Virus record (IMG/VR): IMGVR_UViG_2654587736_000008 | Strand: one strand, 5' to 3' | Length of the DNA: 42,353 nt | Source of the DNA: a virus | Taxonomy: Duplodnaviria; Heunggongvirae; Uroviricota; Caudoviricetes | Part shown: piece after piece, positions 1 through 42,353 of the stretch | Position numbering within the stretch: position 1 is the stretch's first letter | How the letters are laid out: every line of letters begins with the position of its first letter | Program-made: the position numbers and the translations under genes | The notes under the pieces: generated by a model | The model's database searches: none | The model's input: only the letters and a program-made list of their open reading frames with translations | What the model was told of the DNA's origin: nothing

Positions 1-2
1 CA

Positions 3-48
3 CTGTTTATCCATACAGTTAAAAATAATACTGTATACAAACACAGTA
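3..48 (+). promoter_or_regulatory. Two tandem LexA (SOS) boxes upstream of the dinI-like gene
   Basis: CTGT-N8-ACAG at 3-18 (CTGTttatccatACAG) and a near-consensus TACTGTatacaaacACAGTA at 29-48, immediately upstream of the ATG at 62. Confidence 0.65.
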
Positions 49-61
49 TAGAGGGACTTTT

Positions 62-310
62 ATGCGTATTGAAATCTGTATAGCCAAAGAAAAAATGACT
101 AAAATGCCAACCGGTGCTGTGGATGCGTTAAAGGAAGAATTAACCCGACGCATCAGTAAACGTTATGACGATGTAGAGGTGATCGTAAAAGCCACCAGCA
201 ACGATGGCCTTTCTGTTACGCGCACCGCCGATAAAGATTCAGCTAAAACTTTTGTTCAGGAAACTCTGAAAGATACCTGGGAGTCTGCTGACGAGTGGTT
301 TGTTCACTAA
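62..310 (+). CDS. dinI: DinI-like DNA-damage-inducible protein (prophage-encoded homologue)
   Basis: 82-aa ORF; N-terminal MRIEI.IAK and C-terminal [15 protein letters not shown] match the DinI family pattern; SD GAGGGA upstream; SOS boxes upstream. Confidence 0.8.
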
Positions 311-378
311 TTAGCACGTAAAATCAGTAACGGCTGGAAATCATTCAATACTCGCACTATCGAAAGTTAACCAGCCAG

Positions 379-416
379 CCGCAGTATCCTATCATGACAA
401 GTTACTGCGGCTTTTT
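379..416 (+). terminator. Intrinsic terminator candidate downstream of dinI-like gene
   Basis: Stem CCGCAGTA(379-386)/TACTGCGG(403-410) followed by CTTTTT. Confidence 0.45.
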
Positions 417-483
417 ACTTTTTATATTTAACGGATCAACATCCAGATCAGCAGACACGCCACCACCGGCACAGCAAAATCCA

Positions 484-714
484 TCAGGCTTGCCACATCC
501 CACGCGCGCGGATCAAAACCGCCCCACCACGCATATTCATTCGCTTGCCATGCCCGAACATTTCAATCCAGCGATATTCTGCCTGGGTGTGTTCACGCGC
601 AATGAAGAACGTACAACCGGCTATCGCTCCGTAAGCCCAGTTTCCGGTAAAAAGACCAACCAGTATCTGCGCAGCCACAGCACAAAGTGCATGAAGTAAG
701 GGGCTTATATCCAT
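484..714 (-). CDS. Small membrane protein, hypothetical (76 aa)
   Basis: ORF with strong SD (AAAGGAGG) 6 nt upstream of ATG at 714; hydrophobic segment LLHALCAVAAQILVGLFTGNWAYGAIAGCTFFIA; last gene of the tail-fibre operon. Confidence 0.5.
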   Translation of the reverse strand: MDISPLLHALCAVAAQILVGLFTGNWAYGAIAGCTFFIAREHTQAEYRWIEMFGHGKRMNMRGGAVLIRARGMWQA

Positions 715-726
715 TATTTCCTCCTT

Positions 727-1005
727 TCAGCTCCATTCCCGAAGCGGTGTTTCCAGCTCCACGACATAATCAGAGAATACAGAAACATCAAACAAGTCAT
801 CAAGAATGCGAATGTTGACAAAATAACCGTCATTCCGGACACAGACAGGTTCTCCCTCTTCTGTTACCCCTGTTTCTGTGTAGGTGAAACCAATTTCATC
901 GACTAACAGTTTATTCTGGAGGTCTTCATCCTCCTCCCAGTCAAGAGATGACAGGAAGGCCTTAAACTGCAGTTTGTCATGAAACTTCAAAGTTAAATCT
1001 TTCAT
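727..1005 (-). CDS. Hypothetical acidic protein, possible tail-fibre assembly/chaperone partner (92 aa)
   Basis: ATG overlaps the stop of the tail-fibre ORF (ATGA); acidic composition; no recognisable Tfa motif. Confidence 0.45.
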   Translation of the reverse strand: MKDLTLKFHDKLQFKAFLSSLDWEEDEDLQNKLLVDEIGFTYTETGVTEEGEPVCVRNDGYFVNIRILDDLFDVSVFSDYVVELETPLREWS

Positions 1006-2330
1006 ACGACCTCTTTTAATTGCCTGTCATTTAATTCTTTATGCCATATGCGGAAATTGCGAATATGGCCAAACAGATGTCGTTCTCCAGTATTCGTCTG
1101 CCCTCCAAATCGGATATTTTTATCAGCGGTCACACCATTATATTCACAATAAACTTCATTAACCGCTTTACCATTTGTCACCACATGAAAGTGACCATCA
1201 GCTTTTGCAATACATCCAAATGTGGTTTTCTCTGCAAATACATCTGTCGCTGCGCTATTAACATACAAGCCTGAAGGGTTTGACAGACTCATATATAACT
1301 TACCACTACCTCTGTTGATTGCTGCAATTGCTGATTGCCCGGTATTGGCTGCTGCTATATCCCACACGCGGGGTGCGGCGTTTGGTGCAATATCCCAGTT
1401 TTTATGAATCTCAAGTAAAAAAGTAAATGGTAACTTATAAAGATTATTTCTGGTGGGGATACTAACCAAATCACTGGCTCTTGTCGTTGCGCTGCCTCCT
1501 GAAATAATAAATGATGATACACACGGCCCATTCTCTACTTGTGGGGTGGCAAGATAAATATAGTCACCAGATACTGTTGCCCCACCCTGCTCAGGAGAAT
1601 ACTGTATCTGAGAGCCTATTTTTAACTCACCATCAATTGCCTGAATCGTTGCCTCTGCAAAAATCCAGCCCGTGGTCTTATCCTTCCTGACTCGTGCCGT
1701 AATTCTGCCGGCAGCACCACCTGTCATATTAATTTCAAGCGTTTGCGTATCAATGTACGCATCGCCAAGAAAAGTTGTTGCACTACCATCATACTTATCA
1801 AACCGTATACGTAACCTTACCTGTCGTTCTGTTTTAAAACGGCATGAGGTTGTCACGTACTTGTTATCGCCTGAGACATCAACTGACTTTGTTGCAGCAA
1901 TTGATGCCATATTAATAGCCGAAGTTTGCCCAACCAGAGAATCGTTGCAGACAAACTTTCCATAAGTAAAACCAAAACTATCCGTCCCGGTTTCGGGCAC
2001 ATCCATGTTTGATGACTTCCCCCAGCTGGCTGGACTTTCCGAATTGAGCATGTAGTTCGTTCTTTGTCCCTCAATAAGCAGGCCATCACACTCAAATCGC
2101 GGCTCATTAATTTCCGCCGTTTTCAGTTCGCCAGATTTGTTGATATATGTTGCCGTTGATGCGCGACTGAAATTAACCTGTTTATCACTGGCGACCTGAA
2201 CCACATCGTCACCAATAGCTATTTTTTTATAGCCCGGAGAAAAACCCGCAATCATATCCAGTGAATCGTTAAACGGTATCCACACATCAGGCAGCGGCGG
2301 CACTATATTCGCATAGGGCTCTGCAGTCAC
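1002..2330 (-). CDS. Side tail fibre protein, C-terminal receptor-binding portion (frame separated from N-terminal part by a -1 frameshift)
   Basis: 442-aa ORF; the same frame is open upstream to about 2502 and encodes an Ala/Thr/Lys-rich continuation of the Stf-like shaft. Confidence 0.7.
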   Translation of the reverse strand: MTAEPYANIVPPLPDVWIPFNDSLDMIAGFSPGYKKIAIGDDVVQVASDKQVNFSRASTATYINKSGELKTAEINEPRFECDGLLIEGQRTNYMLNSESPASWGKSSNMDVPETGTDSFGFTYGKFVCNDSLVGQTSAINMASIAATKSVDVSGDNKYVTTSCRFKTERQVRLRIRFDKYDGSATTFLGDAYIDTQTLEINMTGGAAGRITARVRKDKTTGWIFAEATIQAIDGELKIGSQIQYSPEQGGATVSGDYIYLATPQVENGPCVSSFIISGGSATTRASDLVSIPTRNNLYKLPFTFLLEIHKNWDIAPNAAPRVWDIAAANTGQSAIAAINRGSGKLYMSLSNPSGLYVNSAATDVFAEKTTFGCIAKADGHFHVVTNGKAVNEVYCEYNGVTADKNIRFGGQTNTGERHLFGHIRNFRIWHKELNDRQLKEVV

Positions 2331-3061
2331 TTCCGCTGCGGCTTCTGCGCGGTCTGCCGCCTTTTCAGCTCGTGTCGCTGCCGACAGAGCCTCATCCTTT
2401 TTCTGCCCGGCCTTTGTTGCGTCTGCTGCAGCCTCCCGCGCTTTTGTGGTGGCGACTCCGGCATTTTCAGCGGCTGACTCTGCATTACGGCGGGAAGCTC
2501 TTCACTGTCTGCGGAGGCTTCTTCTGACGCACGGGCATTTGTCTCTGAACGTTCTGCCGCTGTTGCTGCGTTTTGTGCGGCTGTTTTTGAAGAAGCTGCC
2601 GCTTTCGCGCTGTTACCTGCATTCGTCTCTGATGTTTTCGCCGCGTTCCTGGACGATGCCGCTGCTGTTTCTGATTTCTTTGCTGCCGCTGCGCTCTGAG
2701 AGGCGGCTTCAGCGTTGCGTGCCACATCCTCCACCATTACCTCAAAACGACGCAATGCCTCCGGCATGACATCCTCTTCCGTCATGGCACCCAGAAAATC
2801 ATTCAGCGTCCCCGGCTTAGAATCCTCATACACGGTGATGGTCCCGGCATGTGAAGGCGGAAAACCTTCAACCAGCAGGATAACGCTGTACTGGCCATAC
2901 TCGACATCCATGCTGTAACGTCCGGCTTCATCCGGATTTTCTGAGGCCACCGTGTTCACCACCACCGTGCTGCTGGTCCGTCTGGCCTTCAGCACAATGG
3001 TGCAGTTCTGTACTGGTTTTCCTGTGCCATCTTTAAGCACGCCAGAAATTTTTACTGTCAT
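2327..3061 (-). CDS. stf: Side tail fibre protein, N-terminal portion (lambda Stf-like); reading frame breaks near 2495-2505
   Basis: N-terminus MTVKISGVLKDGTGKPVQNCTIVLKARR...GRYSMDVEYGQYSV closely resembles lambda Stf; the last ~60 residues of this ORF are basic low-complexity, consistent with out-of-frame translation. Confidence 0.7.
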   Translation of the reverse strand: MTVKISGVLKDGTGKPVQNCTIVLKARRTSSTVVVNTVASENPDEAGRYSMDVEYGQYSVILLVEGFPPSHAGTITVYEDSKPGTLNDFLGAMTEEDVMPEALRRFEVMVEDVARNAEAASQSAAAAKKSETAAASSRNAAKTSETNAGNSAKAAASSKTAAQNAATAAERSETNARASEEASADSEELPAVMQSQPLKMPESPPQKRGRLQQTQQRPGRKRMRLCRQRHELKRRQTAQKPQRK

Positions 3062-3075
3062 ACTTTTCCACCAAT

Positions 3076-3106
3076 AAAAAAAGCCCGCAGCAGTGACGCC
3101 ACGGGC
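3076..3106 (-). terminator. Terminator-like hairpin between lom and stf
   Basis: On minus strand GCCCG...CGGGC followed by TTTTTTT; the loop is long, so only moderate confidence. Confidence 0.35.
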
Positions 3107-3212
3107 TTCAGGACAGTGTAACTTTACGTTTCCTCAAACGCAGTTCACTCCATAAGGCGGATGAACCTGCGTATCATAACAATATTTACAGAAGATAAAT
3201 CGGCGTCTGTTG

Positions 3213-3812
3213 TCAGAAACGGTATCCGATACCAACAATAAATGCATCCGTTCGCCAGTCGCCACTACCGGAACCTTCATAAGCAAGGTCAATGGTCACG
3301 GATTCGGTCGGGTTAAACTGCACGCCAGCCCCCCACGCCAGAGACGTGTTGCTGTGGCGACCGTCATCACTTCCGGTCAGCACATCGTGCGTTTTCCCCT
3401 TGTTGTCAGTTACGCGGAGATAATCCCCGGAGAAAGTCGACACACGGCTGTAAGCCACACCCGCCATCGAATACGCGCTGAACCATTCATTCACGCGTAC
3501 AGACGGCCCCGCCATCACGCTGAACCAGCGGTTACGCACGGAATCTTCATGCCAGCGGGTATCGCTGTAGTGCGTTTTTTGCTCATCCTCAGCATTGGCA
3601 TAACTGAAGGACGTAATCAGCCCCAGCGCGTCCGTAAACTCATAACGGTATTTCACGTTAATCCCGTTCAGATTATCGCTGCCGGGAGCGTTCGTACGGG
3701 CATGAAGATACCCCGCGCTCAGTGTGGACTGATGTTCAGACGCCCATGCAGGCGCACCGGATACGGACAGACAGATGGCTGCGGACAAAATGACTGCACA
3801 AACTTTACGCAT
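3213..3812 (-). CDS. lom: Lom outer-membrane protein (Ail/Lom/PagC family)
   Basis: 199 aa; signal peptide then SEHQSTLSAGYLHA...GINVKYRYEF...GIGYRF, near-identical in pattern to lambda Lom. Confidence 0.9.
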   Translation of the reverse strand: MRKVCAVILSAAICLSVSGAPAWASEHQSTLSAGYLHARTNAPGSDNLNGINVKYRYEFTDALGLITSFSYANAEDEQKTHYSDTRWHEDSVRNRWFSVMAGPSVRVNEWFSAYSMAGVAYSRVSTFSGDYLRVTDNKGKTHDVLTGSDDGRHSNTSLAWGAGVQFNPTESVTIDLAYEGSGSGDWRTDAFIVGIGYRF

Positions 3813-3833
3813 AATTACCTCTCGCTTTTCTGC

Positions 3834-3860
3834 AATAAAAAAGGCGCCATTTCTGGCGCC
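3834..3860 (-). terminator. Intrinsic terminator downstream of J
   Basis: Minus strand: 7-bp stem GGCGCCA-GAAA-TGGCGCC followed by TTTTTTATT. Confidence 0.6.
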
Positions 3861-3879
3861 CGTATATGGGTTATAAAAT

Positions 3880-6800
3880 TCAGCTGATACTGATGCCTGC
3901 GGTGGCTTTCTTCATCACCACAACCAGCAAATCGCTGATACTTGCTGTGGGATACCAGTTATTCACCAGCCATGCTGACACCGAAAACTCCAGCGTCATG
4001 TGGCCGCGACCAGCTGGCATATCAATAACACCACTGTAAATCAGCGTATTATCCAGCGCGGTACGGTTATAAATTTCAGCACCGTTTTTCCGTACTATCA
4101 GGCGGCATGACGAATAAATATCGTTATTCTCCCGCTCATGTTTAGCGCCGCTGAATGCCACCGCCGGAATAACAATCTGCCGGTCAAACGGCTGATCGTC
4201 ATAAACCCTGACGGTGATGGTCCCTGATGGCCACCGTTCCGGTGCACGGGAGTCCCGGGGGAAAGCTTTGCCCACTGTTTTAACGAGATCGCCTTCAATC
4301 TGGTTGGCGGACAATTTTCCCAGAACCCGACAGTTCTCGTTAATCGTGACGTTGTTGAGCGTCCCGGAGTTCGCATTCACGTTACCGCTGATATCGGCAT
4401 TTTTCGCCGTCAGCCGCCCGTCCGGTGTCAGGGAAAATGCCGGAGGATTACCGCCGCTGGTAATGGTCGGAGCCGTCAGGCGTTTCAGGAACACGTCGTT
4501 CATGAATATCTGATCGCCCTGACCAACAAACATCGGCTTTGTGTTGCCATTCGCAGGATTAATCATCGCAATCCGGTCAGCAGCCAGAAGCACCTGACTC
4601 TGCATACCTGCTGGCGTATTCTCAATACCGGCTCCGATACCCGCAATATAAAGGCGTCCGTCCTTCATCTGCTGCAGTTTCACGGCCCACATGCTGTTCA
4701 GGTTATTATTTGTATCAACCTGAACTTTCTGTATCTGCTGGATTGCCGCACTCTGGTCTTCCAGTTTTTTATTGACGGTCTGCGTGATTTCATTGCTGAC
4801 ATTCGTAATGGACGTCCTGATTTCAGCCAGGTCCGGCGCAAGCTGACCGTTATCAATCTGCGTCCACAACTCCTGGGCCAGATGTGTTTTCCCGATTTCT
4901 CCTTTGAAAAAATCCAGGTAACCTTCCGCATCATCGCTCGCCCGACCGACAGCCTCCACGAATGCCGATTTGCCAACGGTGTTCACACTGCGAACGTAAA
5001 AATAATAATCATGGCCCGGTTTGATATTGATACTGGCGGCTATCCAGTACAGCGCCGTACCAAGATAGCGGGCTGTGGTTTCAACCTGCCTGATATCGGT
5101 AATCCGCTTTTCCGAGAACCAGAACTCAAACTGTACCGTCGGGTCATAAACAGCAAGATGCGGCGTGGCGGTTATCTGAAAATAGCCCGGCGTCAGCTCA
5201 ATCCTCGACGGTGCTGCCGGTGCGGCAATCCGGAACGATACCGACGCCGGATCGCCCTGCTGCCCCCGGGCATTTACCGCCCGGACTGTCAGCCTGTAGT
5301 TCCCCAGCGCCAGTTGCGTGAAGCGGTATGTGGTTTCCGTCGTCCGGGCCGTGCTGACCAGTCGCTCACTGCCGTCGTCCGCTGTTACGGTCAGACGGAG
5401 CAGGAAGCTCACGCCCTTCACCACCTTCGGTGTGTCCCATCGCGCCAGCACCTGATATTCCCCGCTGTCTGCAGTGACTTCGGCGGTCAGGTGCTGCACT
5501 GCTGGCGGCGTGACACCATTCACCGTGCCGCTCTGGTCACCGTCAAAGTGCGCCCCGTTATCCACGATGGCTTCTTTCTCCGGTACATGCTGCACGGCGG
5601 TGATGGCATACGTGCCGTCATCGTTCTCACGGATACTCACGCAGCGGAACAGGCGCTGGCGCAGCGTCGGCAGCTTCAGCCCCCACACGCTGTATTCTGC
5701 AACGCCGTCAGGAACACGGCTCACTTTCACCTTCACGCCGTCGGTGACGGACTGGACCTCCACGCTGACCGGATTACCCTGACCGTCAACCAGGCTTATC
5801 AGCGTGGTACCGGAGGATGGCAGCGTGATTTCACGGTCGAGCGTCAGCGTCCGGGTCTGGCTGTTCACCGCCAGCACGCGACCACCGGTGCTGATACCGG
5901 CATAGTCATCATCGCAGATTTCAATGACATCGCCCGGTACATGGCGAAGCCCTTCAGCACCCACGCTGAAATCCACGGTCTGCGTCTCCAGCAGTTCCGT
6001 TTTAATCAGCCACAGCCCGGCGCGGTGTGCCTGCCCCCGGCTGGTACAGCCAAAGGCATCCATCTTCGTGACGTTACGACCGTAACGGGCAATGGCCTGC
6101 GTGTCCTCCACAAGCTCTGTTGCCGTTTCCCAGCCGTTATCCGGGTCAGTCCAGTTCACCTCAACGGCATTATGGCGGTCCTTCAGGGCGCTGAAACTGT
6201 AGCGGAACGGCGCGCCATCATCCGGCATCACCACATTACTGCGGTTATAGGTCCACACCTTATCTGATGGTCGGTCCTGCACGAACGTCAGCGTCTGCCC
6301 GTTCCATACCGGCATACAGCGCATCGCCGAGCAGAAATCACTGAGCACATCCCACGCCTTGCGCTGTGTGGTCAGGTAAGCGTTACAGGTGATGCGCGGC
6401 TCCGTGCCGCCAAAGCCGTCCGGCACCGACTGGTCGCAATTCTGGCCGATGACATACAGCGCCCATTTATCCACATCCGCCGCACCAAGACGTTTCCCCA
6501 TGCCGTAGCGCGGATGGGTCAGCATATCCCACAGACACCAGGCCATGTTGTTGCTGTATGCCGGTTTTAACGTTCCGTCCCAGATACCGCTGTATTGCCG
6601 CGTCTGCGGGTTATAGTTCGACGGCACCTGCAGAATGCGCCCGCGAAGATGATAATTACGGCTCACCTGCTGGCTGCCGAACTGCTCCGAGTCCACCTGC
6701 ACGCCAACCAGTGCCGTGTTCGGGTAGCACTGTTTCACATCGATGATTTCGGTGTATGACGACCAGAGCGTTTTGTTCTGCAGCTGGTCTGTGGTGCTGT

Positions 6801-7359
6801 CCGGCGTCATTCTGCGCATCCGGATATTAAACGGGCGCGGCGGCAGGTTATCCACCACCACCGAGGCCAGATACTGCGAGGTGGTTTTGCCCTTAATGGT
6901 GATGTCTTTTTCCGTCACCCAGCCACCGTTACGCTGGATCTGAACCAGCAGGCGGACTTCCGACGGATTCCTGTCCCCCTTTGAGGTGGTTTCCACCAGT
7001 GCCTGCACACCGAAGGTAAAGCGCAGACGGTCGATGTTTGCCGACGTGATGGTCCGGGTGATCGGCGTGTCATATTTCACTTCCGTACCCAGCACCGTCT
7101 CGGAACCGGAGGATTCAAACCCCTCCGGCGGAGTCTGCTCCTGCTCACCTGCCCGGAACACCACCGTGACGCCGGATATATTGGTATTCCCCTCACTGTC
7201 CAGCACCGGCGTACTGTTCAGCAGCACGCTTTTTAACCCATCCACCGGACCTTCAACCGGCCCTTCGCTGATGGCATCGATCACACTCAGCAACTGCGTG
7301 GACTTCAGGTTGTCCTTCGCTTCGCGCGGGGTATGCCCCTTACTGCTGCCTTTACCCAT
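3880..7359 (-). CDS. J: Host specificity / central tail fibre protein J
   Basis: 1159 aa; N-terminus [34 protein letters not shown] and extensive collinearity with lambda J; C-terminal ~250 aa diverge. Confidence 0.95.
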
Positions 7360-7419
7360 TCGTCATGCTCCATAAACGACAAAACCGCCCGCAGGCGGTT
7401 TCACATAAAACATTTTGCA

Positions 7420-8067
7420 TCAGCGACCAATCACCACAACCTGACCACCGTCACCTTCGTCTGCCGTGCTGATCTCCTGAGAAACCACCCGCGACCCCAC
7501 ACGCATTTCACCGTACAGAACAGGCAGAACATTGCCCTGAGCAACCATGTTATCCAGTGAGGAGAAATAGGTGTTCTGTTTGCCGTTATCTGTACTGGCT
7601 GCCGTGGGCGTCCTGGCTTTCGGTGCCAGCATCTGGGCCACACCACCCAGAATCATACTGGCCCCTGCCGCATACATGCCCGATACAGCCGCAGCACCCA
7701 GCCAGCCCACAGGGTTCCACCATGCCACCGCAATCAGCGCCGCCCCCAGCACCACCTGAAACACACCGCCACTTTTAGCTCCCGCCAGACGCGGCACGAT
7801 GTGAATCACGGCACCATTTTCCAGCGGCTCATTAAGACGGGCAGATAATTCATTTTCGCCTGCATCACGCCCGGCAATGCGCACCTGATACCAGCCCTCA
7901 TTCAGTTTCTGGCGAAACGACGGAAGCTGCGTGGCCAGCGCCCGGATGGCTTCAGCCCCCGTTTTCACACGAAGGTCGATGCGGCGGCCAAATCGTTGTA
8001 AATCCCCGTAAAGGCAGATGCGTGCCATGCCCGGTGACGCCAGAGGGAGTGTGTGCGTCGCTGCCAT
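7420..8067 (-). CDS. I: Tail assembly protein I
   Basis: 215 aa; MAATHTLPLASPGMARICLYGDLQRFGRRIDLRV, lambda gpI-like. Confidence 0.85.
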   Translation of the reverse strand: MAATHTLPLASPGMARICLYGDLQRFGRRIDLRVKTGAEAIRALATQLPSFRQKLNEGWYQVRIAGRDAGENELSARLNEPLENGAVIHIVPRLAGAKSGGVFQVVLGAALIAVAWWNPVGWLGAAAVSGMYAAGASMILGGVAQMLAPKARTPTAASTDNGKQNTYFSSLDNMVAQGNVLPVLYGEMRVGSRVVSQEISTADEGDGGQVVVIGR

Positions 8068-8708
8068 TTGTCGGTATACCTCTCTCGTTTGCTCAGTTGT
8101 TCAGGAATATGGTGCAGCAGCTCGCCGTCACCACAGTAAATGGCGGCATGATTCGGCACCGATGAACCAAAACAGCACAGCAGCACATCGCCCGGCTGCG
8201 CCGCTGACAACGGCACCTGATACAGCCCTGTGGCCTCCAGATTATCCAGATAGAGATTCTGACCGTGACGCCACCAGTCATCCCCGCGATGAAAATCCGG
8301 CATCTCAATCCCCGCCAGATGATAAGCATCCCGGAACAGCGTGTAACAGTCCGTCACCCCGTGCTCAAAGCGCCGCCCGGTAAGATGCGGCACACAGCGG
8401 AATTTATGAATCTCACCCCGGCAGACCAGCCACCACGGCAAATCACTCTGCACCTGCAGCCGCCGGTCGGCCTCACTCAGCCAGGGCAGACCACCGGGGT
8501 GGCTGTGGACCAGCGCCACAATCTCACCCTGCATCTCTGCCCGCAGCCAGTCCTCCGGCGACATCCGGAAATACGCCTCCGGCTCACCGGAGATATTCAC
8601 GCAGGGAAAATATCTTTCCCCCTCCGGCGTTCTCACCACGAAGCCGCACGACTCCGCTGGCGCACATCGCCGGGCGTGCGCCAGAATCGCTGATTCTGTC
8701 TGTGTCAT
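7965..8708 (-). CDS. K: Tail assembly protein K (MPN/JAMM plus NlpC/P60 domains)
   Basis: Start taken at the ATG giving MTQTESAILAHARR; HSHPGG metal-binding motif; the ORF-track upstream extension is rejected. Confidence 0.85.
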   Translation of the reverse strand: MTQTESAILAHARRCAPAESCGFVVRTPEGERYFPCVNISGEPEAYFRMSPEDWLRAEMQGEIVALVHSHPGGLPWLSEADRRLQVQSDLPWWLVCRGEIHKFRCVPHLTGRRFEHGVTDCYTLFRDAYHLAGIEMPDFHRGDDWWRHGQNLYLDNLEATGLYQVPLSAAQPGDVLLCCFGSSVPNHAAIYCGDGELLHHIPEQLSKRERYTDKWQRRTHSLWRHRAWHASAFTGIYNDLAAASTFV

Positions 8709-8712
8709 GGGA

Positions 8713-9411
8713 TTACTGCGAAAGTTTGTTAATGGAAAGGAAGCCGCCAAAGTTGCCGACGTTATTGCGAAACTTACAACCACTCAGGCATTTGCTGCAT
8801 TTATCCTTCGTGATATCGGACGTCGGCTGGTCATATTCATCAGCGACAGCCGGACCGTGATAACCGCACTCATCACCGCGATAGGTCCAGGTGCAGGTAT
8901 TAGCCAGCATGATGCGCCCCGGAAAAACAGCACCGTCCGTTTCCGTCGGCGTGGACAGTACAAAAGAGGCACTGACCGCGCTCAGTTCGCTGCACTGCTC
9001 GATGCGCCAGCGGCTGATCACCTCCTGCTCCGGATCGGCGTCACTGTTTCCGTTGACGAAGTTCACCGCATCCAGAAAACGGGCGTAAACCTTACGCCTG
9101 ACCACCGTTCCGCCGACCAGACTCTGCAGGTCTTCCGCCATCCCGGTGACCATTCCGTGCAGGTTAGAAACCGTCAGTGTCGGACGGGCAGCACTGCCCT
9201 TGCCGTTCAGTTCAAATCCCGTCCCCTGAATAGGGTATGCCTGATACTGCCGCCCCTGCCAGGTAACCGGCTCACCTTTTTCGTTCTGCTCATTACAGAA
9301 AAAATAACGTTCACCACCGACCTCTGTCAGATCGATTTCCCAGAGCACCACCTGGGCTGACTGAGTGAGGCGTGTCGTCTCATGATGTGTTTCCTGTGGA
9401 ATATCCTGCAT
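8713..9411 (-). CDS. L: Minor tail protein L
   Basis: 232 aa, lambda gpL-like; C-terminal Cys cluster CSKCLSGCKFRNNV. Confidence 0.85.
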   Translation of the reverse strand: MQDIPQETHHETTRLTQSAQVVLWEIDLTEVGGERYFFCNEQNEKGEPVTWQGRQYQAYPIQGTGFELNGKGSAARPTLTVSNLHGMVTGMAEDLQSLVGGTVVRRKVYARFLDAVNFVNGNSDADPEQEVISRWRIEQCSELSAVSASFVLSTPTETDGAVFPGRIMLANTCTWTYRGDECGYHGPAVADEYDQPTSDITKDKCSKCLSGCKFRNNVGNFGGFLSINKLSQ

Positions 9412-9420
9412 CAGAGCCTC

Positions 9421-9750
9421 CTATGCCACGACCTGTTCAAAATCTGCCGTTATGGTTACCCACAACGCCCCCACGCTTGCCGACCATTTACGACAAACCA
9501 CCCTGATCGGCTTCCAGTCATAAGGTGGCGTCCACTGAAATGCGCGGACGCCACCGTGCCGTTCCAGAAAGGCTTTTAAAGATGGGTGTTCACATTTACG
9601 AACACGTATCGTCACGCTGTAAGTCGACAACTGGTTATTCAGTCCCGCCGCACGACGCTGTTCATAACCATCGCCCAGCTTCACTGTCACCACTTTCGGC
9701 TCTGATACCACATTCATATCCGGGCGCACTTTCCAGTGAAACGTCTCCAT
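9421..9750 (-). CDS. M: Minor tail protein M
   Basis: 109 aa, lambda gpM-like (METFHWKVRPDM...). Confidence 0.85.
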   Translation of the reverse strand: METFHWKVRPDMNVVSEPKVVTVKLGDGYEQRRAAGLNNQLSTYSVTIRVRKCEHPSLKAFLERHGGVRAFQWTPPYDWKPIRVVCRKWSASVGALWVTITADFEQVVA

Positions 9751-12700
9751 TACCGATATGCTCCACTTAACCGACCACCATCACGGGCCTGCTGTTGCAT
9801 AAAGTCCGCTGCCGCTTTTTTCCCAAGGTCATAAACCACCTTCAGGGCAGCAGGACCTATCTGCCCGTTCGTGCCATCGTTATTGATCTCGATGTTGTAC
9901 TGCGGGGCAAACATCGCCATACCTGAACCACCAATATCCGCCACAACCCCCAGCTTACCGTCAGCACCACGACGCAGTGGCAGAATGGCTTCAGGTCCAG
10001 CTTCCCCCATCACACCCGCGCCTTTTGCAAAAGCAAAAAACGTCGGACGGTTAACCACCGTGCCACTGTAGCGACTCAAATCAGCCGACTGATAAACACC
10101 GCCATCAGCATTGGCTACAAAATCAAAAGGCAGCGCGGAAGCAATGCCTTTTACCGCTTTCATTAAAGCTATCTGAGCCATGATTCTGGACATATCTGAC
10201 AGCACAGAAGAAGTAAAAGATTTGAAATTGAGTTTGCCTGTAGTACAGAATGTCGCCAGCCAATCACTCATGCTACTGAACGCAGACGTGAACAACTGTT
10301 CCACTGTCCCGGCTGTGTTATCCGCATTCTCAGTGACATTCTGGAGTGCACGCAGGACTCCGTTTTTCCAGTTACCCTGAGCAATTTCAAGCTGTTGCCA
10401 GTAACGGCGATTCTCATTCAGTTGTCGGTTCAGACTCTCCGTCAGCGCCTGCTCGGCCTTTCTGTAGTCATCCGTGTTATATGTCCCTTTCTGCTCACTA
10501 TCCCGCCTCAACTGCTCCAGCTGTTGCTGGTATTTCTGGCGAAGACTCAGTTGTACCTGATATCGCTGCCGCTGCTGATCACCCATACCAACCGTGGCGA
10601 TATCCAGGTCATGTTGCTGACGCTGAGCGCGCTCTTCTTCAGCCAGTTGACTGGTCAGCTGAATTGTTTTTTTCTTCAGATCGTTGAGTGCCGTCTGTTT
10701 CTGAAGCTCCTGCTGTTTTACATCCAGCAGCGTCAGTGCCTGAATCAGTTCATCTTTACGGGCCAGCACACTCTTTTCATCTGCCGTCAGTTTTTTCCCG
10801 TCCAGATCGCTGATGCGCTGCTGCAGAGCCAGAAGCTGTTTATGCGCTTCTGTCATCTTTTCAGTGGCAATGCCTGCTGACTGTCTTGCAGCAGCAATCT
10901 GTCCTTCCACCTGTGCCTGTTGCTGACTGTACTGCAGCAATAACCGGGTGGCCTCATCATTACGGGTTTCGCGTGTTTTTTTCTTACCGGATGCCAGGGC
11001 TTTCTCGTAACGTTCATTTTCACGTTGTATCGCCGCATCCCTGACAGCCTGATCGGCGTACTGCATGGCATTAATACGCGCAATTTCACGCTGATGTCGT
11101 GCAGCTTCCGTTTCATTCATCCGGTTCAGTGCAGCATTTTCAGCATTACGGCGTTTCTGTTGCTCCTGATAATTCCGCTCTGCCTGCTCTTTTGCATCCT
11201 GCAAATCCTTCTGGCGTTTTTTCTCCTGAAGATCGTTAAGACGCTGCTGATCGTATTCAACCTGAGAAGATGATGCCGTCCAGGGGAGTCTTTTCGCCCG
11301 CGACACTTTCTCCTGCAAAGTGGCAATCTGCGCATCCAGCGAATCTTCACGACCAATATTCATGGCCGCATCCCAGAACTGCTTCCACCAGTCAGATAAA
11401 GTTTGCAGCGTACTGCCCAGCGCATTGAGGTTATTATCAATATCCGCAGTACGCCGACCGGTTTCCTCTGCCAGTGCAGACATGGCTATCCGTGCCGCAT
11501 CACTGGACCGCCCCTGCTCTCCAAGGACGCGTATCTGCTCAAGCTGAGTGGCAATAAGAAAATGCAGCTCATTGTCCAGAGACTTCGCGGCATTTACAGG
11601 ATCATCCTTCAGCCGCTTAAACTGATTTATGGTATCGCTGACCGACTGGCCAACCGATCGCTCCATCTGTGCGGCAGCTCTCGCCACCATACCGATATCG
11701 TTTCCACGAAATGCACCACTCCCCACCACCTGAGCCAGCGCACCGGCTGCAGCATGTTGCGTGATACCATTCCCGGAAATAGCACGACTGAGCGTCCACA
11801 GCTGCCCGGCAGTGACTCCGGCATAATGCCCCGTCAGCGACAGCTGGCGGTTAAATTCTTCCCCCTCCTTCTGACCGTCATACCAGGCTTTACCCAGGCC
11901 ATAGACAGCCGCGGCAATACCGCCAATAACCCCGCCAAGCATCATGCCTTTCGGTGACATCAATGTGTCTATCCACCCAGCACGGTTAGCCAGCGTTATT
12001 CCGGATCCCCTCAGCGCACCTAAATTTCCGCGGGCCAGTTCACCTATCAGAACGCCTATCTCCTGACGGGCCGCTGCACTTTTCAGCCCCAGCGAATGCG
12101 TGGCTTTTCCTGCCTGCTCCATTTTGCGGATATACACTTCTGCAGCACTGCTTACCCCCAGCTGGGCAGCCTTAGCACGAAGCAACTCAGAAGAAGAAAG
12201 ATTCTGGCGGGTTGCCTGCTCTTTAAGCTGACGGATAAACGCCACTTTCTGTCGGGTAGCCTCTTCCTCAGCCTGTGTAAGAACACGGGTTTTCGCCGTA
12301 ACCTCAGAAATCAGCGCCAGATAATCCTGCTGACCAATCCCGCCACTGTTTCTGGCCTGTCGGATCTGCTGCTGAATACGCTGTAATTCCTGCAGACCCG
12401 CACTGGCCTGTTTCACACTGTCAATCTGACGATAAAACGCAGCAGCAGCTTTATCCTGAGCCTCCGCCAGAGCCATGGCCTGCGCCTGTTCCTCGCGCAT
12501 TTTCTGGCTCAGCGCCTCCATACGCTGGCGGGTTTTCTCCACCTCGCGGGCCATGCGTTCATGAGCCTGTGCGTTCTTCTCCACCGTCTGCGCATGAACG
12601 GATGCGGCTGTTGCAGCCGAAGACGCCGCCTGCGTTGTCTGCCGGGCGGCCTGAGTCTGACGCTCCATAAAACGCTGCATACGGGCAGAAGACCGTTCTG

Positions 12701-12806
12701 CATCGCTGGCTGCACCATTCAGAAGGTTTTTGATACGGGGGATTTCATTTTTAAACTCTGCCGCATCAATCCCCAAATCAATGACCAGGTTGGCTATCTG
12801 GTCCAT
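9750..12806 (-). CDS. H: Tail length tape measure protein H
   Basis: Start placed at ATG 12806 (MDQIANLVIDLGIDAAEF) with SD GGAGG; about 1018 aa, coiled-coil rich; C-terminus NNDGTNGQIGPAALK as in lambda gpH. Confidence 0.85.
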   Translation of the reverse strand: MDQIANLVIDLGIDAAEFKNEIPRIKNLLNGAASDAERSSARMQRFMERQTQAARQTTQAASSAATAASVHAQTVEKNAQAHERMAREVEKTRQRMEALSQKMREEQAQAMALAEAQDKAAAAFYRQIDSVKQASAGLQELQRIQQQIRQARNSGGIGQQDYLALISEVTAKTRVLTQAEEEATRQKVAFIRQLKEQATRQNLSSSELLRAKAAQLGVSSAAEVYIRKMEQAGKATHSLGLKSAAARQEIGVLIGELARGNLGALRGSGITLANRAGWIDTLMSPKGMMLGGVIGGIAAAVYGLGKAWYDGQKEGEEFNRQLSLTGHYAGVTAGQLWTLSRAISGNGITQHAAAGALAQVVGSGAFRGNDIGMVARAAAQMERSVGQSVSDTINQFKRLKDDPVNAAKSLDNELHFLIATQLEQIRVLGEQGRSSDAARIAMSALAEETGRRTADIDNNLNALGSTLQTLSDWWKQFWDAAMNIGREDSLDAQIATLQEKVSRAKRLPWTASSSQVEYDQQRLNDLQEKKRQKDLQDAKEQAERNYQEQQKRRNAENAALNRMNETEAARHQREIARINAMQYADQAVRDAAIQRENERYEKALASGKKKTRETRNDEATRLLLQYSQQQAQVEGQIAAARQSAGIATEKMTEAHKQLLALQQRISDLDGKKLTADEKSVLARKDELIQALTLLDVKQQELQKQTALNDLKKKTIQLTSQLAEEERAQRQQHDLDIATVGMGDQQRQRYQVQLSLRQKYQQQLEQLRRDSEQKGTYNTDDYRKAEQALTESLNRQLNENRRYWQQLEIAQGNWKNGVLRALQNVTENADNTAGTVEQLFTSAFSSMSDWLATFCTTGKLNFKSFTSSVLSDMSRIMAQIALMKAVKGIASALPFDFVANADGGVYQSADLSRYSGTVVNRPTFFAFAKGAGVMGEAGPEAILPLRRGADGKLGVVADIGGSGMAMFAPQYNIEINNDGTNGQIGPAALKVVYDLGKKAAADFMQQQARDGGRLSGAYR

Positions 12807-13119
12807 AACGCACACCTCCGGAAATACCTTCCCCAAGATGCATCAGTTCTTCGTCCGTTCGCTCCGGTATCCCGTTCTCTTCCGGTAAAAGGCTGAAATC
12901 AGCCACCGCAGCATCACTGCTGCCGGACACCATTCTCACGATCAATGCCTTCAGCGAGGCAAACTGCGCATCCATCCACACATCACTGAAGCTCTGCATC
13001 CGGAAATAATCGCCCCACTCACCAAGCTCAGTGGCCGACATTTCCGACAGCATCCGCCGCCAGTCTGCCCGCCGGAACTCCCGGGCAAGCCGCATGACAA
13101 ACTGCATTTCCCGCGTCAT
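12778..13119 (-). CDS. T: Tail assembly chaperone T segment (expected to be made as G-T fusion by -1 frameshift)
   Basis: ORF in the -1 frame relative to G, overlapping the G stop; a GGAAAAG motif lies just upstream of the G stop. Confidence 0.7.
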   Translation of the reverse strand: MTREMQFVMRLAREFRRADWRRMLSEMSATELGEWGDYFRMQSFSDVWMDAQFASLKALIVRMVSGSSDAAVADFSLLPEENGIPERTDEELMHLGEGISGGVRYGPDSQPGH

Positions 13120-13502
13120 GACTTTTCCGGCGTCAGCGCCTCATGCTCATCATCCCCGGCATTATCAATGGCCCCCATACCGCTCAGCGACAGAACCATC
13201 TCCGCCCCCGCACCCAGGGCATCATACGACCATGTTGTAATAACGGATGCGCAAAGCGTCTCTACATCCTTAGACTGATCCGCATTCCACAGTGAGCGGG
13301 AAACCAGCCAGGCATTGATATCCATCCCCATCCGCAGAAAAGCAATCTGTCGTTCAGCCTCCGGCAGTTCTCCCTCACCGGCATCAAACTTTGCCGTTCG
13401 CTGCTGAACAAACGCCAGATATTCAATTCTCTGCAGCCCGGACAGCTCACTGAGCACCACGGACTGTTTTTCATAATTAAACGTGCCCTGTTTCAGAAAC
13501 AT
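13116..13502 (-). CDS. G: Tail assembly chaperone G
   Basis: Start at the second ATG of the ATGATG pair (MFLKQGTF...), SD GGTGGAG; resembles lambda gpG. Confidence 0.8.
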   Translation of the reverse strand: MFLKQGTFNYEKQSVVLSELSGLQRIEYLAFVQQRTAKFDAGEGELPEAERQIAFLRMGMDINAWLVSRSLWNADQSKDVETLCASVITTWSYDALGAGAEMVLSLSGMGAIDNAGDDEHEALTPEKS

Positions 13503-13562
13503 CATGTTCTCCACCTGCAAAAAAGCCCCGGATAACCGGGGCAAATGATAAGTATCGTCCTG

Positions 13563-14306
13563 TTAACCTGCGGCGCTGACAGTCACCGCAGCCACAGCCA
13601 CAAAATTCCCGTCAGCGGTCATGCCCACAATGCTGACACTGCCCTGCTTCACGCCTTTCACCGTGGCTACAAGCCCGTTCAGGGTCACCGTGGCAGTCTG
13701 TGGATCTGACGAATGCACACTGATCGCTTTGTCACTGGCTCCGTCAGGTTTTACTGTAAAGGTCAGCGTGGTGGTTGCTCCCACTTTTACACTGGCAGAT
13801 GCCGGTGCCACCGTCAGCCCGGTAACGCTCACTGTTTCAGTGCCTTCCTCTGCCAGATACGGACGCCCCACACCGCTGATTTTCACAGTGCGGGTCATCA
13901 CGTCTTTTGAGGCAATGGTTTTACCCAGTGAACTCAGCCAGCCACGGAAAACATCAACAGTACCGTTGGGATATTTGATACGAAACGCGCAGACTTCACC
14001 GGAGTCGAACAACTGAACCAGTTTTTTCTGCCCGCTGTCACCCGGACGCCAGGCCAGCGTCGCCGAAGTATCACCGACTGATTTCTGCCCCTGGGTTGTC
14101 GTTTTCCAGTCTGCATCTTCATCATCGAGATAAGTATCATCTTCTGCATCAGCGGTCATTTCGCCAGGTTGCAGATCCTTCACCATCGCAAGACGCAGCC
14201 AGTCAGTGTCCGACAAAGGGTTCGCAAATGCGTCGCCGTTGCCGGTATACATCCAGAACGTCGTCCCCGCACCTTTCGTCTTTGCCAGTGGATTTGGTGT
14301 GGTCAT
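13563..14306 (-). CDS. V: Major tail protein V (with C-terminal Ig-like domain)
   Basis: Start at ATG 14306 (MTTPNPLAKTKGAGTT...) with SD AAGGAGG; lambda gpV-like throughout. Confidence 0.9.
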   Translation of the reverse strand: MTTPNPLAKTKGAGTTFWMYTGNGDAFANPLSDTDWLRLAMVKDLQPGEMTADAEDDTYLDDEDADWKTTTQGQKSVGDTSATLAWRPGDSGQKKLVQLFDSGEVCAFRIKYPNGTVDVFRGWLSSLGKTIASKDVMTRTVKISGVGRPYLAEEGTETVSVTGLTVAPASASVKVGATTTLTFTVKPDGASDKAISVHSSDPQTATVTLNGLVATVKGVKQGSVSIVGMTADGNFVAVAAVTVSAAG

Positions 14307-14316
14307 TGCCACCTCC

Positions 14317-14718
14317 TTAATTCGTGTACGTGATCTGGTACGTGATTTCCGCCATCGCCCAGGTGGCCATCTCATTATCACGTTGATAGTTAAAACCGAG
14401 TGGGATCAGGGTGTCGATGAGTCCGGAAAGTGCCGGTACATCATTCAGGGCCGGGAAAATGGTGCTCTCCATCCACATATCCAGCTCTGAATCCGGTGCC
14501 TGTGCCCGGATGAAGACAGCAATATGCAGAACAGCCTGCCAGTCATCTTCATCCGTCATTTTTCCGGTGTACTGAGCATCACTCAGCCACACCGCCACGG
14601 CAGGCAGTTCCTGCGCATCAATAAATGCCGGAAGCCCGTCAAAAAACGTGGCGCTGTCTCCACACTGTTCCCGAAGGCGTGCCAGTACGACCTGGCGGAT
14701 TTGTGTATGTCGGTTCAT
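14317..14718 (-). CDS. U: Tail terminator protein U
   Basis: ATG at 14718 overlaps the Z stop (ATGA); ATFFDG...AVAV...DSELD motifs as in lambda gpU. Alternative start at 14730. Confidence 0.8.
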   Translation of the reverse strand: MNRHTQIRQVVLARLREQCGDSATFFDGLPAFIDAQELPAVAVWLSDAQYTGKMTDEDDWQAVLHIAVFIRAQAPDSELDMWMESTIFPALNDVPALSGLIDTLIPLGFNYQRDNEMATWAMAEITYQITYTN

Positions 14719-15305
14719 CGGGTCAGCCATAATCTCAGTTGTTGTTTCAGTGCATACCCCAGCTGTTTCGGCATTTCCGCAGCAATGATGCGGTCGCGGG
14801 CATCTTCAAATGCCTGTGTCAGCGGTCCGGACAGCGGGATTTTCACTACCTCCACAGGAAGACGATTTTTTCTTGGCCTGCCCTGATGGTCATGCCCTGT
14901 TGCAAAACGCGCTTCAGGAAGACGCCTCAGAACATGCCAGCGGCCATTCGCCAGTTGCTGAACAAATGCCCCCCGGAAAAAGTATTTTCCCACTCTCAGT
15001 CCTTCACCAGCACGCCGCCGTGTTGTGTTCAGTTTGATGGCGGGCAGATTGCCCCGGTTAACGCGGATCCTGGCCGTCATTTTTCCTGACGGACTGGCTT
15101 TAAACACCCGGACACGCTGACGTACCAGTTTCAGGGGGATCCCTTTCACCTGGTTATCTCCCGCAACGGTATTCCCGGCAACCTGCCGGGTGGCAACCGA
15201 GACCGCTTTCTGTGCCACACGGTTTATCGCCCATGCGCTGGCCTGTGGCACCATACGGGTATCAAGGCTGTTCAGATTGCGGATGGCATTCTCAAGCCCC
15301 TTCAT
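14715..15305 (-). CDS. Z: Tail completion protein Z
   Basis: 196 aa; lambda gpZ-like (GRWHV...VKIP...LGYAL). Confidence 0.8.
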   Translation of the reverse strand: MKGLENAIRNLNSLDTRMVPQASAWAINRVAQKAVSVATRQVAGNTVAGDNQVKGIPLKLVRQRVRVFKASPSGKMTARIRVNRGNLPAIKLNTTRRRAGEGLRVGKYFFRGAFVQQLANGRWHVLRRLPEARFATGHDHQGRPRKNRLPVEVVKIPLSGPLTQAFEDARDRIIAAEMPKQLGYALKQQLRLWLTR

Positions 15306-15316
15306 CCCACACCTCT

Positions 15317-15592
15317 TTACTCAATAAAGATCATTGGCTTACCGTTAAAGCGTTCATGCCGTGTGACCGTCCATTGTTGTCCGTCATAAACAACGCGATC
15401 CCCGCGCCGTGGGCGGTATCCCGAAGAAAACACCACCAGAGAGACCGCAGGTCCGGACAGAGCATTCAGCTCTGCCAGTGTTTCTCCCGGGATCACAGTC
15501 ATATCGACATCATTAATCGAGGCTGTCTTTCCCATCTTTCTGACCGTGATAGCATCCATACGCGCTGCCAGCCGGGAAAAGGGATCAGACAT
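15317..15592 (-). CDS. Head-tail joining protein, FII-like
   Basis: 91 aa in the FII position; RGD-containing C-terminal region. Assignment rests mainly on position. Confidence 0.5.
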   Translation of the reverse strand: MSDPFSRLAARMDAITVRKMGKTASINDVDMTVIPGETLAELNALSGPAVSLVVFSSGYRPRRGDRVVYDGQQWTVTRHERFNGKPMIFIE

Positions 15593-15908
15593 TGAGTTTT
15601 ACCGGCACTTCTTCTGCACTGGTTCCGGCATCTGCCCAGACAACCCCGACCAGCGGATCAGAGCCGCTGTTAGTCAGCTGAACTTTTCCGGACTTCAGAT
15701 AAACCTTCTTACCCGTTTTCATGTCATCCGTTTTCAGCTTAGGCAGCATAAACACACCTTCGGTCATGCCGTCGCCTGTTTCACCCTGTGGAATATCGGT
15801 CAGCGCCACCGCAAAAACATCGCCCACCTGCACCAGATCTCCGCTGCTGATGGCTGCACTGGCAACAATCGCCACCGTTTTTCCTTCTTCTACAAAATTC
15901 TTTGCCAT
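15585..15908 (-). CDS. DUF2190-type head protein (capsid decoration/cement-like)
   Basis: Start MAKNFVEEGKTVAIV...; Gly/Val-rich small protein immediately downstream of the major capsid gene. Confidence 0.55.
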   Translation of the reverse strand: MAKNFVEEGKTVAIVASAAISSGDLVQVGDVFAVALTDIPQGETGDGMTEGVFMLPKLKTDDMKTGKKVYLKSGKVQLTNSGSDPLVGVVWADAGTSAEEVPVKLNV

Positions 15909-15951
15909 AACTGTCTCCGCACAGCCCCGTTCAGGGGCTGATTTCAGGTAC

Positions 15952-15970
15952 AAAAAAAGCCCTTACGGGC
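15952..15970 (-). terminator. Terminator-like hairpin after the capsid gene
   Basis: Minus strand GCCCGTAAGGGC followed by TTTTTTT, just 3' of the capsid stop. Confidence 0.4.
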
Positions 15971-15994
15971 CATCAGAGTTGTTGTCTGCGACGT

Positions 15995-17953
15995 TTACGC
16001 CGTACATTTCACCAGACCGCGGTGATCAACTGGCGCGACACCGGCGTCAATACGCACTTTCGTTGTCACGCCATCCACACTGAAGCCCTCCATCTGATCA
16101 ATATATGGCGTATCCACACCGTTGAGATAAGCCACTTCAATCGTATCGGAGCCTTTGGACGCAGCCAGGTAGAAAGTGGTCTGGCTGTTATCATCAAGAC
16201 GAGGCTCTGCAATAACGGTCGCAAAATCTTTCACCGGGTTAATAATACCGGCGTTAATGTCAGCCCCCTTGACACTTGAGGAGCGAATGACCTGGTTAGC
16301 AACAGACTCCATCGCCGTCGGTACCAGTACGAACGCAGGACGAATATTCAGATGACGCTCCCCCTCTTTCTGAACACGCATCAACTGGCGGGCTTTATCC
16401 AGCGATGCCACGTCCATTGCAGCGCTCTCCAGTACGTTTGCATGTTTCGCTTTATCGAACAGACTTACATTATCTGTGGAGATTTTCGGGTTAGACGTCA
16501 GAATGGCATAAACCAGATCGGCAATAGTGGATTTCGCCGCACGGCCCAGTTTCATCGGGACATCGGTCAGCATATTCAGATCATCATTGATAATGGCCTG
16601 ACGGGTGATACTGAACAGCTCGCCATAGGTCGCCAGTGCAATAGTGGCCTGTTTATCTCCGGTGGTGACGTATTTATATTCCGCCCCTTCACGCACCTGA
16701 CGCAGAGCACTGAAGCCCCCCATACCCACACGATGGGCAATTTTAAAATCAGACAACTGACCTTTCCGCGTCCACTGTTCATAGGTTTCAGGGGCATCTT
16801 CCCAGCCCTGCAGAATGGCTTTGTTCGCAACATCCAGCAGAATATTACCGAAGTCAGACGTACTGTGTGTGAACGCCGCACCGACCATCTGCATCGGGTT
16901 ATAACTGGAAACCCCAATCCCCCGTTCAGTCAGTGACATACGAGCATATTCACGCAGGGTCATCCCGTTGTAGACATTATCACGTTCGGTTTTTTCAAAT
17001 CCGGCACGCGCCATCAGCGCCTGGCGGATCCCGTCCCCCACAAAATTACCGTTACCGGCATAAATATGAGCCGGGGTATTTTTATTGGATGGCGTGGACT
17101 CGCGCCCCATCTCGTTCAACAGCTTTTCGCGGGCTTGCTCCAGCGAACATTCAGGATCGGCAAGACACTGAGCCTGCAGCGTCTGATAACGCCCGCCAAA
17201 CATGGCAAACAAATCATTAATACCGTTTACACGCGCTTTTTGCTCTGCCAGTACCTGCGCACGGATACTGTTTTCATCCACCACAGGTGCTGCTGCCTGC
17301 ACTGGCGTCCGGGAGGCTACAGGTTCATTATCCTGTACGCGTGGAGCACTGTTGCGTGGCGGAGTAATCATGTTTCGAATGGATTCCGGCATCTTTTTAA
17401 ATTCCTCTGTACGTTTTGACTGAATACATGCCATTGCCTTAACGGCTGGCGTTACCTGATCAGCAAATCCATGTGCCAGACATTCGGCACCGGACATCCA
17501 GGTCTCATCCGCCAGCATGGCAGCAATTTCATCGGTGGTTTTCCCGGTTTTCTGTGCATAAGCGGGTAACAGAACCGCCTCAACCTTATCGAGCAGGTCG
17601 GCATAGGTGCGCATGTCCTCCGCATCACCGCCCGTAAAGCCAAATGGTTTATGAATCATCATGAAGGTGTTTTCCGGCATAATGACCGGGTTTCCCACCA
17701 TCGCAATGACCGACGCCATTGACGCCGCCACACCGTCGACATAAACGGTAATGGACGCCCCATGTGTTTTCAGCGCATTAAAAATGGCGATGCCTTCAAA
17801 GACATCGCCACCCGGTGAATTAATATGGAGATTAATGTGGGTGATATCGCCCAGTGCATTCAGATCACTGATAAACTGCTTCGCTGTAACACCCCAGAAA
17901 CCAATCTCGTCATAAATATAAATATCCGCGTCACTCTGGTGACCAGCCTGCAT
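15995..17953 (-). CDS. Prohead protease (ClpP-like) fused to major capsid protein
   Basis: N-terminal ClpP-like domain (DIYIYDEIG, catalytic Ser in GVAASMAS, His in MMIHKP) continuous with a C-terminal HK97-fold-like capsid region; start uncertain (ATG 17953 chosen; ORF open to 18214). Confidence 0.75.
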   Translation of the reverse strand: MQAGHQSDADIYIYDEIGFWGVTAKQFISDLNALGDITHINLHINSPGGDVFEGIAIFNALKTHGASITVYVDGVAASMASVIAMVGNPVIMPENTFMMIHKPFGFTGGDAEDMRTYADLLDKVEAVLLPAYAQKTGKTTDEIAAMLADETWMSGAECLAHGFADQVTPAVKAMACIQSKRTEEFKKMPESIRNMITPPRNSAPRVQDNEPVASRTPVQAAAPVVDENSIRAQVLAEQKARVNGINDLFAMFGGRYQTLQAQCLADPECSLEQAREKLLNEMGRESTPSNKNTPAHIYAGNGNFVGDGIRQALMARAGFEKTERDNVYNGMTLREYARMSLTERGIGVSSYNPMQMVGAAFTHSTSDFGNILLDVANKAILQGWEDAPETYEQWTRKGQLSDFKIAHRVGMGGFSALRQVREGAEYKYVTTGDKQATIALATYGELFSITRQAIINDDLNMLTDVPMKLGRAAKSTIADLVYAILTSNPKISTDNVSLFDKAKHANVLESAAMDVASLDKARQLMRVQKEGERHLNIRPAFVLVPTAMESVANQVIRSSSVKGADINAGIINPVKDFATVIAEPRLDDNSQTTFYLAASKGSDTIEVAYLNGVDTPYIDQMEGFSVDGVTTKVRIDAGVAPVDHRGLVKCTA

Positions 17954-17966
17954 CCTGAACCAGGAA

Positions 17967-19475
17967 TTATTCTTCGGACTGGTCGTCGGTGTGCTGCGGC
18001 TCCTGTCGTTTCGTTGCGGCACTGCTGCCTCCTTTATCACTGGCCGGATCGGTATCAAATACCAGATCCAGCTTGCGGTTTTCATCAATTTCGGCCTTGC
18101 GCCGACGTTTGACATCATCCGGATTACGACCACCAGCACGTACCCAGTCTGATTCTGTCGCCGCTCCACCACGAATCTGGATTTTCCAGGCCTCAGCCTC
18201 CTTAACAGGGTCAATCCACGGCATCACCGGTCCGGAATACACCGCGGTATACAGTGAAGAACGGTCAAGATCGCGGGGTAGCCTGATAACACCGGATGCC
18301 ACAGCCTGTTTCAGCCAGGCACGATACATCGGGCGGGTGACGGCACCAATAAACCAGTCCTGCAGGATCAGGTAGCCATCAGTAGACTCAACCAGTTCCT
18401 GACGCTGGGCGCTGTAAGTGCCGTTATAGTTGCGTGCCGTACTGGAAAAACTCAGACGACTGCCCGCCGCCACGGCACGCAACTGACCATTACGAAAAGT
18501 TTCAAGGTTAGGATTGGGACGATCCGACTTCACCATTCCGATTTCTTCGCCGGGTTTCAGATCGTCGTAAATAATGCCTGGCTGAATGGTAAGCTCGCGT
18601 TCATTCTCCTTGCTGCCATTACCATCCGGTTCATAGCTCTGCCCGTCGCCTTTCCGGATGTACATCCCCAGAGCAGCGGCGATCCTTGCTGCAGTCAGCT
18701 CAGAATCTTCATACTCTTTCAGGGCACTGAGGCGGATCAGCACACCGGACAACAAAGACGTCCCGCGCATCTGGTGCAGACGGCGAACAAATTTAAGATG
18801 CAGCATTCGCTCTGCATCCACTTCTTTGGTTTCCATCTGCCGCCCGGATACGGGACGGCTTTTATACACCAGATATTTTTCGGGACGCCCCCAGTCATCA
18901 ACAAACACGCCCTGATTCAGCCTGTTGCTCTCATCACTGGTCATGGGAATAAAGTCCGGCTCGAGCGCCTCCAGCCAGAAATGAACACCGGCAGAAGGCG
19001 TCAGGCTGTTTATGCGCCCGGAAACCATCTGGGCAAACACCTCACCATCGCGCAGCCAGGTACGCAGCATCAGACGTTCCAGCATCGGACGGGTAAACTG
19101 CCCGGTGACTTCCGGACTGACAGACCATTCACTCCATCGGGTGCGTATCTCCGCTGCCAGATCACGGGCAATGGCCCCATTGCGTAATACCGGATGTGGC
19201 TCGACAATAATCCCGTTTTTCCCCACCACCCGTTCTTCCAGCTTGTCAAATACACCAATAACCAGATCGTGGTTGTTATCAAGGTAACGGGCCTGCTCAC
19301 GTAACGACACGGCCCCGTACTGGCTTAACTGGTCGGCAGTTCGGTTCTCCCGCCGGGCTTTGTGTGTCCGCGTCGTTTTTACGGCCTCATAAGCCTGGAT
19401 CACCGCACGGGAACGCAGCCTTGCCGCTTTCCATCCTGGTGAAAAAACGCCAATCACATCATCAAGAATTGCCAT
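17967..19475 (-). CDS. B: Portal protein (lambda gpB-like)
   Basis: Start MAILDDVIGVFSPGW at ATG 19475 overlapping the W stop; about 500 aa. Confidence 0.85.
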   Translation of the reverse strand: MAILDDVIGVFSPGWKAARLRSRAVIQAYEAVKTTRTHKARRENRTADQLSQYGAVSLREQARYLDNNHDLVIGVFDKLEERVVGKNGIIVEPHPVLRNGAIARDLAAEIRTRWSEWSVSPEVTGQFTRPMLERLMLRTWLRDGEVFAQMVSGRINSLTPSAGVHFWLEALEPDFIPMTSDESNRLNQGVFVDDWGRPEKYLVYKSRPVSGRQMETKEVDAERMLHLKFVRRLHQMRGTSLLSGVLIRLSALKEYEDSELTAARIAAALGMYIRKGDGQSYEPDGNGSKENERELTIQPGIIYDDLKPGEEIGMVKSDRPNPNLETFRNGQLRAVAAGSRLSFSSTARNYNGTYSAQRQELVESTDGYLILQDWFIGAVTRPMYRAWLKQAVASGVIRLPRDLDRSSLYTAVYSGPVMPWIDPVKEAEAWKIQIRGGAATESDWVRAGGRNPDDVKRRRKAEIDENRKLDLVFDTDPASDKGGSSAATKRQEPQHTDDQSEE

Positions 19476-19687
19476 CAGAACCTCGCCAGCCGGTACCCGG
19501 GATGCCCCCGTCGTCGTGTAATCAGAGCCGCAAGGCGGCGCTCCCACTCCTGCCGTCCCTGCCGGATCTCAGATAAGTTTTCCATGGTCATCTGCTGACC
19601 ATTAAAGGTGACGGATTTTCCGTCCAGCACCGCCATTTCAGCTTCCGTATAACGCTGAATCATGGCTTCGATATCATTCTGGTTCAT
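19475..19687 (-). CDS. W: Head-tail connector protein W
   Basis: gpW-like small protein ending RRRGHPGYRLARF; ATG at 19687 overlaps the terminase stop (ATGA). Confidence 0.75.
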   Translation of the reverse strand: MNQNDIEAMIQRYTEAEMAVLDGKSVTFNGQQMTMENLSEIRQGRQEWERRLAALITRRRGHPGYRLARF

Positions 19688-21786
19688 AACCATCCTCCGG
19701 AAGTCAGCCAGGGGTTAACATCGTCAGTTACTGTTTTCTTCCGTTTTTGTTTTTTAACAGGCGTGGATACCGGTTCCGGTGAGGGTGACGGTTCGGTACT
19801 GTCCGGGACACACTCCAGCCAGGTTTCCCGGCTCGCCCACTCCGGTGCATCCGGCCAGCGGATCTTTTCGTATCCATGCAGAATGACCAGAGCCTCGGCA
19901 TACACCATCAGGTCAAAAGCTTCGTTGGCACCGCGACCCGGCTTACTCCATTTCCCGTCACTGCTCCGCTCTTCATACGTCAGTTCGTCGTAAAACCAGC
20001 TCCCCAGCCAGTCAGGGAAATGCACATAGCCGGGACCTGGCGAGTCACGCCATAACGCGTTATTCACCCGGTCTTTCAGGGCATCCGTCTGAAGAAGCCA
20101 GAGCGGTACATCACCTGCGGCCTGCGCCCGTCGGCCCGTTCGTCCGGTGTTATCAGGGAATGTACGGGTGATCAGTTTTGCGCGCCGGATGCTGTCGCCC
20201 TTAAACAGGTAAATACGTTTACCAAGGCCATCACGACGGCAACGACGCCAGAATTTATAGGCATTATCAGTGACCCCGTCTTCACCGCCGGAGTCCACCG
20301 CCATTGCCATCAGTCGCATTTGTTGAGAAGGATCGGAGGCCAGCGGCCAGCTTTTATGAAAAACATCCGTCAGCAGGACATCCCAGTCTTCCGGATAACT
20401 GGCCGGATCAATTCGCTGGCTCTCCCCGTCGCTGTCACCGCGCAATGACTGCGTGATGTTGTAACGATCAATAATCCAGCGTTCGCCACGGCTGCCATAG
20501 CCCGTTACCTGAACCACAAAACGGCGATGACGTCCCGCCTGCACATCCACTGTCGCCACAAGGAAATTAACGCCATCCGGCACACTGCGGGAAGGAACTG
20601 GCTCTGCCCGCTGCTCAAGCAGTTCACTTTTTCGTTGCTCCATGCTGGCGCGGGGAAGATAAGGTAATCCCCAGTCGGTATTGATAACCGTCTTGAGTGT
20701 TTCTTCACTTCCGGTTGTCTCGTATTCCTGTTCTGCAGTAAGCAGTTTGTAAACGAGTTGCGAGAGTGTCTGGTAAGCAGCTGCCGGACCCTCCATCCAG
20801 AATGACGCAATACGTGAGCGTCGGGGATCACCATAACGACTGCCATCCGCATTGATGGATTCACCATCCCGCAGCCAGACCCCACGTCCGTTCAGCTCAC
20901 GTTTTTGTTCAGGCATAATCCGTCCTGAACAGGAAGGACACTGAATATAAGCCGCCTCACTTGCCAGCACGGGATCGGCAATATCACGGAAACCAGCAAC
21001 CACATCGCCGCAGGGCTGAAAATACTCACCACAGTGTGGACAGGGCCAGTACCAGCGACGGCGATCGCCACGGTTATAGAGCGACAGTATCCCAGTGGTT
21101 GGTGGAGCCTCATGCGGTGAAGTCCGTCGCCATTTCACATCCTTCACATCCCTGCCGGGGGAACTCTCCACCAGCGTCATACCACTGGACATAAATGTTG
21201 TGGTACGTTTTGAGGCAAGAGAGAAAGCATCCCCCTCGCCATCAATATCTTCCGGAAAACGGTCATAATCCGTCAGCGCGACGCATTTATAATCTGATGA
21301 GGACATGATATTGACTGACGGCCAGCCGATTTTCAGGTAGTTGCCAGCAAGGAATGTTCTGTCATAAACGTTGTTGTCATTTTTGTTCGGACTCAGGCGA
21401 CTGACCACTTCCGGGCTGACGCGAAACGTTCTGGCGAGTCGTTTTTTGGAGTGTTCGCGGGCTTTTTCCTCCGTCATCTGAATGATCAGCATATCCGCAG
21501 GGTCGCAAATCACGTTGTAAATCACCCAGCCGTCAATCAGGCCGATAGTCTTGCCGGTTCGTGCCGGGCCAACAAATATCACTGCGTCGTATTCACGCGA
21601 GGCCAGGCAGTTCATCGGCTCAATAACATACGGTGCCACCAGCGGATCCCACGGGACTGAGTTCCCTGCCCCCATGGGCACCCGCATATACTGAGCAACG
21701 GCATCAGCAACCCGCATTCGTCTCGGTGCGCGAAGGATATAACCTGAATCGGTTCGTGCTGCCTTTGCGGTTTCCTGATTCAGCAT
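19684..21786 (-). CDS. A: Terminase large subunit (lambda gpA-like)
   Basis: 700 aa; Walker A-like VGPARTGKT; collinear with lambda A. Confidence 0.9.
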   Translation of the reverse strand: MLNQETAKAARTDSGYILRAPRRMRVADAVAQYMRVPMGAGNSVPWDPLVAPYVIEPMNCLASREYDAVIFVGPARTGKTIGLIDGWVIYNVICDPADMLIIQMTEEKAREHSKKRLARTFRVSPEVVSRLSPNKNDNNVYDRTFLAGNYLKIGWPSVNIMSSSDYKCVALTDYDRFPEDIDGEGDAFSLASKRTTTFMSSGMTLVESSPGRDVKDVKWRRTSPHEAPPTTGILSLYNRGDRRRWYWPCPHCGEYFQPCGDVVAGFRDIADPVLASEAAYIQCPSCSGRIMPEQKRELNGRGVWLRDGESINADGSRYGDPRRSRIASFWMEGPAAAYQTLSQLVYKLLTAEQEYETTGSEETLKTVINTDWGLPYLPRASMEQRKSELLEQRAEPVPSRSVPDGVNFLVATVDVQAGRHRRFVVQVTGYGSRGERWIIDRYNITQSLRGDSDGESQRIDPASYPEDWDVLLTDVFHKSWPLASDPSQQMRLMAMAVDSGGEDGVTDNAYKFWRRCRRDGLGKRIYLFKGDSIRRAKLITRTFPDNTGRTGRRAQAAGDVPLWLLQTDALKDRVNNALWRDSPGPGYVHFPDWLGSWFYDELTYEERSSDGKWSKPGRGANEAFDLMVYAEALVILHGYEKIRWPDAPEWASRETWLECVPDSTEPSPSPEPVSTPVKKQKRKKTVTDDVNPWLTSGGWL

Positions 21787-22277
21787 TACTCCTCCTGCTG
21801 TAATTCCTCCTCATCATCCGCACCTGCTTCGGTCACCCGCAGGGCTATCTGATCGCGCAGATCATCAATAATGGACTGAACACGGCTCACAGCGGCAGGC
21901 TGCAGGCCGCAGTCACGTTCCAGAATATCCGGTAATGTCTCCAGCACCTGCACGACCGCTTTTGCCCAGATGGCAAACTCCCGTCTGACATCACTGGCCG
22001 GAATGAGTTGTGCCGTTTCCTGTTCGAACTTAAGACGCTCACGTTCAGACTGATACCAGGCTTTGCGTTCATGTGGATCCATTTCGCCCTCAGCAACCGG
22101 CGGTGGTAACCCCATAAATTCAGTCAGAATATCGGTCAACCGGTATAGCTTGAGTTTGTCATGTCCACCAGCGGGACGAATGTTTTTCAGTCTTGCCACG
22201 ACAGTCTGGCGGTGCAGACCAGATAAAGCCGCCAGTTGATTAATATTCAGCACCAGGTTTTTCAACTCATGATCCAT
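21786..22277 (-). CDS. Terminase small subunit (Nu1-like)
   Basis: 163 aa; N-terminal wHTH (LNINQLAALSGLHRQTVVARLKN); acidic C-terminus; SD GGAGG. Confidence 0.8.
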   Translation of the reverse strand: MDHELKNLVLNINQLAALSGLHRQTVVARLKNIRPAGGHDKLKLYRLTDILTEFMGLPPPVAEGEMDPHERKAWYQSERERLKFEQETAQLIPASDVRREFAIWAKAVVQVLETLPDILERDCGLQPAAVSRVQSIIDDLRDQIALRVTEAGADDEEELQQEE

Positions 22278-22289
22278 ATTTCCTCCGGA

Positions 22290-22470
22290 GAGCTTTAAAC
22301 ATGCATCGTGCGAACAACTTTAAGAAAACGCGTTCGATGTCGAACAAAAAACACTCAATTCGACATGCAAAAAACAAATAACCATTAATAATCAATAAGA
22401 TGCAAAGATGATGGTGGCCAATAAAAATGCAAAAACTAGCCTTTTTCCGCGACGCTCCCGCCCCGTGGCA
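22290..22470 (-). other. Candidate cos site: cosB-like repeats (22300-22376) and cosN-like GC-rich element (22447-22466)
   Basis: Minus strand reads GGGGCGGGAGCGTCGCGG, resembling lambda cosN GGGCGGCGACCTCGCGG, about 170 bp upstream of Nu1; TCGAACA/TCGACAT motif occurs three times between. Confidence 0.5.
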
Positions 22471-22519
22471 GGCCACCCCACCGGGAGGACCCGTCAGCCT
22501 GACAGCCATGACGAACGTC

Positions 22520-22795
22520 TTATACAGCCCTTGCATGAATGGCATCGGGATAATCCAGAAAGGAATAGCATCGACCCACAAGAATCTGTGTGAGTGTCCT
22601 GTTTCTTCCACCCCCGCACAGGACTGGCGAGCATGAGGGACAACCTCGCGAACCATAACCGCGCTGATGACAGGACTGGCCCGGCTTGTATTGCTTCCAG
22701 CCTTCGCTTTTGTGGCTTTTGCAATAGCCTGACGGATCTGTGGTGGTATGGCGGCAGCCGCGAACTCGGCATGCTTTTGAGGTTCGAGGGAGCAT
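22520..22795 (-). CDS. Cys-rich small ORF with HNH-endonuclease-like N-terminus; possibly a degraded gene
   Basis: MLPRTSKACRVRGCRHTTTDPSGYCKSHKSEGWKQYKPG...HQRGYGSR pattern; the downstream part does not continue the expected HNH motifs in any single frame. Confidence 0.3.
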   Translation of the reverse strand: MLPRTSKACRVRGCRHTTTDPSGYCKSHKSEGWKQYKPGQSCHQRGYGSRGCPSCSPVLCGGGRNRTLTQILVGRCYSFLDYPDAIHARAV

Positions 22796-22910
22796 ATGTA
22801 CTCCAATGAAGAAGCCACCGACATAGTCTCCTCCATTCGTCGTGAAACTATTTTCATCTACCCAGTAATGAACTCTTTGAAGAGTTGTAATCAATACAAC
22901 TCGCTAATGG

Positions 22911-22934
22911 AGAGGCTTGTCTCACACGTGAGAC
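22911..22934. repeat. Perfect 24-bp palindrome / hairpin (GCTTGTCTCACACGTGAGACAAGC)
   Basis: 10-bp arms around a CACG centre, in the intergenic region between the lysis and packaging modules. Confidence 0.6.
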
Positions 22935-23289
22935 AAGCTTCCTGTTTGATTTACTGGACACTATAGAAGGACAGAATGCCTTCCTCACTCGAATCACATC
23001 AATTAAGGAGGTTCAACATGTTTCATTCCACAAGTCATCAGGCTGTAATTATGGCAGCATCAGTTTGTGCCACAGACCTTTTCCGCTTCACTTTGAGCCT
23101 GATTCATTTCTACCTGACCGGCTCGCCTCTATCTTTCTAATCCCCGATTTATCCAAATTTCACTGCCATAATGCCGACATTCTCTGCCATTGTTGGCTCC
23201 GTTTATCCGTTAAAAGGGATATCAGTTAAGTTATCCCGTGCAGGGTATAAGCCATTATCAAACCCACCCGTAGATAGGCTTTGTAATGG

Positions 23290-23808
23290 CTACTTCTTCA
23301 GAAATGATTCGATGAATTCACGTCGAGGATGACGATAGTTCAGAATATCTTCTGGCATCCTCATAAAGCGGTTGTTGCCGTCTTTGGCAGTAACAAAACA
23401 GCTGTGAACTCCGCAGACATCCGTTTTGATCGTGTCGCTATACTCAAAAAGCAACTGAGCCATCTTCTCTTGCCATTCTGGAGGCATAGCCTCCATGAAT
23501 ACTCGCGGCATCACGCAGAACGACGCATGCGTAAGACCAAACCACAGTTGCAGGTCTTTACGATATTCTTCATCCATCGTCTTTACCTTTGTTGCAATAA
23601 AAAGCCCCGCGAATGCGAGGCTAAATCCTAGTGTTTGTGATGACTGGCTCTTATCTAAACGCAGCCCCTTACCGCGCGCCAAATGCTCAACTTTAAGCAT
23701 CAGCAATGAGATGTTTAATCTGGATTCACTCCAGAAGTGATCACCACCCTGTCTACAGAGCCAGATGTGAAGGATGATGAGTAAAATTATCTCTATCATC
23801 GAAGGCAT
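23290..23808 (-). CDS. Hypothetical protein in the bor position (moron candidate), N-terminal hydrophobic segment
   Basis: 172-aa ORF after Rz; relatively AT-rich; no recognisable family. Confidence 0.45.
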
Positions 23809-24263
23809 TGCGTCCTGATATATTCCTGAAGCGTTCTCAGTGCTGTCTGGTCTCTGATGATTCCGTCCCGGATACCGAGAACGTTTCGTCCAGCAACTGG
23901 AGAGAGTTCGACGGTGGCATCATTGCCCATGCCGGAGGCGCTGGAGGTTTCGGCTGAGGATGGCACAGAGCATTTTCCTTTGACGAGCACCCGACCACCA
24001 TTATCAAGCTTGCGCCGAAGAGCATCATTTTTAGCTTTCGCATCAGCCAACTCCTTCGTGTATTTAGCATCGAGTACATCAGCAGCACGCTGGCGTTGCT
24101 GCATGTCAGTAATGGTGGCGGTCGCCTGCTTCAGCTCACTGACTTTTTTATCACGCTGTTCTTTGTAGGCGATGGCGTTATCACGGTAATGATTGACCGC
24201 CCACGACAGGCAGACGATGGTGCAGATAACCAGAGTATAAATAATCGCTGCGACTCTGCTCAC
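23796..24263 (-). CDS. Rz: Spanin inner-membrane subunit Rz (i-spanin)
   Basis: N-terminal TM ([19 protein letters not shown]), coiled-coil body, C-terminal Cys; GTG start overlapping endolysin stop (TTG at 24278 also possible). Confidence 0.8.
23837..24043 (-). CDS. Rz1: Spanin outer-membrane lipoprotein Rz1 (o-spanin), embedded in Rz in the +1 frame
   Basis: [21 protein letters not shown] lipobox followed by Pro-rich [11 protein letters not shown]. Confidence 0.8.
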
Positions 24264-24793
24264 TGATCTATCCCCCAACAGGCTAATGCGCTTTCCTGGT
24301 CACGACGAATAACCTGTCCATAGCAGTTATTTGAACGTATGCGGCAATCGCGCCCACCATCTTTTATCCACCAGCGAATCGCCTCGCATGCGCCCTTACG
24401 ATCACCGGCATTCAGCCGCTTATAAAACGTCGACGGGAAACACTTACCGGGGCCAATGTTATAGGGACAGAATGACGCTATACCCGCTTTCTGTGGTTCG
24501 GTCAGTGGTACTTTAATATTGCGCTCTACCCATGCCAGCGCCTTATCACGTTCAATAGCGTTAACCTGGTCGCATTTTTCCTTCGACAGCTTCATTCCCG
24601 GTATGACGGGCTTACCATCCACCATTGTGGCACCCCGACAGATGGTCCAGATGCCGGCCCCATCGCGGTATGCCGTTGTGTGGTTACCTTCTTTTTCATC
24701 CAGAAACTGGTCGAGAATATCAGGCGCGGGCGCACCGACGGCAATCAGTGCCAGAACGGCAGCCGACAGGCCGTATCTGATTTTTGCGTTCAT
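24260..24793 (-). CDS. R: SAR endolysin (T4-lysozyme-like, GH24)
   Basis: 177 aa; N-terminal signal-anchor-release-like segment ([16 protein letters not shown]), then lysozyme-like body resembling phage 21 R. Confidence 0.8.
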
Positions 24794-24856
24794 GGATATT
24801 TATCAGGATTTATCGGTTTCTGCCCACGGACAGGTTTATCTGTTCCGGTCAGTGAC

Positions 24857-25207
24857 TTAAGGTTGTGATTCCGGAGGAGTCTTCAGAGAACCAGTAATTC
24901 TTCCTGGTAGCTTTCCTTTGTAGGTTATCCACACATTCTGCGCCTCTAAAATTACGGGGCGCTTTTCCGGCGACTGCTCATCCCCTTCACATAACCCGGC
25001 AGCAACATCCAGGAAGACCTGTCTGATGCTCCTTCTGGCTGCTGCCTCATAAAACTCCAGCGCGGCACCTTCAACACGGTCCAGCGAGATGTCCAGGTCA
25101 AAAATTTCACCGTCAAAGCGTTTTTTGTCCCGTAACGCTAAAGTTACCGTAACTTTATTCTCAAAATTGCGGATCCCTTTCACAATCACTTCATAGTTTT
25201 GAGTCAT
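24857..25207 (-). CDS. Hypothetical protein inserted between holin and endolysin (116 aa)
   Basis: SD GGGGAGAG upstream of ATG 25207, 4 nt after the holin stop; soluble, acidic; no recognisable family. Confidence 0.55.
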   Translation of the reverse strand: MTQNYEVIVKGIRNFENKVTVTLALRDKKRFDGEIFDLDISLDRVEGAALEFYEAAARRSIRQVFLDVAAGLCEGDEQSPEKRPVILEAQNVWITYKGKLPGRITGSLKTPPESQP

Positions 25208-25211
25208 TGAA

Positions 25212-25427
25212 TTACTCTCCCCGTGCAGCCTTACGCTTGTCTTCTTTAATCTTGAAATAAAGGTTTGTCAGATACGTCAGCAAGCCAAATACCAGACTAC
25301 CCAGCACACCTATTGCCGCCCACTGTGAGGGCGTGACTTTATCGAGCAACTGTAAAAACCAGTACCCGGCACTACCTGCTGAGGTGCCATAGGCGACACC
25401 CGTTGTTAACTTATCCATGGATTTCAT
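25212..25427 (-). CDS. S: Pinholin, phage 21 S-like (class II holin) with dual-start motif
   Basis: [29 protein letters not shown]...[22 protein letters not shown]; two Met codons (M1, M4) as in S21 holin/antiholin. Confidence 0.85.
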
Positions 25428-25462
25428 AACCCCACCTCGCAGATGCGGGTGCTGTGTAATGG

Positions 25463-25488
25463 AAATAAAAAGGCCACCTGACGTGGCC
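25463..25488 (-). terminator. Intrinsic terminator between methyltransferase gene and holin
   Basis: Minus strand GGCCAC-GTCAG-GTGGCC followed by TTTTTATTT. Confidence 0.65.
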
Positions 25489-25494
25489 ACCAGA

Positions 25495-26547
25495 TTATTT
25501 CCCCACCAGCTCGTTTATCTCTTTCACTGTCTGGTTAAACCGCTCTGACTCAAGCTCAACACCTAAGGCCCGACGCCCCAGCGCCATTGCTGCTTTTATT
25601 GTGGAACCGGATCCCATAAAAAAATCAGCAACCAGATCACCTGGTCGACTACTGGCATTGATTATTTGCCTGAGCATATCCGCCGGTTTCTCACACGGAT
25701 GTTTCCCCGGGTAGAACTGAACGGGTTTATGCATCCAGACATCGGTATAAGGCACGGAGACTGATACGGAGAAATAGCGCCGGAGAGATTTAAACTCATC
25801 CAGCAATTCAGAATATTTGCGATTCAGTGAATCATAAGATGCCACCAGCTGGTGGTGTGGTTGTTCCAGTTGTTGTTCCTGAAACTTCTCTGCCGCTATA
25901 CGGGAAAACAGTGCCTGTAACTTCCGATAGTCAGCCTCATTCGGCAACTGCCACTGACTGGCACCAAACCAGTGGGAAACCATATTTTTCTTACCTGTGG
26001 CTTCGGCAATTTGTTTTGCCGTTATACCCAGTTCGGCACGAGCATCCCTGAAATACGAAATCAGCGGTGCCATTATGTGCTGTTTGAGTTCCCTTTCTTT
26101 TGCCGCATAGCCGTCACTTTTGCCGCGATATGGCCCCTGGTAATGTTCAGCAAACAGAACGCGCTCTGTGGCAGGAAAATATGCACGCAGACTTTCTTTA
26201 TTACACCCATTCCAACGTCCGGACGGCTTCGCCCAGATGATATGGTTAAGCACGTTGAAACGTTCACGCATCATGATCTCAATATCAGATGCCAGGCGAT
26301 GCCCACAGAACAGGTAAAGGCTTCCGGCAGGTTTTAACACCCGCCAGAACTGGGCCAGACAGTGGTCCAGCCACTTAAGGTAATCTTCGTCCCCTTTCCA
26401 CTGATTGTCCCAGCCGTTGGGTTTCACCTTGAAGTACGGCGGATCGGTAACAATCAGGTCAATGGAATCATCAGGCAGGGACTGAATAAAATGCAGGCAA
26501 TCAGCGTTGATTAAATCAACACTGTTTATTTTTACAGTATTTTTCAT
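25495..26547 (-). CDS. DNA N6-adenine methyltransferase, beta-class (DPPY before FxGxG), orphan
   Basis: 350 aa; motif IV VTDPPYF near the N-terminus and SAM-binding DFFMGSGST near the C-terminus; no adjacent restriction gene. Confidence 0.8.
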
Positions 26548-26697
26548 GGATCAGTAAGCGTAACTCTGGTAGGCTCACTCTGCTTTTGCGCTAAAGCAGT
26601 GGGCCGTGGTTCGCTTGTGACCAGTAAGCATGAGCGAATGGCTGGCAGGTGCTACCAACACCCACCAGCCGCCCATTTTCACAGCAGGAAACCGCCA

Positions 26698-26925
26698 TTA
26701 CTGGCAGCGTCTGAATTTATTCCCGTACCCGCCGTTATCCTTCGCCAGACCCGCCAGAACTAACTGAGTCAGTATTAACTGGCACCGGGCTTCGCTTACT
26801 CCGGTAGTTCTCGTCATCATGCGTGGCGTTACCCACTTGTCAGCAGGTAAGAAATGAAGGACTGCGGCGGCGGTTTCTGTCATATCTTGCTGTTTTAGCA
26901 TGTCTTTTTCCCTTCTGGTTAACAT
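26698..26925 (-). CDS. Small wHTH-like protein, hypothetical (75 aa)
   Basis: ORF immediately upstream of the methyltransferase; alternative start at 26901 with SD AAGGGA. Confidence 0.4.
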   Translation of the reverse strand: MLTRREKDMLKQQDMTETAAAVLHFLPADKWVTPRMMTRTTGVSEARCQLILTQLVLAGLAKDNGGYGNKFRRCQ

Positions 26926-27023
26926 GACATACCAATAACTCTTGTCTAAAAAGCCAGCAAGATAAAAAGTCAGTATTCACGACCACCAGCGTGTTTACTG
27001 TACTGCACCAAGTTTACAGGTAC

Positions 27024-27046
27024 AAAAAAAACCGCTCAGCGGCGGG
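27024..27046 (-). terminator. Intrinsic terminator (candidate tR'-like)
   Basis: Minus strand CCGCTGAGCGG hairpin followed by eight T. Confidence 0.5.
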
Positions 27047-27079
27047 TTTAAGTTGTGTGGCGAAGTAACCACTCTTAAC

Positions 27080-27107
27080 AGCATATTTGATTTTTTACGA
27101 TTGTAAA
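27080..27107 (-). promoter_or_regulatory. Candidate sigma70 promoter on the late strand (possible PR'-like), about 45 nt upstream of the terminator
   Basis: Minus strand TTTACA-N16-TATGCT. Confidence 0.3.
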
Positions 27108-27172
27108 CGGTTGATTATTCATCTCCAATAAAAATAATTGTGTGGGTATACCCTTAGCAATGGATAAGAAAC

Positions 27173-27619
27173 ATGAATAAAATGACTGTACTATTACTTA
27201 GCGCAACTATCATTTCAGGTTGTACTTCTTCCGTACCATTGATAAAGAAAACTCAATCAGGAAAACCTGAGGGGGTTTATCAAAATACGACAAAAGATAA
27301 AGTCAAAGATGCCCTTGTGAATTACTGCAATAGTAGAGGGTTGATAATTTACAACGCGGATAACAGCAGTGTTATATGTGGTAAAGAACTGGAAGGCGGC
27401 TCTGCTGTTTTTGGACAAATGTTAATCGGAAATGCCTATTCAACAACCCCGGTATCAAAAGTCAGATTTACTATCGCTCAAGTTAATAACGATACAAAAG
27501 TGTGGGCCGATATGTGGATGGAAACTCAAATGGCAATGGGGCAAGTACAACAAATGGCTATAACAGACAACGCAAGCAAAAACACTATCCAACAACGTCT
27601 TGATGAATTAAAACCTTAA
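27173..27619 (+). CDS. Lipoprotein, hypothetical (moron on opposite strand)
   Basis: 148 aa; signal peptide with lipobox LLSATIISGC; gene and flanks are AT-rich; opposite strand to Q and the late genes. Confidence 0.7.
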   Translation: MNKMTVLLLSATIISGCTSSVPLIKKTQSGKPEGVYQNTTKDKVKDALVNYCNSRGLIIYNADNSSVICGKELEGGSAVFGQMLIGNAYSTTPVSKVRFTIAQVNNDTKVWADMWMETQMAMGQVQQMAITDNASKNTIQQRLDELKP

Positions 27620-27639
27620 GTAAACTAATTAAATAAAAT

Positions 27640-27661
27640 GGGGAGAATAAATCGACTCCCC
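27640..27661. terminator. Hairpin between convergent lipoprotein and Q genes
   Basis: GGGGAG-N10-CTCCCC; on the minus strand it is followed by ATTTTATTT. Confidence 0.4.
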
Positions 27662-27703
27662 ACACATTAAACTGATTCAATTACCCCCTCAATAAGAGGT
27701 CTT

Positions 27704-28069
27704 CTAACGATCCATCTCTAGCTCAATTTCTAACATCATTAACATGCCATCAACTACACCTTCAGCCTTTTGCAATAAACGCCCAACCCAGCAATCAGAA
27801 CGCCCATGTTTACGGGCAAGCGCCATAAACGTCATACCACCTACATAATAATCCACTAATAAATCGTGCAAATCGCTGTTGTTCTTTTTCAGGCGAGCCA
27901 TGCACCCACAAATGATCATCGCGTCATCGTCACAACATTGCGGGCGGGATTTTACTTTTGAAGGGATTAGTCCTTTAAATCCTGCAGCAATAGACGACCA
28001 GGTGACATCCTCGTGATTATTTGCCACCCATGCCCCCCAACGTTCAAGAACCATTTGAATATCACGCAT
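27704..28069 (-). CDS. quuD: Late-gene antiterminator Q (phage 21 / QuuD-type)
   Basis: [14 protein letters not shown]...[18 protein letters not shown]...[11 protein letters not shown], as remembered for DLP12 QuuD; ATG 28069 with SD GGAG (ORF track begins at a TTG 28084). Confidence 0.8.
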
Positions 28070-28086
28070 CAACTTTCTCCACAAAA

Positions 28087-29082
28087 TCAGGCCAGCACGC
28101 CAATTGCCAGCGCACGATCGATAAAACGAAATATCAGCTCCAGTTGGGAGCCATACTTCTCTTCAAATGCCACGGTATCCGCATGCAGCTCGTCGTGATG
28201 CTTTCTGCACAAAGGCAACACAAAAAGGTCATGCGCTTTTGTTCCCATTCCACCCTGACCGTGACCTATCAGGTGGTGGGGATCATCAGCAGGCTTTCCA
28301 CAACATGCACACGGCTGTGTCTTAACCCAGCGCGTGTACTTTTCATTAACCCAGCGGCGACGTTTTGGGCGTAACATAAAAGACTCCGGCGACTCTGGAT
28401 CCACTTTCAGCGCCAGCACCTTTTTCGCTTTATCCTGGATGATGCTGGTGGCAGGAACCGAAGGCACAAGGTCACTTTCCCGGGTGACAGACGGCACAAC
28501 AGGCTTCGGTAATCTCAGTGCCTTACGGGCTGCACTTTCCGGTAAGGCATCCGCCAGGTCATTACGAATCAGCCACCAGCACAGTTCCGGCATTGTCACA
28601 ACGTGACTGTCATCAAAACCGAGATCCCGACGCACAACAGACAACACCCAGCGGGTACAGTTATCCGTTGCCATTGATTCCAGCCGTTCCGTGAACTGAT
28701 CGCGCAGCTGGTTATCGCAGTGCCAGCACAGACGGATTGCGCCCGGCGTGTGTCGCATTGTGGTCATGTTCTCGCTGTGCCAGTCGGAATGAGGCCACTG
28801 GCAACCTTTTTCACGAAGTAACCAGCGTTCAAGACATTCCACTCCACCAGCACGACGGATCACTGCCTCATTGCGGAACACGGCCCGAACGGCAGGATCA
28901 TCCGCCAGCGGTTGTGATGCCGCCGGAACGGCACCACTGGCGAAAGATGAATAACGTTCCGGCTCAGGCTCCAGCAGAACACGCCCCTGCATAAACAGGG
29001 GCATCAGCTCTGAACCTGGCCTGAACAATACGATCCCCATACGCGGGGCAATTTCAGGGGTCAGTAGTGCTCTCACGGTCAC
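28087..29082 (-). CDS. DUF968 family protein (HNH-like Cys/His C-terminal motif)
   Basis: 331 aa; C-terminal [21 protein letters not shown]...CRKHHDELH; start uncertain (GTG 29082 or downstream ATG). Confidence 0.65.
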
Positions 29083-29083
29083 C

Positions 29084-29893
29084 TCAATGAACGGTATCGA
29101 GCAGCTTTAACAGCTCAGGGAACCGGGATTCGAAGAAATGCGGCTGCGTCTCGCGCGGATTTGCAGGACTGGTGATGTTCTTGCCGAACATGCAGCCTTT
29201 CGCCGTCAGCGACCAGAATTTTTTGATGTTGTTAATCGCGGTACGGCTGTATCGTTCGCGTTGTTCAACGATCCCCAGCTTCACCATCTGGTGATATGCC
29301 TGATTAGCCGTCAGGCGGATACCATACTGCTTCAGCAGTGCACTCAGCGACAGCGTGGGGCGACTTGAGCCATCAGGCGCGTCAGCAGGAGCATCAATGG
29401 CATAGCGCGGTGCCAGATTCGGTAAGCCAACAGCCTCCTGAAGCTTCTGACAGGCTCCAAGCACTGATGAGTTAGACAGATTTAATTCCCGGCGCATAAA
29501 GTCCAGCAGGATCACGCCAGCCTGCATCTTGTCAGCAGCCTGTCCGGATAATTTTTCCGGTGCGCTGGTTACCATGTCGAAAGTACGGATCACCTTCAGA
29601 TGGAATGACGGGCTGATCCACATTGCATAGGCATACACCAGTTCTTTGCAGACATACGTCCCCTGGTTATTTCCGCCATTAATGACGCTAACTGGTTGAT
29701 TTTGTTCCAGAGGCGGAATTCCACCCTCGGTGAAAAGTTGTTCAATCAATTCACAGGTTTGCTTATTGGAGAGCCAGTATTTCGGGCGGTTTTTTTGTTC
29801 TCCCCCGGCAGCCCTGTGCAGATCGTTCAGGCTGTAACGCCCATAAGCATCACGACGAACTTCAATACCATCAATGACCATCAGATTATTCAT
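29084..29893 (-). CDS. KilA-N domain protein
   Basis: Start MNNLMVIDGIEVRRDAYGRYSLNDLHRAAG (SD AGAGGAGAA); KilA-N-like N-terminal domain. Confidence 0.7.
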   Translation of the reverse strand: MNNLMVIDGIEVRRDAYGRYSLNDLHRAAGGEQKNRPKYWLSNKQTCELIEQLFTEGGIPPLEQNQPVSVINGGNNQGTYVCKELVYAYAMWISPSFHLKVIRTFDMVTSAPEKLSGQAADKMQAGVILLDFMRRELNLSNSSVLGACQKLQEAVGLPNLAPRYAIDAPADAPDGSSRPTLSLSALLKQYGIRLTANQAYHQMVKLGIVEQRERYSRTAINNIKKFWSLTAKGCMFGKNITSPANPRETQPHFFESRFPELLKLLDTVH

Positions 29894-29912
29894 ACTTCGT
29901 TTCTCCTCTTGA

Positions 29913-30302
29913 TCAGGCGGCTGCACCCGCCGTTTTCTCGTACTTACTGATGGTGATCTCGACCTTCCCTTTCGGGATAACCGGTCCCCACTCCACCAGC
30001 ATTCTTTTCACCTGTCTGTCGTCTTCCCACACACCCGCGTGGGTCAACGCGTCAAACAGCGCCTTGTTATAGTTGTCCAGATCGCGGATCCGGTTATCCG
30101 GAGGAAACAACACGATCTCCACTGCAGCAGGTGCCGACGTTGGTTTTGGCAGACGACGTAACTGCTCAACTATTGCTGCGCACGCCGCGCTCTGAAATTT
30201 TCGCCCCGCCGCGCTTATCAGGCTCTTACCAGCAAATGCCCCTTTGTTGGGGTGTCGCCAGTACGTGTTCACGCTGGGCGGGAAAGGCAGGATCAGCTTC
30301 AT
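29913..30302 (-). CDS. rusA: Holliday junction resolvase RusA
   Basis: 129 aa; LPFPPSVNTYWRH...RDLDNYNKALFDALTHAGVWEDD; ATG overlaps upstream stop (ATGA). Confidence 0.85.
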   Translation of the reverse strand: MKLILPFPPSVNTYWRHPNKGAFAGKSLISAAGRKFQSAACAAIVEQLRRLPKPTSAPAAVEIVLFPPDNRIRDLDNYNKALFDALTHAGVWEDDRQVKRMLVEWGPVIPKGKVEITISKYEKTAGAAA

Positions 30303-30625
30303 ACTTTCAGGCCTCTCTCATGTAACCAGTGGGTTGCACGCAGCCTGGCGTTTTCCTCACCGGCAAGCAGTGAGCGGATAATCCCGACCGCCTCGCTGTC
30401 GTCGTCCTTCACCGCGGTATGAAGAGTGATACCCCGGGCCACGCCACGCTTTATCGTGATGACGCCTTTTTTCTCCAGTGCGCGAAGATGTTCCACCGCT
30501 GCATTCACTGAACGGTATCCCAGCATGGTTGCCACCTCCTGATTGGTTGGCGGGAAGCCACGTTCTTTCTGATAAGAAATCAGCATATCCAGCACCTGCT
30601 GCTGGCATTGAGTTAACGTCGTCAT
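30299..30625 (-). CDS. LexA-type N-terminal DNA-binding-domain protein (no peptidase domain)
   Basis: 108 aa; LTQCQQQVLDMLISYQKERGFPPTNQEVATMLGYRSVNAAVEHLRALEKKGVI resembles the LexA wHTH; ATGA overlap with the upstream gene. Confidence 0.55.
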   Translation of the reverse strand: MTTLTQCQQQVLDMLISYQKERGFPPTNQEVATMLGYRSVNAAVEHLRALEKKGVITIKRGVARGITLHTAVKDDDSEAVGIIRSLLAGEENARLRATHWLHERGLKV

Positions 30626-31275
30626 GCCGCCATCTCCCTGAGCAGTTTTTCCGCCTGCTGGCGAACCTGCGCCAGAAACGCCTCACCACATGCCTCAAGT
30701 TCATCGCGCCCGATGTAGCTGATTGCCGGTCCCTTCCAGGTCTTGTCAAAAACAGCAATAGCACCAGCGAAGAAAGCTCCTGTCGGCACCTGCTTCTCGT
30801 CTTTCGGGATAAACCAGACAGGCAGTTCAAAACCAATACGCCCGCGAATAAAAGCAATATGATCTGCATCTTCCGGCCACCACACTTCGCTGGTGGCCGC
30901 TTTGATCAGGAAAACATAGCGCCCGCCCTTATCACGCATGACACTGGCATGTTTCATGATGTAACGCATGCCGGTGATGTATTGCCCCTCATGCTGACTG
31001 GCGCGGCTGTATGGGGGATTACCAAAGGCAGCACCTTTAAGCTCCGCAAGACGTTCTGACCAGTCATGCGCCAGCGCGTTATCTTCCGCCGTGTAATACG
31101 CGGCACATTTGGCGTTATCACCGTCAGTAAACAGATCCAGAACAAACGGGCCAAACAGGGTGTTAATTCCCCAGAAAATGTTGTCCGGCGTGCGCCACTG
31201 ATCGCCCACTTCCTTCAGTTCATGGGCTGGTTTGTTCCGCAGTTCCACCAGCGCCTGGCAATATTTATTACTCAT
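30622..31275 (-). CDS. Phage Dam-type DNA N6-adenine methyltransferase (NPPY family)
   Basis: Start MSNKYCQALVELRN at ATG 31275; FGNPPYS motif. Confidence 0.75.
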   Translation of the reverse strand: MSNKYCQALVELRNKPAHELKEVGDQWRTPDNIFWGINTLFGPFVLDLFTDGDNAKCAAYYTAEDNALAHDWSERLAELKGAAFGNPPYSRASQHEGQYITGMRYIMKHASVMRDKGGRYVFLIKAATSEVWWPEDADHIAFIRGRIGFELPVWFIPKDEKQVPTGAFFAGAIAVFDKTWKGPAISYIGRDELEACGEAFLAQVRQQAEKLLREMAA

Positions 31276-31763
31276 TAAGCCCCCACGTAATTCCCTGACA
31301 GATACCACTCTTCACCCGATGCAGCGCGCTTGCTGCTTTTCCGTAAGCACCGCTCACGACGCGCCAGAAAATTGTTTCGTTCTGGCTGGGAGTGGCTTTC
31401 ACGGAATGCCGCCATCCACACGGTTGCAGCACGACGGTATAAGCCCCTGGACTCCAGTTCTTCAGCCTGGCGGGTCAGGCACAAAATCACCCGTGGATCG
31501 TTAGTGCCGACATAGAAATTGCGCACAGGTCTGGTTTCTCGAACTGGTTGTGGTTCCGGTTCCTGCGCTCTCTCAGTCAGGCGCGGGAAATGTCTGCGTG
31601 TATCTCCTTCACAACGGTGAGCCACACGCCCACTCTGACGTAACTTGCTTGCTGACTGCAGAACGCGCTGCCGTGAGTAACCTGCAAAAGCATCCGCAAT
31701 GTCTCCGGAAGTACACCCCGGATGGGCTTCAATGAATTTCTGAACTTCATTCAAAAGACTCAT
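31275..31763 (-). CDS. PerC/Pch-like transcriptional regulator domain protein
   Basis: C-terminal AEELESRGLYRRAATVWMAAFRE...RRERCLRK resembles the PerC family signature; N-terminal ~90 aa unassigned. Confidence 0.5.
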   Translation of the reverse strand: MSLLNEVQKFIEAHPGCTSGDIADAFAGYSRQRVLQSASKLRQSGRVAHRCEGDTRRHFPRLTERAQEPEPQPVRETRPVRNFYVGTNDPRVILCLTRQAEELESRGLYRRAATVWMAAFRESHSQPERNNFLARRERCLRKSSKRAASGEEWYLSGNYVGA

Positions 31764-31765
31764 GA

Positions 31766-32584
31766 TCACCCCCTGAATCCTGCCGGGATCTGGCTGTAGT
31801 CCACGTTGTCGTAACTGGCTTTGAAGTACGGGTCCTCGCGTCTGGCTGCAGATACCGCAGGAACTTCCCAGGATTCTTCGAAATGACGATCCGGACCAAA
31901 GAACGTAACAGCCTGTTTCACAAATTGTGTGCCGCTGTTACCCATCGCAGATACCCAGCCCGCGTAGCGTTTCACACCTTCCAGCATGGTTTCGGGGTTT
32001 ACCCCCTCATTCAAACGGGCTTTCCAGGCTTTGAAGGCTGCAGATTTTGAATTGCCACCAGCACGTTTGGGATATACCAGCCATGCCTGCTCAAACTCCG
32101 GAGAGTATTCCGGTCGGTTTGAACGAACTCGCACGGACTCATCAACTGATGCACCAACAGCTATTGGTTCATTGACTGGTTCTTTGACTGGTTCAAAAGA
32201 GTGACTGGTTCTGGGTGAATCTCCTGCACTACCCCCTGGTGCAACTCCTGCACTACCTGGTGAATTTGCTGCACCAGATAGTGAATTATTTGCACTACCC
32301 CCTAGTGAATCTCCTGCACCATCCAGATGAAGGAGATAGATATTACTTGAGTTACCTTTTTCACCTTTCCGGGTGACTTTTTTTACCAGCCCGGACTCAC
32401 AAAGGGCCGCAATATGATTCATCACAGAACGTTTGCTAATCTCGCACTGGTCAGCAATATGCTGGTAGCTGGGCCAGCACTCCCCCTGATCGCTGGCATT
32501 ATCAGCCAGCTTGATCAGAACCAGTTTTCGCAATGGATTACCCACTCGAATTTTCATCGCTTTAACCATCAGCTCCATACTCAT
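31766..32584 (-). CDS. Replication initiator (O-like, N-terminal wHTH) containing the origin iterons
   Basis: 272 aa; N-terminal wHTH; Gly/Ser/Ala-rich central linker encoded by the DNA repeats; conserved C-terminal domain. Confidence 0.65.
   Translation of the reverse strand: MSMELMVKAMKIRVGNPLRKLVLIKLADNASDQGECWPSYQHIADQCEISKRSVMNHIAALCESGLVKKVTRKGEKGNSSNIYLLHLDGAGDSLGGSANNSLSGAANSPGSAGVAPGGSAGDSPRTSHSFEPVKEPVNEPIAVGASVDESVRVRSNRPEYSPEFEQAWLVYPKRAGGNSKSAAFKAWKARLNEGVNPETMLEGVKRYAGWVSAMGNSGTQFVKQAVTFFGPDRHFEESWEVPAVSAARREDPYFKASYDNVDYSQIPAGFRG
32165..32325. repeat. Iteron-like direct repeats (candidate ori) inside the initiator gene
   Basis: At least three copies of TGACTGGTTC followed by about five ~21-bp repeats with core TCCTGCAC(T/C)A. 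Confidence 0.6.
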
Positions 32585-32805
32585 GCAGCACCTCCGAGAT
32601 GCTTCATGTTTTTTCCGGAGCGAAAGGCTATAAGCGGCATACTGACGCGGTAACTACGGCCCAGCGGTTCACAAATCACCTTCTGACATTCACGGTCAAC
32701 CAGGCTAACACGTAGAACATGCCCTGCAGGTGTGGTGTACCACTGACCCGGACGAGGACAACGGAAAGTCTGATTGGTAAACCGTTTGAAAATATTCCGG
32801 ATCAT
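32581..32805 (-). CDS. Hypothetical protein (74 aa)
   Basis: ATGA-coupled to both neighbours. Confidence 0.45.
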   Translation of the reverse strand: MIRNIFKRFTNQTFRCPRPGQWYTTPAGHVLRVSLVDRECQKVICEPLGRSYRVSMPLIAFRSGKNMKHLGGAA

Positions 32806-33953
32806 TTGCGCCCCCTTACCTCTGAAGGGTTCAGCGACAAATTTATGAGGCAGGCCAGTGCCGAAGCATCATTAATATAGTCATACAAGCTAACAGCCAG
32901 CGGAGATTCGGCTTTTGCCAACATAGGATAAAGCTGCTGCAGCCAGACCTGATGAATTGATGAAATGTAGGAATAGAGAACGCTGGCGTTATGTGCAACG
33001 TCGCTCAGTACAGAGGGATTTGAAAGCTGTTTCTCCATCTGGTTAAAGGCATTGATGTATGCCTCTTTGAACTGGGCAGCACGTTTACCCGTGAAACCCA
33101 TAGCAAGAAACGCAAAGCCGTCGCGGGTTATTTGATAGCAAGGTAGTTTGCGGCCTGTGCAATCGGTGTAATCACTCGCCGAAAAATTGCGGGAAGTGAA
33201 TGATGCAGAGCATTCAAGCGTGCGGATCTTTTTCAGTACATCGTCATGACGTTTGGAGAAGAAGTTGGCAACAGCCAGGGATGAAGTAACAGCCTGACCA
33301 TCAACGATGGCAATTTCAGGTTGAGTGAGGGTTGGGATCGTAGCCATGATGGCAGCCTCTTTGGTGATTTTTAATAACTCACCACCAAGGCTTTCCACGA
33401 CCTTATTGGTGGTGAGACGTACAGGGGTGGAAATACCGGTCACCAAAGAACCCGGCCCAACCGAAGTTGGCCCTGCACGCCCCACCATAATTTGGGCGTA
33501 ATGCTGCTCATTACACAAAAAAACCGCAAGAGCGCGGTTGTGCGCTTTGGTGAATTCCGAGTTTCCACGCCCGGCACCCGCTTTATAAGGTGCCTGAACA
33601 GTGTAACGTCCCGGAATGGCAGAATCAATGTGCTGGTGGTCCTTCACACTCAACAAAATCACGCCTGAATTTCCACAAAGGACTAAAGCACTCATGCGGG
33701 TAGTCTTTGCGAAGATAGATAACGCGCTGTGTTTCTGGCTCCCAACGAATAACATGGACATAAAGCCCTCTTCCGTCACGAAACCAGCGGTTAAGTTCCT
33801 GCACAACTCGCCCCCCACAGTCAGGTAAAGTTCTCTGTGGTTACTTACAGCCAAGTGATTTGGTAATCTGCATTCATGCCGTAACAACAGGTGTTCAGCG
33901 ACACTGACCACCAGCTGTTGCGACAAACGGTTATTTGCCGTTAAACTGTTCAT
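32802..33953 (-). CDS. Rha-family phage regulatory protein with a ~200-aa N-terminal extension (alternative start ATG 33348)
   Basis: pRha domain (IAIVDGQAVTSSLAVANFFSKRHDDVLKKIRTL...YQITRDGFAFLAMGFTGKRAAQFKEAYINAFNQMEKQL) in the C-terminal half; the ORF is open to ATG 33953, which overlaps the upstream stop (ATGA). Confidence 0.6.
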   Translation of the reverse strand: MNSLTANNRLSQQLVVSVAEHLLLRHECRLPNHLAVSNHRELYLTVGGELCRNLTAGFVTEEGFMSMLFVGSQKHSALSIFAKTTRMSALVLCGNSGVILLSVKDHQHIDSAIPGRYTVQAPYKAGAGRGNSEFTKAHNRALAVFLCNEQHYAQIMVGRAGPTSVGPGSLVTGISTPVRLTTNKVVESLGGELLKITKEAAIMATIPTLTQPEIAIVDGQAVTSSLAVANFFSKRHDDVLKKIRTLECSASFTSRNFSASDYTDCTGRKLPCYQITRDGFAFLAMGFTGKRAAQFKEAYINAFNQMEKQLSNPSVLSDVAHNASVLYSYISSIHQVWLQQLYPMLAKAESPLAVSLYDYINDASALACLINLSLNPSEVRGRK

Positions 33954-34501
33954 GCGTTAGTTTCTCCACAGACACAAAACGCCACGACGCCCGGAGCTGC
34001 ACACTCGCGGGCGTCACTCTTTTCTGGAGCGCAGAAGATTTTGTAGACCAGTGCTGCATGCTCCTGGAGCTTCGAAATTGACAGATACAACTCATCATTA
34101 ATTGCTGTCTGCTCGTGTGGCTCCACGACCCCATCTTCGATTGCCGAACGAATCTGCTTTGAGTAATTCCCGATCTGTTCGATGACTTCCAGCAGGCGCT
34201 GGTTTATATCGGCGTTCTCTACTTCCTCAATTTCAGGAAGCGATACGAACACCCCACCAGCAGACTGTGCGACAGCATCCGCAATGTAGTGAGTGCCAGC
34301 CGCGCGCTGTAAAACCATTGCCCATCCCAGCGGGAAAATCTGATCGCCATCTGCACGAAGGCGGTTGAATAAAGCGTTCTCTGTTACATCCAGCCAGTCA
34401 GCAGCTTCAGCGTAACCCCCAGGCAATGCCGCGATAGTTTTTCTGACAGCTTTCACGTACCACTCAGGTTGTTTTTCCACTTTCCAATGATGCTTACCCA
34501 C
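33950..34501 (-). CDS. YdaT-like (CII-position) regulatory protein
   Basis: 183 aa; GTG start with SD AGGAGGT; sits immediately downstream of cro as in Rac ydaS-ydaT. Confidence 0.45.
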   Translation of the reverse strand: MGKHHWKVEKQPEWYVKAVRKTIAALPGGYAEAADWLDVTENALFNRLRADGDQIFPLGWAMVLQRAAGTHYIADAVAQSAGGVFVSLPEIEEVENADINQRLLEVIEQIGNYSKQIRSAIEDGVVEPHEQTAINDELYLSISKLQEHAALVYKIFCAPEKSDARECAAPGVVAFCVCGETNA

Positions 34502-34754
34502 GGCTTACCTCCTGTTCCTGTGGTTTAAACCCATTCTGGTTTTGGCTAGATTGAAAACGTGCCGGATAAAGAATCTGCATTTCGCTGATTTCACCCTTAA
34601 AAAAATTGGCCAGACGTTCTGCAAGATCGATAGATGGAATTTGTTCCAGTCTTTCAATACGACTCAGCGTCGCTGGATTGACCTGAACGCCCGCAGCAAC
34701 ATGCTGCAAAGTAAATCCGTGCGCCTTACGCACATTCCGTAATGGTGATTGCAT
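34494..34754 (-). CDS. cro: Cro-like HTH repressor (XRE family)
   Basis: 86 aa; HTH FTLQHVAAGVQVNPATLSRIE; strong SD GGAGG; divergent from cI. Confidence 0.75.
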   Translation of the reverse strand: MQSPLRNVRKAHGFTLQHVAAGVQVNPATLSRIERLEQIPSIDLAERLANFFKGEISEMQILYPARFQSSQNQNGFKPQEQEVSRG

Positions 34755-34851
34755 ATAACCTCCACATATTGCGTGATGAGCATATTATTTCACGCAAATA
34801 TTTTGCGCAAGTTGATTTGCTTAACGCGCAATAAAGAAATGTAATAAACGC
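34755..34851. promoter_or_regulatory. Divergent cI/cro promoter-operator region (OR-like)
   Basis: Repeated half-sites TTGCGTGA / TCACGCAA / TTGCGCAA / CGCGCAA in 97 bp. Confidence 0.7.
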
Positions 34852-35544
34852 ATGAACATAGGAAATCGAGTCAGACAACTTCGCCAGGCGAAGAACATGA
34901 AAATCGCCGATCTCGCTGAAGCAATAGGAGTGGATGCGGCGAATATCTCGCGCCTCGAAACAGGTAAGCAGAAACAATTCACTGAACAAGCCCTGAGTAA
35001 TATTGCCAGGAGCTTAGGTGTTGATATTGCTGATCTCTTTACCTCAGACCTCAAAAGTAATACTGTATGTAAAAACAGTATTAGTGAGGATGTTGCGCAG
35101 GTGAAGGATGTATTCCGTATTGAAATGCTGGATGTCAGTGCCAGTGCGGGAAATGGCCTTATCCAGGGCGGTGATGTCATTGATGTGATTCATGCCATTG
35201 AATACAGAACTGATAATGCTGTATCGATGTTTGGTGGACGACCAGCAAATCACATTAAAGTTATCAACGTTCGTGGGGACAGTATGTGTCCAACCATTGA
35301 GCCAGGAGATCTCATCTTCGTTGATATCAGTATCAATCAGTTTGATGGGGATGGTATATATGTATTTGGTTTTGATGATAAAATTTACGTCAAACGACTG
35401 CAAATGATACCTGATAAACTGCTGGTAATTTCTGATAATCAGATTTACCGCGAATGGGGAATTACCAGCGAAAACGAACACCGGTTTATGGTCTTTGGAA
35501 AGGTCTTAATCAGTCAGTCACAAACCCTTAAGCGACACAATTAA
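34852..35544 (+). CDS. cI: CI-type prophage repressor (HTH plus S24 LexA-like peptidase domain)
   Basis: 230 aa; N-terminal HTH; Ala-Gly (SASAGNG) candidate cleavage site; S24 Ser in GDSM and Lys in VKRL. Confidence 0.85.
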   Translation: MNIGNRVRQLRQAKNMKIADLAEAIGVDAANISRLETGKQKQFTEQALSNIARSLGVDIADLFTSDLKSNTVCKNSISEDVAQVKDVFRIEMLDVSASAGNGLIQGGDVIDVIHAIEYRTDNAVSMFGGRPANHIKVINVRGDSMCPTIEPGDLIFVDISINQFDGDGIYVFGFDDKIYVKRLQMIPDKLLVISDNQIYREWGITSENEHRFMVFGKVLISQSQTLKRHN

Positions 35545-35565
35545 CCCCCTACCTCAACATCAATT

Positions 35566-35590
35566 AGCCACCAGAAGGTGGCTTTTCATT
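35566..35590 (+). terminator. Intrinsic terminator after cI
   Basis: AGCCACC-AGAA-GGTGGCT followed by TTTTCATT. Confidence 0.6.
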
Positions 35591-35592
35591 AC

Positions 35593-35645
35593 TCACGCTA
35601 TTGCATATCTCGCAACAAAACACTTGCACATTACGCAATTTCATT
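35593..35645 (+). promoter_or_regulatory. Candidate OL/pL region
   Basis: Operator-like half-sites (TTGCATATCTCGCAA, TTGCGTAAT revcomp) similar to those in OR. Confidence 0.35.
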
Positions 35646-36083
35646 TTATCTTTCTTTCCAGACCAACAAACAAGGTCCTAACAAAATTTGGTTGTAACAC
35701 GGCGTATGGCACATGCGTCGTTAGCGGTCTGGGGACGTTAAAGGGGACAATCCACTCCTTGCTCGAGCAGACAAACCAGGTAGCCGGAATGTGCAAGTCA
35801 ATGAGGATGCTGATAAGACGCCTAACCAGCGTGGCGATTCGGTTTGACGCCTGGGAAGAGACCAGGGTGCAACGATGAGGGCATTTATGGAACCGCGACA
35901 AAGTGTGGTGCCGTAACTGGCTAAGTGCTCTCAGCGTTGTGGTGAATGCGCAGGCTGATGCGCGAAAGACATTGCAGCTATTGCGGAAAAGAGCTGTTCG
36001 GCGGGGCAATTAAACGCCCGTGAGAGTCTGAAATAACCGCAAGCCGGAGATCAGCACCGGTCACCACAACAGCCACTGCTTTG

Positions 36084-36129
36084 GCGGTACCAGTTTGTAC
36101 ACTTGCTTCCGGCTGGTACCGCTCTTTTT
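36084..36129 (+). terminator. Strong hairpin with T-tract in the pL leader (tL-like)
   Basis: Perfect 10-bp stem GCGGTACCAG/CTGGTACCGC (19-nt loop) followed by TCTTTTT. Confidence 0.5.
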
Positions 36130-36266
36130 ACAAAACAGAGAAGAGCATCACCGGACGACGGGCTCATAACCCAATCCATCCGGGCGGCAGTCACCGCAGG
36201 TGTTCTTCTCTGTTTTGTGGAGAAACCAACCGACCTTGCAGGGTCGATATGATGAGGAGCAGCAAA

Positions 36267-36629
36267 ATGGCTAGCGAACGCAGTACTGATGTGCAGGCAT
36301 TTATCGGGGAGCTGGACGGCGGCGTATTTGAAACCAAAATCGGCGCTGTTCTCAGTGAAGTCGCTTCCGGTGTGATGAACACGAAAACCAAAGGTAAGGT
36401 CTCGCTCAACCTGGAAATCGAACCGTTTGATGAGAACCGTGTGAAAATCAAACACAAACTCTCATATGTTCGCCCGACTAACCGCGGGAAAATTTCTGAA
36501 GAAGACACCACCGAAACGCCGATGTATGTCAATCGCGGTGGTCGCCTGACTATTCTGCAGGAAGACCAGGGACAATTACTGACTCTTGCCGGTGAACCTG
36601 ACGGAAAACTCCGCGCAGCAGGTCATTAA
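36267..36629 (+). CDS. yfdP: YfdP-like protein (CPS-53-type early gene)
   Basis: 120 aa from ATG 36267 (MASERSTDVQAFIGEL...) with SD GAGGAG. Confidence 0.55.
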   Translation: MASERSTDVQAFIGELDGGVFETKIGAVLSEVASGVMNTKTKGKVSLNLEIEPFDENRVKIKHKLSYVRPTNRGKISEEDTTETPMYVNRGGRLTILQEDQGQLLTLAGEPDGKLRAAGH

Positions 36630-36694
36630 TATCGTTCTTAATTAACTGATTATTTATCTCATCACTGAATATCTTTATATAGTGAGGACTTATT

Positions 36695-37519
36695 ATGTCT
36701 CAGAACTTAGACGCAACCGCAATTAATCAAATCCATGCTCTTATTTCTGCTCAGGGTGTTAATGAAATTATCAGTAAGATTGGTGCCGATGCTGTGGCAT
36801 TGCCTGAGAATTTCCGCATTCATGATCTGGAAAAATTTAATTTAAATCGCTTCCGTTTCCGTGGTGCGCTTTCCACTGCCAGCATCGATGACTTTACCCG
36901 TTATTCTAAAGATCTTGCAGATGAAGGCACCCGCTGCTTTATCGATGCCGATAATATGCGAGCCGTCAGTGTGCTTAACCTGGGTACTATTGATGAACCA
37001 GGTCACGCAGATAACACCGCCACTCTCAAACTGAAAAAGACAGCACCGTTCTCTGCTCTGTTGTCTGTTAACGGCGAGCGTCATTCCCAGAAGTCACTGG
37101 CAGAATGGATTGAAGACTGGGCCGACTACCTTGTGGGCTTTGATGCTAATGGTGACGCTATTCAGGCAACAAAAGCGGCTGCGGCTGTCCGTAAAATCAC
37201 GATTGAAGCAAACCAGACCGCTGATTTTGAAGATAATGACTTCAGCGGCAAACGCTCCCTGATGGAGTCTGTCGAAGCGAAAACCAAAGATATTATGCCA
37301 GTGGCATTTGAATTTAAATGCGTTCCGTTTGAAGGTCTGAAAGAACGTCCATTTAAATTACGCCTCAGCATTATCACTGGCGATCGTCCTGTACTGGTTC
37401 TGCGCATTATTCAGCTGGAAGCAGTGCAGGAAGAAATGGCTAACGAATTTCGTGATCTGCTTGTTGAGAAATTCAAAGACAGCAAAGTAGAAACCTTTAT
37501 TGGTACTTTCACCGCCTGA
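36695..37519 (+). CDS. yfdQ: DUF2303 family protein, YfdQ-like
   Basis: 274 aa, [21 protein letters not shown]...; recognised by resemblance to E. coli CPS-53 YfdQ from memory. Confidence 0.65.
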
Positions 37520-37647
37520 TTTCATTACTGCAAATGCCCCTGCGGGGGCATTTATGGAAACGTAATTAACTCAATAATCGCCGGATGGTGCGGGATTCCT
37601 TTTACCCGAATTCAGCGCGGTGCAGCGCATATAAAGTGGAGAACGAA

Positions 37648-38184
37648 ATGTCATTTATTAAAACTTTTTCCGGGAAGCATTTTTATTATGACAAGATAAA
37701 TAAAGACGACATCGTGATTAACGATATCGCGGTTTCCCTTTCAAATATCTGTCGCTTTGCAGGACATCTTTCACACTTCTACAGTGTCGCCCAGCATGCG
37801 GTGCTTTGCAGCCAGCTGGTGCCGCAGGAATTTGCTTTTGAAGCGTTAATGCATGATGCAACAGAAGCGTATTGCCAGGATATTCCCGCTCCACTGAAAC
37901 GCCTTCTTCCTGACTATAAACGGATGGAAGAAAAAATAGACGCCGTAATCCGTGAGAAATACGGGTTACCCCCGGTTATGAGCACGCCTGTGAAATATGC
38001 CGATCTCATCATGCTGGCAACCGAACGCCGCGATCTCGGGCTTGATGATGGCTCTTTCTGGCCAGTACTGGAAGGTATCCCGGCAACAGAAATGTTCAAA
38101 GTTATTCCACTGGCTCCGAGCCATGCCTACGGGATGTTTATGGAGCGCTTTAACGAGTTATCGGAGTTACGCACATGCGCATGA
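37648..38184 (+). CDS. yfdR: HD-domain phosphohydrolase, YfdR-like
   Basis: 178 aa from MSFIKTFSGKHFYYD; HD-like motif (AQHAVL...MHDATE); SD GGAG. Confidence 0.65.
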   Translation: MSFIKTFSGKHFYYDKINKDDIVINDIAVSLSNICRFAGHLSHFYSVAQHAVLCSQLVPQEFAFEALMHDATEAYCQDIPAPLKRLLPDYKRMEEKIDAVIREKYGLPPVMSTPVKYADLIMLATERRDLGLDDGSFWPVLEGIPATEMFKVIPLAPSHAYGMFMERFNELSELRTCA

Positions 38185-38537
38185 ATGTTTTCGAAATGGA
38201 AGGGTTTCTTCGCGGGAAATGTGTACCACGAGATCTGAAAGTGAATGAAACAAATGCTGAGTACCTGGTACGTAAATTCGATGCGCTTGAAGCTAAATGT
38301 GCGGCACTGGAAAACAAAATAATACCAGTGTCAGCTGAACTGCCGCCAGCAAATGAAAGTGTTCTGTTATTTGATGCTAACGGAGAAGGCTGGCTAATTG
38401 GCTGGCGTTCTCTCTGGTACACCTGGGGACAAAAAGAAACCGGAGAATGGCAGTGGACATTTCAGGTCGGGGACCTTGAAAACGTCAATATCACTCACTG
38501 GGCAGTAATGCCGAAAGCACCGGAGAATAAAAAATGA
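38175..38537 (+). CDS. yfdS: DUF551 protein, YfdS-like
   Basis: 120 aa; ATG 38175 with SD GGAG; overlaps upstream stop. Confidence 0.55.
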   Translation: MRMNVFEMEGFLRGKCVPRDLKVNETNAEYLVRKFDALEAKCAALENKIIPVSAELPPANESVLLFDANGEGWLIGWRSLWYTWGQKETGEWQWTFQVGDLENVNITHWAVMPKAPENKK

Positions 38538-38737
38538 GCGTGATAAAAACTCATACAGGAATTGTTATCACCCGAGACGGTCCGCAGGTAAAAAAACTGC
38601 ACCAGACAAAGCGGATGTGGGTCGTCGGAAAAAACGAGTTTTACCACAAAGAAACCGGACGCCGCCACTTTGCAGAAAATACTCGCCGCCGACTGCTGAT
38701 CGATACCATCAAGCCTATCGAGGTGAAGCATGTTTAA
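38534..38737 (+). CDS. Hypothetical basic small protein (67 aa)
   Basis: ATGA overlap with the upstream gene; SD GGAG. Confidence 0.45.
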   Translation: MSVIKTHTGIVITRDGPQVKKLHQTKRMWVVGKNEFYHKETGRRHFAENTRRRLLIDTIKPIEVKHV

Positions 38738-38978
38738 ACAGAACGAAAAATCTATCGCTCAAATTGCTGAGTATATCCCGCGTGCGTGCCGGGGTATGCA
38801 GTTGCAGGAAGCCAAAGCGCGCCTGGAGAAAAAAATTGCGCTCTATATTGATGACGGCTGTGATGCCGCCGTTCTTAACGCGGCGTTCGCACCAGCTCTT
38901 AACTGTCATACGCGAGAGTCTTTTTTTTCGTGCATCGCAGCGCAGATCCGTAAAGGAGGCACCAGTGAGCGAGATTGA
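38730..38978 (+). CDS. Hypothetical protein (82 aa)
   Basis: ATG 38730 with SD GAGGTG; translationally coupled. Confidence 0.45.
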   Translation: MFKQNEKSIAQIAEYIPRACRGMQLQEAKARLEKKIALYIDDGCDAAVLNAAFAPALNCHTRESFFSCIAAQIRKGGTSERD

Positions 38979-39750
38979 CTATCAGGCGTTGCGTAAGGCA
39001 GCACAAAACTATCAATCGACTCTGGCGTGGTATCAGGAAAAGCCAGACAGTCCAAACGCTGAACAGGATTGTGATGCAGCTTTAGCGGCGTTTAAGCGAG
39101 AAATCCGTCATCGGGAAGTGGACATTATCGCCGGGCTGTTGGATGAGCTGGACGAAAAACAGCAATACATCAAACTCCGCGACCAGGAGAACGAGGATAT
39201 TGCGCTAACGGTAGGGAAGCTGAGAGTTGAGCTTGAGGAGACAAAATCAAAACTCAACGAGCAGCGTGTGTATTACGAGGGAGTAATCGCGGATGGAAGT
39301 AAGCGCATAGCAGAGTTGCAGACAAAATCTGCACCAGATTCGTTTGGCATCATCGGTGAAAATATTCGAACACAGGACAATCATATAACGTCAGACCCTA
39401 TGTTTTGTGTGTATCAAAAGCGCGAAATCGTTGTTGATGCTGATTATGACTATGACCGGATTGTCTGGGTTGATGAAGATGGCAATGAAGCCAATAAACT
39501 CCAAAGTCGTCGTCTCGAACTACTTCATGAAAACTTTCGGGAGCCACCAGAAAAATGGCGGCGCGTTGCTGTGAAAGATATTGATGAATTCGTTACCTGC
39601 TGTTTTACCGAACAGGGTTGTAAAGACTACCTGGCAGCCAATGGTCACAATCTTCGCTTGCCATTTATATATGTAAAAAGCGGTTTCAGGAACGCTGAAT
39701 ATATCGGCATAAGAAACTGGCTTGCTGGCATTCGCATCAAAGGAGAGTGA
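38965..39750 (+). CDS. Hypothetical protein, N-terminal coiled coil (261 aa)
   Basis: GTG 38965 preceded by AGGAGG; the portion of the ORF-track ORF upstream of this start is rejected. Confidence 0.5.
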   Translation: MSEIDYQALRKAAQNYQSTLAWYQEKPDSPNAEQDCDAALAAFKREIRHREVDIIAGLLDELDEKQQYIKLRDQENEDIALTVGKLRVELEETKSKLNEQRVYYEGVIADGSKRIAELQTKSAPDSFGIIGENIRTQDNHITSDPMFCVYQKREIVVDADYDYDRIVWVDEDGNEANKLQSRRLELLHENFREPPEKWRRVAVKDIDEFVTCCFTEQGCKDYLAANGHNLRLPFIYVKSGFRNAEYIGIRNWLAGIRIKGE

Positions 39751-39751
39751 T

Positions 39752-40039
39752 ATGGCAACTTTGCAGGAATTAATCGACCTGACGCCAGAACAGGAAAAAG
39801 CGTGGAATCGCCTTGTGAAGGCTGTAAAGGATTTCAGGGCAGCCGGAGGAAAGTTTTATAGCGTCCTGGACACGCTGAGCGCATACAACGGCGAGCACGT
39901 TGCCAGCATTGATAACGATAAGGGCTACCACACTGCAAGCGTCTATATGCCTAGCATTGATGCGCCAGGGCTAACCAGTTGGGCTGATGATTGGCACGGC
40001 ATCACGCTGAAAGATGGCGTTGAAGTGGATGAGGACTAA
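39752..40039 (+). CDS. Hypothetical protein (95 aa)
   Basis: ATG 39752 (MATLQELIDL) with SD AGGAG. Confidence 0.5.
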   Translation: MATLQELIDLTPEQEKAWNRLVKAVKDFRAAGGKFYSVLDTLSAYNGEHVASIDNDKGYHTASVYMPSIDAPGLTSWADDWHGITLKDGVEVDED

Positions 40040-40042
40040 CAC

Positions 40043-40783
40043 ATGACTACTTTTACCGACAAAGAACTGATTAAAGAAATCAGAGAGCGAATCGGCAGCC
40101 TGGACGTGCGAGACAATATTGAGCGCCTGGCTTATGAAATCGCACTGGCATCGCTGGCAGCAGTATCGGATGAACGAGCAGCCTATGAATTATTTATGGA
40201 GAAGCGTTTCGGGGAATCTGTAGATCGCCGTAGGGCAAAAAATGGCGATAGAGAATACATGGCATGGGATATGGCGCTTGGCTGGATTATCTGGTGTCAC
40301 CGCGCCGCCATGCTTCAGGGTAGCCAACCTGTAAGCCAAACTTACAACTTGCCAGAATTAATCGAAGGCATGGAAGTTTCCATTGATGTAAGCACTTGTG
40401 ATGCTGATTTAGGTAATCGCTATTTCGGCACCGTCACCGAGGCGTTAGAACTTGATACAGCCAAGAATGGTTACATCCTCCTGGTTCAGGACGCAGAGCC
40501 AAACTTCGATGTAAATGGCAACTCTCCGGGAACTCCGGATAGTTGGGTTATGGTGCCGAAGAGACTAACAGCAGAGAACGGCGCTAAGGGGGTGCTATCC
40601 GGTGAATTTTCAGAAACTACGTTTATAAGCTGCCTGGAATGCTTTGGCGATGATGATTGCGATACCTGTGACGGGAGCGGACGTATTGAAATTAAAGTGC
40701 CAGTCACGTGGTCGACCATAAAATCTATCTGGGATAAAGGTATCGAGTATTTTGCAGCAAAACCATCACAAGAGGTGAAGTGA
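40043..40783 (+). CDS. Hypothetical protein with C-terminal Cys-cluster (246 aa)
   Basis: CLECFGDDDCDTCDGSGR zinc-ribbon-like motif; SD upstream. Confidence 0.5.
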   Translation: MTTFTDKELIKEIRERIGSLDVRDNIERLAYEIALASLAAVSDERAAYELFMEKRFGESVDRRRAKNGDREYMAWDMALGWIIWCHRAAMLQGSQPVSQTYNLPELIEGMEVSIDVSTCDADLGNRYFGTVTEALELDTAKNGYILLVQDAEPNFDVNGNSPGTPDSWVMVPKRLTAENGAKGVLSGEFSETTFISCLECFGDDDCDTCDGSGRIEIKVPVTWSTIKSIWDKGIEYFAAKPSQEVK

Positions 40784-41355
40784 TGAACAACTTAATGATC
40801 GACCTTGAGACGATGGGGAAAAATAAGGATGCACCGATCGTTTCCATTGGCGCGGTGTTCTTCACTCCAGAAACCGGAGACATCGGACAAGAATTCTATA
40901 CGGTTGTTAGCCTGGAAAGTGCTATGGGGCAAGGAGCTACACCTGACGGCGATACCATCCTGTGGTGGTTGAAACAAAGCCCTGAGGCACGAGCTGCAAT
41001 CTGTATTGATGATACTTTGTCGATCAGCGATGCTCTCTCAGAACTAAATCATTTCATTAACCGGCACGCAGCCAATACGAAATATTTAAAAGTCTGGGGT
41101 AACGGGGCCACCTTCGACAACGTAATTTTACGTGGAGCTTATGAGCGAGCAGGACAAATCTGCCCGTGGGCATACTGGAATGACCACGATGTACGCACGA
41201 TCGTTACGCTTGGGCGTTCCATCGGATTCGACCCCAAAATAGACATGCCTTTCGATGGCGAACGGCACAACGCCCTGGCCGATGCCCGTCATCAGGCAAA
41301 ATATGTTTCCGCTATCTGGCAGAAATTAATTCCTGCCACCAGCACAGAATTATGA
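40783..41355 (+). CDS. 3'-5' exonuclease, DEDDh (DnaQ-like) family
   Basis: Exo I motif MIDLETMG and Exo III-like HNALADA; ATG 40783 with SD AGAGGTG. Confidence 0.7.
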   Translation: MNNLMIDLETMGKNKDAPIVSIGAVFFTPETGDIGQEFYTVVSLESAMGQGATPDGDTILWWLKQSPEARAAICIDDTLSISDALSELNHFINRHAANTKYLKVWGNGATFDNVILRGAYERAGQICPWAYWNDHDVRTIVTLGRSIGFDPKIDMPFDGERHNALADARHQAKYVSAIWQKLIPATSTEL

Positions 41356-41391
41356 TTTTCCCGGGTGCAGCCGGTTTTGATGGAGAAAATT

Positions 41392-41673
41392 ATGAACACC
41401 TTGTTTTTACTGATGGCTGAATTCAATACCCCTAACATTGAACTCTCAGCAGTTAGCCAAAAGTACTTTGGCATGAGTCCAGCCACGGCAGAAGCAAAAG
41501 CAAACGCTTGTAAGTTGCCCGTTCCAACATATCGCATCGGCACATCACAAAAAGCAAAACGTTGCATCAATATTCAGGATCTTGCGGAATACATAGACAA
41601 AAGACGAGAAGAAGGACGTATCGAGTGGGAACAGGTCAGAACAGGCAAACAGAAGGGCAAAGAACATCACTAA
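41392..41673 (+). CDS. PrtN/excisionase-like DNA-binding protein
   Basis: MNTLFLLMAEFNTPNIELSAVSQKYFGMS...LPVPTYRIG pattern typical of PrtN-family/excisionase-like proteins; last gene of the early-left operon. Confidence 0.5.
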   Translation: MNTLFLLMAEFNTPNIELSAVSQKYFGMSPATAEAKANACKLPVPTYRIGTSQKAKRCINIQDLAEYIDKRREEGRIEWEQVRTGKQKGKEHH

Positions 41674-41674
41674 A

Positions 41675-41705
41675 GAAAAAACCCGCCTAAAGGCGGGTTT
41701 TCAAA
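41675..41705. terminator. Bidirectional intrinsic terminator between convergent operons
   Basis: A7-CCCGCC-TAAA-GGCGGG-T4. Confidence 0.75.
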
Positions 41706-41720
41706 AAGCACCAGCTATGA

Positions 41721-41894
41721 TCATGCTACTTTGCGACGACGAAGCTTACCCTGCTGCTCTTTACCAGAGACAGTAGCGTGAGTGAACGCATTAGGAGCAG
41801 CCTTCATCAGAACTTCAACAGCAGCCCCCATACCTGCGAATGCTTTCATTGTGTCGAACTTAACCTGTGGCTTGGTTGCTTTTTGATCTTCCAT
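41721..41894 (-). CDS. Small hypothetical protein (57 aa; below ORF-track cutoff)
   Basis: ATG 41894 with SD GGAG 7 nt upstream; basic C-terminus (GKLRRRKVA). Confidence 0.45.
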   Translation of the reverse strand: MEDQKATKPQVKFDTMKAFAGMGAAVEVLMKAAPNAFTHATVSGKEQQGKLRRRKVA

Positions 41895-41933
41895 AGAAAA
41901 CTCCAGAAGCTATACCGAAAAAATTCCTGTTGT

Positions 41934-42353
41934 TTACTCATCATCAATAGATGATACGCAATATTTATTTTTAAATTTAAGGTTCTTTGGCGTAACTTCA
42001 TCAGATATATCAAAACCGTCCAGAATTCTATTGAATGTAGCTTCTGGCATATCATCATGAACAGAAATCTCACCCGATCGCTGCTTTCTAACCATGTTAT
42101 CCACTCGCCAAATTATAGCTTCAGCGTAAACAACATAACTTGGATGCTTGATAAAGCGATGATCACCAGAATTCAAGACGCAAGACGGATCGTGGGGGAC
42201 ACCATCCTTGATACTAGAAATATTAACAACTAAAACACAATAACAATCGTTAACGGGGTAATAAACAGGATCATTACAAATCACATGAAGATGATTGCAT
42301 GGCCCTGTTGGGGCAAGCACAGTTCCTTTCCTGTATGGCTGATAATCCGTCAT
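41934..42353 (-). CDS. Hypothetical protein in AT-rich cargo DNA (139 aa; ORF begins at the window edge, so the 5' end may be incomplete)
   Basis: ORF in AT-rich sequence convergent with the early-left operon; Cys/His-rich; no recognisable family. Confidence 0.45.
   Translation of the reverse strand: MTDYQPYRKGTVLAPTGPCNHLHVICNDPVYYPVNDCYCVLVVNISSIKDGVPHDPSCVLNSGDHRFIKHPSYVVYAEAIIWRVDNMVRKQRSGEISVHDDMPEATFNRILDGFDISDEVTPKNLKFKNKYCVSSIDDE

Follow-up and report, generated by a model that had tools for sequence, protein, structure and literature searches.

A dinI-like prophage moron with two LexA boxes on its predicted promoter, and a conserved LexA box within the cI gene of the same prophage

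The DNA analyzed here, a 42,353-nucleotide stretch of a tailed phage genome that we call the window, opens with a small gene resembling dinI that stands behind two LexA boxes, and it encodes an S24-type CI repressor elsewhere. This arrangement raises the question of whether the phage gene belongs to the SOS response of the host and, if it does, whether its product would serve to adjust the cleavage of the phage's own repressor or would act on RecA more generally. The first 60 nucleotides of the window read cactgtttatccatacagttaaaaataatactgtatacaaacacagtatagagggactttt, and the ATG of the dinI-like open reading frame is at position 62. To score LexA sites, we applied a Lewis-type heterology index (HI) to every 20-mer, using a matrix of 28 E. 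coli LexA sites. The absolute HI values are approximate for this matrix, which is of little consequence because the sites lie near the consensus. The cassette has the following parts:

-3 to 2 (1-2 inside the window), + strand: predicted -35 hexamer TTGACA, a perfect match, at 5997-6002 of L001
1-20 (core 3-18), + strand: LexA box 1, CACTGTTTATCCATACAGTT, HI 4.75, located in the promoter spacer
20-26, + strand: predicted -10 element, either TAAAAA (20-25; spacer of 17 nt) or AAAAAT (21-26; spacer of 18 nt), assigned by consensus match only
29-48 (core 31-46), + strand: LexA box 2, TACTGTATACAAACACAGTA, HI 3.25, over the predicted transcription start
52-56, + strand: Shine-Dalgarno sequence GAGGG, 5 nt ahead of the ATG, read from the sequence
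62-310, + strand: DinI-like coding sequence, 82 aa, assigned from Pfam, a PDB sequence match, an AF2 model and kept contact residues
311-376, + strand: conserved 3' UTR of 66 nt, with a small hairpin (332-337/371-376)
377-423, + strand: predicted intrinsic terminator, with a 10-bp stem (377-386/403-412), a 16-nt loop and a T-run at 412-423, TTTTTACTTTTT

The identity of the protein is supported by several comparisons. It matches the Pfam DinI profile (PF06183) over 63 of 63 positions, scoring 70.9 bits where the cut-off is 24.2 (E = 1e-19), and its sequence match in the PDB is 1ghh/7ywa (E = 4e-13). These same two entries were the only PDB matches at E ≤ 0.001 when we searched with a single-sequence AF2 model of the protein (pLDDT 77; TM 0.64-0.68). 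Cryo-EM of RecA bound by E. coli DinI places L13, L21, W71, W77 and F78 of a hydrophobic pocket, together with the acidic residues E24, E69 and D76, in contact with RecA (PMC9926225). Their aligned counterparts in the phage protein are M15, L23, W73, W79, F80, E26, D71 and E78; five of the eight are identical, and the other three (M15, D71 and E78) are conservative replacements. The first-pass annotation of this DNA had named the gene a DinI homologue, and profile, PDB match, fold model and contact residues all agree with it.

We then considered the operators. The window contains the pattern CTGT-N8-ACAG six times, where 0.57 occurrences would be expected; none of 100 shuffled sequences reached six. 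An HI of 9 or less was found at only four positions in the 42 kb (1-20, 29-48, 26520-26539 and 35061-35080), compared with a shuffle mean of 0.1. Further matches to the pattern at 33835 and 39600 have HI values of 12-17 and poor flanks, and we set them aside as chance. The two tandem boxes that had been reported ahead of the dinI-like gene are both present as CTGT-N8-ACAG (3-18 and 31-46), near consensus and on the predicted promoter.

This promoter is split by the start of the window. The first four bases of the TTGACA hexamer lie upstream of it, and the TGA within them is the stop codon of the integrase gene, int. With the upstream bases added, a promoter scan returned TTGACA-18-AAAAAT (10/12), and this promoter is also annotated in the GenBank record of phage mEp460. 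The -10 element is weak. Both LexA boxes overlap this predicted sigma-70 promoter, as box 1 occupies the spacer and box 2 would span about +1 to +16. In 23 distinct promoter variants, which represent 62 loci, the core bases of both boxes (16 in all) are invariant with one exception, and 28 of the 50 other columns vary. The sole core change is in box 2 of one frameshifted pseudogene copy, and the core of box 1 is the same in all 23 variants. Operators of low HI, their overlap with a promoter and their conservation among homologous loci are the sequence features by which the dinI-like promoter is assigned here to the LexA (SOS) regulon.

At its other end, the transcription unit appears to be closed by the hairpin at 377-423. 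The fold is significant (z = -3.2) and is retained across nine downstream variants, with compensatory double changes in four pairs; the T-run behind it is absent in about half of the variants. A simple terminator scan found no terminator for the dinI-like gene because the loop, at 16 nt, is long. The gene had been described as followed by its own terminator, and fold and covariation bear out the hairpin. No + strand open reading frame of at least 20 aa lies between the stop codon of the dinI-like gene and the hairpin (311-393), and the unit is therefore monocistronic. An antirepressor gene of the kind found downstream of dinI in the Gifsy prophages was looked for at this place, and none was found. 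A search of positions 1-1200 against Rfam at a permissive threshold gave no match for a small RNA in the 3' UTR. RefSeq places a "capsid protein" pseudogene fragment on the - strand at window positions 307-387 in NZ_CP043181, over the dinI 3' UTR, which is probably an annotation artefact. The interval first proposed for the cassette, 1-483, holds every element where it had been placed, but it is too long: by position 483 it has entered a convergent - strand gene.

The first position of the window is one base past the stop codon of int, which encodes a tyrosine integrase of 366 aa. A prophage that is 99.9% identical and inserted at dusA (NZ_CP043181) has the gene order dusA, int (+), dinI-like (+) and tail-fibre genes (-), and 47 of the 50 close relatives in IMG/VR have the same int ahead of the cassette. 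A start this near the int stop codon cuts the -35 hexamer and omits int, so the true end of the prophage lies at dusA, about 1.2 kb beyond. Several other IMG/VR provirus predictions (L005, L007, L014 and others) begin, as the window does, 60-61 bases upstream of the dinI ATG. The earlier placement of the gene at the prophage end consequently needs one amendment: here it is second from the end, with int intervening before the att site at dusA. In the prophages that we sampled at sites other than dusA, it is indeed the outermost gene beside the att site (prfC, ssrA, tRNA-Pro or yecD).

Comparing copies of the cassette in different surroundings defined its boundaries. In seven contexts (the 3' end of int, prfC, ssrA twice, tRNA-Pro, yecD and an IS1 insertion), the copies begin to match exactly at the -35 hexamer and share no related sequence upstream of it. 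The right boundary is the hairpin, and some phages (H37-H39) share positions 318-716 without dinI. The cassette has a GC content of 41%, and its gene is convergent with the tail-fibre operon. With its own predicted promoter and terminator, its sharp boundaries and its presence or absence among related phages, it is built like a textbook, self-contained moron. Phage Flotzy has, at this position of its genome between tail fibre and int, a DinI gene and a divergent UmuD-like gene (L125, 28155-29369) with LexA boxes at 28479 and 29287, which suggests that this site collects SOS-related morons. The neighboring region of the window also differs from NZ_CP043181 by two one-base deletions. One, near 530 (GG to G), shifts the frame of a 95-aa hypothetical gene (428-715, - strand); the other, near 2497 (CC to C), affects the gene for the side tail fibre, one open reading frame in NZ_CP043181 and two in the window (1002-2330 and 2327-3061). 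Both are either decay or homopolymer sequencing errors.

In design, the cassette is much like the dinI gene of E. coli K-12 (b1061). Each encodes a single domain of about 81 aa with the same fold and RecA-contact residues, and each is monocistronic, LexA-repressed (a prediction in the case of the window copy) and equipped with its own terminator. The two differ in sequence, with 46% identity between the proteins, and in their promoters and flanks, which are unrelated; the K-12 gene has one canonical box, whereas the window copy has two strong ones. Unlike K-12 dinI, the window-type cassette is mobile and reaches up to seven copies per genome. The phage protein scores 73 bits against the NCBIfam equivalog model for chromosomal dinI (NF007893), under its cut-off of 111 bits, and the flanks do not resemble the pyrC-dinI-bssS locus. 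On these grounds, we class the gene as a paralogue, rather than an orthologue, of chromosomal dinI. Recent capture of the host gene is ruled out by the 46% identity and the unrelated promoter and flanks.

The cassette is widespread. Its 310 bp were found at 3,399 places in 1,806 of 5,426 complete E. coli genomes, where the gene is annotated as "DinI-like family protein". It is also present, annotated as DinI or DinI-like, in mEp460 (gp21), cdtI, VT1-Sakai (H0001), BP-4795 (dinI) and dozens of Stx phages, and these four and many Stx phages are 96-100% identical to the window copy in DNA or protein. Positions 1-720 of the window are 99.9% identical to phage mEp460_4F5. Neither the mEp460 record nor that of mEp460_4F5 annotates the two LexA boxes. 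The cassette accompanies many immunity types, and it is found in decayed prophages and beside effector genes. Compared with the window, coding copies show at most 13 synonymous and 0-1.5 nonsynonymous substitutions, a contrast that is inflated, the low dN being due in part to our choice of loci by protein similarity. Among the more divergent copies sampled, three of five are pseudogenes.

Taken together, these observations make it likely that the cassette is a monocistronic moron in which two operators for host LexA sit on a sigma-70 promoter and control a protein of the DinI family. In an undamaged lysogen, LexA would keep this promoter shut. DNA damage would activate RecA and lead to the self-cleavage of LexA, releasing a transcript of about 380 nt that would end at the hairpin, and during SOS the phage copy would raise the amount of DinI in the cell. 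This would be expected to modulate RecA* in general, with stabilization of its filaments; at a higher dose, DinI might compete with substrates that are cleaved slowly, such as UmuD and CI-type repressors.

The first-pass annotation had gone further, proposing a feedback loop in which the phage copy tunes the RecA*-dependent cleavage of its own S24-type CI, such that deleting the gene would measurably alter spontaneous or induced prophage induction. The repressor that this model calls for is in the same prophage, complete with its cleavage-site and catalytic motifs:

34852-35544, + strand: CI repressor, HTH and Peptidase_S24 domains, with Ala-Gly site, GDSM serine and VKRL lysine

It has the canonical form of a cleavable HTH-S24 repressor. 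Moreover, DinI and lambda CI share a docking site on RecA, formed by the L2 loop and a basic patch, and the contact residues are kept in the phage protein. It is structurally plausible that extra DinI could influence CI cleavage. However, the cassette resides in prophages of many immunity types, in decayed prophages and in effector islands, and the host already has an SOS-induced dinI of its own. The sign of the effect is also unpredictable, since DinI stabilizes RecA filaments yet can compete for the groove.

A further argument against such a loop comes from the Salmonella prophages Gifsy-1, -2 and -3, which, like the window prophage, carry a DinI paralogue preceded by a LexA box (Lemire et al. 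2011, PMC3121763). Treatment with mitomycin C or nalidixic acid switches these homologues on, and replacing the box abolishes that control (PMC3121763, PMC8072944); their boxes, with HI values of 3.9-5.3, belong to genes for which induction by nalidixic acid is on record (PMC8072944). The Gifsy genes occur beside non-cleavable repressors, and their deletion had no induction phenotype (PMC3121763). The two systems differ in several respects. Gifsy dinI is the first cistron of an operon with an antirepressor (dinI-gfoA/gftA-irsA) and the window copy stands alone; the former lies downstream of replication genes behind one box, whereas the window-type copy lies between int/att and the tail-fibre genes behind two; and the resident repressor is non-cleavable in Gifsy and of the cleavable type here. 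We regard a loop dedicated to the phage's own CI as rather unlikely. We favor an accessory gene that modulates RecA* in general because the effect on CI cleavage could go either way, the cassette is independent of repressor type and survives in decayed prophages, and the host contributes an SOS-induced dinI of its own.

A different possibility concerns the protein that reads the boxes. The nin region, between dam and rusA, encodes a second LexA-related product:

30299-30625, - strand: LexA DNA-binding-domain-only protein, 108 aa (PF01726, E = 3e-19; PDB LexA N-terminal domain, E = 7e-16; phrog_362)

The protein is without an S24 domain and occurs in 61 phage records, among them SfII, SfV and Stx2c phages. 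It is possibly an uncleavable LexA mimic, which could bind the dinI boxes in addition to LexA, or in its place for the most part, and silence dinI and host SOS genes again after induction, when host LexA has disappeared. In keeping with such a role, it corresponds to the LexA N-terminal domain and keeps S39, N41, A42 and E45 of the recognition helix, which we take to be the residues of LexA that contact bases in its complex with DNA. From the position of the gene in the nin region, expression would be expected after derepression. Nevertheless, the protein is without the dimerizing C-terminal domain of LexA, which leaves its affinity in doubt; the dinI cassette is widespread among prophages; and the box in cI, described below, is present in phages without this gene, such as ST64B. 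We think it quite improbable that the phage protein reads the dinI boxes, whether alongside LexA or as their main ligand. In the literature we searched, we found nothing relevant on this nin gene.

It is very improbable that the cassette is part of an antirepressor system, of the type of 186 Tum or Gifsy dinI-gfoA/gftA-irsA, that targets the repressor of its own or another prophage. The window copy does share a DinI-like module and (here predicted) LexA control with Tum of coliphage 186 and with the split tum of Fels-2/PSP3, and this combination is common to the antirepressor systems (PMC3121763). It also matches phrog_189 (E = 6e-31), a family that includes longer, Tum-like proteins. The match, however, is restricted to profile positions 71-149, the C-terminal half of the family, and the N-terminal antirepressor half is missing. 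Whereas the DinI-like half of Tum is fused or adjacent to an antirepressor, the window copy has neither such a domain nor such a neighbor, there being no downstream open reading frame before the terminator. Furthermore, CI is of the cleavable type here, so an antirepressor would be unneeded. Finally, it is hardly credible that the cassette is hitch-hiking DNA without a current function and its boxes relics: several copies are pseudogenes and the Gifsy dinI deletions have no known phenotype (PMC3121763), but protein and operator cores are under strong purifying selection, the hairpin has been kept up by compensatory changes, and the cassette is kept in a third of E. coli genomes.

The dinI-like promoter accounts for two of the four low-HI sites in the window. 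The best site of all lies within the gene for the repressor:

35061-35080, no strand assigned: near-consensus LexA box in the cI linker, TACTGTATGTAAAAACAGTA, HI 2.56

This box falls within the codons for the linker that joins the HTH and S24 domains. The cI genes of SfII, ST64B, Flotzy and a Klebsiella phage retain it at nucleotide identities as low as 69%, and its flanks diverge. We found it in 20 of 24 genomic cI homologues, at exactly nucleotide 210 (207 in Proteus) and with HI values of 0.6-6.5, in 12 or more enterobacterial genera; the homologues come from Shigella, Citrobacter, Kluyvera, Pseudescherichia, Klebsiella, Buttiauxella, Trabulsiella, Pantoea, Mixta, Rosenbergiella, Proteus, Serratia and others. 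It is the sole site of this kind within up to 1.5 kb on either side of cI in those 20 loci, barring one weak site (HI 8.1, L104), and a search over that range for a partner LexA site beside the cI homologues found none. In an alignment of 21 box-bearing sequences, the box provides the only invariant bases of a hypervariable linker; its Thr codon is always ACT and its Ser codon always AGT, and the surrounding amino acids vary. Invariant codons amid varying amino acids show a constraint on the cI box at the level of DNA.

The whole genomes of ST64B and SfII contain no strong LexA site other than this box, and host LexA is its likely ligand because ST64B is without both DinI and the phage LexA-DBD gene. 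The cI allele with the box is present in Stx2 phages as well. Around the box, there is no consensus match to a promoter on either strand, the 21 homologues have no conserved -35-like element, and no conserved in-frame restart codon follows downstream. Our leading guesses are that bound LexA would act as a roadblock on the cI (PRM) transcript, or that the box is the operator of an unrecognized SOS-controlled transcript. Tentatively, and with more doubt than conviction, we suggest that the phage may bring a LexA regulon of its own, with the dinI promoter as only one node and with the cI box, a further box in a methylase gene (described below) and the LexA-DBD protein as other parts. If LexA occupancy of cI modulates repressor synthesis, LexA (cleaved fast), DinI (competing for the RecA groove) and CI (cleaved slowly) would form a layered induction timer.

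The fourth low-HI site lies in the late region, at the start of a methylase gene:

25495-26547, - strand: N6/N4 DNA methylase gene, with a LexA-like box at its 5' end
26520-26539, no strand assigned: LexA-like box over codons 3-9 of the methylase gene, CACTGTTTATTTTTACAGTA, HI 4.42

Citrobacter, Providencia and Stx phages share this box, which we find in phiNP, Stx2a_WGPS2, a Providencia phage and Flotzy. The N-terminus of the methylase is conserved too, so selection on the box at the DNA level is not separable from selection on the protein. Upstream of the methylase gene, at about 26600-26690 (- strand), is a strongly conserved non-coding hairpin element, AAATGGGCGGCTGGTGGGTGTTGG...CCAGCCAT. 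Long stretches of it are invariant in four of four aligned sequences, out to the Providencia phage, and it has no Rfam match at the gathering threshold.

Rfam did identify two RNAs on the - strand of the segment 32802-33593, isrK at 33517-33593 and C4 antisense RNA at 33405-33492. They lie directly upstream of an open reading frame with Ash and Rha domains that starts near 33346. We read the segment, which is located between cII and the replication genes, as an antirepressor-type module like those of P1 and Gifsy-1.

As a gene, the dinI-like cassette is ordinary, common and already annotated as DinI in phage and genome records, and LexA-type control of such genes has already been shown in Salmonella prophages. 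Its two-operator promoter and the exact boundaries of the moron have apparently not been written down before, and in the literature we searched we found nothing on the function, expression or LexA binding of the E. coli prophage cassette. The LexA box inside cI is of more interest. Our search, which included the lambdoid phages, turned up no report of a LexA box within cI.

Up to seven DinI copies per E. coli strain, all predicted to be SOS-inducible, could shift RecA* activity and SOS mutagenesis, and they could shift the induction thresholds of all resident prophages, Stx phages included. If the reading of the cI box is true, a LexA operator conserved inside cI would put a CI-type repressor within direct reach of host LexA.

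What the first reader, a model, noticed from the sequence alone, without database searches (positions are those of the whole stretch)
484..1005. Two tightly coupled small genes beyond the tail fibre, one a membrane protein
In place of a recognisable Tfa-type assembly protein, the fibre gene is ATGA-coupled to a 92-aa acidic protein, followed by a 76-aa hydrophobic protein with a near-consensus SD. The position matches where lambdoid phages carry receptor-blocking exclusion genes (such as cor), but this protein has no lipobox, so any such role would be through a different mechanism.
Basis: inference. Interest (0 to 1): 0.55.

Follow-up and report, generated by a model that had tools for sequence, protein, structure and literature searches.

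The report
Two accessory genes behind a tail fibre
Behind the side tail fibre gene of this lambda-like prophage lie a small fibre-partner gene and a broken copy of a widespread, uncharacterised inner-membrane protein gene that follows the host-recognition genes of many unrelated phages.

Summary

**92-aa ORF (727-1005, minus strand).**
- It is intact and acidic (pI 4.1), and it overlaps the fibre stop codon as ATGA.
- It belongs to phrog_1361, a family of unknown function.
- In 166 of 170 relatives it overlaps the stop codon of a homologous lectin-type fibre head.
- It has no Tfa sequence or fold.
- It is most likely that fibre head's dedicated assembly partner.

**76-aa ORF (484-714).**
- It is not a native protein. 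It is the first 61 codons of a conserved 95-aa, three-helix inner-membrane protein (phrog_1443).
- A private 1-bp deletion near position 530 cuts it short. Adding one base back gives the mEp460_4F5 protein exactly.
- The fibre gene carries its own private 1-bp deletion near 2497, so this module is probably dead.

**The membrane family.**
- It has no Pfam, NCBIfam, PADLOC or PDB match.
- It comprises at least 2,466 protein clusters and occurs in 35% of complete E. coli genomes.
- It sits directly behind tail fibre or tailspike genes in lambdoid, P2-like, P1-like and P22-like phages.
- It is also a lone chromosomal gene in Aeromonas and sphingomonads.

That pattern argues against a receptor-specific, Cor-like blocker. 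It favours a generic envelope function expressed late, together with the fibre. The function itself remains untested.

The parts
727..1005 (-). Intact 92-aa acidic cytoplasmic protein of family phrog_1361, the fibre-head partner.
   Evidence: It matches phrog_1361 at 8e-42 over residues 1-91. The AlphaFold2 model has pLDDT 89.9 with a beta-alpha-alpha-beta4 layout. In 166 of 170 homologues the start overlaps the stop codon of a homologous fibre gene.
1002..1005 (-). ATGA stop-start overlap between the fibre gene and the 92-aa gene.
   Evidence: Read directly from the sequence. Across related loci there are 106 overlaps of 4 nt and 60 overlaps of 1 nt.
428..714 (-). Full span of the membrane-protein gene (phrog_1443 family), here a pseudogene. 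It would encode 95 aa if one base were restored.
   Evidence: Three-frame translation, alignment to phage 21, mEp460_4F5 and the GU2018 prophage, and restoration of the missing base. The AlphaFold2 model of an intact homologue has pLDDT 93.7 with three helices.
484..714 (-). The 76-aa ORF as it reads in the window: 61 native codons followed by 15 out-of-frame codons.
   Evidence: The phrog_1443 match covers profile positions 1-63 of 97 only.
530..531 (.). Site of the 1-bp deletion (GG to G on the + strand) that frameshifts the membrane gene.
   Evidence: None of 3,893 matching places in 5,426 complete E. coli genomes shares the deletion; the best match is 131 query bases against 132 subject bases.
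720..725 (-). AGGAGG Shine-Dalgarno sequence, 5 nt upstream of the membrane-gene ATG.
   Evidence: Read from the sequence.
1002..3061 (-). Side tail fibre gene stf, split into 244-aa and 442-aa ORFs by a 1-bp deletion near 2497. The head carries GTA_spike_fiber and Laminin_G_3 domains.
   Evidence: Pfam phage_tail_N matches the N-terminal part and Laminin_G_3 the C-terminal part. The two ORFs match phrog_1419 positions 1-188 and 351-793. NCBIfam GTA_spike_fiber matches the phage 21 orthologue. The repaired gene gives 686 aa, 97.5% identical to phage 21 Stf.
2497..2498 (.). Site of the 1-bp deletion (CC to C) in stf.
3080..3109 (-). Terminator-like hairpin between lom and stf. It places stf, the 92-aa gene and the membrane gene downstream of a terminator in the late transcript.
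   Evidence: The equivalent site in phage 21 is annotated as a terminator.

Best explanation
The two ORFs are the accessory genes that travel with a mobile side-tail-fibre head cassette of the phage 21 / mEp460 type.

**1. The 92-aa protein.**
- It is a cytoplasmic, acidic partner of the lectin-like fibre head, made by stop-start coupling from the fibre message.
- It most likely acts as a trans-acting folding or assembly factor. It would fill the role that Tfa has for lambda-type fibres, but with an unrelated fold. This step is inferred.

**2. The second ORF.**
- It is a frameshift-truncated copy of a conserved 95-100-aa inner-membrane protein with three helices.
- The most conserved part is a Trp-rich loop (RExTQAEYRWI ... 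NMPWWGGxD), predicted to face the periplasm.
- The intact family is a separate module. It sits at the 3' end of receptor-binding protein genes in many unrelated phages, is co-transcribed with them late in infection, and also exists as a lone chromosomal gene.
- I infer that it acts on a conserved host envelope process at the inner membrane when fibres are being made.
- The most plausible benefit to the phage is generic protection against superinfection or against progeny re-adsorbing, rather than blocking of one receptor. This step is speculative.

**3. State of the module here.** Both stf and the membrane gene carry private 1-bp deletions in this window. The module is probably non-functional.
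For: **Shown: the frameshifts**
- Both deletions were found by alignment, and restoring one base repairs each gene.
- No complete E. coli genome shares the deletion in the membrane gene.
- In 133 non-identical prophage loci the fibre is truncated in 6, the membrane gene in 1, and both in none.

**Shown: the 92-aa family**
- 166 of 170 copies overlap the upstream stop codon. 167 of 168 upstream ORFs are homologous across the whole 440-aa fibre head, at 28-100% identity.
- A P1-like Leclercia element has two copies, one behind each Laminin_G_3 fibre gene.
- Comamonas prophages carry the same trio of fibre head, 92-aa-like gene and membrane gene (hhalign probability 98.7%; fibre-head HMM hits of 1e-14 to 1e-21).
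- The 92-aa gene (42.7% GC) shares its composition with the fibre head (43.6%). The fibre N-terminal part is 56.0% GC and the membrane gene 53.0%.
- Pairwise identity of the 92-aa protein correlates with that of the fibre head at r about 0.5. For the membrane protein the values are 0.29 (Pearson) and 0.18 (Spearman).

**Shown: the membrane family**
- It comprises at least 2,466 clusters, all about 100 aa and all named hypothetical.
- It occurs in 1,906 of 5,426 complete E. coli genomes, with up to 7 copies per genome.
- Of 43 sequence clusters on viral contigs, 36 have an ORF of at least 350 aa within 700 nt upstream on the same strand, often overlapping the membrane gene.
- Of 33 such upstream ORFs scanned, Pfam matched pectate-lyase tailspike (7), P2-type fibre (5), Tail_spike_N (5), Peptidase_S74 (5), P22 head-binding domain (3) and Laminin_G_3 (3). 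PHROGs matched one tail-spike family in 15 and one tail-fibre family in 13.
- Chromosomal copies outside prophages occur in Aeromonas and in sphingomonad-type genomes and metagenome contigs.
- No promoter-like site lies upstream of either small gene, and a terminator lies upstream of stf.
- The stf N-terminal part and the membrane gene are conserved DNA flanks (85-99% identity) around a variable cassette.
Against: **Against the chaperone role**
- There is no direct evidence for it.
- Co-divergence with the fibre head is only moderate. Some recombinants pair a 92-aa gene 95-96% identical in DNA to the window's copy with a fibre head only about 44% identical in protein.
- A Chelativorans fibre-head homologue is followed directly by the membrane gene, with no 92-aa-like gene between them.

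**Against a defined role for the membrane protein**
- No function has been tested. The position behind receptor-binding protein genes may only reflect a permissive insertion site.
- Chromosomal homologues show that the protein has a role independent of phages.
- Topology rests only on the positive-inside rule, on basic C-terminal tails and on a TMHMM note in the phage 21 record.

**Against a dead module**
- The two deletions could be sequencing errors. Both lie in 2-base runs.
Confidence: 0.5

Rival explanations
1. The membrane protein is a host-benefit moron, that is, a lysogenic conversion gene. On this view it is a captured copy of a bacterial housekeeping envelope protein that helps the lysogen, for example with envelope stress or surface glycan biogenesis. 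It would lie behind fibre genes only because that is a permissive insertion site.
For: - Chromosomal homologues lie in core-genome contexts: pirin to RIO1 in Aeromonas; after ligA, between ftsA and ftsZ, and overlapping a dsbA-like gene in sphingomonad-type contigs.
- Its GC content differs from that of the neighbouring cassette.
- Its neighbours in these phages are classic morons: lom, dinI, and sitABCD in phage 21.
- The gene usually stays intact in prophages whose fibre gene is broken.
- It is under purifying selection.
Against: - No promoter-like site lies upstream in the window, and a terminator precedes stf.
- In most phage loci the gap to the upstream receptor-binding protein gene is -4 to +50 nt. 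That implies co-translation or co-transcription with a late gene.
- The same position recurs in at least five phage architectures.
Confidence: 0.25
2. The membrane protein is a lysis-related protein, such as a holin, antiholin or timing factor.
For: - Its size and three-helix layout, with a probable N-out, C-in topology and a basic C-terminal tail, resemble class I holins.
- In the P1-like element it lies just upstream of a lydA-like gene and lydB.
- In one phage the slot behind the 92-aa-like gene is occupied by a Pfam holin.
Against: - The window has its own complete lysis cassette elsewhere: an S21-type holin at 25212-25490, a lysozyme at 24260-24793 and an Rz gene at 23796-24278.
- No holin family in Pfam or PHROGs matches it.
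- Identity of 43-68% across alpha-, beta- and gamma-proteobacteria, a long invariant loop, and housekeeping chromosomal copies are all unlike holins.
Confidence: 0.08
3. The 92-aa protein is not an assembly factor. It could instead be a structural distal component or adaptor of the fibre, or a protein unrelated to fibre function that is merely linked to it.
For: - One allele can sit next to quite different fibre heads.
Against: - Strict one-to-one adjacency and stop-start coupling hold in 166 of 170 cases and across three bacterial classes.
- The gene is duplicated along with each fibre gene in the P1-like element.
- A structural role is not excluded by any test made here.
Confidence: 0.2
4. 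Both 1-bp deletions are sequencing or assembly errors. The window would then really encode an intact 686-aa fibre and an intact 95-aa membrane protein.
For: - Both deletions are losses of one base in a 2-base run.
- Both are unique to this sequence.
- No locus among 133 has both genes disrupted.
Against: - The runs are only two bases long.
- Elsewhere in the window, the alignment to mEp460_4F5 shows no isolated frameshifts within conserved late genes. Indels there are clustered, largely offset one another, or lie at gene ends.
- Loss of stf through a frameshift is common in related prophages.
Confidence: 0.25

Closest known systems
Tail fibre assembly proteins of the Tfa / P2 G / Mu U type (Pfam Caudo_TAP)
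   Same: The 92-aa gene lies immediately downstream of the fibre gene and is expressed with it. It tracks the fibre head through horizontal exchange.
Cor (phi80, N15, HK022, T1) and T5 Llp, the receptor-blocking exclusion lipoproteins
   Same: Like them, the membrane protein is a small envelope protein encoded next to the receptor-binding protein gene. (What Cor and Llp do, and where their genes lie, is from my own knowledge.)
   Different: It has no lipobox and appears to be an inner-membrane helical protein rather than an outer-membrane lipoprotein. Its sequence does not vary with the fibre. It follows many kinds of receptor-binding protein and has housekeeping chromosomal homologues.
Inner-membrane superinfection exclusion proteins (P22 SieA, T4 Imm, HK97 gp15)
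   Same: These are also small inner-membrane proteins encoded by phages, and some lie within tail gene regions. They are a possible functional analogy (own knowledge, and PMC10883804 for SieA).
   Different: There is no sequence relationship: nothing in Pfam, PHROGs or PADLOC. Those proteins are narrowly distributed and expressed from the prophage. This family spans several bacterial classes and looks late-expressed.
Serotype-conversion genes placed next to tailspike genes (P22 gtrABC, Sf6 oac, epsilon15 genes 21 and 22)
   Same: They are also membrane proteins encoded beside glycan-directed receptor-binding protein genes. In three loci the membrane gene follows a P22-type tailspike with a Head_binding domain.
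   Different: There is no GtrA or acyltransferase match. It is a single 95-aa protein with no partner enzyme. It is co-oriented with and coupled to the receptor-binding protein gene, rather than being a separate operon.
Class I holins (lambda S105 type)
   Same: About 100 aa with three membrane helices and a basic C-terminus.
   Different: It is not in the lysis cassette, it is highly conserved, and it has a 30-residue invariant loop and chromosomal orthologues.
The lambda PaPa stf frameshift (orf-401 / orf-314)
   Same: A 1-bp frameshift splits the side tail fibre gene of a lambdoid phage into two ORFs (the lambda case is from my own knowledge).
   Different: The position differs and the fibre head type differs. 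Here the downstream membrane gene is also hit.

Membership tests
phrog_1361 (92-aa protein) | Full-length match to the family profile | tested here: met
   E 8.1e-42, residues 1-91 against profile positions 1-91 of 92.
phrog_1443 (membrane protein) | Full-length match to the family profile | tested here: not met
   The 76-aa ORF matches only profile positions 1-63 of 97. The remainder is in another frame. The repaired gene is identical to the mEp460_4F5 protein. This is therefore a disrupted member.
Tfa-type tail fibre assembly protein (Caudo_TAP) | Sequence match to the Caudo_TAP / Tfa family | tested here: not met
   The only Pfam hit for the 92-aa protein is LUD_dom, at E 0.064 and below its cut-off. 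NCBIfam gives nothing.
Tfa-type tail fibre assembly protein (Caudo_TAP) | Tfa-like fold | tested here: not met
Tfa-type tail fibre assembly protein (Caudo_TAP) | Required for fibre trimer folding or attachment | not testable with these tools
   This needs co-expression and deletion experiments.
Cor / Llp receptor-blocking lipoproteins | Signal peptide with a lipobox cysteine | tested here: not met
   The N-terminus is MDISPLLHALCAV. Positions -3 to -1 before Cys11 are H-A-L, and there is no basic N-terminal region.
Cor / Llp receptor-blocking lipoproteins | Sequence match to a Cor or Llp family | tested here: not met
   The PHROGs and Pfam scans return only phrog_1443 and weak noise.
Cor / Llp receptor-blocking lipoproteins | Blocks adsorption through one specific receptor | not testable with these tools
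   Indirect evidence argues against it. The protein does not vary with the fibre head, and it follows many receptor-binding protein folds.
Holins | Match to a holin family and location in a lysis cassette | tested here: not met
   No holin family matches. The window's S21-type holin, lysozyme and Rz genes lie at 23.8-25.5 kb.
Known anti-phage defence proteins (PADLOC-DB) | Match to any defence-system model | tested here: not met
   Neither protein, nor two divergent membrane-family members, gave a hit at E up to 1.
GtrA-like or other glycan-modification membrane proteins | Pfam match (GtrA, Acyl_transf_3 and similar) | tested here: not met
   The intact protein and its Comamonas and Aeromonas homologues have no Pfam match.

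The most novel reading that the evidence does not exclude
The 95-aa membrane protein would represent an unrecognised, widespread class of phage accessory factor linked to receptor-binding proteins. On this reading it is a conserved bacterial inner-membrane protein that tailed phages of every morphotype have recruited and express together with their fibres or tailspikes. It would alter a conserved envelope step, such as handling of surface-glycan precursors or entry of DNA across the inner membrane. The result would be generic exclusion of incoming or re-adsorbing phages by a mechanism unrelated to Cor, Llp, SieA or Imm. The 92-aa protein would be a new, non-Tfa class of fibre chaperone.
Probability: 0.2. 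Interest if true: 0.75.

Novelty: new variant of a known kind. Interest (0 to 1): 0.48.

Why it matters
- **Engineering.** Fibre and tailspike cassettes are what phage engineers swap to change host range. Knowing which small downstream genes must travel with a fibre head decides whether a chimeric fibre folds.
- **A large unexplained family.** The membrane protein is present in about a third of complete E. coli genomes, often in several copies. It occurs in at least 2,466 protein clusters across Proteobacteria and has no Pfam family and no known function. It also shows one of the most consistent gene-order associations with receptor-binding genes that I could measure here.
- **Possible new mechanism.** If it acts on the envelope during late infection, it would be a new mechanism. 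It is directly testable in phage 21 or mEp460.
- **This window.** The practical message is more modest. The fibre module of this prophage is damaged, and the 76-aa protein should not be annotated as a native product.

Tried and rejected
**Database searches that gave nothing useful**
- Pfam, NCBIfam and PADLOC gave no family for either protein.
- HMM searches of PDB sequences gave nothing.

**Structure comparisons**
- BFVD returned only uncharacterised phage proteins.
- The afdb50 library was not available.

**Other leads**
- A riboswitch search upstream of 13 chromosomal copies found only tRNAs.
- Neighbours of the chromosomal copies (porin, PFOR, metE-like gene, urea transporter, pirin, ligA, ftsZ, dsbA) show no common partner.
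- Literature searches found no paper on either family.
- The Tai/Ati tail-assembly-interference system was read and set aside. Its genes lie upstream of the packaging module and are unrelated.

**Ideas tested and dropped**
- I checked whether the 92-aa protein co-varies with the extreme C-terminus of the fibre. The correlation is moderate across all sub-regions and is not localised.
- I rejected the idea that the 101-aa ORF at 394-699 (+) is a gene. It is the antisense shadow of the membrane gene.
I used the 93%-identical homologue P0050 instead.

Full report
**Setting**

The window is a lambdoid prophage whose late genes lie on the minus strand. The order is:
- J (3880-7359)
- lom (3213-3812)
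- a side tail fibre gene (1002-3061)
- the two small ORFs
- a convergent DinI-family gene (62-310, plus strand)

The region is 98-99% identical to phage mEp460_4F5 and phage 21, and the same module is found in about 1,900 complete E. coli genomes.

**Checking the observation**

These points hold:
- The 92-aa ORF (727-1005) starts with an ATG that overlaps the fibre stop codon as ATGA.
- It is acidic, with pI 4.1.
- The next ORF starts 12 nt further on, behind a consensus AGGAGG.
- That ORF has no lipobox, and no Tfa-type gene is present.

The 76-aa ORF, however, is not a native protein:
- It matches only positions 1-63 of the 97-position phrog_1443 profile.
- The missing C-terminus is readable in another frame.
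- An alignment with three relatives shows that one G of a GG pair is missing near position 530.
- Restoring that base gives a 95-aa protein identical to that of mEp460_4F5.
- No complete E. coli genome shares the deletion.

The fibre gene is also split, into 244-aa and 442-aa ORFs, by a second private deletion (CC to C) near 2497. The repaired gene encodes 686 aa and is 97.5% identical to phage 21 Stf.

The remainder of the window, aligned to mEp460_4F5, has no isolated frameshift within conserved late genes. Real decay of the fibre module is therefore somewhat more likely than sequencing error, but I cannot prove it. In 133 non-identical related loci the fibre is truncated in 6, the membrane gene in 1, and both in none.

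**The 92-aa protein**

It belongs to phrog_1361, a family of unknown function. Word-seeded searching finds 48 relatives in Escherichia and Shigella. A profile search of 1.84 billion representative proteins finds 77, most of them about 90-100 aa.

The AlphaFold2 model is confident (pLDDT 89.9) and is a small alpha/beta domain. Structural comparison gave nothing decisive:
- BFVD returns only uncharacterised phage proteins.

The context is informative:
- In 166 of 170 copies the start overlaps the stop codon of the upstream ORF, by 4 nt in 106 cases and by 1 nt in 60.
- 167 of 168 upstream ORFs are homologous to the window's fibre head over its full 440 aa, at 28-100% identity.
- A P1-like element in Leclercia has two such fibre genes, each followed by its own copy.
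- Comamonas prophages have the same arrangement. There the small protein is a homologue (hhalign probability 98.7%), and the upstream ORF matches a fibre-head HMM.
- In the window, the fibre head (43.6% GC) and the 92-aa gene (42.7%) share a composition. It differs from the fibre N-terminal part (56.0%) and from the membrane gene (53.0%).

I conclude that the fibre head and the 92-aa gene form one transferable unit, and that the small protein is the head's partner. An assembly or chaperone role is the most economical reading, but it is inferred. Co-divergence is only moderate (r about 0.5). Some recombinants pair nearly the same 92-aa allele with a head that is only about 44% identical.

**The membrane protein**

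The intact protein is modelled with pLDDT 93.7 as three helices: residues 4-23, 26-52 and 74-94.

Conserved features:
- Among close relatives many positions are invariant.
- Across the whole family the conserved core is RExTQAEYRWI ... G.G.R.NMPWWGG.D ... W.
- Alphaproteobacterial members have long arginine-rich C-terminal tails. That predicts a cytoplasmic C-terminus and a periplasmic conserved loop. This topology is a prediction only.

The family is large and unnamed:
- A profile of distant members finds at least 2,466 clusters, all about 100 aa and all called hypothetical protein.
- It has no match in Pfam, NCBIfam, PADLOC or PDB sequences.

Its position is strikingly constant. It lies just behind:
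- the Laminin_G_3 fibre cassette in lambdoid phages
- the second fibre cassette in a P1-like element
- a P2 H-type fibre in P2-like prophages
- a J-like tip protein in a Comamonas prophage

Of 43 sequence clusters on viral contigs, 36 have a large same-strand ORF within 700 nt upstream, often overlapping the membrane gene. These upstream ORFs are tailspikes and fibres of many folds: pectate-lyase, Peptidase_S74, Tail_spike_N, P22 head-binding domain, P2 fibre and Laminin_G_3.

The protein does not vary with the fibre. It stays 84-91% identical while E. coli fibre heads range from 35% to 95% identity. At the DNA level, the membrane gene and the stf N-terminal part form conserved flanks around the variable cassette.

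The family is also a lone chromosomal gene outside prophages, in Aeromonas and in sphingomonad-type genomes and metagenome contigs. The contexts there are varied and belong to the core genome.

**How it most likely works**

- Shown: the membrane gene is a module separate from the fibre head and its partner. It is under purifying selection.
- Shown: it is arranged to be transcribed, and often translated, together with a late receptor-binding protein gene. No promoter-like site lies upstream, and a terminator precedes stf.
- Inferred: it performs a generic activity at the inner membrane that is useful when receptor-binding proteins are being made.
- A receptor-specific blocker of the Cor type is unlikely. 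The protein does not vary with the fibre, it follows many kinds of receptor-binding protein, and it has homologues outside phages.
- Generic exclusion or protection of progeny is my preferred guess, at roughly one chance in four. A host-benefit moron is a close rival. A lysis role is unlikely, because the window has a complete S21-type lysis cassette elsewhere.

**Comparison with known systems**

The pair resembles the classical arrangement of a fibre gene, its assembly factor and an exclusion gene. It fails every sequence and fold test for Tfa, Cor/Llp, holins, GtrA and known defence proteins (see the membership table). Both families are catalogued in PHROGs but uncharacterised. I found no paper on either.

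**Verdict**

- Both are real genes in an ordinary location.
For the second gene it is wrong in one important respect: the ORF is a truncated pseudogene or a sequencing artefact.
- The family-level pattern behind the second gene is the interesting part, and it is open to experiment. This particular copy is damaged.

Noticed in passing
window 3-18 and 31-46, with 62-310 (+): Two perfect LexA boxes (CTGT-N8-ACAG) lie just upstream of a DinI-family gene (Pfam DinI, 1.1e-19). This looks like an SOS-inducible moron at the prophage end, convergent with the fibre module.
   Followed up: partly
window 1002-3061 (-), deletion near 2497: The side tail fibre gene is split by a 1-bp deletion into 244-aa and 442-aa ORFs, much like the stf frameshift of laboratory lambda. 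Several related E. coli prophages have stf annotated in two pieces, broken at other positions.
   Followed up: yes
window about 2330 (inside stf): There is a sharp composition break inside stf: 56.0% GC in the N-terminal part and 43.6% in the head. This marks the left edge of a swapped cassette. The right edge is the boundary between the 92-aa gene and the membrane gene.
   Followed up: yes
window 389-432 (+): A hairpin (GCCGCAGTA...TACTGCGGC) followed by a T-rich run on the plus strand looks like the dinI terminator. On the minus strand no T-run follows it, so late transcription through the membrane gene may not stop here.
   Followed up: no
L001 (phage 21) 445-3894: Phage 21 carries the sitABCD iron/manganese transporter immediately beyond the membrane gene, in the opposite orientation. 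This shows that the junction is a moron insertion site.
   Followed up: no
L079 6391-6957 (P2-like E. coli prophage): A resolvase/invertase gene directly follows the membrane gene, between the fibre genes and the sheath gene. I did not check whether an invertible fibre segment is present.
   Followed up: no
L006 3918-4958 and L009 4286-4990 (Escherichia ruysiae and Escherichia sp.); also 77 of 80 IMG/VR loci: Many E. coli-type loci carry a second short fibre gene between the 92-aa-like gene and the membrane gene. In the two loci I scanned, it has a Peptidase_S74 intramolecular chaperone domain.
   Followed up: partly
window 25212-25490, 24857-25207, 24260-24793, 23796-24278 (-): The lysis cassette is of the phage 21 type: an S21 pinholin family gene, a DUF1327 gene, a phage lysozyme and Rz.
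   Followed up: partly
profile search hits P0191, P0196 and P0213-P0218: Large proteins of 655-2,744 aa match the central beta-hairpin of the 92-aa profile (positions about 33-67) in 3-8 repeated stretches. This is probably similarity to a repeat motif rather than homology. I did not examine it.
   Followed up: no

What the first reader, a model, noticed from the sequence alone, without database searches (positions are those of the whole stretch)
1002..3061. Side tail fibre gene split by a single-base frameshift
The Stf-like N-terminus (frame A, 2327-3061) and the Ala-rich shaft plus receptor-binding domain (frame B, open from about 2502 to 1002) are offset by one base. Restoring one G in GAAGAGCTTCC near 2495-2505 would join them into a protein of roughly 680 aa. 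Lambda PaPa carries a comparable stf frameshift, so this may be an inactivated fibre, or a sequencing error.
Basis: seen in the sequence. Interest (0 to 1): 0.45.

Follow-up and report, generated by a model that had tools for sequence, protein, structure and literature searches.

The report
Frameshifted side tail fibre gene, probably artefact
A prophage side tail fibre gene in E. coli RS218 is split in this record by one missing G; this is most likely an error of the Ion Torrent assembly, or otherwise a very recent ordinary knockout like the one in laboratory lambda.

Summary
On the minus strand, ORF 2327-3061 and the frame open from 2501 down to 1002 are two halves of one gene. The window has GAAGAGCTTCC where relatives have GAAGAGGCTTCC, so one G of a GG pair is missing at window 2498. 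Putting it back gives a 686-aa protein. That protein is identical over residues 32-686 to an intact E. coli homologue and 97.5% identical to the curated side tail fibre of phage 21.

The fibre has three parts:
- a lambda-Stf collar domain at the N-terminus;
- an Ala-rich coiled-coil shaft;
- a distal domain resembling the RcGTA head-spike fibre, followed by a weak LamG-like region.

The deleted form occurs nowhere else I could search. It is absent from all 1,092 complete E. coli genomes carrying this stretch, and from the GTDB, IMG/VR and JGI collections.

The window comes from CP007149.1, the genome of strain RS218. That genome was sequenced by Ion Torrent alone, with gaps closed by primer walking. 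A second private GG-to-G deletion, at window 531, breaks the gene two positions downstream. The same 2.5 kb carries no private substitution.

My reading is an assembly artefact (about 0.7), otherwise a very recent real inactivation (about 0.28). Programmed frameshifting is rejected. Interest is low.

The parts
1002..3061 (-). Whole side tail fibre gene (stf, phage-21 type), 2060 nt here against 2061 nt in intact homologues. It reads as a pseudogene in this record.
   Evidence: The repaired product is 686 aa, 97.5% identical to the phage 21 side tail fibre and 100% identical to E. coli PG20180057 (L001) over residues 32-686.
2498..2498 (-). Site of the frame break. A single G stands where relatives have GG (GAAGAG[G]CTTCC). 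This corresponds to CP007149.1 position 4568856.
   Evidence: Alignment. Fourteen fetched loci carrying this stretch have the extra base. None of 1,092 complete E. coli genomes has the deleted form. The deleted form also gave 0 hits in GTDB representatives, IMG/VR and JGI metagenomes.
2327..3061 (-). ORF1, 244 aa. It holds the collar/anchor domain (PF08400, aa 1-131), the start of the Ala-rich shaft up to residue 188, then 56 out-of-frame codons ending in TGA.
1002..2501 (-). The frame-B part: the rest of the Ala-rich shaft plus the distal domains. The first possible start codon is GTG at 2330, which overlaps ORF1's TGA as GTGA.
1476..2078 (-). Domain resembling the RcGTA head-spike fibre (NF048003, aa 329-529 of the repaired protein). 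This is the putative polysaccharide-binding part.
   Evidence: NCBIfam score 57.1 bits against a cut-off of 36. PDB 6tb9 (Rcc01080) matches at E 1.3e-9 over residues 297-543. The RcGTA head spike fibre binds capsular polysaccharide (PMC10218006).
1020..1385 (-). C-terminal region that is weakly concanavalin-A/LamG-like.
   Evidence: Pfam PF13385 scores 25 bits, below the 27.6 cut-off.
727..1005 (-). Downstream 92-aa gene of unknown function (phrog_1361). Its ATG overlaps the stf stop as ATGA. It is a constant partner of this fibre type.
   Evidence: It follows the fibre gene in all 10 loci examined.
428..714 (-). Small membrane-protein gene (phrog_1443, 95-97 aa in relatives). It is broken by a second private one-base deletion at window 531 (GG to G on the + strand), which corresponds to CP007149.1 position 4570823.
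   Evidence: None of 1,693 genomes has the deleted form. The repaired 95-aa product is an exact match on 292 contigs.
3080..3109 (-). Terminator-like hairpin between lom and stf, just upstream of the stf ribosome-binding site.
   Evidence: Phage 21 has an annotated terminator upstream of its stf.

Best explanation
The locus is the side tail fibre gene (stf) of a lambdoid prophage integrated next to dusA in E. coli RS218 (CP007149.1). The intact gene encodes a 686-aa trimeric fibre with four parts.
- Residues 1-94 form the lambda-Stf collar domain, which in Ur-lambda rings the gpV/gpM junction of the tail tip.
- Residues about 113-255 form an Ala-rich coiled-coil shaft.
- Residues about 297-543 resemble the capsule-binding head-spike fibre of RcGTA.
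- A weakly LamG-like region follows at the C-terminus.

By analogy with Ur-lambda, such a fibre speeds reversible adsorption and is dispensable for plaque formation. In this record one G of a GG pair is missing at window 2498, so translation leaves the frame after residue 188. The most likely cause is an error in the Ion Torrent and primer-walking assembly, not a mutation in the strain.

Shown: the gene identity, the exact lesion, and its uniqueness. Inferred: the fibre's receptor class and the artefact origin. The confidence given is for the artefact reading; the gene identity and the one-base lesion are near certain.
For: Gene identity and lesion.

Evidence for an artefact:
1. Window 1-15359 is 100% identical to CP007149.1. 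That genome was sequenced by Ion Torrent PGM alone, with gaps closed by primer walking (PMC4513156).
2. The deleted form is absent from all 1,092 complete E. coli genomes that carry this stretch. It is also absent from GTDB representatives, IMG/VR and JGI metagenomes.
3. A second private GG-to-G deletion, 2 kb away at window 531, breaks the gene two positions downstream of stf. None of 1,693 genomes has it.
4. Within window 437-2960 there is no private substitution against four comparators. The two deletions are the only private differences. From my own knowledge, base substitutions outnumber indels roughly 10:1 in E. coli mutation-accumulation lines, whereas Ion Torrent errors are mainly indels.
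5. After the one-base repair the protein is identical to an intact homologue over 655 residues, so no further decay has accumulated.
6. The same dusA prophage in strains 1290 and PG20180057 has an intact stf.
7. The record is missing from the RefSeq complete-genome set searched. Its reported 4,658 CDS is lower than the average of 4,982 for related NMEC genomes. Both fit an excess of frameshifted genes, but this is weak evidence.
Against: Neither deletion lies in a long homopolymer. All 52 runs of 6 or more bases in the window show no private length difference, apart from one run in a divergent intergenic patch. Window 36500-42353 is 100% identical to three independent genomes. The assembly is therefore generally accurate here, and the classic long-homopolymer Ion Torrent error is not what is seen.

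Broken fibre genes do occur naturally. Lambda PaPa is one example. Three of the 40 best full-length hits have lengths incompatible with an open frame, and one of 10 gene-called loci is split.

No reads and no second RS218 assembly could be reached with these tools.
Confidence: 0.7

Rival explanations
1. Genuine, very recent pseudogenisation. The RS218 lineage really lost one G, so the prophage would make virions with a collar stub but no side fibres, as lambda PaPa does. Such virions would still infect through the central fibre J, with slower adsorption or a narrower host range.
For: The lesion is unambiguous in the deposited sequence. Side fibres are dispensable in lambda, and laboratory lambda carries just such a frameshift (PMC12617516). 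The same gene appears truncated near residue 643 beside transposase genes in phages 4A7, 1W, 3W and Lambda_4C10, and it is frameshifted in strain PAR. The surrounding assembly looks accurate.
Against: The 2.5 kb holds two private single-base deletions and no private substitution. The form was not seen in any other genome. The downstream frame shows no secondary decay. The genome was sequenced on an indel-prone platform.
Confidence: 0.28
2. A natural two-gene arrangement or a programmed ribosomal frameshift, in which the two ORFs are meant to be separate or are joined during translation.
For: RefSeq lists two features under intact homologues. ORF1's TGA overlaps a GTG start for ORF2 as GTGA at 2330-2327, which could in principle allow re-initiation.
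Against: The two RefSeq features are in the same frame and overlap, and the ORF beneath them is contiguous. This is an annotation artefact. Phage 21, PG20180057 at dusA and 9 of 10 other loci have a single 686/687-aa gene. No X XXY YYZ slippery heptamer or long homopolymer lies near 2498, and frame B is open for only two codons before the lesion. A re-initiated 442-aa fragment would lack the collar domain and could not attach to the tail.
Confidence: 0.02

Closest known systems
Side tail fibre of Escherichia phage 21 (OL657228.1, CPT_21_22, UMO75437.1), and the same gene in mEp460, ev017, Perceval, PhiR63_2 and PhiR57_1
   Same: Same gene. It is 686 aa, 97.2-97.7% identical over the full length in one frame. 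It sits in the same position after J and is followed by the same 92-aa and roughly 97-aa genes.
   Different: The window copy lacks one G at 2498. It has 8 substitutions in the first 31 residues, from a lom-linked stf lineage (mosaic 5' end). It also has lom between J and stf.
Lambda Stf and the lambda PaPa stf frameshift (Hendrix & Duda 1992; Ur-lambda structures 9e7m/9mgh)
   Same: The N-terminal collar domain is homologous (residues 1-94, E 6e-50). It is followed by an Ala-rich coiled-coil shaft. Here too a frameshift splits the gene into two ORFs, and the fibre is dispensable.
   Different: The distal half is unrelated. There is no gp37-like OmpC-binding tip and no Tfa chaperone gene (PF02413) downstream. 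The lambda PaPa mutation is experimentally established, whereas this one is unverified and probably an artefact.
RcGTA head spike fibre Rcc01080 (PDB 6tb9; NCBIfam NF048003)
   Same: Residues about 297-543 are homologous by sequence (E 1.3e-9; 57.1 bits against a cut-off of 36). The RcGTA protein binds capsular polysaccharide, which suggests a glycan receptor for this fibre too.
   Different: Here the domain is carried on a tail-attached lambda-type fibre, not on a capsid spike. Binding specificity was not tested.

Membership tests
Lambda-type side tail fibre (Stf; Pfam PF08400 prophage tail fibre N-terminal) | N-terminal collar/anchor domain homologous to lambda Stf residues 1-94 | tested here: met
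   PF08400 scores 233.7 bits against a cut-off of 26.6. PDB 9e7m matches at E 6.2e-50 over residues 1-94.
Lambda-type side tail fibre (Stf; Pfam PF08400 prophage tail fibre N-terminal) | Gene located just downstream of J (and lom) in the late tail operon | tested here: met
   The order on the minus strand is J at 3880-7359, lom at 3213-3812 and stf at 1002-3061.
Lambda-type side tail fibre (Stf; Pfam PF08400 prophage tail fibre N-terminal) | gp37-like distal tip with a Tfa (PF02413) assembly chaperone gene downstream | tested here: not met
   No Caudo_TAP or Collar/Phage_fiber hits were found. The downstream 92-aa gene has no Pfam family. Lambda-type loci L006-L015 do carry PF02413. The window gene therefore shares the anchor and shaft but not the lambda tip.
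Phage-21-type fibre (phrog_1419 tail protein) | Full-length match to the family profile in a single reading frame | tested here: not met
   Both halves match the profile, at positions 1-188 and 351-793, but in two frames. The one-base repair restores a single frame.
GTA head-spike-fibre domain (NCBIfam NF048003) | Score above the curated cut-off | tested here: met
   57.1 bits against a cut-off of 36. 6tb9 matches at E 1.3e-9.
Concanavalin A-like / Laminin_G_3 (PF13385) | Score above the Pfam gathering threshold | tested here: inconclusive
   25.0 bits against a cut-off of 27.6. No structure was predicted.
Programmed -1 ribosomal frameshift | Slippery heptamer at the frame junction, and conservation of the two-frame layout in homologues | tested here: not met
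   The junction reads GAA GAG CTT CCC with no slippery motif. Homologues are contiguous.
Genuine pseudogene (mutation present in the organism) | The lesion is confirmed by independent reads or a second assembly of the same strain | not testable with these tools
   The Illumina draft JWZW01 exists but could not be reached. Exact-product look-ups found nothing.

The most novel reading that the evidence does not exclude
Both private deletions are real. RS218 would then carry a lineage-specific double knockout of the side-fibre module (stf plus the small membrane protein gene two positions downstream). That would be a natural counterpart of lambda PaPa in a clinical K1 strain. The collar-only stub and a possibly re-initiated free 442-aa glycan-binding fragment might have some effect on virion adsorption.
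Probability: 0.2. Interest if true: 0.15.

Novelty: already known. Interest (0 to 1): 0.08.

Why it matters
It matters little biologically. Frameshifted side tail fibre genes are familiar from lambda PaPa and from many decaying prophages, and this fibre type is already curated in phage 21.

The practical value is in curation.
- CP007149.1, the widely used RS218 reference, probably carries uncorrected single-base deletions at 4568856 and 4570823. These turn two prophage genes into apparent pseudogenes.
- RefSeq's PGAP splits intact copies of this fibre into two overlapping same-frame features. That could mislead anyone who judges whether the gene is intact from annotation alone.

Tried and rejected
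- **Programmed frameshift or a natural two-gene layout.** Rejected: there is no slippery site, and homologues are contiguous.
- **RefSeq's two-feature annotation of homologues as support for two genes.** Rejected: the two features are in the same frame and overlap, over an uninterrupted 686/687-aa ORF.
- **Independent sightings of the deleted allele.** A 29-mer scan of GTDB representative genomes, IMG/VR and JGI metagenomes gave 0 hits each. A 69-mer megablast gave 0 of 1,092 complete E. coli genomes.
- **Exact look-ups of the products.** The two frameshifted products and the repaired 686-aa protein are not in the 15-billion-protein collection.
- **Reaching the Illumina RS218 draft through exact look-ups of neighbouring genes.** J returned only CP007149.1. 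Lom and the 92-aa protein are too widespread to isolate RS218.
- **The indels at 22529 and 22575 as further errors.** Rejected: the same sequence is 100% identical in at least 8 other complete genomes (23 records at 99% or more) and lies in a non-coding stretch.
- **A classic long-homopolymer Ion Torrent miscall.** Not supported: both deletions are in 2-base runs, and the long runs agree with relatives.
- **Not done.** I did not predict a structure, because it would not bear on the frameshift question.

Full report
**1. The observation**

The region reads on the minus strand. ORF1 (2327-3061, 244 aa) starts MTVKISGVLKDGTGKPVQNCT... and is recognisable fibre sequence up to ...ARASEEASADSEE. It then becomes 56 residues of basic out-of-frame sequence. 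The other frame is open from 2501, just after a TGA at 2504-2502, down to the stop at 1002. It reads RASRRNAESAAENAG... and continues into a 442-aa ORF.

An alignment with two E. coli homologues shows one difference in 322 columns. The window has GAAGA-GCTTCC and the homologues have GAAGAGGCTTCC.

The intact homologue is a single 686-aa ORF. Inserting the base gives 686 aa with no stop. The repaired protein is identical to the PG20180057 protein over residues 32-686 and 669/686 identical to the phage 21 protein.

Both halves match one phage family, phrog_1419. ORF1 covers profile positions 1-188 (E 1e-105) and ORF2 covers 351-793 (E 9e-212). The split is real in the sequence and is not a chance pair of ORFs.

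**2. What the gene is**

The order on the minus strand is J (3880-7359), lom (3213-3812), a terminator-like hairpin (3109-3080), then stf, a 92-aa gene and a small membrane-protein gene.

- **N-terminus.** It is the prophage tail fibre N-terminal domain (PF08400, 233.7 bits). Residues 1-94 match the Ur-lambda fibre chain in PDB 9e7m (E 6e-50). In Ur-lambda, twelve copies of this domain form a collar around the gpV/gpM junction, and trimeric coiled-coil shafts extend from it (PMC12617516).
- **Shaft.** Residues about 113-255 are Ala-rich. The lesion lies inside this part.
- **Distal domain.** Residues about 297-543 match NCBIfam NF048003 (57.1 bits against a cut-off of 36). They also match the RcGTA head spike fibre Rcc01080 (PDB 6tb9, E 1.3e-9). 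That protein binds capsular polysaccharide (PMC10218006).
- **C-terminus.** The last 120 or so residues are weakly LamG-like, below the Pfam threshold.
- **What is absent.** There is no gp37-like tip and no Tfa chaperone gene. The window gene therefore shares lambda's anchor and shaft but not its receptor-binding end. A surface-glycan receptor is my inference.

The gene is the phage-21-type side tail fibre. Phage 21 carries it as one curated 2061-nt CDS. Phages 21, mEp460, ev017, Perceval, PhiR63_2 and PhiR57_1 each align over all 686 residues in one tblastn piece at 97.2-97.7% identity. In 9 of 10 independently gene-called loci it is a single 686/687-aa gene.

**3. An annotation trap**

RefSeq lists two features under intact homologues: a pseudo 'prophage tail fiber N-terminal domain' and a 574-aa 'phage head spike fiber domain-containing protein'. 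These features overlap, lie in the same frame and sit on an uninterrupted ORF.

**4. Where the window comes from**

An exact look-up of the J protein found one record, CP007149.1. Window 1-15359 is 100% identical to it. CP007149.1 is the E. coli RS218 chromosome. It was sequenced with Ion Torrent PGM alone, assembled de novo and by reference, and its gaps were closed by primer walking (PMC4513156). The prophage lies next to dusA and an integrase gene.

**5. Real mutation or artefact**

Evidence pointing to an artefact:
- **Uniqueness.** The deleted form is unique. None of 1,092 complete E. coli genomes carrying the 69-base stretch has it, and there are 0 hits in GTDB representatives, IMG/VR and JGI metagenomes.
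- **Fetched homologues.** All 14 fetched loci that carry this stretch have the extra base.
- **Sister prophages.** The same dusA prophage in strains 1290 and PG20180057 has an intact stf.
- **A second deletion.** A second private one-base deletion, also GG to G, lies 2 kb away at window 531. It truncates the small membrane-protein gene to 76 aa, against 95-97 aa in relatives. None of 1,693 genomes has it. The repaired 95-aa product is an exact match on 292 contigs.
- **No private substitutions.** In window 437-2960 there is no substitution that differs from all four comparators, so the two deletions are the only private differences. From my own knowledge, substitutions outnumber indels about ten to one in real E. 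coli evolution, whereas Ion Torrent errors are mostly indels.
- **No secondary decay.** The frame downstream of the lesion shows no further damage.

Evidence pointing the other way:
- Neither deletion is in a long homopolymer.
- None of the 52 runs of 6 or more bases shows a private length change, apart from one run in a divergent intergenic patch.
- Window 36500-42353 is 100% identical to three other genomes.
- Window 24868-37000 has no gaps against strain 1290.

The assembly is therefore locally good, and the classic long-homopolymer miscall is not what is seen.

Both deletions fall inside the 2.5-kb segment that E. coli genomes often carry in a second copy, typically beside sitABCD. Such repeats are hard to assemble from short reads and are the places where gaps get closed by single-pass primer walking. 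I could not verify that RS218 has a second copy.

SCU-484 shows how this region attracts assembly errors. Its copy of the prophage has a run of 'frameshifted' genes from the small membrane-protein gene next to stf through to K.

Real disruption also occurs. Three of the 40 best full-length hits have lengths incompatible with an open frame.

My estimate is artefact 0.7, genuine recent mutation 0.28 and anything else 0.02.

**6. Consequence if the deletion is real**

The product would be the collar domain plus about 90 residues of shaft and a nonsense tail. No distal fibre would form. By analogy with lambda PaPa, the phage would still infect through J, with slower adsorption.

ORF1's TGA overlaps a GTG as GTGA at 2330-2327. 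Some re-initiation could therefore yield a free 442-aa distal fragment, but that fragment would have no means of attaching to the tail. This last point is inference.

**7. Programmed frameshifting**

This is rejected. There is no slippery heptamer and no long homopolymer near the lesion. Frame B opens only two codons before it. All homologues are contiguous.

**8. Verdict**

The feature is a known gene with a one-base lesion in an indel-prone assembly. It is of curation interest only.

Noticed in passing
window 428-714 (minus strand), lesion at 531: A second private single-base deletion (GG to G on the + strand) truncates the small membrane-protein gene (phrog_1443) to 76 aa, against 95-97 aa in relatives. 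None of 1,693 complete E. coli genomes has the deleted form.
   Followed up: yes
L001 3001-5061; L003 13003-15066: RefSeq/PGAP annotates intact 686/687-aa fibre ORFs as two overlapping same-frame features: a pseudo N-terminal domain plus a 574-aa protein starting at GTG codon 113. This mimics a split gene.
   Followed up: yes
window 2712-4000 compared with 437-2960: The stf gene has a mosaic 5' end. Window 2712-4000 (lom plus the start of stf) is 97.3% identical to a lineage whose lom is followed by a 991-1035-aa lambda-type Stf with Tfa (L006-L015). The rest of the gene is phage-21 type. The junction lies inside the conserved collar domain.
   Followed up: partly
L016 (E. coli SCU-484) 1637-9831: The same dusA prophage in SCU-484 has six consecutive genes flagged as frameshifted (the small membrane-protein gene, stf, lom, J, I and K). 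This looks like an unpolished repeat region rather than biology.
   Followed up: no
window 1 and L005 15360-17583: The window starts exactly one base after the stop codon of a tyrosine integrase gene that abuts dusA. The integrase therefore sits at the stf/DinI end of the prophage, and a PrtN/excisionase-like gene lies at the far end (about window 41400-41700). The attachment site then falls between the xis-like gene and int.
   Followed up: no
window 22529 and 22575: Two one-base differences from strain 1290, 46 bases apart, lie in the unannotated stretch between the small-terminase-like gene and the lysis genes. The window's version is 100% identical in at least 8 other complete genomes (23 records at 99% or more), so they are natural variants.
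   Followed up: yes
phage records LR595861.1, LR595864.1, OM475428.1, OM475430.1 (hits H129-H132): In phages Lambda_4C10, 4A7, 1W and 3W, the match to this fibre stops at residue 643, and mobile-element (transposase) genes are annotated nearby. This suggests that an IS insertion has truncated the fibre tip.
   Followed up: no
L018, L020-L025, L027; L004 (phage 21) 1-1894: The stf, 92-aa and 97-aa gene module lies directly beside the sitABCD iron/manganese transporter genes in many E. coli genomes and in phage 21 itself. In those cases the transporter travels as phage cargo.
   Followed up: no
window 2327-2330 (minus strand): The out-of-frame TGA of ORF1 overlaps the first possible start codon (GTG) of ORF2 as GTGA. 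This is a chance stop-start overlap that could allow some translational re-initiation.
   Followed up: no
window 727-1005 (minus strand): A 92-aa gene (phrog_1361, no Pfam family) overlaps the stf stop as ATGA and accompanies this fibre type in every locus examined. It may act as a fibre-specific assembly factor in place of Tfa.
   Followed up: no

What the first reader, a model, noticed from the sequence alone, without database searches (positions are those of the whole stretch)
22290..22470. Candidate cos site with lambda-like cosN and distinct cosB repeats
About 170 bp upstream of Nu1 the minus strand reads GGGGCGGGAGCGTCGCGG, similar to lambda cosN (GGGCGGCGACCTCGCGG). Between it and Nu1 the motif TCGAACA/TCGACAT occurs three times, including the palindrome GTTCGATGTCGAAC at 22332-22345, unlike lambda R sites. 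That would fit a different small-subunit DNA specificity.
Basis: partly seen in the sequence, partly recalled or inferred. Interest (0 to 1): 0.4.

Follow-up and report, generated by a model that had tools for sequence, protein, structure and literature searches.

The report
Lambda-type cos site of a prophage
This is the DNA-packaging (cos) site of a very common lambda-like E. coli prophage: the cutting site is almost the same as lambda's, while the anchoring sites have a different sequence that matches a different small terminase subunit. It is an ordinary but well-resolved feature.

Summary
The window's minus strand reads GGGGCGGGAGCGTCGCGG at 22464..22447, and TTCGACAT-type motifs lie between it and the small terminase gene (ATG 22277).

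- **Cohesive end.** The 12 nt GGGCGGGAGCGT (22463..22452) is exactly where the deposited genomes of phages cdtI and Tritos begin. It differs by one base from the Gifsy-1 cohesive end.
- **cosQ.** A lambda cosQ heptamer, GGGTCCT, lies at -29..-23 (22492..22486).
- **cosB.** It has lambda's architecture, R3 – IHF site – inverted R2 – R1, with unrelated box sequences: R3 GCCACCAT 22418..22411, IHF-like site 22390-22402, R2 22359-22366, R1 22344..22337. Its third motif is not part of the set.
- **Family evidence.** Across about 60 distinct loci encoding the same TerS family (Pfam DUF1441, a remote Nu1 relative with a winged helix-turn-helix), the three boxes keep their positions. They change together (CAT/CAC/CAG), in step with TerS residue 13 and wing length.
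- **Terminase.** TerL belongs to the gpA family.

Virion ends were not mapped for this phage. This is a new member of a known kind, of low to moderate interest.

The parts
22486..22492 (-). cosQ-like heptamer GGGTCCT at -29..-23 from the predicted top-strand nick. In lambda this element is the packaging-termination signal.
   Evidence: It is identical to the heptamer at -30..-24 of lambda's right end. GGGTCC is present at -28/-29 in 28 of 60 distinct family loci.
22450..22465 (-). cosN core: CG | GGGCGGGAGCGT | CG. The predicted nicks lie between 22464/22463 on the minus strand and between 22452/22451 on the plus strand, giving a 12-nt 5' overhang GGGCGGGAGCGT (22463..22452).
   Evidence: The cdtI and Tritos records start at this base with the same 33 nt. 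The yong2 record is opened exactly after the 12-mer. LLS carries an annotated (inferred) 12-nt cohesive end at the homologous place. The core has 8/16 two-fold symmetry against 10/16 in lambda.
22420..22446 (-). A/T-tract spacer AAAAAGGCTAGTTTTTGCATTTTTAT (+18..+44), in the position of lambda's I2.
   Evidence: It is nearly invariant across the family (consensus AAAACGGCTAGTTTTT). Lambda's I2 spans bp 18-50 and is rich in poly-dA/dT (PMC4856287).
22407..22419 (-). R3-like TerS box GGCCACCATCATC (core GCCACCAT, 22418..22411; +46..+53).
   Evidence: The position matches lambda R3 (bp 50-65) and N15 R3 (bp 48-60). It is invariant in 22 distinct close relatives. A box of the same kind occupies this position in all family loci and covaries with R2 and R1.
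22390..22402 (+). IHF-like site AATCAATAAGATG (12/13 match to WATCAANNNNTTR), between R3 and R2. It is the equivalent of lambda's I1.
   Evidence: 33 of 60 family loci have a match with at most 1 mismatch in +56..+100, nearly all at +61..+65 on the same strand. Shuffles give 4.2 expected.
22359..22366 (+). R2-like TerS box TTCGACAT, inverted relative to R3 and R1 (+98..+105).
   Evidence: Exact inverted repeat with R1. It is conserved as (G)ATGTCGAA across the family and changes in concert with R1 and R3.
22332..22345 (-). R1-like TerS box GTTCGACATCGAAC (core TTCGACAT, 22344..22337; +120..+127).
   Evidence: It aligns with GTTCAYCATCATG of relatives, where it overlaps the terS ATG, and with GTTCGACACTGAAC of Gifsy-2.
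22278..22331 (-). terS leader. It is not an R box; its function is unknown.
   Evidence: It is conserved in three cosB types without covarying. It is absent from most family members, whose R1 abuts the ATG.
21786..22277 (-). [quoted passage not shown]
   Evidence: Pfam E=4.6e-44. PHROG 141 E=2.7e-77, with a cross-hit to lambda Nu1's PHROG 57 at 8e-9. AlphaFold2 model. Best viral fold matches are terminase small subunits, E=3e-7.
19684..21786 (-). terL, the large terminase subunit (700 aa), gpA family. It is the predicted enzyme that nicks cosN.
   Evidence: Pfam GpA_ATPase and GpA_nuclease. 88% identical to cdtI TerL, which shares the same cosN. 25% identical to lambda gpA.

Best explanation
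Window 22278-22492 is the complete cos site of a lambda-like, 5'-cohesive-end prophage whose late operon runs on the minus strand. Everything below is sequence-based inference; nothing here was tested biochemically.

**Proposed mechanism**
1. Dimers of the small terminase subunit (a DUF1441-type winged helix-turn-helix protein) bind R3 (GCCACCAT, 22418..22411) and the inverted R2 (22359-22366). They do so across a bend made by IHF at 22390-22402. R1 (22344..22337) is an accessory site.
2. This anchors the gpA-type large subunit on cosN. The large subunit nicks the two strands 12 bp apart, between 22464/22463 on the minus strand and between 22452/22451 on the plus strand.
3. The nicks leave 5' overhangs GGGCGGGAGCGT.
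4. DNA is then packaged towards terS/terL, that is, towards lower window coordinates.
5. At the next cos of the concatemer, cosQ (GGGTCCT, 22492..22486) together with cosN terminates packaging.

**Specificity.** cosN and cosQ follow TerL and are lambda-like. cosB follows TerS and has its own sequence.
For: **Position and sequence**
- The cosN string is the best lambda-cosN match in the window. It lies 186 bp upstream of the terS ATG; in lambda the distance is 190 bp.
- The cdtI and Tritos records begin at exactly this base, with 33 identical nt, and end in ...CCACG.
- The yong2 record (TerS of the same family) ends with its 12-mer and starts with CGCGG. It is therefore opened at the other predicted nick.
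- LLS (TerS 63% identical) carries an annotated, inferred 12-nt cohesive end at the homologous spot. Its nanopore reads did not cross cos (PMC12315714).
- The Gifsy-1 end GGGCGGCAGCGT differs by one base (PMC4669245).
- The cosQ heptamer is identical to lambda's, one bp closer to the nick.

**Proteins**
- TerL has the GpA ATPase and nuclease domains.
- It is 88% identical to cdtI TerL, which shares the same cosN although the two TerS proteins share only 42% identity.
- TerS is PHROG 141 'terminase small subunit'. Cross-hits with lambda Nu1's PHROG 57 are reciprocal (8e-9 and 6e-8).
- The model shows a beta-alpha-alpha-beta-beta-alpha winged HTH at residues 9-55.
- Fold matches are to viral small terminase subunits (E=3e-7) and to MerR-like/Rpp winged HTH domains.

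**Comparative evidence for cosB**
- About 60 distinct loci from Enterobacterales, Pasteurellaceae, Marinobacter and Psychromonas show the same order at fixed distances.
- The three boxes change together. Examples:
  - window: GCCACCAT / TTCGACAT / TTCGACAT
  - L009: GTCATCAC / ATCGACAC / TTCATCAC
  - Gifsy-2: GTCAGCACTGA / TTCGACACTGA / TTCGACACTGA
  - L048: GTGCAGCA / TTGCAGCA / GTGCAGCG
  - L120: R2 and R1 both ..AACATA

- The CAT or CAC state tracks TerS residue 13 and wing length. CAT goes with N13 in 27 of 28 scorable loci and with the wing G-x3-[KR]LKL[YF]. CAC goes with S/T at 13 and a one-residue-longer wing ..[ST]NL[KR]...
- Among close relatives, R3, the IHF core and R2 are invariant or nearly so, while the spacers between them vary.

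**Function in living phages.** Phages PhiR40_1, PhiR47_1 and PhiR55_1 carry an identical TerS and a 98.6% identical cos region.
Against: - No virion-end mapping or TerS binding data exist for this phage or, as far as I could find, for any DUF1441-type TerS.
- The ends of the cdtI and Tritos records may have been set by analogy with lambda. The cdtI paper (PMC1964815) is not held, and the Tritos paper does not describe end mapping.
- The window's R3 matches R1 and R2 at only 5 of 8 core positions.
- R1 varies within one close clade (TTCATCAC / TTCATCGC / TTCACCAC).
- Covariation counts are not corrected for shared ancestry. I count at least 3-4 independent concerted changes.
- The IHF site has one mismatch.
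- cosN two-fold symmetry is weaker than in lambda (8/16 against 10/16).
Confidence: 0.85

Rival explanations
1. cosN is real, but the TTCGACAT inverted repeat and palindrome act at the RNA or transcription level, as a leader hairpin or weak intrinsic terminator/attenuator in front of terS, rather than as TerS binding sites.
For: - The scan calls a terminator-like site on the minus strand at 22346..22331: a 6-bp stem, a 4-nt loop, then CGTTTTCTT.
- The R2/R1 inverted repeat pairs in the RNA minimum-free-energy fold.
Against: - The fold is not better than shuffles (z = -1.66; 13 of 200 shuffles fold at least as well).
- In most relatives R1 is not palindromic, has no T-run and overlaps the start codon. 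The box is conserved nonetheless.
- A hairpin model does not explain why R3, about 70 bp away and in direct orientation, changes in concert with R2 and R1, or why the changes track the TerS DNA-binding domain.
Confidence: 0.07
2. The site is a decayed or non-functional relic in a defective prophage, and the resemblance to cos is historical only.
For: - The window carries a truncated HNH gene remnant and a mosaic junction just upstream of the site.
- No annotation exists for the site in any of 2,166 E. coli genomes that hold it.
Against: - cosQ, cosN, R3, the IHF core and R2 are invariant or nearly so among 22 distinct close relatives, while DNA upstream of cosQ is highly variable.
- Plaque-forming or induced phages PhiR40_1, PhiR47_1 and PhiR55_1 have a 100% identical TerS and a 98.6% identical cos.
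- terS, terL, portal and head genes are intact ORFs.
Confidence: 0.05
3. The phage packages by a headful (pac) mechanism, and the GC-rich string is a chance match to lambda cosN.
For: The lambda-cosN resemblance alone is reached somewhere in 3 of 100 random windows.
Against: - TerL is of the gpA family, which goes with 5' cohesive ends (PMC12315714).
- The string is identical to deposited genome ends.
- cosQ is present at the right distance.
- The string sits at the lambda-like distance from terS and is conserved family-wide.
Confidence: 0.02

Closest known systems
Bacteriophage lambda cos (cosQ - cosN - I2 - R3 - I1 - R2 - R1; Feiss laboratory)
   Same: - The order, orientations (R2 inverted) and distances of all sub-sites.
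- The cosQ heptamer GGGTCCT.
- The left half of the 12-nt end (GGGCGG) and the flanking CG/CG.
- A gpA-type TerL.
- A TerS with an N-terminal winged HTH.
- terS starts about 190 bp from the end.
   Different: [quoted passage not shown]
- The R boxes have no sequence similarity to lambda's CGTTTCC-type R sequences.
- R1 lies 22 bp from R2, against about 50 bp in lambda.
- TerS has no BLASTP similarity to Nu1. Only profile-level and fold-level similarity is seen.
- TerL is 25% identical to gpA.
Phages cdtI (AB285204) and Tritos (OV696610), left genome end
   Same: - The first 33 nt of the genome, including the 12-nt end, are identical apart from one A/G difference in cdtI.
- TerL is 88% identical.
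- The DNA upstream, including the cosQ region, is related.
   Different: - From about +40 the cosB sequence diverges completely; the R3-position box is GGCGGCGGCA.
- TerS is only 42% identical, with recognition helix HRDTVKKRL instead of HRQTVVARL.
Salmonella phage Gifsy-1 cos (cohesive end GGGCGGCAGCGT; R3-I1-R2-R1 by sequence analysis, Feiss laboratory)
   Same: - The cohesive end differs by a single base (position 7).
- The tripartite cosB layout is the same.
   Different: - Gifsy-1 TerS is a true Nu1/gp1 homologue.
- Its R boxes are lambda/21-like (..GATCCGTTCTTC..), not TTCGACAT-like.
Phages with the same DUF1441-type TerS: mEp460, mEp213/LLS, mEp043, Gifsy-2, Fels-1, VT1-Sakai, Hafnia yong2
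   Same: - The same TerS family (44-87% identity).
- The same cos layout.
- For LLS and mEp213 a putative 12-nt end GGGCGGCGCGCT has been inferred (PMC12315714).
   Different: - Box sequences differ by clade: CATCATCAT / TTCGACATC / TTCACCATC in LLS and yong2, and ..CACTGA in Gifsy-2.
- Most lack the 55-nt leader between R1 and the ATG.
- I found no published description of cosB for this family.
Phage N15 and PICI cos sites (simple cosB with R3 only)
   Same: The R3-position box at about +45..+60 is the most constant element. Haemophilus relatives appear to have only this box.
   Different: The window has the full tripartite cosB with an IHF-like site.

Membership tests
Lambda-like cohesive-end site (12-nt 5' overhang; cosQ-cosN-cosB) | A 12-bp cosN related to GGGCGGCGACCT, with a conserved left half and CG flanking both nick positions. 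| tested here: met
   CG|GGGCGGGAGCGT|CG at 22465..22450. Positions 1-6 and 10 and 12 match lambda. Variation confined to the right half is the known natural pattern (PMC4669245).
Lambda-like cohesive-end site (12-nt 5' overhang; cosQ-cosN-cosB) | Partial two-fold rotational symmetry of cosN. | tested here: met
   8 of 16 bp are symmetric, and 12 of 22 bp. The same count reproduces lambda's published 10 of 16. The symmetry is weaker than in lambda.
Lambda-like cohesive-end site (12-nt 5' overhang; cosQ-cosN-cosB) | cosQ heptamer about 30 bp upstream of the nick. | tested here: met
   GGGTCCT at -29..-23 (22492..22486); in lambda it is at -30..-24.
Lambda-like cohesive-end site (12-nt 5' overhang; cosQ-cosN-cosB) | cosB lies between cosN and terS, with three related boxes R3, R2 (inverted) and R1, and R3 at about bp 48-65. 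| tested here: met
   Boxes at +46..+53, +98..+105 (inverted) and +120..+127. Positions are conserved and changes are concerted across about 60 loci. Binding itself was not tested.
Lambda-like cohesive-end site (12-nt 5' overhang; cosQ-cosN-cosB) | IHF site between R3 and R2. | tested here: inconclusive
   A 12/13 match to WATCAANNNNTTR at 22390-22402. 33 of 60 family loci have a match with at most 1 mismatch in +56..+100, against 4.2 expected. This is a consensus match only.
Lambda-like cohesive-end site (12-nt 5' overhang; cosQ-cosN-cosB) | A large terminase subunit of the gpA family encoded next to the site. | tested here: met
   PF05876 (E=8.5e-72) and PF20454 (E=1.1e-85).
Lambda-like cohesive-end site (12-nt 5' overhang; cosQ-cosN-cosB) | Virion DNA ends with complementary 12-nt 5' overhangs at this position. 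| not testable with these tools
   Only indirect evidence is available. The cdtI, Tritos and LLS records start at +1, and the yong2 record starts at +13 and ends at +12. How the depositors set these ends could not be verified.
Nu1-type small terminase subunit (lambda Nu1 / phage 21 gp1; PHROG 57) | Significant sequence match to Nu1. | tested here: inconclusive
   BLASTP finds nothing and Pfam assigns DUF1441. Cross-hits between PHROG 141 and PHROG 57 are reciprocal, at 8e-9 and 6e-8 over nearly the full length. hhalign aligns the winged HTH regions weakly (E=0.013). I read this as a remote homologue, not a member in the strict sense.
Nu1-type small terminase subunit (lambda Nu1 / phage 21 gp1; PHROG 57) | [quoted passage not shown] | tested here: met
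   AlphaFold2 model: strand 9-11, helices 12-19 and 23-32, wing 37-46, helix 47-55, then long helices; mean pLDDT 79. Viral fold hits to small terminase subunits reach E=3e-7. PDB hits to MerR-type and Rpp-complex winged HTH domains are only weak, E>=0.15.
Lambda packaging specificity (lambda R sequences) | R boxes resemble lambda R3/R2/R1 (CGTTTCC(T/G)TTCT). | tested here: not met
   The boxes are GCCACCAT / TTCGACAT / TTCGACAT. No lambda R-like sequence occurs in 22278-22450.

The most novel reading that the evidence does not exclude
The DUF1441-type small terminases and their cos sites form a natural, previously undescribed specificity series.
- The three R boxes have been re-written in concert several times (core ..CAT, ..CAC, ..CAG, and CGACAT to CAACAT).
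- These changes accompany defined changes in the winged HTH: residue 13 N against S/T, a one-residue change in wing length, and recognition helix HRQT against NRN.
- The termination signal cosQ exists in two forms, GGGTCC and GGTACT, at the same distance from the nick.

If real, this gives a directly testable recognition code for small terminase - cosB pairing and for TerL - cosQ recognition. It would also explain packaging incompatibility among the very common E. coli and Salmonella prophages of this type.
Probability: 0.5. Interest if true: 0.45.

Novelty: new member of a known kind. Interest (0 to 1): 0.27.

Why it matters
- **Scale of the annotation gap.** Part of this cos region is present in 2,166 of 5,426 complete E. 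coli genomes, and it is never annotated.
- **Practical value.** Knowing the exact ends and the TerS boxes lets one orient and annotate these prophage genomes. It also helps predict which co-resident prophages or satellites can be packaged by which terminase, and helps design cosmid-like vectors or transduction assays for them.
- **Value for packaging research.** The family-wide co-variation of boxes and TerS residues offers a ready-made set of natural specificity variants for testing how a lambda-type small terminase reads DNA.

Tried and rejected
- **BLASTP of TerS against lambda Nu1:** no alignment.
- **Profile search of the TerS alignment against PDB sequences:** only noise, E>=0.1.
- **Foldseek of the full-length model against PDB:** no hit below E=0.15. 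MerR-type winged HTH domains and the Rpp/TerS complex 6hn7 appear only as weak matches.
- **hhalign against a two-sequence Nu1 alignment:** a weak match only.
rejected as an R box. It is conserved in three cosB types without co-varying, and it is absent from most of the family.
- **Terminator or RNA-hairpin reading of the palindrome:** rejected.
- **Promoter scan of 22200-23000:** nothing found.
- **Literature:**
  - The cdtI paper (PMC1964815) is not held.
  - The Tritos paper says nothing about its ends.
  - Vahanian et al. 2017, the cosN survey, is not held; it is known to me only through citations.
  - The string GGGCGGGAGCGT appears in no phage paper of the library.
- **Pooled conservation plot of close relatives:** uninformative until the sequences were split by cosB type. 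Invariance of R1 within the 'window type' is partly by construction, because I selected those sequences on the R1 string.

Full report
**1. What is in the sequence**

The window's minus strand carries a lambda-type late operon. In order, it contains:
- the lysis genes: a lysozyme (24793..24260) and an Rz-like ORF (24278..23796);
- a gap;
- a 163-aa ORF at 22277..21786, assigned to Pfam DUF1441 (E=4.6e-44) and PHROG 141 'terminase small subunit' (E=2.7e-77);
- a 700-aa gpA-family large terminase at 21786..19684 (GpA_ATPase and GpA_nuclease);
- a lambda-family portal;
- a fused protease-coat gene.

The palindrome GTTCGATGTCGAAC is at 22332-22345. The exact 8-mer TTCGACAT occurs three times in the whole window, and two of these form an inverted pair at 22337-22344 (-) and 22359-22366 (+).

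**2. Is the cosN resemblance more than chance?**

With flanks, the site matches lambda's nick region at 16 of 20 positions, the best match in the window. However, 3 of 100 random windows reach that level somewhere, so position and outside evidence have to decide.
- The deposited genomes of phage cdtI (AB285204) and phage Tritos (OV696610) begin at base 1 with GGGCGGGAGCGTCGCGGAAAAAGGCTAGTTTTT. This is exactly window 22463 downward. They end with ...CTGCCACG, exactly as the window reads upstream of 22463.
- Hafnia phage yong2 has a TerS of the same family. Its record ends with its own 12-mer and starts with CGCGG, so it is opened at the other predicted nick.
- Phage LLS (TerS 63% identical) carries an annotated 12-nt '5' extended cohesive site' GGGCGGCGCGCT at the homologous position. 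Its authors inferred it by analogy with mEp213, and they report that their virion-DNA reads did not cross cos (PMC12315714).
- The Gifsy-1 end, taken from the record and described by the Feiss laboratory as differing from lambda at positions 8, 9 and 11, is GGGCGGCAGCGT. That is one base from the window's (PMC4669245).
- I could not verify how the cdtI and Tritos ends were determined.

**3. The rest of the cos site**

Aligning the window with the lambda cos junction shows lambda's cosQ heptamer GGGTCCT at -29..-23 (22492..22486). In lambda it is at -30..-24.

Downstream of cosN comes an A/T-tract segment, AAAAAGGCTAGTTTTTGCATTTTTAT, at the position of lambda's I2. After that come three related boxes arranged as in lambda's cosB:

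| Element | Sequence | Window coordinates | Distance from end |
|---|---|---|---|
| R3 | GCCACCAT (extended GGCCACCATCATC) | 22418..22411 | +46..+53 |
| IHF-like site | AATCAATAAGATG (12/13 to consensus) | 22390-22402 (+) | between R3 and R2 |
| R2 (inverted) | TTCGACAT | 22359-22366 (+) | +98..+105 |
| R1 | TTCGACAT within GTTCGACATCGAAC | 22344..22337 | +120..+127 |

The terS ATG is at +187; lambda's Nu1 ATG is at +191. For comparison, lambda R3 spans bp 50-65 and N15 R3 spans bp 48-60, with the order R3-I1-R2-R1 and R2 inverted (PMC9026076).

**4. Comparative evidence**

A scan of one genome per species found 66 loci encoding relatives of this TerS, at 38-99% identity. They come from Enterobacterales, Pasteurellaceae, Marinobacter, Psychromonas and others. 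About 60 distinct upstream regions show the same plan:
- a cosQ-like element at -27..-30;
- CCACG | 12 nt with a conserved GGG(C)GG left half and a variable right half | CGCGG;
- AAAACGGCTAGTTTTT;
- a box at about +45..+58;
- in Enterobacterales, an IHF consensus at +61..+65 on one strand (33 of 60 loci with at most 1 mismatch, against 4.2 expected from shuffles);
- an inverted box (G)ATGTCGAA;
- a direct box GTTCAYCATCATG, which in most members overlaps the terS start codon.

The three boxes change together between clades:

| Clade | R3 | R2 (reverse complement) | R1 |
|---|---|---|---|
| Majority | GTCATCAT | TTCGACAT | TTCACCAT |
| L009-L016 | GTCATCAC | ATCGACAC | TTCATCAC |
| Gifsy-2 | GTCAGCACTGA | TTCGACACTGA | TTCGACACTGA |
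| L044 / L048 | GTGCAGCA | TTGCAGCA | GTGCAGCG |
| Viral contig L120 | (not compared) | ..AACATA | ..AACATA |

The window (CAT type) and L009-L011 (CAC type) have TerS proteins 87% identical, yet they differ at the same motif position in all three boxes.

The box state also tracks the TerS DNA-binding domain:
- CAT-type loci have N at residue 13 (27 of 28) and the wing G-x3-[KR]LKL[YF].
- CAC-type loci have S or T at residue 13 and a wing one residue longer (..[ST]NL[KR]..).
- CAG-type loci have NRN instead of HRQ in the recognition helix.

Among close relatives split by type, cosQ, cosN, the A/T segment, R3, the IHF core and R2 are invariant or nearly so. The R3-IHF and IHF-R2 spacers and everything upstream of cosQ vary. 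These counts are not corrected for shared ancestry. I count at least three or four independent concerted changes.

**5. The proteins fit the model**

- TerL is 88% identical to cdtI TerL. The two share cosN and the cosQ region, while their TerS proteins share only 42% identity and cosB diverges from about +40. This is the expected split: cosN and cosQ go with TerL, and cosB goes with TerS.
- TerS shows no BLASTP similarity to lambda Nu1.
- TerS and Nu1 nevertheless cross-hit each other's PHROG families over nearly their whole lengths (8e-9 and 6e-8).
- hhalign aligns LNINQLAALSGLHRQTVVARLK..AGGHD.KLKLY with Nu1's VNKKQLADIFGASIRTIQNWQE..GGGKGNEVLY (weak).
- An AlphaFold2 model (mean pLDDT 79) has a winged helix-turn-helix at residues 9-55 followed by long helices.
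- Its best matches among viral models are small terminase subunits (E=3e-7), then MerR-like, excisionase and Rpp winged HTH domains.
- PDB matches are of the same kind but not significant.
- Gifsy-1, whose tripartite cosB the Feiss laboratory has described, has a true Nu1-type TerS. The published analyses I could read therefore do not cover the DUF1441 family.

**6.

This is a cos site with a lambda-like cosN and a cosB of different sequence that fits a different small-subunit specificity. The refinements are:
The motif (GCGAACA, 22310-22316) lies in a 55-nt leader that is conserved in three cosB types without co-varying, and most of the family lacks that leader.
- The likely critical site R3, the IHF-like site and cosQ were missed.
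- 'Nu1' is a remote relative, not a family member.

**7. Rivals**

- An RNA hairpin or weak terminator reading of the palindrome is not supported by folding statistics or by conservation.
- A dead relic is unlikely. Invariance is site-specific, and phages PhiR40_1, PhiR47_1 and PhiR55_1 share this TerS (100%) and this cos (98.6%).
- Headful packaging is contradicted by the gpA-type TerL and by all of the above.

**8. Novelty and interest**

Lambda-type cos architecture, natural variation in the right half of cosN, and tripartite cosB in many lambda-like phages are all established (PMC4669245, PMC9026076). The 12-nt end is already implicit in the cdtI record. What is new here is limited:
- the assignment for this very common, never-annotated prophage type (2,166 of 5,426 complete E. 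coli genomes hold at least part of the region);
- the description of the box set for DUF1441-type TerS and its co-variation with the protein.

I rate it a new member of a known kind, of low to moderate interest. All mechanistic statements are inferences from sequence. Virion-end mapping and TerS footprinting would settle them.

Noticed in passing
window 22649-22900 (minus strand); ORF 22894..22520: This stretch is 87% identical to the 5' part of the HNH endonuclease gene of Shigella phages SfIV/SfI/SfV and Salmonella ST64B (phrog_144 HNH, E=7e-10). The match stops at about 22650. From about 22663 down to cos, the DNA is the mEp460/PhiR40-type pre-cos segment. I read this as a truncated HNH remnant and a mosaic junction about 190 bp upstream of cosN.
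   Followed up: partly
window 22486-22492 and loci L008-L072, about 27-30 bp upstream of the predicted nick: The cosQ-like element comes in two forms at the same distance from the nick. GGGTCC is in 28 of 60 distinct loci, including the window. GGTACT is in 25 of 60, including Gifsy-2, Pasteurellaceae and Psychromonas. Marinobacter has GGGACCC or GGGGCCC. The Feiss laboratory wrote that natural variation in cosQ is not apparent (PMC4669245).
   Followed up: partly
window 22278-22331 (minus strand): The leader between R1 and the terS ATG is conserved in three cosB types without co-varying: GTTC(G/A)CA(C/A)GATGCATGTTTAAA. It contains a 3-codon mini-ORF ATG CAT GTT TAA (22306..22295) upstream of the Shine-Dalgarno sequence GGAGG (22286..22282). 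Most family members lack this leader. Its function is unexplained.
   Followed up: partly
loci L017-L061, LLS (L154), yong2 (L155): last 13 nt before and including the terS ATG: In most family members the R1 box GTTCAYCATCATGG contains the terS start codon, and no obvious Shine-Dalgarno sequence precedes it. TerS bound at R1 would therefore sit on its own translation start region in the DNA.
   Followed up: no
loci L043-L060 (Pasteurellaceae): cosB is much shorter here (88-133 bp from end to ATG) and has no IHF consensus. Some loci have the inverted box directly next to R3, for example GGCATCATCATCTTGTGATGATG in L049. Haemophilus loci show only the R3-position box, which resembles the simple cosB of N15.
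   Followed up: no
window 22912-22941 (+ strand): A strong terminator-like hairpin (13-bp stem, 4-nt loop) lies on the strand opposite to the late operon, just upstream of the HNH remnant.
   Followed up: no
window 15995-18214 (minus strand): A 739-aa ORF matches both head maturation protease and major head protein families (phrog_133, phrog_4523). This looks like a fused protease-coat gene, as reported for Gifsy-2 and mEp213-type heads (PMC12315714).
   Followed up: no
window 22278-22500: This cos region has a match in 2,166 of 5,426 complete E. coli genomes. 1,413 genomes hold at least 80% of it, and there are up to 7 places per genome. No annotated feature lies under any listed match.
   Followed up: partly
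LR595868.1 (mEp460_4F5), bases 1-30 (L156): The record starts CCACGGGGCGGGAGCGCGGAAAAAGG. It lacks 3 nt (TCG) at the right edge of the 12-mer compared with all relatives. This is possibly an assembly artefact at the physical ends of virion DNA.
   Followed up: no

What the first reader, a model, noticed from the sequence alone, without database searches (positions are those of the whole stretch)
22520..22894. Cys-rich ORF with an HNH-endonuclease-like N-terminus next to cos, apparently decayed
The peptide CRVRGCRHTTTDPSGYCKSHKSEGWKQYKPG...HQRGYGSR resembles the start of phage HNH endonucleases that assist terminases, but the rest of the expected motif is not found in any one frame. Either this is a remnant of a former HNH gene or a novel small zinc-ribbon protein.
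Basis: inference. Interest (0 to 1): 0.4.

Follow-up and report, generated by a model that had tools for sequence, protein, structure and literature searches.

The report
Truncated HNH gene stump beside cos
This is the first 49 codons of a phage HNH endonuclease gene, cut off where an HK97-like phage recombined with a lambda-like DNA-packaging module; it is an ordinary, already annotated pseudogene and not a new protein.

Summary
The ORF and peptide are real. The ORF is not a gene that decayed in place, and it is not a new zinc-ribbon protein.

- **HNH part.** From the true ATG at 22795, the first 49-50 codons (22646-22795, minus strand) are 86% identical to the N-terminal zinc-ribbon part of the 116-aa HNH endonuclease of Shigella phage SfIV. 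The catalytic HNH domain (residues 66-112 of intact proteins) is absent from all three frames and from the rest of the window.
- **Junction.** HNH-type DNA homology stops at 22649. From 22663 downward the DNA is 96-98% identical to the cos flank of lambda-type phages that carry no HNH gene. The two homologies overlap in 15 bp (CGCGGTTATGGTTCG, codons 45-49, RGYGS). I read this as a crossover at microhomology.
- **Tail.** The remaining 42 codons are read-through into cos-flanking DNA. They end 25 bp before a cosQ-like site and 56 bp before cosN (22452-22463).
- **Packaging module.** The adjacent terminase is gpA/lambda-type. Intact relatives of the HNH gene sit next to P27/HK97-type terminases.
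- **Distribution.** The same junction occurs in 38 of 5426 complete E. coli genomes and in none of 50,697 phage records.
- **No constraint.** Sister copies carry C14Y, a lost stop codon and frameshifted tails.
- **Prior annotation.** RefSeq already marks 22646-22795 as "HNH endonuclease, incomplete, missing C-terminus".

Interest is low.

The parts
22646..22795 (-). 5' stump of an HNH endonuclease gene. Codons 1-49 are HNH-derived and codon 50 is already junction-derived. It encodes the N-terminal zinc-ribbon region (C9-x4-C14 ... C25-x2-H28 ... RGYGS).
   Evidence: 86% aa identity to SfIV gp54 residues 1-50. RefSeq PGAP marks exactly this span in strain EC9682 as 'HNH endonuclease, incomplete, missing C-terminus'.
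22649..22663 (-). 15-bp crossover microhomology, CGCGGTTATGGTTCG on the minus strand (codons 45-49, RGYGS).
   Evidence: All HNH-type hits begin at 22649 and all lambda-type cos-flank hits end at 22663. The intact gene in locus L011 has the identical 15-mer, and PhiR40_1 matches 14 of 15.
22520..22648 (-). Read-through tail of the ORF (codons 50-91 plus the TAA stop), encoded by lambda-type cos-flanking DNA; not HNH-derived.
   Evidence: From the junction down to cosN (22440-22663), 96.5% identical to PhiR40_1, which has no HNH gene (a longer 22201-22663 alignment gives 98%). PhiR40_1-type sequences carry 1-nt indels here. Sister copies lose the stop or change frame.
22796..22894 (-). Upstream extension of the mechanical ORF. 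It is the non-coding leader of the former HNH gene, with a Shine-Dalgarno GGAG at 22801-22804.
   Evidence: Homologous to sequence upstream of the annotated ATG in SfIV and vB_EcoS-640R1.
22479..22494 (-). cosQ-like element, ACGGGTCCTCCCGGTG.
   Evidence: 15 of 16 bases match lambda 48471-48487 (one gap), at lambda's spacing from cosN give or take 1 nt.
22452..22463 (-). cosN-like 12-nt cohesive-end sequence GGGCGGGAGCGT (lambda: GGGCGGCGACCT).
   Evidence: Aligned with the lambda end joint. The mEp460_4F5 record ends 5 nt away.
22278..22451 (-). Presumed cosB-type region between cosN and the small terminase gene (inferred by position only).
   Evidence: Position relative to cosN and the small terminase start, as in lambda. 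Binding sites were not tested.
21786..22277 (-). Small terminase-position gene, DUF1441 family.
   Evidence: Pfam PF07278, E 4.6e-44.
19684..21786 (-). Lambda gpA-type large terminase.
   Evidence: Pfam GpA_ATPase E 8.5e-72 and GpA_nuclease E 1.1e-85.
22796..23090 (-). Intergenic block that normally sits between the spanin and HNH genes in SfIV-like and vB_EcoS-640R1-like phages. It is part of the same imported patch and contains the palindrome at 22912-22941.
   Evidence: 85% identical to SfIV and 93% to vB_EcoS-640R1.
23091..23180 (-). 3' stump (last 30 codons; the stop codon follows at 23088-23090) of an SfIV gp53-like o-spanin gene. It marks the other end of the imported patch.
   Evidence: tblastn of gp53 residues 84-113, 80% identity, E 1.7e-10. 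SfIV-type and 640R1-type homology ends at 23179, and PhiR40_1-type homology resumes at 23202.

Best explanation
The ORF is a recombination scar. A lambdoid phage of the SfIV / vB_EcoS-640R1 kind carried lysis genes, an intergenic block, a 116-aa zinc-ribbon HNH endonuclease, cos, and a P27-type small plus HK97-type large terminase. It recombined with a phage carrying a lambda-type packaging module (cosQ-cosN-cosB, a DUF1441 small subunit, a gpA-type large terminase). The crossover fell in 15 bp of near-identity between codons 45-49 of the HNH gene and the DNA about 190 bp upstream of lambda-type cosN. That removed the catalytic HNH domain and left the promoter-proximal 49 codons reading on into cos-flank DNA until a chance stop. 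According to the HK97 packaging paper I read, HK97 encodes an HNH endonuclease (gp74) that stimulates cos cleavage by its terminase, and lambda does not. From this I infer that the loss cost the recombinant nothing. I also infer that the stump is transcribed with the late operon, and it may be translated into a 91-aa peptide, but it shows no sign of being maintained by selection. Shown: the homology boundaries, the absence of the HNH domain, the terminase types, the cos position, the recurrence of the junction and the variability among copies. Inferred: the crossover mechanism, the order of events and the lack of function.
For: - HNH identity is confined to residues 1-50. In intact proteins the HNH domain lies at residues 66-112 (PF01844, E 4e-16). 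It gives no hit in any frame here.
- The DNA homology switches within 22649-22663: SfIV/HNH-type above, PhiR40_1/mEp460/lambda-type cos flank below.
- The window's terminase is gpA-type. The intact HNH gene in E. coli YZ3E2001 (locus L011) is followed by Terminase_4 and PF03354/PF20441 terminase genes.
- The cos elements lie 25-56 bp downstream of the ORF's stop.
- The same junction is in 38 of 5426 complete E. coli genomes, within different lysis-gene contexts. In locus L010 the upstream lysis genes and iss gene follow the vB_EcoS-640R1 arrangement, as expected for a simple single-crossover product.
- Sister copies carry C14Y and H16N, a lost stop codon, a 7-gap divergent tail and frameshifted tails.
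- PGAP annotates the span as an incomplete HNH pseudogene.
- Literature: HK97 encodes an HNH endonuclease that promotes cos cleavage and lambda does not (PMC9410871, which cites Kala et al. 2014). N-terminal zinc-ribbon HNH nickases are encoded next to cos and terminase genes (PMC3592412). Temperate phages exchange DNA by relaxed homologous recombination (PMC3945230; title and abstract only).
Against: - The stump keeps its ATG and Shine-Dalgarno sequence. In this window all four putative zinc ligands are intact, and the ORF is open for 91 codons, so expression of a peptide cannot be excluded.
- dN/dS over 50 codons is uninformative: 0.35 between stump alleles and 0.12-0.19 between intact genes, with tiny counts.
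- A 14-of-15 match between two short regions is unlikely by chance (my rough estimate is about 0.006 expected). An older shared ancestry of that 15-mer is therefore not formally excluded.
Confidence: 0.93

Rival explanations
1. The 91-aa chimeric ORF (zinc-ribbon domain plus a new tail) is an expressed, functional small protein. It might be a DNA-binding factor near cos, or a catalytically dead decoy that interferes with the HNH-dependent packaging of competing HK97-type phages.
For: The ATG, Shine-Dalgarno sequence and C9/C14/C25/H28 are intact in this window. The ORF lies in the late-operon orientation, and no terminator-like site lies on this strand between 23603 and the ORF. Stand-alone zinc-ribbon proteins next to HNH genes do exist (PMC3592412). 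An identical 91-aa protein was deposited as 'endonuclease' from E. coli RS218.
Against: All four sister copies fetched carry C14Y and H16N. The tail differs by lost stop, indels and frame among copies, and it tracks non-coding cos-flank variation. There is no HNH partner in the window. The junction is rare: 38 of 5426 E. coli genomes and no phage record. No family-library hit.
Confidence: 0.04
2. The HNH gene decayed in place through frameshifts and point mutations, so that its C-terminal half is still present but unrecognisable or split between frames.
For: The ORF continues 42 codons beyond the last recognisable HNH residue, and all three frames are open for long stretches.
Against: The DNA below 22663 is 96-98% identical to the cos flank of phages with no HNH gene, and shows no alignable similarity to the 3' half of intact HNH genes. 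There is no HNH profile hit in any frame at E up to 1 and no tblastn hit for residues 51-116.
Confidence: 0.02
3. The junction is an assembly chimera between two prophages of one genome.
For: E. coli genomes often hold several lambdoid prophages with shared segments; a genome with any match has a median of 2 matching places.
Against: The identical junction is present in 38 independent complete genomes from different hosts and countries, within differing flanks.
Confidence: 0.01

Closest known systems
HNH endonuclease gp54 of Shigella phage SfIV (YP_008766918.1), with the equivalent genes of SfI, SfII, SfV, ST64B and vB_EcoS-640R1. These are zinc-ribbon HNH endonucleases of 'Group 1' in Xu & Gupta 2013 (PMC3592412).
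   Same: 86% identical over residues 1-50. Same CxxxxC...CxxH...RGYGS N-terminus, same upstream leader and same position between the spanin genes and cos.
   Different: Residues 51-116, which hold the whole HNH catalytic domain and its [CxxC]2 zinc site, are missing. The downstream partner is a gpA-type terminase, not a P27/HK97-type one.
HK97 gp74, the HNH protein reported to stimulate terminase cleavage at cos (Kala et al. 2014, as cited in PMC9410871).
   Same: Same genomic logic: a small HNH gene at the right genome end, beside cos and the terminase genes.
   Different: gp74 is 'Group 3' and lacks the N-terminal zinc ribbon (PMC3592412). It therefore shares essentially nothing with the part retained here. 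The function is not retained.
GVE2 HNH endonuclease, PDB 5H0M (PMC5304195).
   Same: The closest solved relative of the intact protein (E 2.8e-12 over residues 1-113), and it includes the N-terminal Cys motif.
   Different: Its first 38 residues are disordered in the crystal (PMC5304195). No solved structure therefore covers the part that survives here.
RefSeq pseudogene MU524_RS16060 (E. coli EC9682) and its equivalents in other strains; GenBank 'endonuclease [Escherichia coli RS218]', 91 aa.
   Same: The same locus and sequence, 99.9-100% identical.
   Different: None. The existing annotation does not describe the crossover or the origin of the tail. One strain labels the same 150 bp 'DUF8602 domain-containing protein, incomplete'.

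Membership tests
HNH endonuclease (Pfam PF01844/PF14279; cos-associated phage HNH) | A beta-beta-alpha-metal HNH catalytic motif with a [CxxC]2 zinc site | tested here: not met
   No HNH-family hit at E up to 1 in any of the three minus-strand frames, whereas intact SfIV and L011 proteins hit PF01844 at residues 66-112 with E about 3e-16. No tblastn match to residues 51-116 anywhere in the window.
HNH endonuclease (Pfam PF01844/PF14279; cos-associated phage HNH) | Colinear full-length homology (about 116 aa) to family members | tested here: not met
   Homology ends at residue 49/50.
HNH endonuclease (Pfam PF01844/PF14279; cos-associated phage HNH) | N-terminal zinc-ribbon motifs (CxxxxC and CxxH) of the Group 1 enzymes | tested here: met
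   C9-x4-C14 and C25-x2-H28 are present in the window. The fetched sister copies have C14Y. Metal binding was not tested.
HNH endonuclease (Pfam PF01844/PF14279; cos-associated phage HNH) | Gene placed between the lysis cassette and cos/terminase | tested here: met
   Minus-strand order: lysozyme, Rz, stumps, cos, terminase genes.
HNH endonuclease (Pfam PF01844/PF14279; cos-associated phage HNH) | Cognate P27-type small and HK97-type large terminase next door | tested here: not met
   The window has DUF1441 and GpA_ATPase/GpA_nuclease. The intact relative L011 has Terminase_4 and TerL_ATPase/TerL_nuclease.
HNH endonuclease (Pfam PF01844/PF14279; cos-associated phage HNH) | Nicking activity, or stimulation of cos cleavage | not testable with these tools
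   Needs biochemistry. The catalytic residues are absent.
Lambda-type cos site | A 12-nt cosN and a cosQ about 30 bp upstream, collinear with lambda, directly upstream of the small terminase gene | tested here: met
   GGGCGGGAGCGT against lambda GGGCGGCGACCT. The cosQ-like ACGGGTCCTCCCGGTG sits at lambda's spacing give or take 1 nt. The genome ends of mEp460_4F5 map within 5 nt.
Lambda-type cos site | Cleavage by terminase to give 12-nt cohesive ends | not testable with these tools
   Needs end-sequencing of virion DNA.
Stand-alone zinc-ribbon proteins next to HNH genes (Group 4 of Xu & Gupta 2013) | An intact HNH endonuclease gene immediately adjacent | tested here: not met
   No HNH domain anywhere in the window.
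Stand-alone zinc-ribbon proteins next to HNH genes (Group 4 of Xu & Gupta 2013) | A conserved reading frame across copies | tested here: not met
   Stop codon lost in L007, tail frameshifted or replaced in L008 and in proteins P0002-P0004 and P0075, and C14Y.

The most novel reading that the evidence does not exclude
The stump is kept as an expressed 91-aa zinc-ribbon peptide that acts as a nuclease-dead decoy. It would bind cos DNA or the terminase of incoming HK97/SfIV-type phages and so block their HNH-dependent packaging, giving a prophage-encoded exclusion function created by gene truncation.
Probability: 0.03. Interest if true: 0.45.

Novelty: already known. Interest (0 to 1): 0.08.

Why it matters
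It matters little beyond correct annotation. It is a clean example of how lambdoid phages swap whole packaging modules. The crossover can be pinned to a 15-bp microhomology inside a gene, and the accessory HNH gene became dispensable once its partner terminase was replaced by a lambda gpA-type enzyme. For genome scans it is a reminder that a long open frame continuing past a domain stump can be read-through into unrelated, conserved non-coding DNA, here the cos flank. Such a frame should not be called a new protein or a frameshifted gene.

Tried and rejected
- **HNH profiles.** Pfam and NCBIfam scans of all three minus-strand frames and three plus-strand ORFs gave nothing relevant.
- **HNH elsewhere in the window.** tblastn with two full-length HNH proteins against the whole window found no second piece.
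- **Direct BLAST of the region against lambda's joined ends.** Only short collinear cosQ/cosN matches came back. They locate cos but are not significant on their own (E about 0.9). A global alignment and the ends of the mEp460_4F5 record corroborate them.
- **dN/dS on the 50 codons.** Too few changes to be informative. The differences between stump alleles are confined to codons 1-16, probably because of a second recombination.
- **Rfam scan.** No RNA family in 22200-23400.
- **Promoter scan.** No sigma-70-like site in 22200-23900.
- **Consensus fold of the palindrome at 22912-22941.** The fourth sequence I supplied (L011) was not homologous there, so the result is weak.
- **Deliberately not run.** Structure prediction of the 91-aa ORF: the available homologues are at least 78% identical over only 50 residues, and the tail would misalign to HNH domains. 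The exhaustive representative-protein search: it would not change the verdict.

Full report
**Observation.** The window holds a minus-strand ORF at 22520-22894 (124 aa, TTG start) containing the quoted peptide. It lies in a lambdoid prophage. On the minus strand the order is: lysozyme (24260-24793), Rz-like spanin (23796-24278), the ORF, a DUF1441 small-terminase-position gene (21786-22277) and a large terminase (19684-21786). Around the ORF (22400-23300) the window is 99.9% identical to a prophage of E. coli EC9682, and 98.4% over the 19.8-kb stretch 5054-24846. The 91-aa product counted from the internal ATG is identical to a protein deposited from E. coli RS218 as "endonuclease".

**What the HNH resemblance covers.** BLASTP against the 116-aa HNH endonuclease gp54 of Shigella phage SfIV gives 43 of 50 identities over residues 1-50 and nothing beyond. 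tblastn of two full-length HNH proteins against the whole window finds only that piece, at 22795-22646 (E 8e-25 and 7e-16), and no match for residues 51-116. In the intact proteins Pfam places the HNH domain at residues 66-112 (E about 3e-16). None of the three minus-strand frames across the region gives any HNH-family hit, even at E up to 1. The retained part is therefore only the N-terminal region, with C9-x4-C14, C25-x2-H28 and RGYGS. This matches the N-terminal zinc-ribbon domain described for phage HNH nicking enzymes encoded next to cos and terminase genes (PMC3592412). The biological start is the ATG at 22795, preceded by GGAG at 22801-22804. The 33 codons upstream in the mechanical ORF align with non-coding leader in SfIV and vB_EcoS-640R1.

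**Why the gene stops there.**
- SfIV-type and HNH-type DNA similarity covers window 22649-23179.
- Similarity to lambda-type cos-bearing phages that have no HNH gene (PhiR40_1, mEp460, Ayreon, 2B8 and others) covers 22201-22663 at 96-98%.
- A 151-nt probe across the joint makes the pattern uniform. Every listed HNH-type hit, in phages and in E. coli genomes, starts at probe base 65 or 66, apart from one weak 75% hit that starts at base 69. Every listed cos-flank hit but two ends at base 79, which is window 22663.
- The two homologies overlap in 15 bp, CGCGGTTATGGTTCG, which are codons 45-49 (RGYGS). The intact gene in E. coli YZ3E2001 has the identical 15-mer, and PhiR40_1 matches 14 of 15.
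- I infer a crossover at this microhomology. It is the kind of event expected from the relaxed homologous recombination reported to drive mosaicism in temperate phages (PMC3945230; I read only its title and abstract).
- The remaining 42 codons (22648-22523) and the TAA stop are translated cos-flank DNA.

**Position of cos.** On the minus strand, ACGGGTCCTCCCGGTG (22494-22479) and ACG|GGGCGGGAGCGT|CGCGG (cosN at 22463-22452) are collinear with lambda's cosQ region and cosN (GGGCGGCGACCT), at the same spacing give or take 1 nt. The deposited ends of phage mEp460_4F5 map to window 22469, 5 nt from the lambda-equivalent nick. The ORF's stop codon is thus 25 bp upstream of the cosQ-like site. "Next to cos" is correct.

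**Why losing the gene was tolerated.** Intact relatives of this HNH gene are followed by a P27-family small terminase (Terminase_4) and a PF03354/PF20441 large terminase. The window has DUF1441 and a gpA-type large terminase with GpA_ATPase and GpA_nuclease domains. [quoted passage not shown] 2014). A recombinant that received the lambda-type cos and terminase would therefore not need the HNH protein. This step is inference.

**The stump is one end of a patch.**
- The SfIV/640R1-like segment (22649-23179) also ends inside a gene on its other side. Window 23180-23091 encodes the last 30 residues of an SfIV gp53-like o-spanin (80% identity, E 1.7e-10).
- From 23202 upward the window again follows PhiR40_1.
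- In E. coli WP5-W18-ESBL-11 the lysis genes and the iss gene upstream of the stump follow the vB_EcoS-640R1 arrangement, with the window's similarity ending at the same 23179 boundary. This is what a simple single-crossover product would look like.
- In the window a second exchange replaced the lysis side.

**Recurrence and lack of constraint.**
- The joint occurs in 38 of 5426 complete E. coli genomes and in none of 50,697 phage records.
- The four other copies I fetched share the same breakpoint. They carry C14Y and H16N, so a putative zinc ligand is lost.
- One copy has lost the stop codon and reads through cosQ and cosN. Another has a divergent tail with 7 gaps and a different stop.
- Deposited proteins from further genomes show tails in other frames or with other sequences.
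- PhiR40_1-type cos flanks carry single-base indels within the "tail", as expected for non-coding DNA.
- All stumps share E26K and R42C relative to the intact proteins I compared.
- dN/dS on 50 codons is uninformative.

**Existing annotation.** RefSeq PGAP marks exactly 22646-22795 as "HNH endonuclease; incomplete; missing C-terminus" in several strains. In one strain it is "DUF8602 domain-containing protein, incomplete".

**Comparison with known families.** The closest relatives are the zinc-ribbon HNH endonucleases of SfIV, SfI, SfII, SfV and ST64B-like phages. The closest solved structure is GVE2 HNH (5H0M, E 2.8e-12 for the intact protein). Its first 38 residues are disordered in the crystal (PMC5304195), so the surviving part has no structural template. 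HK97 gp74 belongs to the group without the N-terminal zinc ribbon (PMC3592412). The stump fails the defining tests for an HNH endonuclease: it has no catalytic domain, no full-length colinearity and no cognate terminase. It should be filed as a pseudogene fragment, not as a family member.

**Verdict.** The "HNH remnant" reading is right, but the mechanism is truncation at a recombination joint, not decay in place. The "novel zinc-ribbon protein" reading is not supported. A residual possibility of about 3-4% is that the 91-aa peptide is made and does something, for example as a nuclease-dead decoy against HNH-dependent phages. This is an ordinary, already annotated feature of lambdoid mosaicism.

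Noticed in passing
window 23091-23180 (-): The last 30 codons of an SfIV gp53-like o-spanin (Rz1-type) gene (its stop codon follows at 23088-23090), stranded far from the window's own Rz/Rz1 genes. It is a second gene stump and marks the other end of the imported 530-bp patch.
   Followed up: partly
window 23290-23593 (-): About 300 bp that is absent from PhiR40_1, where the flanks are contiguous. It carries a 95-aa ORF (23290-23577; PGAP WP_000343116.1) with no Pfam or NCBIfam hit, and looks like a moron-type insertion. A terminator-like hairpin lies at 23622-23603 just upstream.
   Followed up: partly
window 23659-23808 (-): In the near-identical EC9682 prophage, PGAP annotates this span as a partial i-spanin Rz pseudogene directly downstream of the intact Rz-like gene. 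So the stretch from Rz to cos holds at least three gene fragments.
   Followed up: no
window 22912-22941: A 13-bp-stem palindrome (GAGGCTTGTCTCAC ACGT GAGACAAGCTTC on the plus strand) lies in the leader upstream of the former HNH gene. SfIV and vB_EcoS-640R1 keep the hairpin with two compensatory changes (GTCTCAC/GTGAGAC against GTCCAAC/GTTGGAC). This suggests a conserved RNA hairpin or a protein-binding site of unknown role.
   Followed up: partly
L009 1541-2218 and L010 1521-2198 (E. coli N32 and WP5-W18-ESBL-11): These genomes carry window 22732-23018 twice in tandem. That gives two HNH stumps in a row, of 21 codons and 50 codons, with different alleles. It is evidence of repeated unequal recombination at this spot.
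   Followed up: partly
window 33405-33492 (-) and 33517-33593 (-): Rfam matches above the gathering score to C4 antisense RNA (83.6 bits) and to the isrK Hfq-binding sRNA (62.5 bits), adjacent to each other in the early region of the prophage.
   Followed up: no
window 22331-22346 (-) and surroundings: An inverted repeat, TGTTCGACATCGAACG, with a further TCGAA motif nearby, lies between cosN and the small-terminase start. These could be terminase small-subunit binding sites of the presumed cosB.
   Followed up: no
whole window: No tRNA genes were found. The closely related EC9682 prophage has tRNA-Arg, tRNA-Arg and tRNA-Met upstream of its lysis cassette. The two prophages therefore differ in that module.
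   Followed up: no

Follow-up and report, generated by a model that had tools for sequence, protein, structure and literature searches.

Clusters of tandem T7-like promoters in enterobacterial genomes were reportedly described in 2006 by Chen and Schneider under the name of 'T7 islands'. The polymerase is said to be supplied by an infecting T7-like phage, and the islands, reportedly 4-13 kb long with promoters leading into two to five phage-related proteins, were read as mobile elements. Small membrane-active products that abort an infection are a second point of reference. The hok/sok system is said to exclude T4 (a finding attributed to Pecota and Wood, 1996), and RexAB of lambda is a phage exclusion system. 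Finally, Djordjevic, O'Sullivan, Walker, Conkling and Klaenhammer reportedly described in 1997 a suicide cassette for Lactococcus in which a promoter of phage phi31 drives LlaIR+.

The locus reported here lies in an E. coli lambdoid prophage. It was analysed within a window of about 42 kb, i.e. the whole 42,353-nt stretch of DNA, in which the late genes occupy the - strand. On the + strand we reconstruct a putative cassette consisting, in this order, of a degenerate T7/Berlinvirus-type promoter, a stem-loop, a K1-5/K1E-type promoter, a 52-nt leader with an SD sequence and a 40-codon open reading frame (ORF40). We are highly confident of this anatomy, i.e. of a real gene preceded by real phage-polymerase promoters. 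The initial annotation of the region missed both upstream promoters, one of which matches the K1-5 promoter in 21 of 21 positions. With two phage-polymerase promoters in place, the question shifts from expression by the prophage to expression by an invading phage. We lean, if only slightly, towards a cassette that is fired by the polymerase of the invader, probably in the service of abortive infection.

T7 islands reportedly have at least two tandem T7-group promoters, lie in prophage-like enteric DNA and carry no cognate RNA polymerase gene; the window has two promoter elements 57 bp apart, one of them degenerate, and no polymerase gene. The islands as reported differ in their payload, which in the window is a single gene for a peptide of a 32-41-aa family that usually overlaps the end of lysC and resides in HK97-like or lambdoid prophages. 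They also differ in that the K1-5 and Klebsiella Molineuxvirinae promoter classes of the cassettes match virulent phages of the same host genus. The natural late signals of T7/SP6-type phages (the promoter of K1-5 gene 31, T7 phi10 and the pET vectors) are mirrored closely, with a 23-bp promoter, an initial 5' stem-loop and a strong SD sequence a few dozen bases on. The cassette, however, sits in a temperate phage without a polymerase, and Autographiviridae lack the 40-aa peptide that it drives.

The proposed likeness to hok/sok and RexAB is that a small membrane-active product aborts the infection, whereas the triggers differ. Hok/sok responds to the decay of an antisense RNA after host shut-off and Rex to a protein-DNA complex, while the cassette would be transcribed directly by the polymerase of the invader. 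The peptide has no sequence similarity to Hok or RexB (Pfam, PADLOC, NCBIfam), and no PADLOC model of a catalogued anti-phage defence matches it. Judged as an abortive infection system, the cassette carries the promoter of the invader and no polymerase of its own, and would be activated on infection. Like the phi31/LlaIR+ construct it joins a promoter that is active only upon infection to a gene that we propose to be lethal; unlike that laboratory construct, it would be natural, widespread and often equipped with up to three promoter specificities in tandem. In the literature we found no description of a prophage peptide or toxin transcribed by the polymerase of an invader. The only related work found is that of Chen and Schneider (2005/2006). 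Promoter clusters are thus already known. What appears to be new is the conserved peptide payload and the way it overlaps lysC, together with promoter classes matched to the host and the interpretation as a defence.

Genomic setting of the cassette

The cassette region sits between the small hypothetical gene on the late side and the Nu1-like DUF1441 gene (Table 1). Homology to phage mEp460 puts the right end of its genome at about 22303, and we therefore place cos near this position. Two E. coli strains, EC9682 and W224N, have a locus identical to that of the window, and the closest backbone relatives used for comparison were mEp460, PhiR40_1 and Ayreon. The BLAST junctions show that backbone homology stops at 22663 and starts again at 23202, i.e. 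a 538-nt block stands in place of about 135 nt of mEp460/PhiR40_1-type backbone. The corresponding PhiR40_1 segment was compared and has no such cassette.

Table 1. Features of the window around the cassette
Feature	Position	Strand	Remarks
DNA methylase, holin		-	late genes
Lambda GpA-type large terminase	19684-21786	-	
Nu1-like DUF1441 protein	21786-22277	-	
5' fragment of HK97/SfIV-type HNH endonuclease gene	22646-22795	-	pseudogene that travelled with the cassette; from RefSeq and SfIV homology
Mosaic block	22664-23201		HNH fragment, promoters, ORF40, lysC fragment; from BLAST junctions
Distal T7-supergroup (Berlinvirus-like) promoter-like element	22892-22914	+	CAATACAACTCGCTAATGGAGAG, -17 to +6; predicted +1 G22909
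Stem-loop	22912-22941	+	core 22915-22938; from folding and covariation
Proximal promoter, K1-5/K1E (Vectrevirus, SP6-like) type	22949-22971	+	ATTTACTGGACACTATA followed by GAAGGA; predicted +1 G22966
Predicted 52-nt 5' UTR	22966-23017	+	consensus SD sequence TAAGGAGGT at 23004-23012
ORF40	23018-23140	+	MFHSTSHQAVIMAASVCATDLFRFTLSLIHFYLTGSPLSF; member of an unnamed family of 32-41-aa peptides
Relic of the Rz1-like o-spanin gene lysC	23087-23179	-	last ~31 codons; from homology to SfIV, JNE131328 and TUM1226
Small hypothetical gene	23290-23577	-	late side
Rz	23796-24278	-	
Lysozyme	24260-24793	-	

The block is 85-95% homologous to the right end of HK97-like temperate phages, e.g. Shigella phage SfIV, and to many E. 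coli prophages. In the SfIV-type order the holin, endolysin, i-spanin and o-spanin (lysC) genes are followed by the cassette region, the HNH endonuclease, the P27-type small terminase and the large terminase. Both native neighbours of the cassette region are present in the window as remnants, and everything between them is intact. The HNH remnant comprises the first ~50 codons, and RefSeq annotates an incomplete HNH endonuclease at the identical EC9682 locus. As to lysC, the annotated o-spanin CDS of SfIV, E. coli JNE131328 and E. coli TUM1226 ends at the equivalent of 23087, and the homology of the relic to these three ends at 23179. Where the order is native, ORF40 is convergent with lysC, and the codons of its C-terminal half run antisense to those at the lysC end; in the window this half overlaps the relic in the same way.

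Cassettes were found in three neighbourhoods, which can be termed the lysC type, the bor/iss type and the lambda-terminase type, the last being that of the window. A perfect promoter and the ORF were retained in the window while the accompanying HNH and lysC genes became fragments. Since promoter and ORF are kept amid decay and in three different surroundings, it can be argued that the cassette is selected for itself.

The neighbourhoods also bear on a satellite-like explanation that follows the 'T7 island' idea, namely that the promoters borrow the polymerase of the invader for the escape or spread of a mobile element and not for killing the cell. The O157-type prophages would suit it, as bor/iss lies downstream of the promoters on the same strand. 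In the window and in the lysC-type loci, however, the promoters lead into no other gene of their strand than the 32-41-aa ORF, beyond which everything is antisense to the lysis genes, and no packaging, replication or excision genes were found behind the promoters. We regard hijacking of this kind as unlikely.

Promoters and the stem-loop between them

Candidate promoters were compared with a consensus of about 23 bp (-17 to +6) that is composed of an AT-rich part (-17 to -13), a specificity region (-12 to -5), TATA (-4 to -1) and G at +1; the K1-5, Berlinvirus, K11 and F5M1D promoters were derived in this work from the phage genomes. By its sequence, the proximal element is a predicted promoter of the K1-5/K1E class of single-subunit phage RNA polymerases. 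The 21-mer ATTTACTGGACACTATAGAAG (22949-22969) is identical to the K1-5 promoters at 12580, 14590, 22852 and 39265, the one at 22852 being that ahead of gene 31. The K1-5 genome contains 14 sites within 5 mismatches, all on the coding strand, and the window contains exactly one. A 31-mer of the element was found at 792 places in 125 phage records, mostly of K1E/K1-5-like phages (Vectrevirus), which have 7-10 such places each, nearly all without an annotated gene under the match. The predicted +1 lies 52 nt upstream of the ORF40 start codon. The SfIV counterpart is ATTTAGGTGACACTTTAGAAGG, one base away from the SP6 promoter.

The distal element lies 57 nt above the proximal promoter. It is the best site in the window for the Berlinvirus consensus TAATACGACTCACTAATGGGAGA, which was derived here from the annotated promoters of phage ETEP21B; with 7 mismatches in 23 positions, one of them at -6, this copy is degenerate and only one mismatch better than unrelated sequences. 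Its homologues in SfIV (CAATACGACTCACTAATGGGGAG) and in the commonest E. coli variant (CAATACAACTCACTAATGGAGAG, 60 copies) are much closer to the consensus, and in BLAST searches distal variants match T7-like phages at sites annotated as 'promoter'.

The same organization recurs in related loci, where family ORFs are preceded by 1-3 tandem Autographiviridae-type promoters. The 300 nt upstream of the ORF were searched for the core [CG]A[CG][TA]ATAG in a set of 71 unique loci; the ORF strand has 102 occurrences and the opposite strand 0, with about 0.6 expected per strand. The 71 loci are mutually related, and 102 vs 0 overstates the number of independent events. The motif positions peak near -40, -115 and -155. 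Some promoter classes differ by 1-2 mismatches from the consensus sequences of T7, T3, K11 and SP6, and there are other classes too. Two of the classes are exact matches to virulent phages with the same host genus. The Klebsiella element TAATAGTGGCGAGTATAGAAC is the multi-copy promoter of the Klebsiella Molineuxvirinae phage F5M1D, which has at least 10 same-strand sites of this class, and 21-nt exact matches of the class occur at 8-10 places per genome in Klebsiella Molineuxvirinae phages. Another element, AATTAGGGCCCACTATAG, falls within the natural variation of the annotated K11 promoters. For a third Klebsiella class, the 15-mer AGTTACACAATAGAA, a scan of IMG/VR returned only single, apparently random matches and no cognate phage.

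Promoters and ORF were found together in 59 loci, the ORF only in 12, promoters only in 1 and neither in 20. In the single 'promoters only' locus the ORF is present with an earlier stop. We conclude from this distribution that promoters and ORF form one unit. No cognate polymerase gene accompanies them: with the K1-5 and ETEP21B polymerases as tblastn queries, nothing better than E = 0.78 was found in the window, and no phage-type RNA polymerase gene was found at E <= 1e-3 in 592 kb of cassette loci.

Between the two promoters the initial annotation had noted a perfect 24-bp palindrome at 22911-22934, about 85 bp ahead of the SD sequence. The inverted repeat is real, and its details need amendment. 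The sequence GCTTGTCTCACACGTGAGACAAGC was found once, 4 bp further on at 22915-22938; it is not self-complementary over all 24 bases and consists of two perfect 11-bp arms separated by the 2-nt centre AC. The arms reach 14 bp (22912-22925 / 22928-22941) if one G.T position is allowed, and the gap between the end of the repeat and the SD sequence is 66 bp. By simple arithmetic, about 0.07 perfect 11-bp inverted repeats with a short gap are expected by chance in 42 kb.

As + strand RNA the repeat folds with -21.1 kcal/mol (z = -5.3; 0 of 200 shuffles fold equally well) and as - strand RNA with -18.4 kcal/mol. It occupies positions +4 to +33 of the transcript predicted from the distal promoter. 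The stem is conserved in structure, with compensatory changes of the type CTCAC/GTGAG, CCAAC/GTTGG and CTAAC/GTTAG. Among 20 variants the stem covariation was 0.309 as compared to 0.191 in shuffles (0 of 500 reach the observed value) and 0.04-0.16 in slid controls. Pair 14-24 is CG in 13 and UA in 7 variants, pair 15-23 is AU in 15 and CG in 5, and neither is unpaired in any of them. Moreover, the non-Watson-Crick stem positions of the E. coli/Shigella set would be G.U pairs on the + strand in 23 cases and on the - strand in 4, which argues for an RNA read from the + strand rather than for a palindrome in the DNA.

One could also regard the repeat as an intrinsic terminator for the + strand, or as a palindromic protein-binding site, without any link to the ORF. 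A simple terminator scan does flag the window copy (13 pairs, then CTGTTTGATT), and the core TCCAAC..GTTGGA is kept in sequence across distant cassettes. The T-rich tail, in contrast, is not conserved, being absent in Klebsiella-type copies where the next promoter follows directly, and the right arm of the stem is missing in about 10 cassette variants that retain promoters and ORF. The G.U bias favours an RNA over a DNA site. Furthermore, the repeat always begins a few bases past a promoter +1, as in virulent phages: in the natural Berlinvirus, K11 and K1-5 promoters a stem-loop likewise follows, starting at or near +1. We give little credence to an unlinked terminator or binding site. A role of the repeat in cos or terminase binding was ruled out, as the cos end lies at about 22303 and, in the native SfIV arrangement, about 450 bp that include the HNH gene separate the repeat from the genome end.

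Taken on this evidence, the palindrome is not a separate operator and would form the 5' stem-loop of a transcript started at a T7-type promoter. Since about 10 variants have lost the right arm, the stem-loop can be considered helpful rather than essential. Its likely roles are stabilization of the transcript and, in the window copy, some insulation against read-through; an insulator that acts on read-through by the host polymerase is compatible with a cassette fired by an invader.

ORF40 and its peptide family

The SD sequence, the ATG at 23018 and the 40-codon ORF are just as the initial annotation described them, with the stop at 23138-23140 and the same translation, and the ORF does lie antisense to the late operon, on the strand opposite the holin, endolysin and spanin genes. 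The SD sequence TAAGGAGGT ends 5 nt ahead of the ATG, and the string from SD to ATG is identical in 91 of 99 related copies. Folding finds no significant structure of its own in the 5' UTR (z = 0.21) and so gives no support to a small hairpin, GAAGGACAGAATGCCTTC, that was considered at the start of the proximal transcript.

The frame is intact in all 99 related copies from IMG/VR and GenBank, which encode 20 peptide variants; this set is closely related and alone proves little about coding. Between the window type and the SfIV type, the N-terminal half shows almost only non-synonymous changes, a pattern that fits weak constraint as well as diversifying selection. The substitution pattern within the E. 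coli/Shigella branch was set aside as a coding test, as nearly all substitutions are non-synonymous and they are too few for a lack of stop codons to be telling. The cassette occurs in 686 of 5426 complete E. coli genomes, i.e. in about one in eight, and RefSeq leaves ORF40 unannotated in 40 of the 40 E. coli genomes among the matches listed; a conserved gene family thus escapes standard annotation.

The initial annotation named conservation in related prophages among the points by which to judge the ORF, and the ORF is in fact kept in about 20 nucleotide-unrelated versions in phages of E. coli, Shigella and Klebsiella. Distant loci were collected by means of the conserved lysC motif QCNLDKAGI, which was back-translated and gave 116 loci. 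The stop is found at this anchor in 106 of them, and about 85% of the 106 have a 32-41-codon ORF behind an SD sequence. Families were defined by a nucleotide identity of at most 70% over -25 to +66. All 20 families keep an ATG or TTG start and the 32-41-codon frame, 18 have a canonical SD sequence of the GGAG/GAGG type, and each of the other reading frames over that interval is open in just 0-2 of the 20. In most families the ORF and the o-spanin gene lysC converge and overlap at their 3' ends. Patterns of the lysC end were also used in two scans of species-representative genomes, which returned 0 and 2 loci and added nothing.

More distant members are found in three Klebsiella phages, whose DNA homology to the window is limited to about 90 nt at the lysC end. 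Their N-terminal and leader sequences are unrelated to those of the window, yet they have a strong SD sequence, an ATG, a 37-39-codon ORF and the common stop. That distant loci keep start, SD sequence and frame despite unrelated N-terminal and leader sequences is decisive for regarding the ORF as a gene. From its conservation we conclude that ORF40 is a genuine small gene and did not arise as an open frame by chance.

The peptides share the loose motif ..AYAxxINxIIxLICLLIAKxxGVLQYF. A profile search of 5.8 billion proteins recovered 86 clusters, 32-41 aa in length, with an origin in E. coli, Klebsiella and Enterobacter, one Klebsiella cluster being represented on at least 1000 contigs. All 86 are labelled 'hypothetical' or 'uncharacterised' and lack Pfam domains. 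ORF40 and its relatives have no match in Pfam, PHROGs, PADLOC or NCBIfam. The peptide was found in temperate phages only and never in Autographiviridae, and the promoters are consequently all that the cassettes and the virulent phages have in common.

The same data bear on the view that the cassette is functionless debris, i.e. that its promoters were captured by illegitimate recombination with virulent phages while the ORF stays open through the lysC constraint on the other strand. The C-terminal half of ORF40 is indeed the antisense of the conserved lysC end, the N-terminal half shows no synonymous excess in the E. coli branch, and the mosaic block includes two gene fragments. Five further upstream bases that the distal element has in common with the phi17 promoter of Berlinvirus hint at capture. 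Against this, the homology to virulent phages is confined to the 21-31-nt promoter, and several promoter classes stand in tandem, in one orientation and always with the ORF. Start and frame are kept across 20 families with unrelated N-terminal halves and leaders, with a canonical SD sequence in nearly all, and the exact K1-5 consensus is retained in 60 of the 99 E. coli copies. A cassette without function seems to us very improbable.

AlphaFold2, run with an 81-sequence alignment, predicts a single helix that spans residues 4-34 (mean pLDDT 78). The initial annotation called the product hydrophobic, which holds to a moderate degree: the best 19-residue Kyte-Doolittle window scores 1.53, as compared to a family median of 1.90. 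The E. coli/Shigella branch is the least hydrophobic of the family, the SfIV type reaching 0.90. To judge from the predicted model, a small membrane peptide, possibly toxic, is a plausible description. A holin or pinholin was rejected as a candidate, as the gene lies on the strand opposite the holin, endolysin and spanin genes and has no match in Pfam, PHROG or NCBIfam.

A small, helical and hydrophobic product of 40 aa, i.e. below 60 aa, is also what a type I toxin-antitoxin system would have. Here the host RNA polymerase would transcribe the gene, either as a toxin or as a small membrane protein expressed by the prophage, and an antisense RNA would restrain it. The gene has a very strong SD sequence and, in the ancestral arrangement, converges on lysC and overlaps its 3' end, and the 3' end of the late lysC transcript is one candidate antisense RNA. 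In the window, on the other hand, the lysC partner is merely a fragment. A simple scan of both strands of 22200-23900 found 0 sigma-70-like promoters as compared to 2.6 expected, although a weak one could escape such a scan. An Rfam scan of the same interval at E <= 10 returned only chance-level matches (ST7-OT4_3, AbsR28, ceN54), i.e. no known sRNA or leader. No toxin family in Pfam, NCBIfam or PADLOC was matched. The exact, strand-specific phage-polymerase promoters that accompany the ORF are left unexplained by a type I system, to which we assign a low probability. Of the toxin or regulatory-peptide layout first suggested, the gene for a small helical peptide is thus retained, and the antisense arrangement, with neither a sigma-70-like promoter nor an Rfam sRNA, finds no support.

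A possible promoter-triggered defence

We return to a cassette fired by the polymerase of an invader. In the lysogen it should be silent, because there is neither a single-subunit RNA polymerase nor a sigma-70-type promoter to transcribe it. When a virulent Autographiviridae phage, K1-5/K1E-like or perhaps T7-like, infects the cell and makes its own polymerase, the cassette would be switched on. The consensus SD sequence would then ensure heavy translation of the single-helix hydrophobic peptide. Its massive synthesis would probably damage the membrane or impose another block, so that the infected cell would die early, before the invader finishes its cycle, and sister lysogens would be protected.

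This explanation starts from the observed identity of the promoters, the absence of a cognate polymerase gene, the co-occurrence and conservation of ORF and promoters, the SD sequence, the predicted helix, and the strand preference and structural conservation of the stem-loop. Transcription by the polymerase of the invader in vivo, toxicity of the peptide and the protective effect are what we infer from these features. Among the observations that speak against a trap are that ORF40 belongs to the least hydrophobic branch of its family, that the N-terminal half of this branch changes almost only non-synonymously and that the distal promoter has 7 mismatches. If the explanation holds, an unannotated 250-bp cassette would be a defence device whose sensor is a promoter, and it could serve as a compact natural template for phage-triggered kill switches. 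It would also account for the occurrence of virulent T7/SP6-type promoters in bacterial chromosomes that do not have the polymerase. Moreover, host-range barriers would be predicted for K1E/K1-5-, T7- and K11-type phages, including therapy candidates against K1 E. coli and Klebsiella.

A broader generalization can be offered tentatively. The cassettes may represent a natural 'promoter-bait' defence of temperate phages in Enterobacteriaceae, in which an array of promoters tuned to several Autographiviridae lineages is combined with one lethal peptide, and this would explain the 'T7 islands'. In such a defence the E. coli copies would present K1-5/K1E and T7/Berlin types, and the Klebsiella copies K11 and Molineuxvirinae types. 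Transcriptional bait would then be a recognition principle distinct from the protein- and nucleic-acid-sensing defences catalogued so far.

We note, finally, that transcription from the promoters would continue beyond the ORF, antisense to the lysis genes or, in O157-type prophages, into bor/iss, and the peptide may consequently not be the sole output of the cassette.

The overlap of the small ORF and lysC

In the window and in several related loci (see table) the small ORF runs tail to tail into lysC, the Rz1-like o-spanin gene, and the two overlap in such a phase that the complementary strand of the Ile-Arg codons in the conserved lysC motif GIR(K/R)IE supplies the stop codon of the small ORF. 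ATT followed by AGR in lysC gives the stop TAA and ATC followed by AGR gives TGA, while ATA at the motif Ile yields no stop at this position. Between E. coli and Klebsiella phages the BLAST alignment is limited to the overlapped ~55 nt, which suggests that this segment is under a double constraint.

Features of the window and of related loci
Feature	Location	Strand	Remark
Lambda-type terminase (Nu1-like/GpA)	window 21786-22277 and 19684-21786		neighbours of HNH fragment
HNH endonuclease gene fragment, HK97-type	window 22646-22795	-	adjoins terminase genes
Small ORF/lysC overlap	window 23087-23140		tail to tail; also L004, L033, L034, L114-L116
Imperfect second inverted repeat	window 23250-23291		equivalent to terminator annotated in phage Ayreon
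Hypothetical gene, 95 aa (WP_000343116.1)	window 23290-23577	-	within second insertion, between Rz and cassette
Second insertion	window 23291-23593		relative to mEp460, PhiR40_1 and Ayreon
Terminator-like hairpin and T run, AGCCTCGCATTCGCGGGGCT TTTTATTGCA	window 23603-23622	-	directly after lysis genes
HNH gene interrupted by IS1203 (IS3-family)	L035 (E. coli O157:H7 F8092B) 1050-2263		
iss/bor, serum-resistance lipoprotein gene	L035 2962-3255	strand of small ORF	
iss/bor	L005 (vB_EcoS-640R1) 3039-3332	strand of small ORF	

The hairpin of PhiR40_1 that is equivalent to the imperfect repeat is bidirectional in appearance. A sub-threshold Rfam match to ST7-OT4_3, a human lncRNA region, at 22343-22633 (-) of the window, with 28 bits against a gathering score of 50, was put down to chance.

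Cassettes in other phages and prophages

In O157-type prophages the small ORF is followed, after ~180 nt, by iss/bor in the same orientation. A phage polymerase, if it started at the cassette, would transcribe iss/bor too. In O157:H7 F8092B the cassette is intact although the adjoining HNH gene carries the IS1203 insertion.

In many Klebsiella-type cassettes (L119, L134, L136, L206 and others) the promoter-like element nearest to the ORF, at about -36 from the ATG, is of a third class, with the sequence (G/A)ATAAGTTACACAATAGAACGC or GATTAGTCAACACAATAGAAC. A clear cognate phage was not found in the collections searched; this class may belong to a poorly sampled Autographiviridae lineage.

The HNH fragment beside the terminase

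The lambda-type terminase of the window has an HK97-type HNH gene fragment as its neighbour, whereas HNH enzymes of this type go with P27/HK97-type terminases. Two packaging systems have thus exchanged modules, and the fragment is what remains of that exchange.
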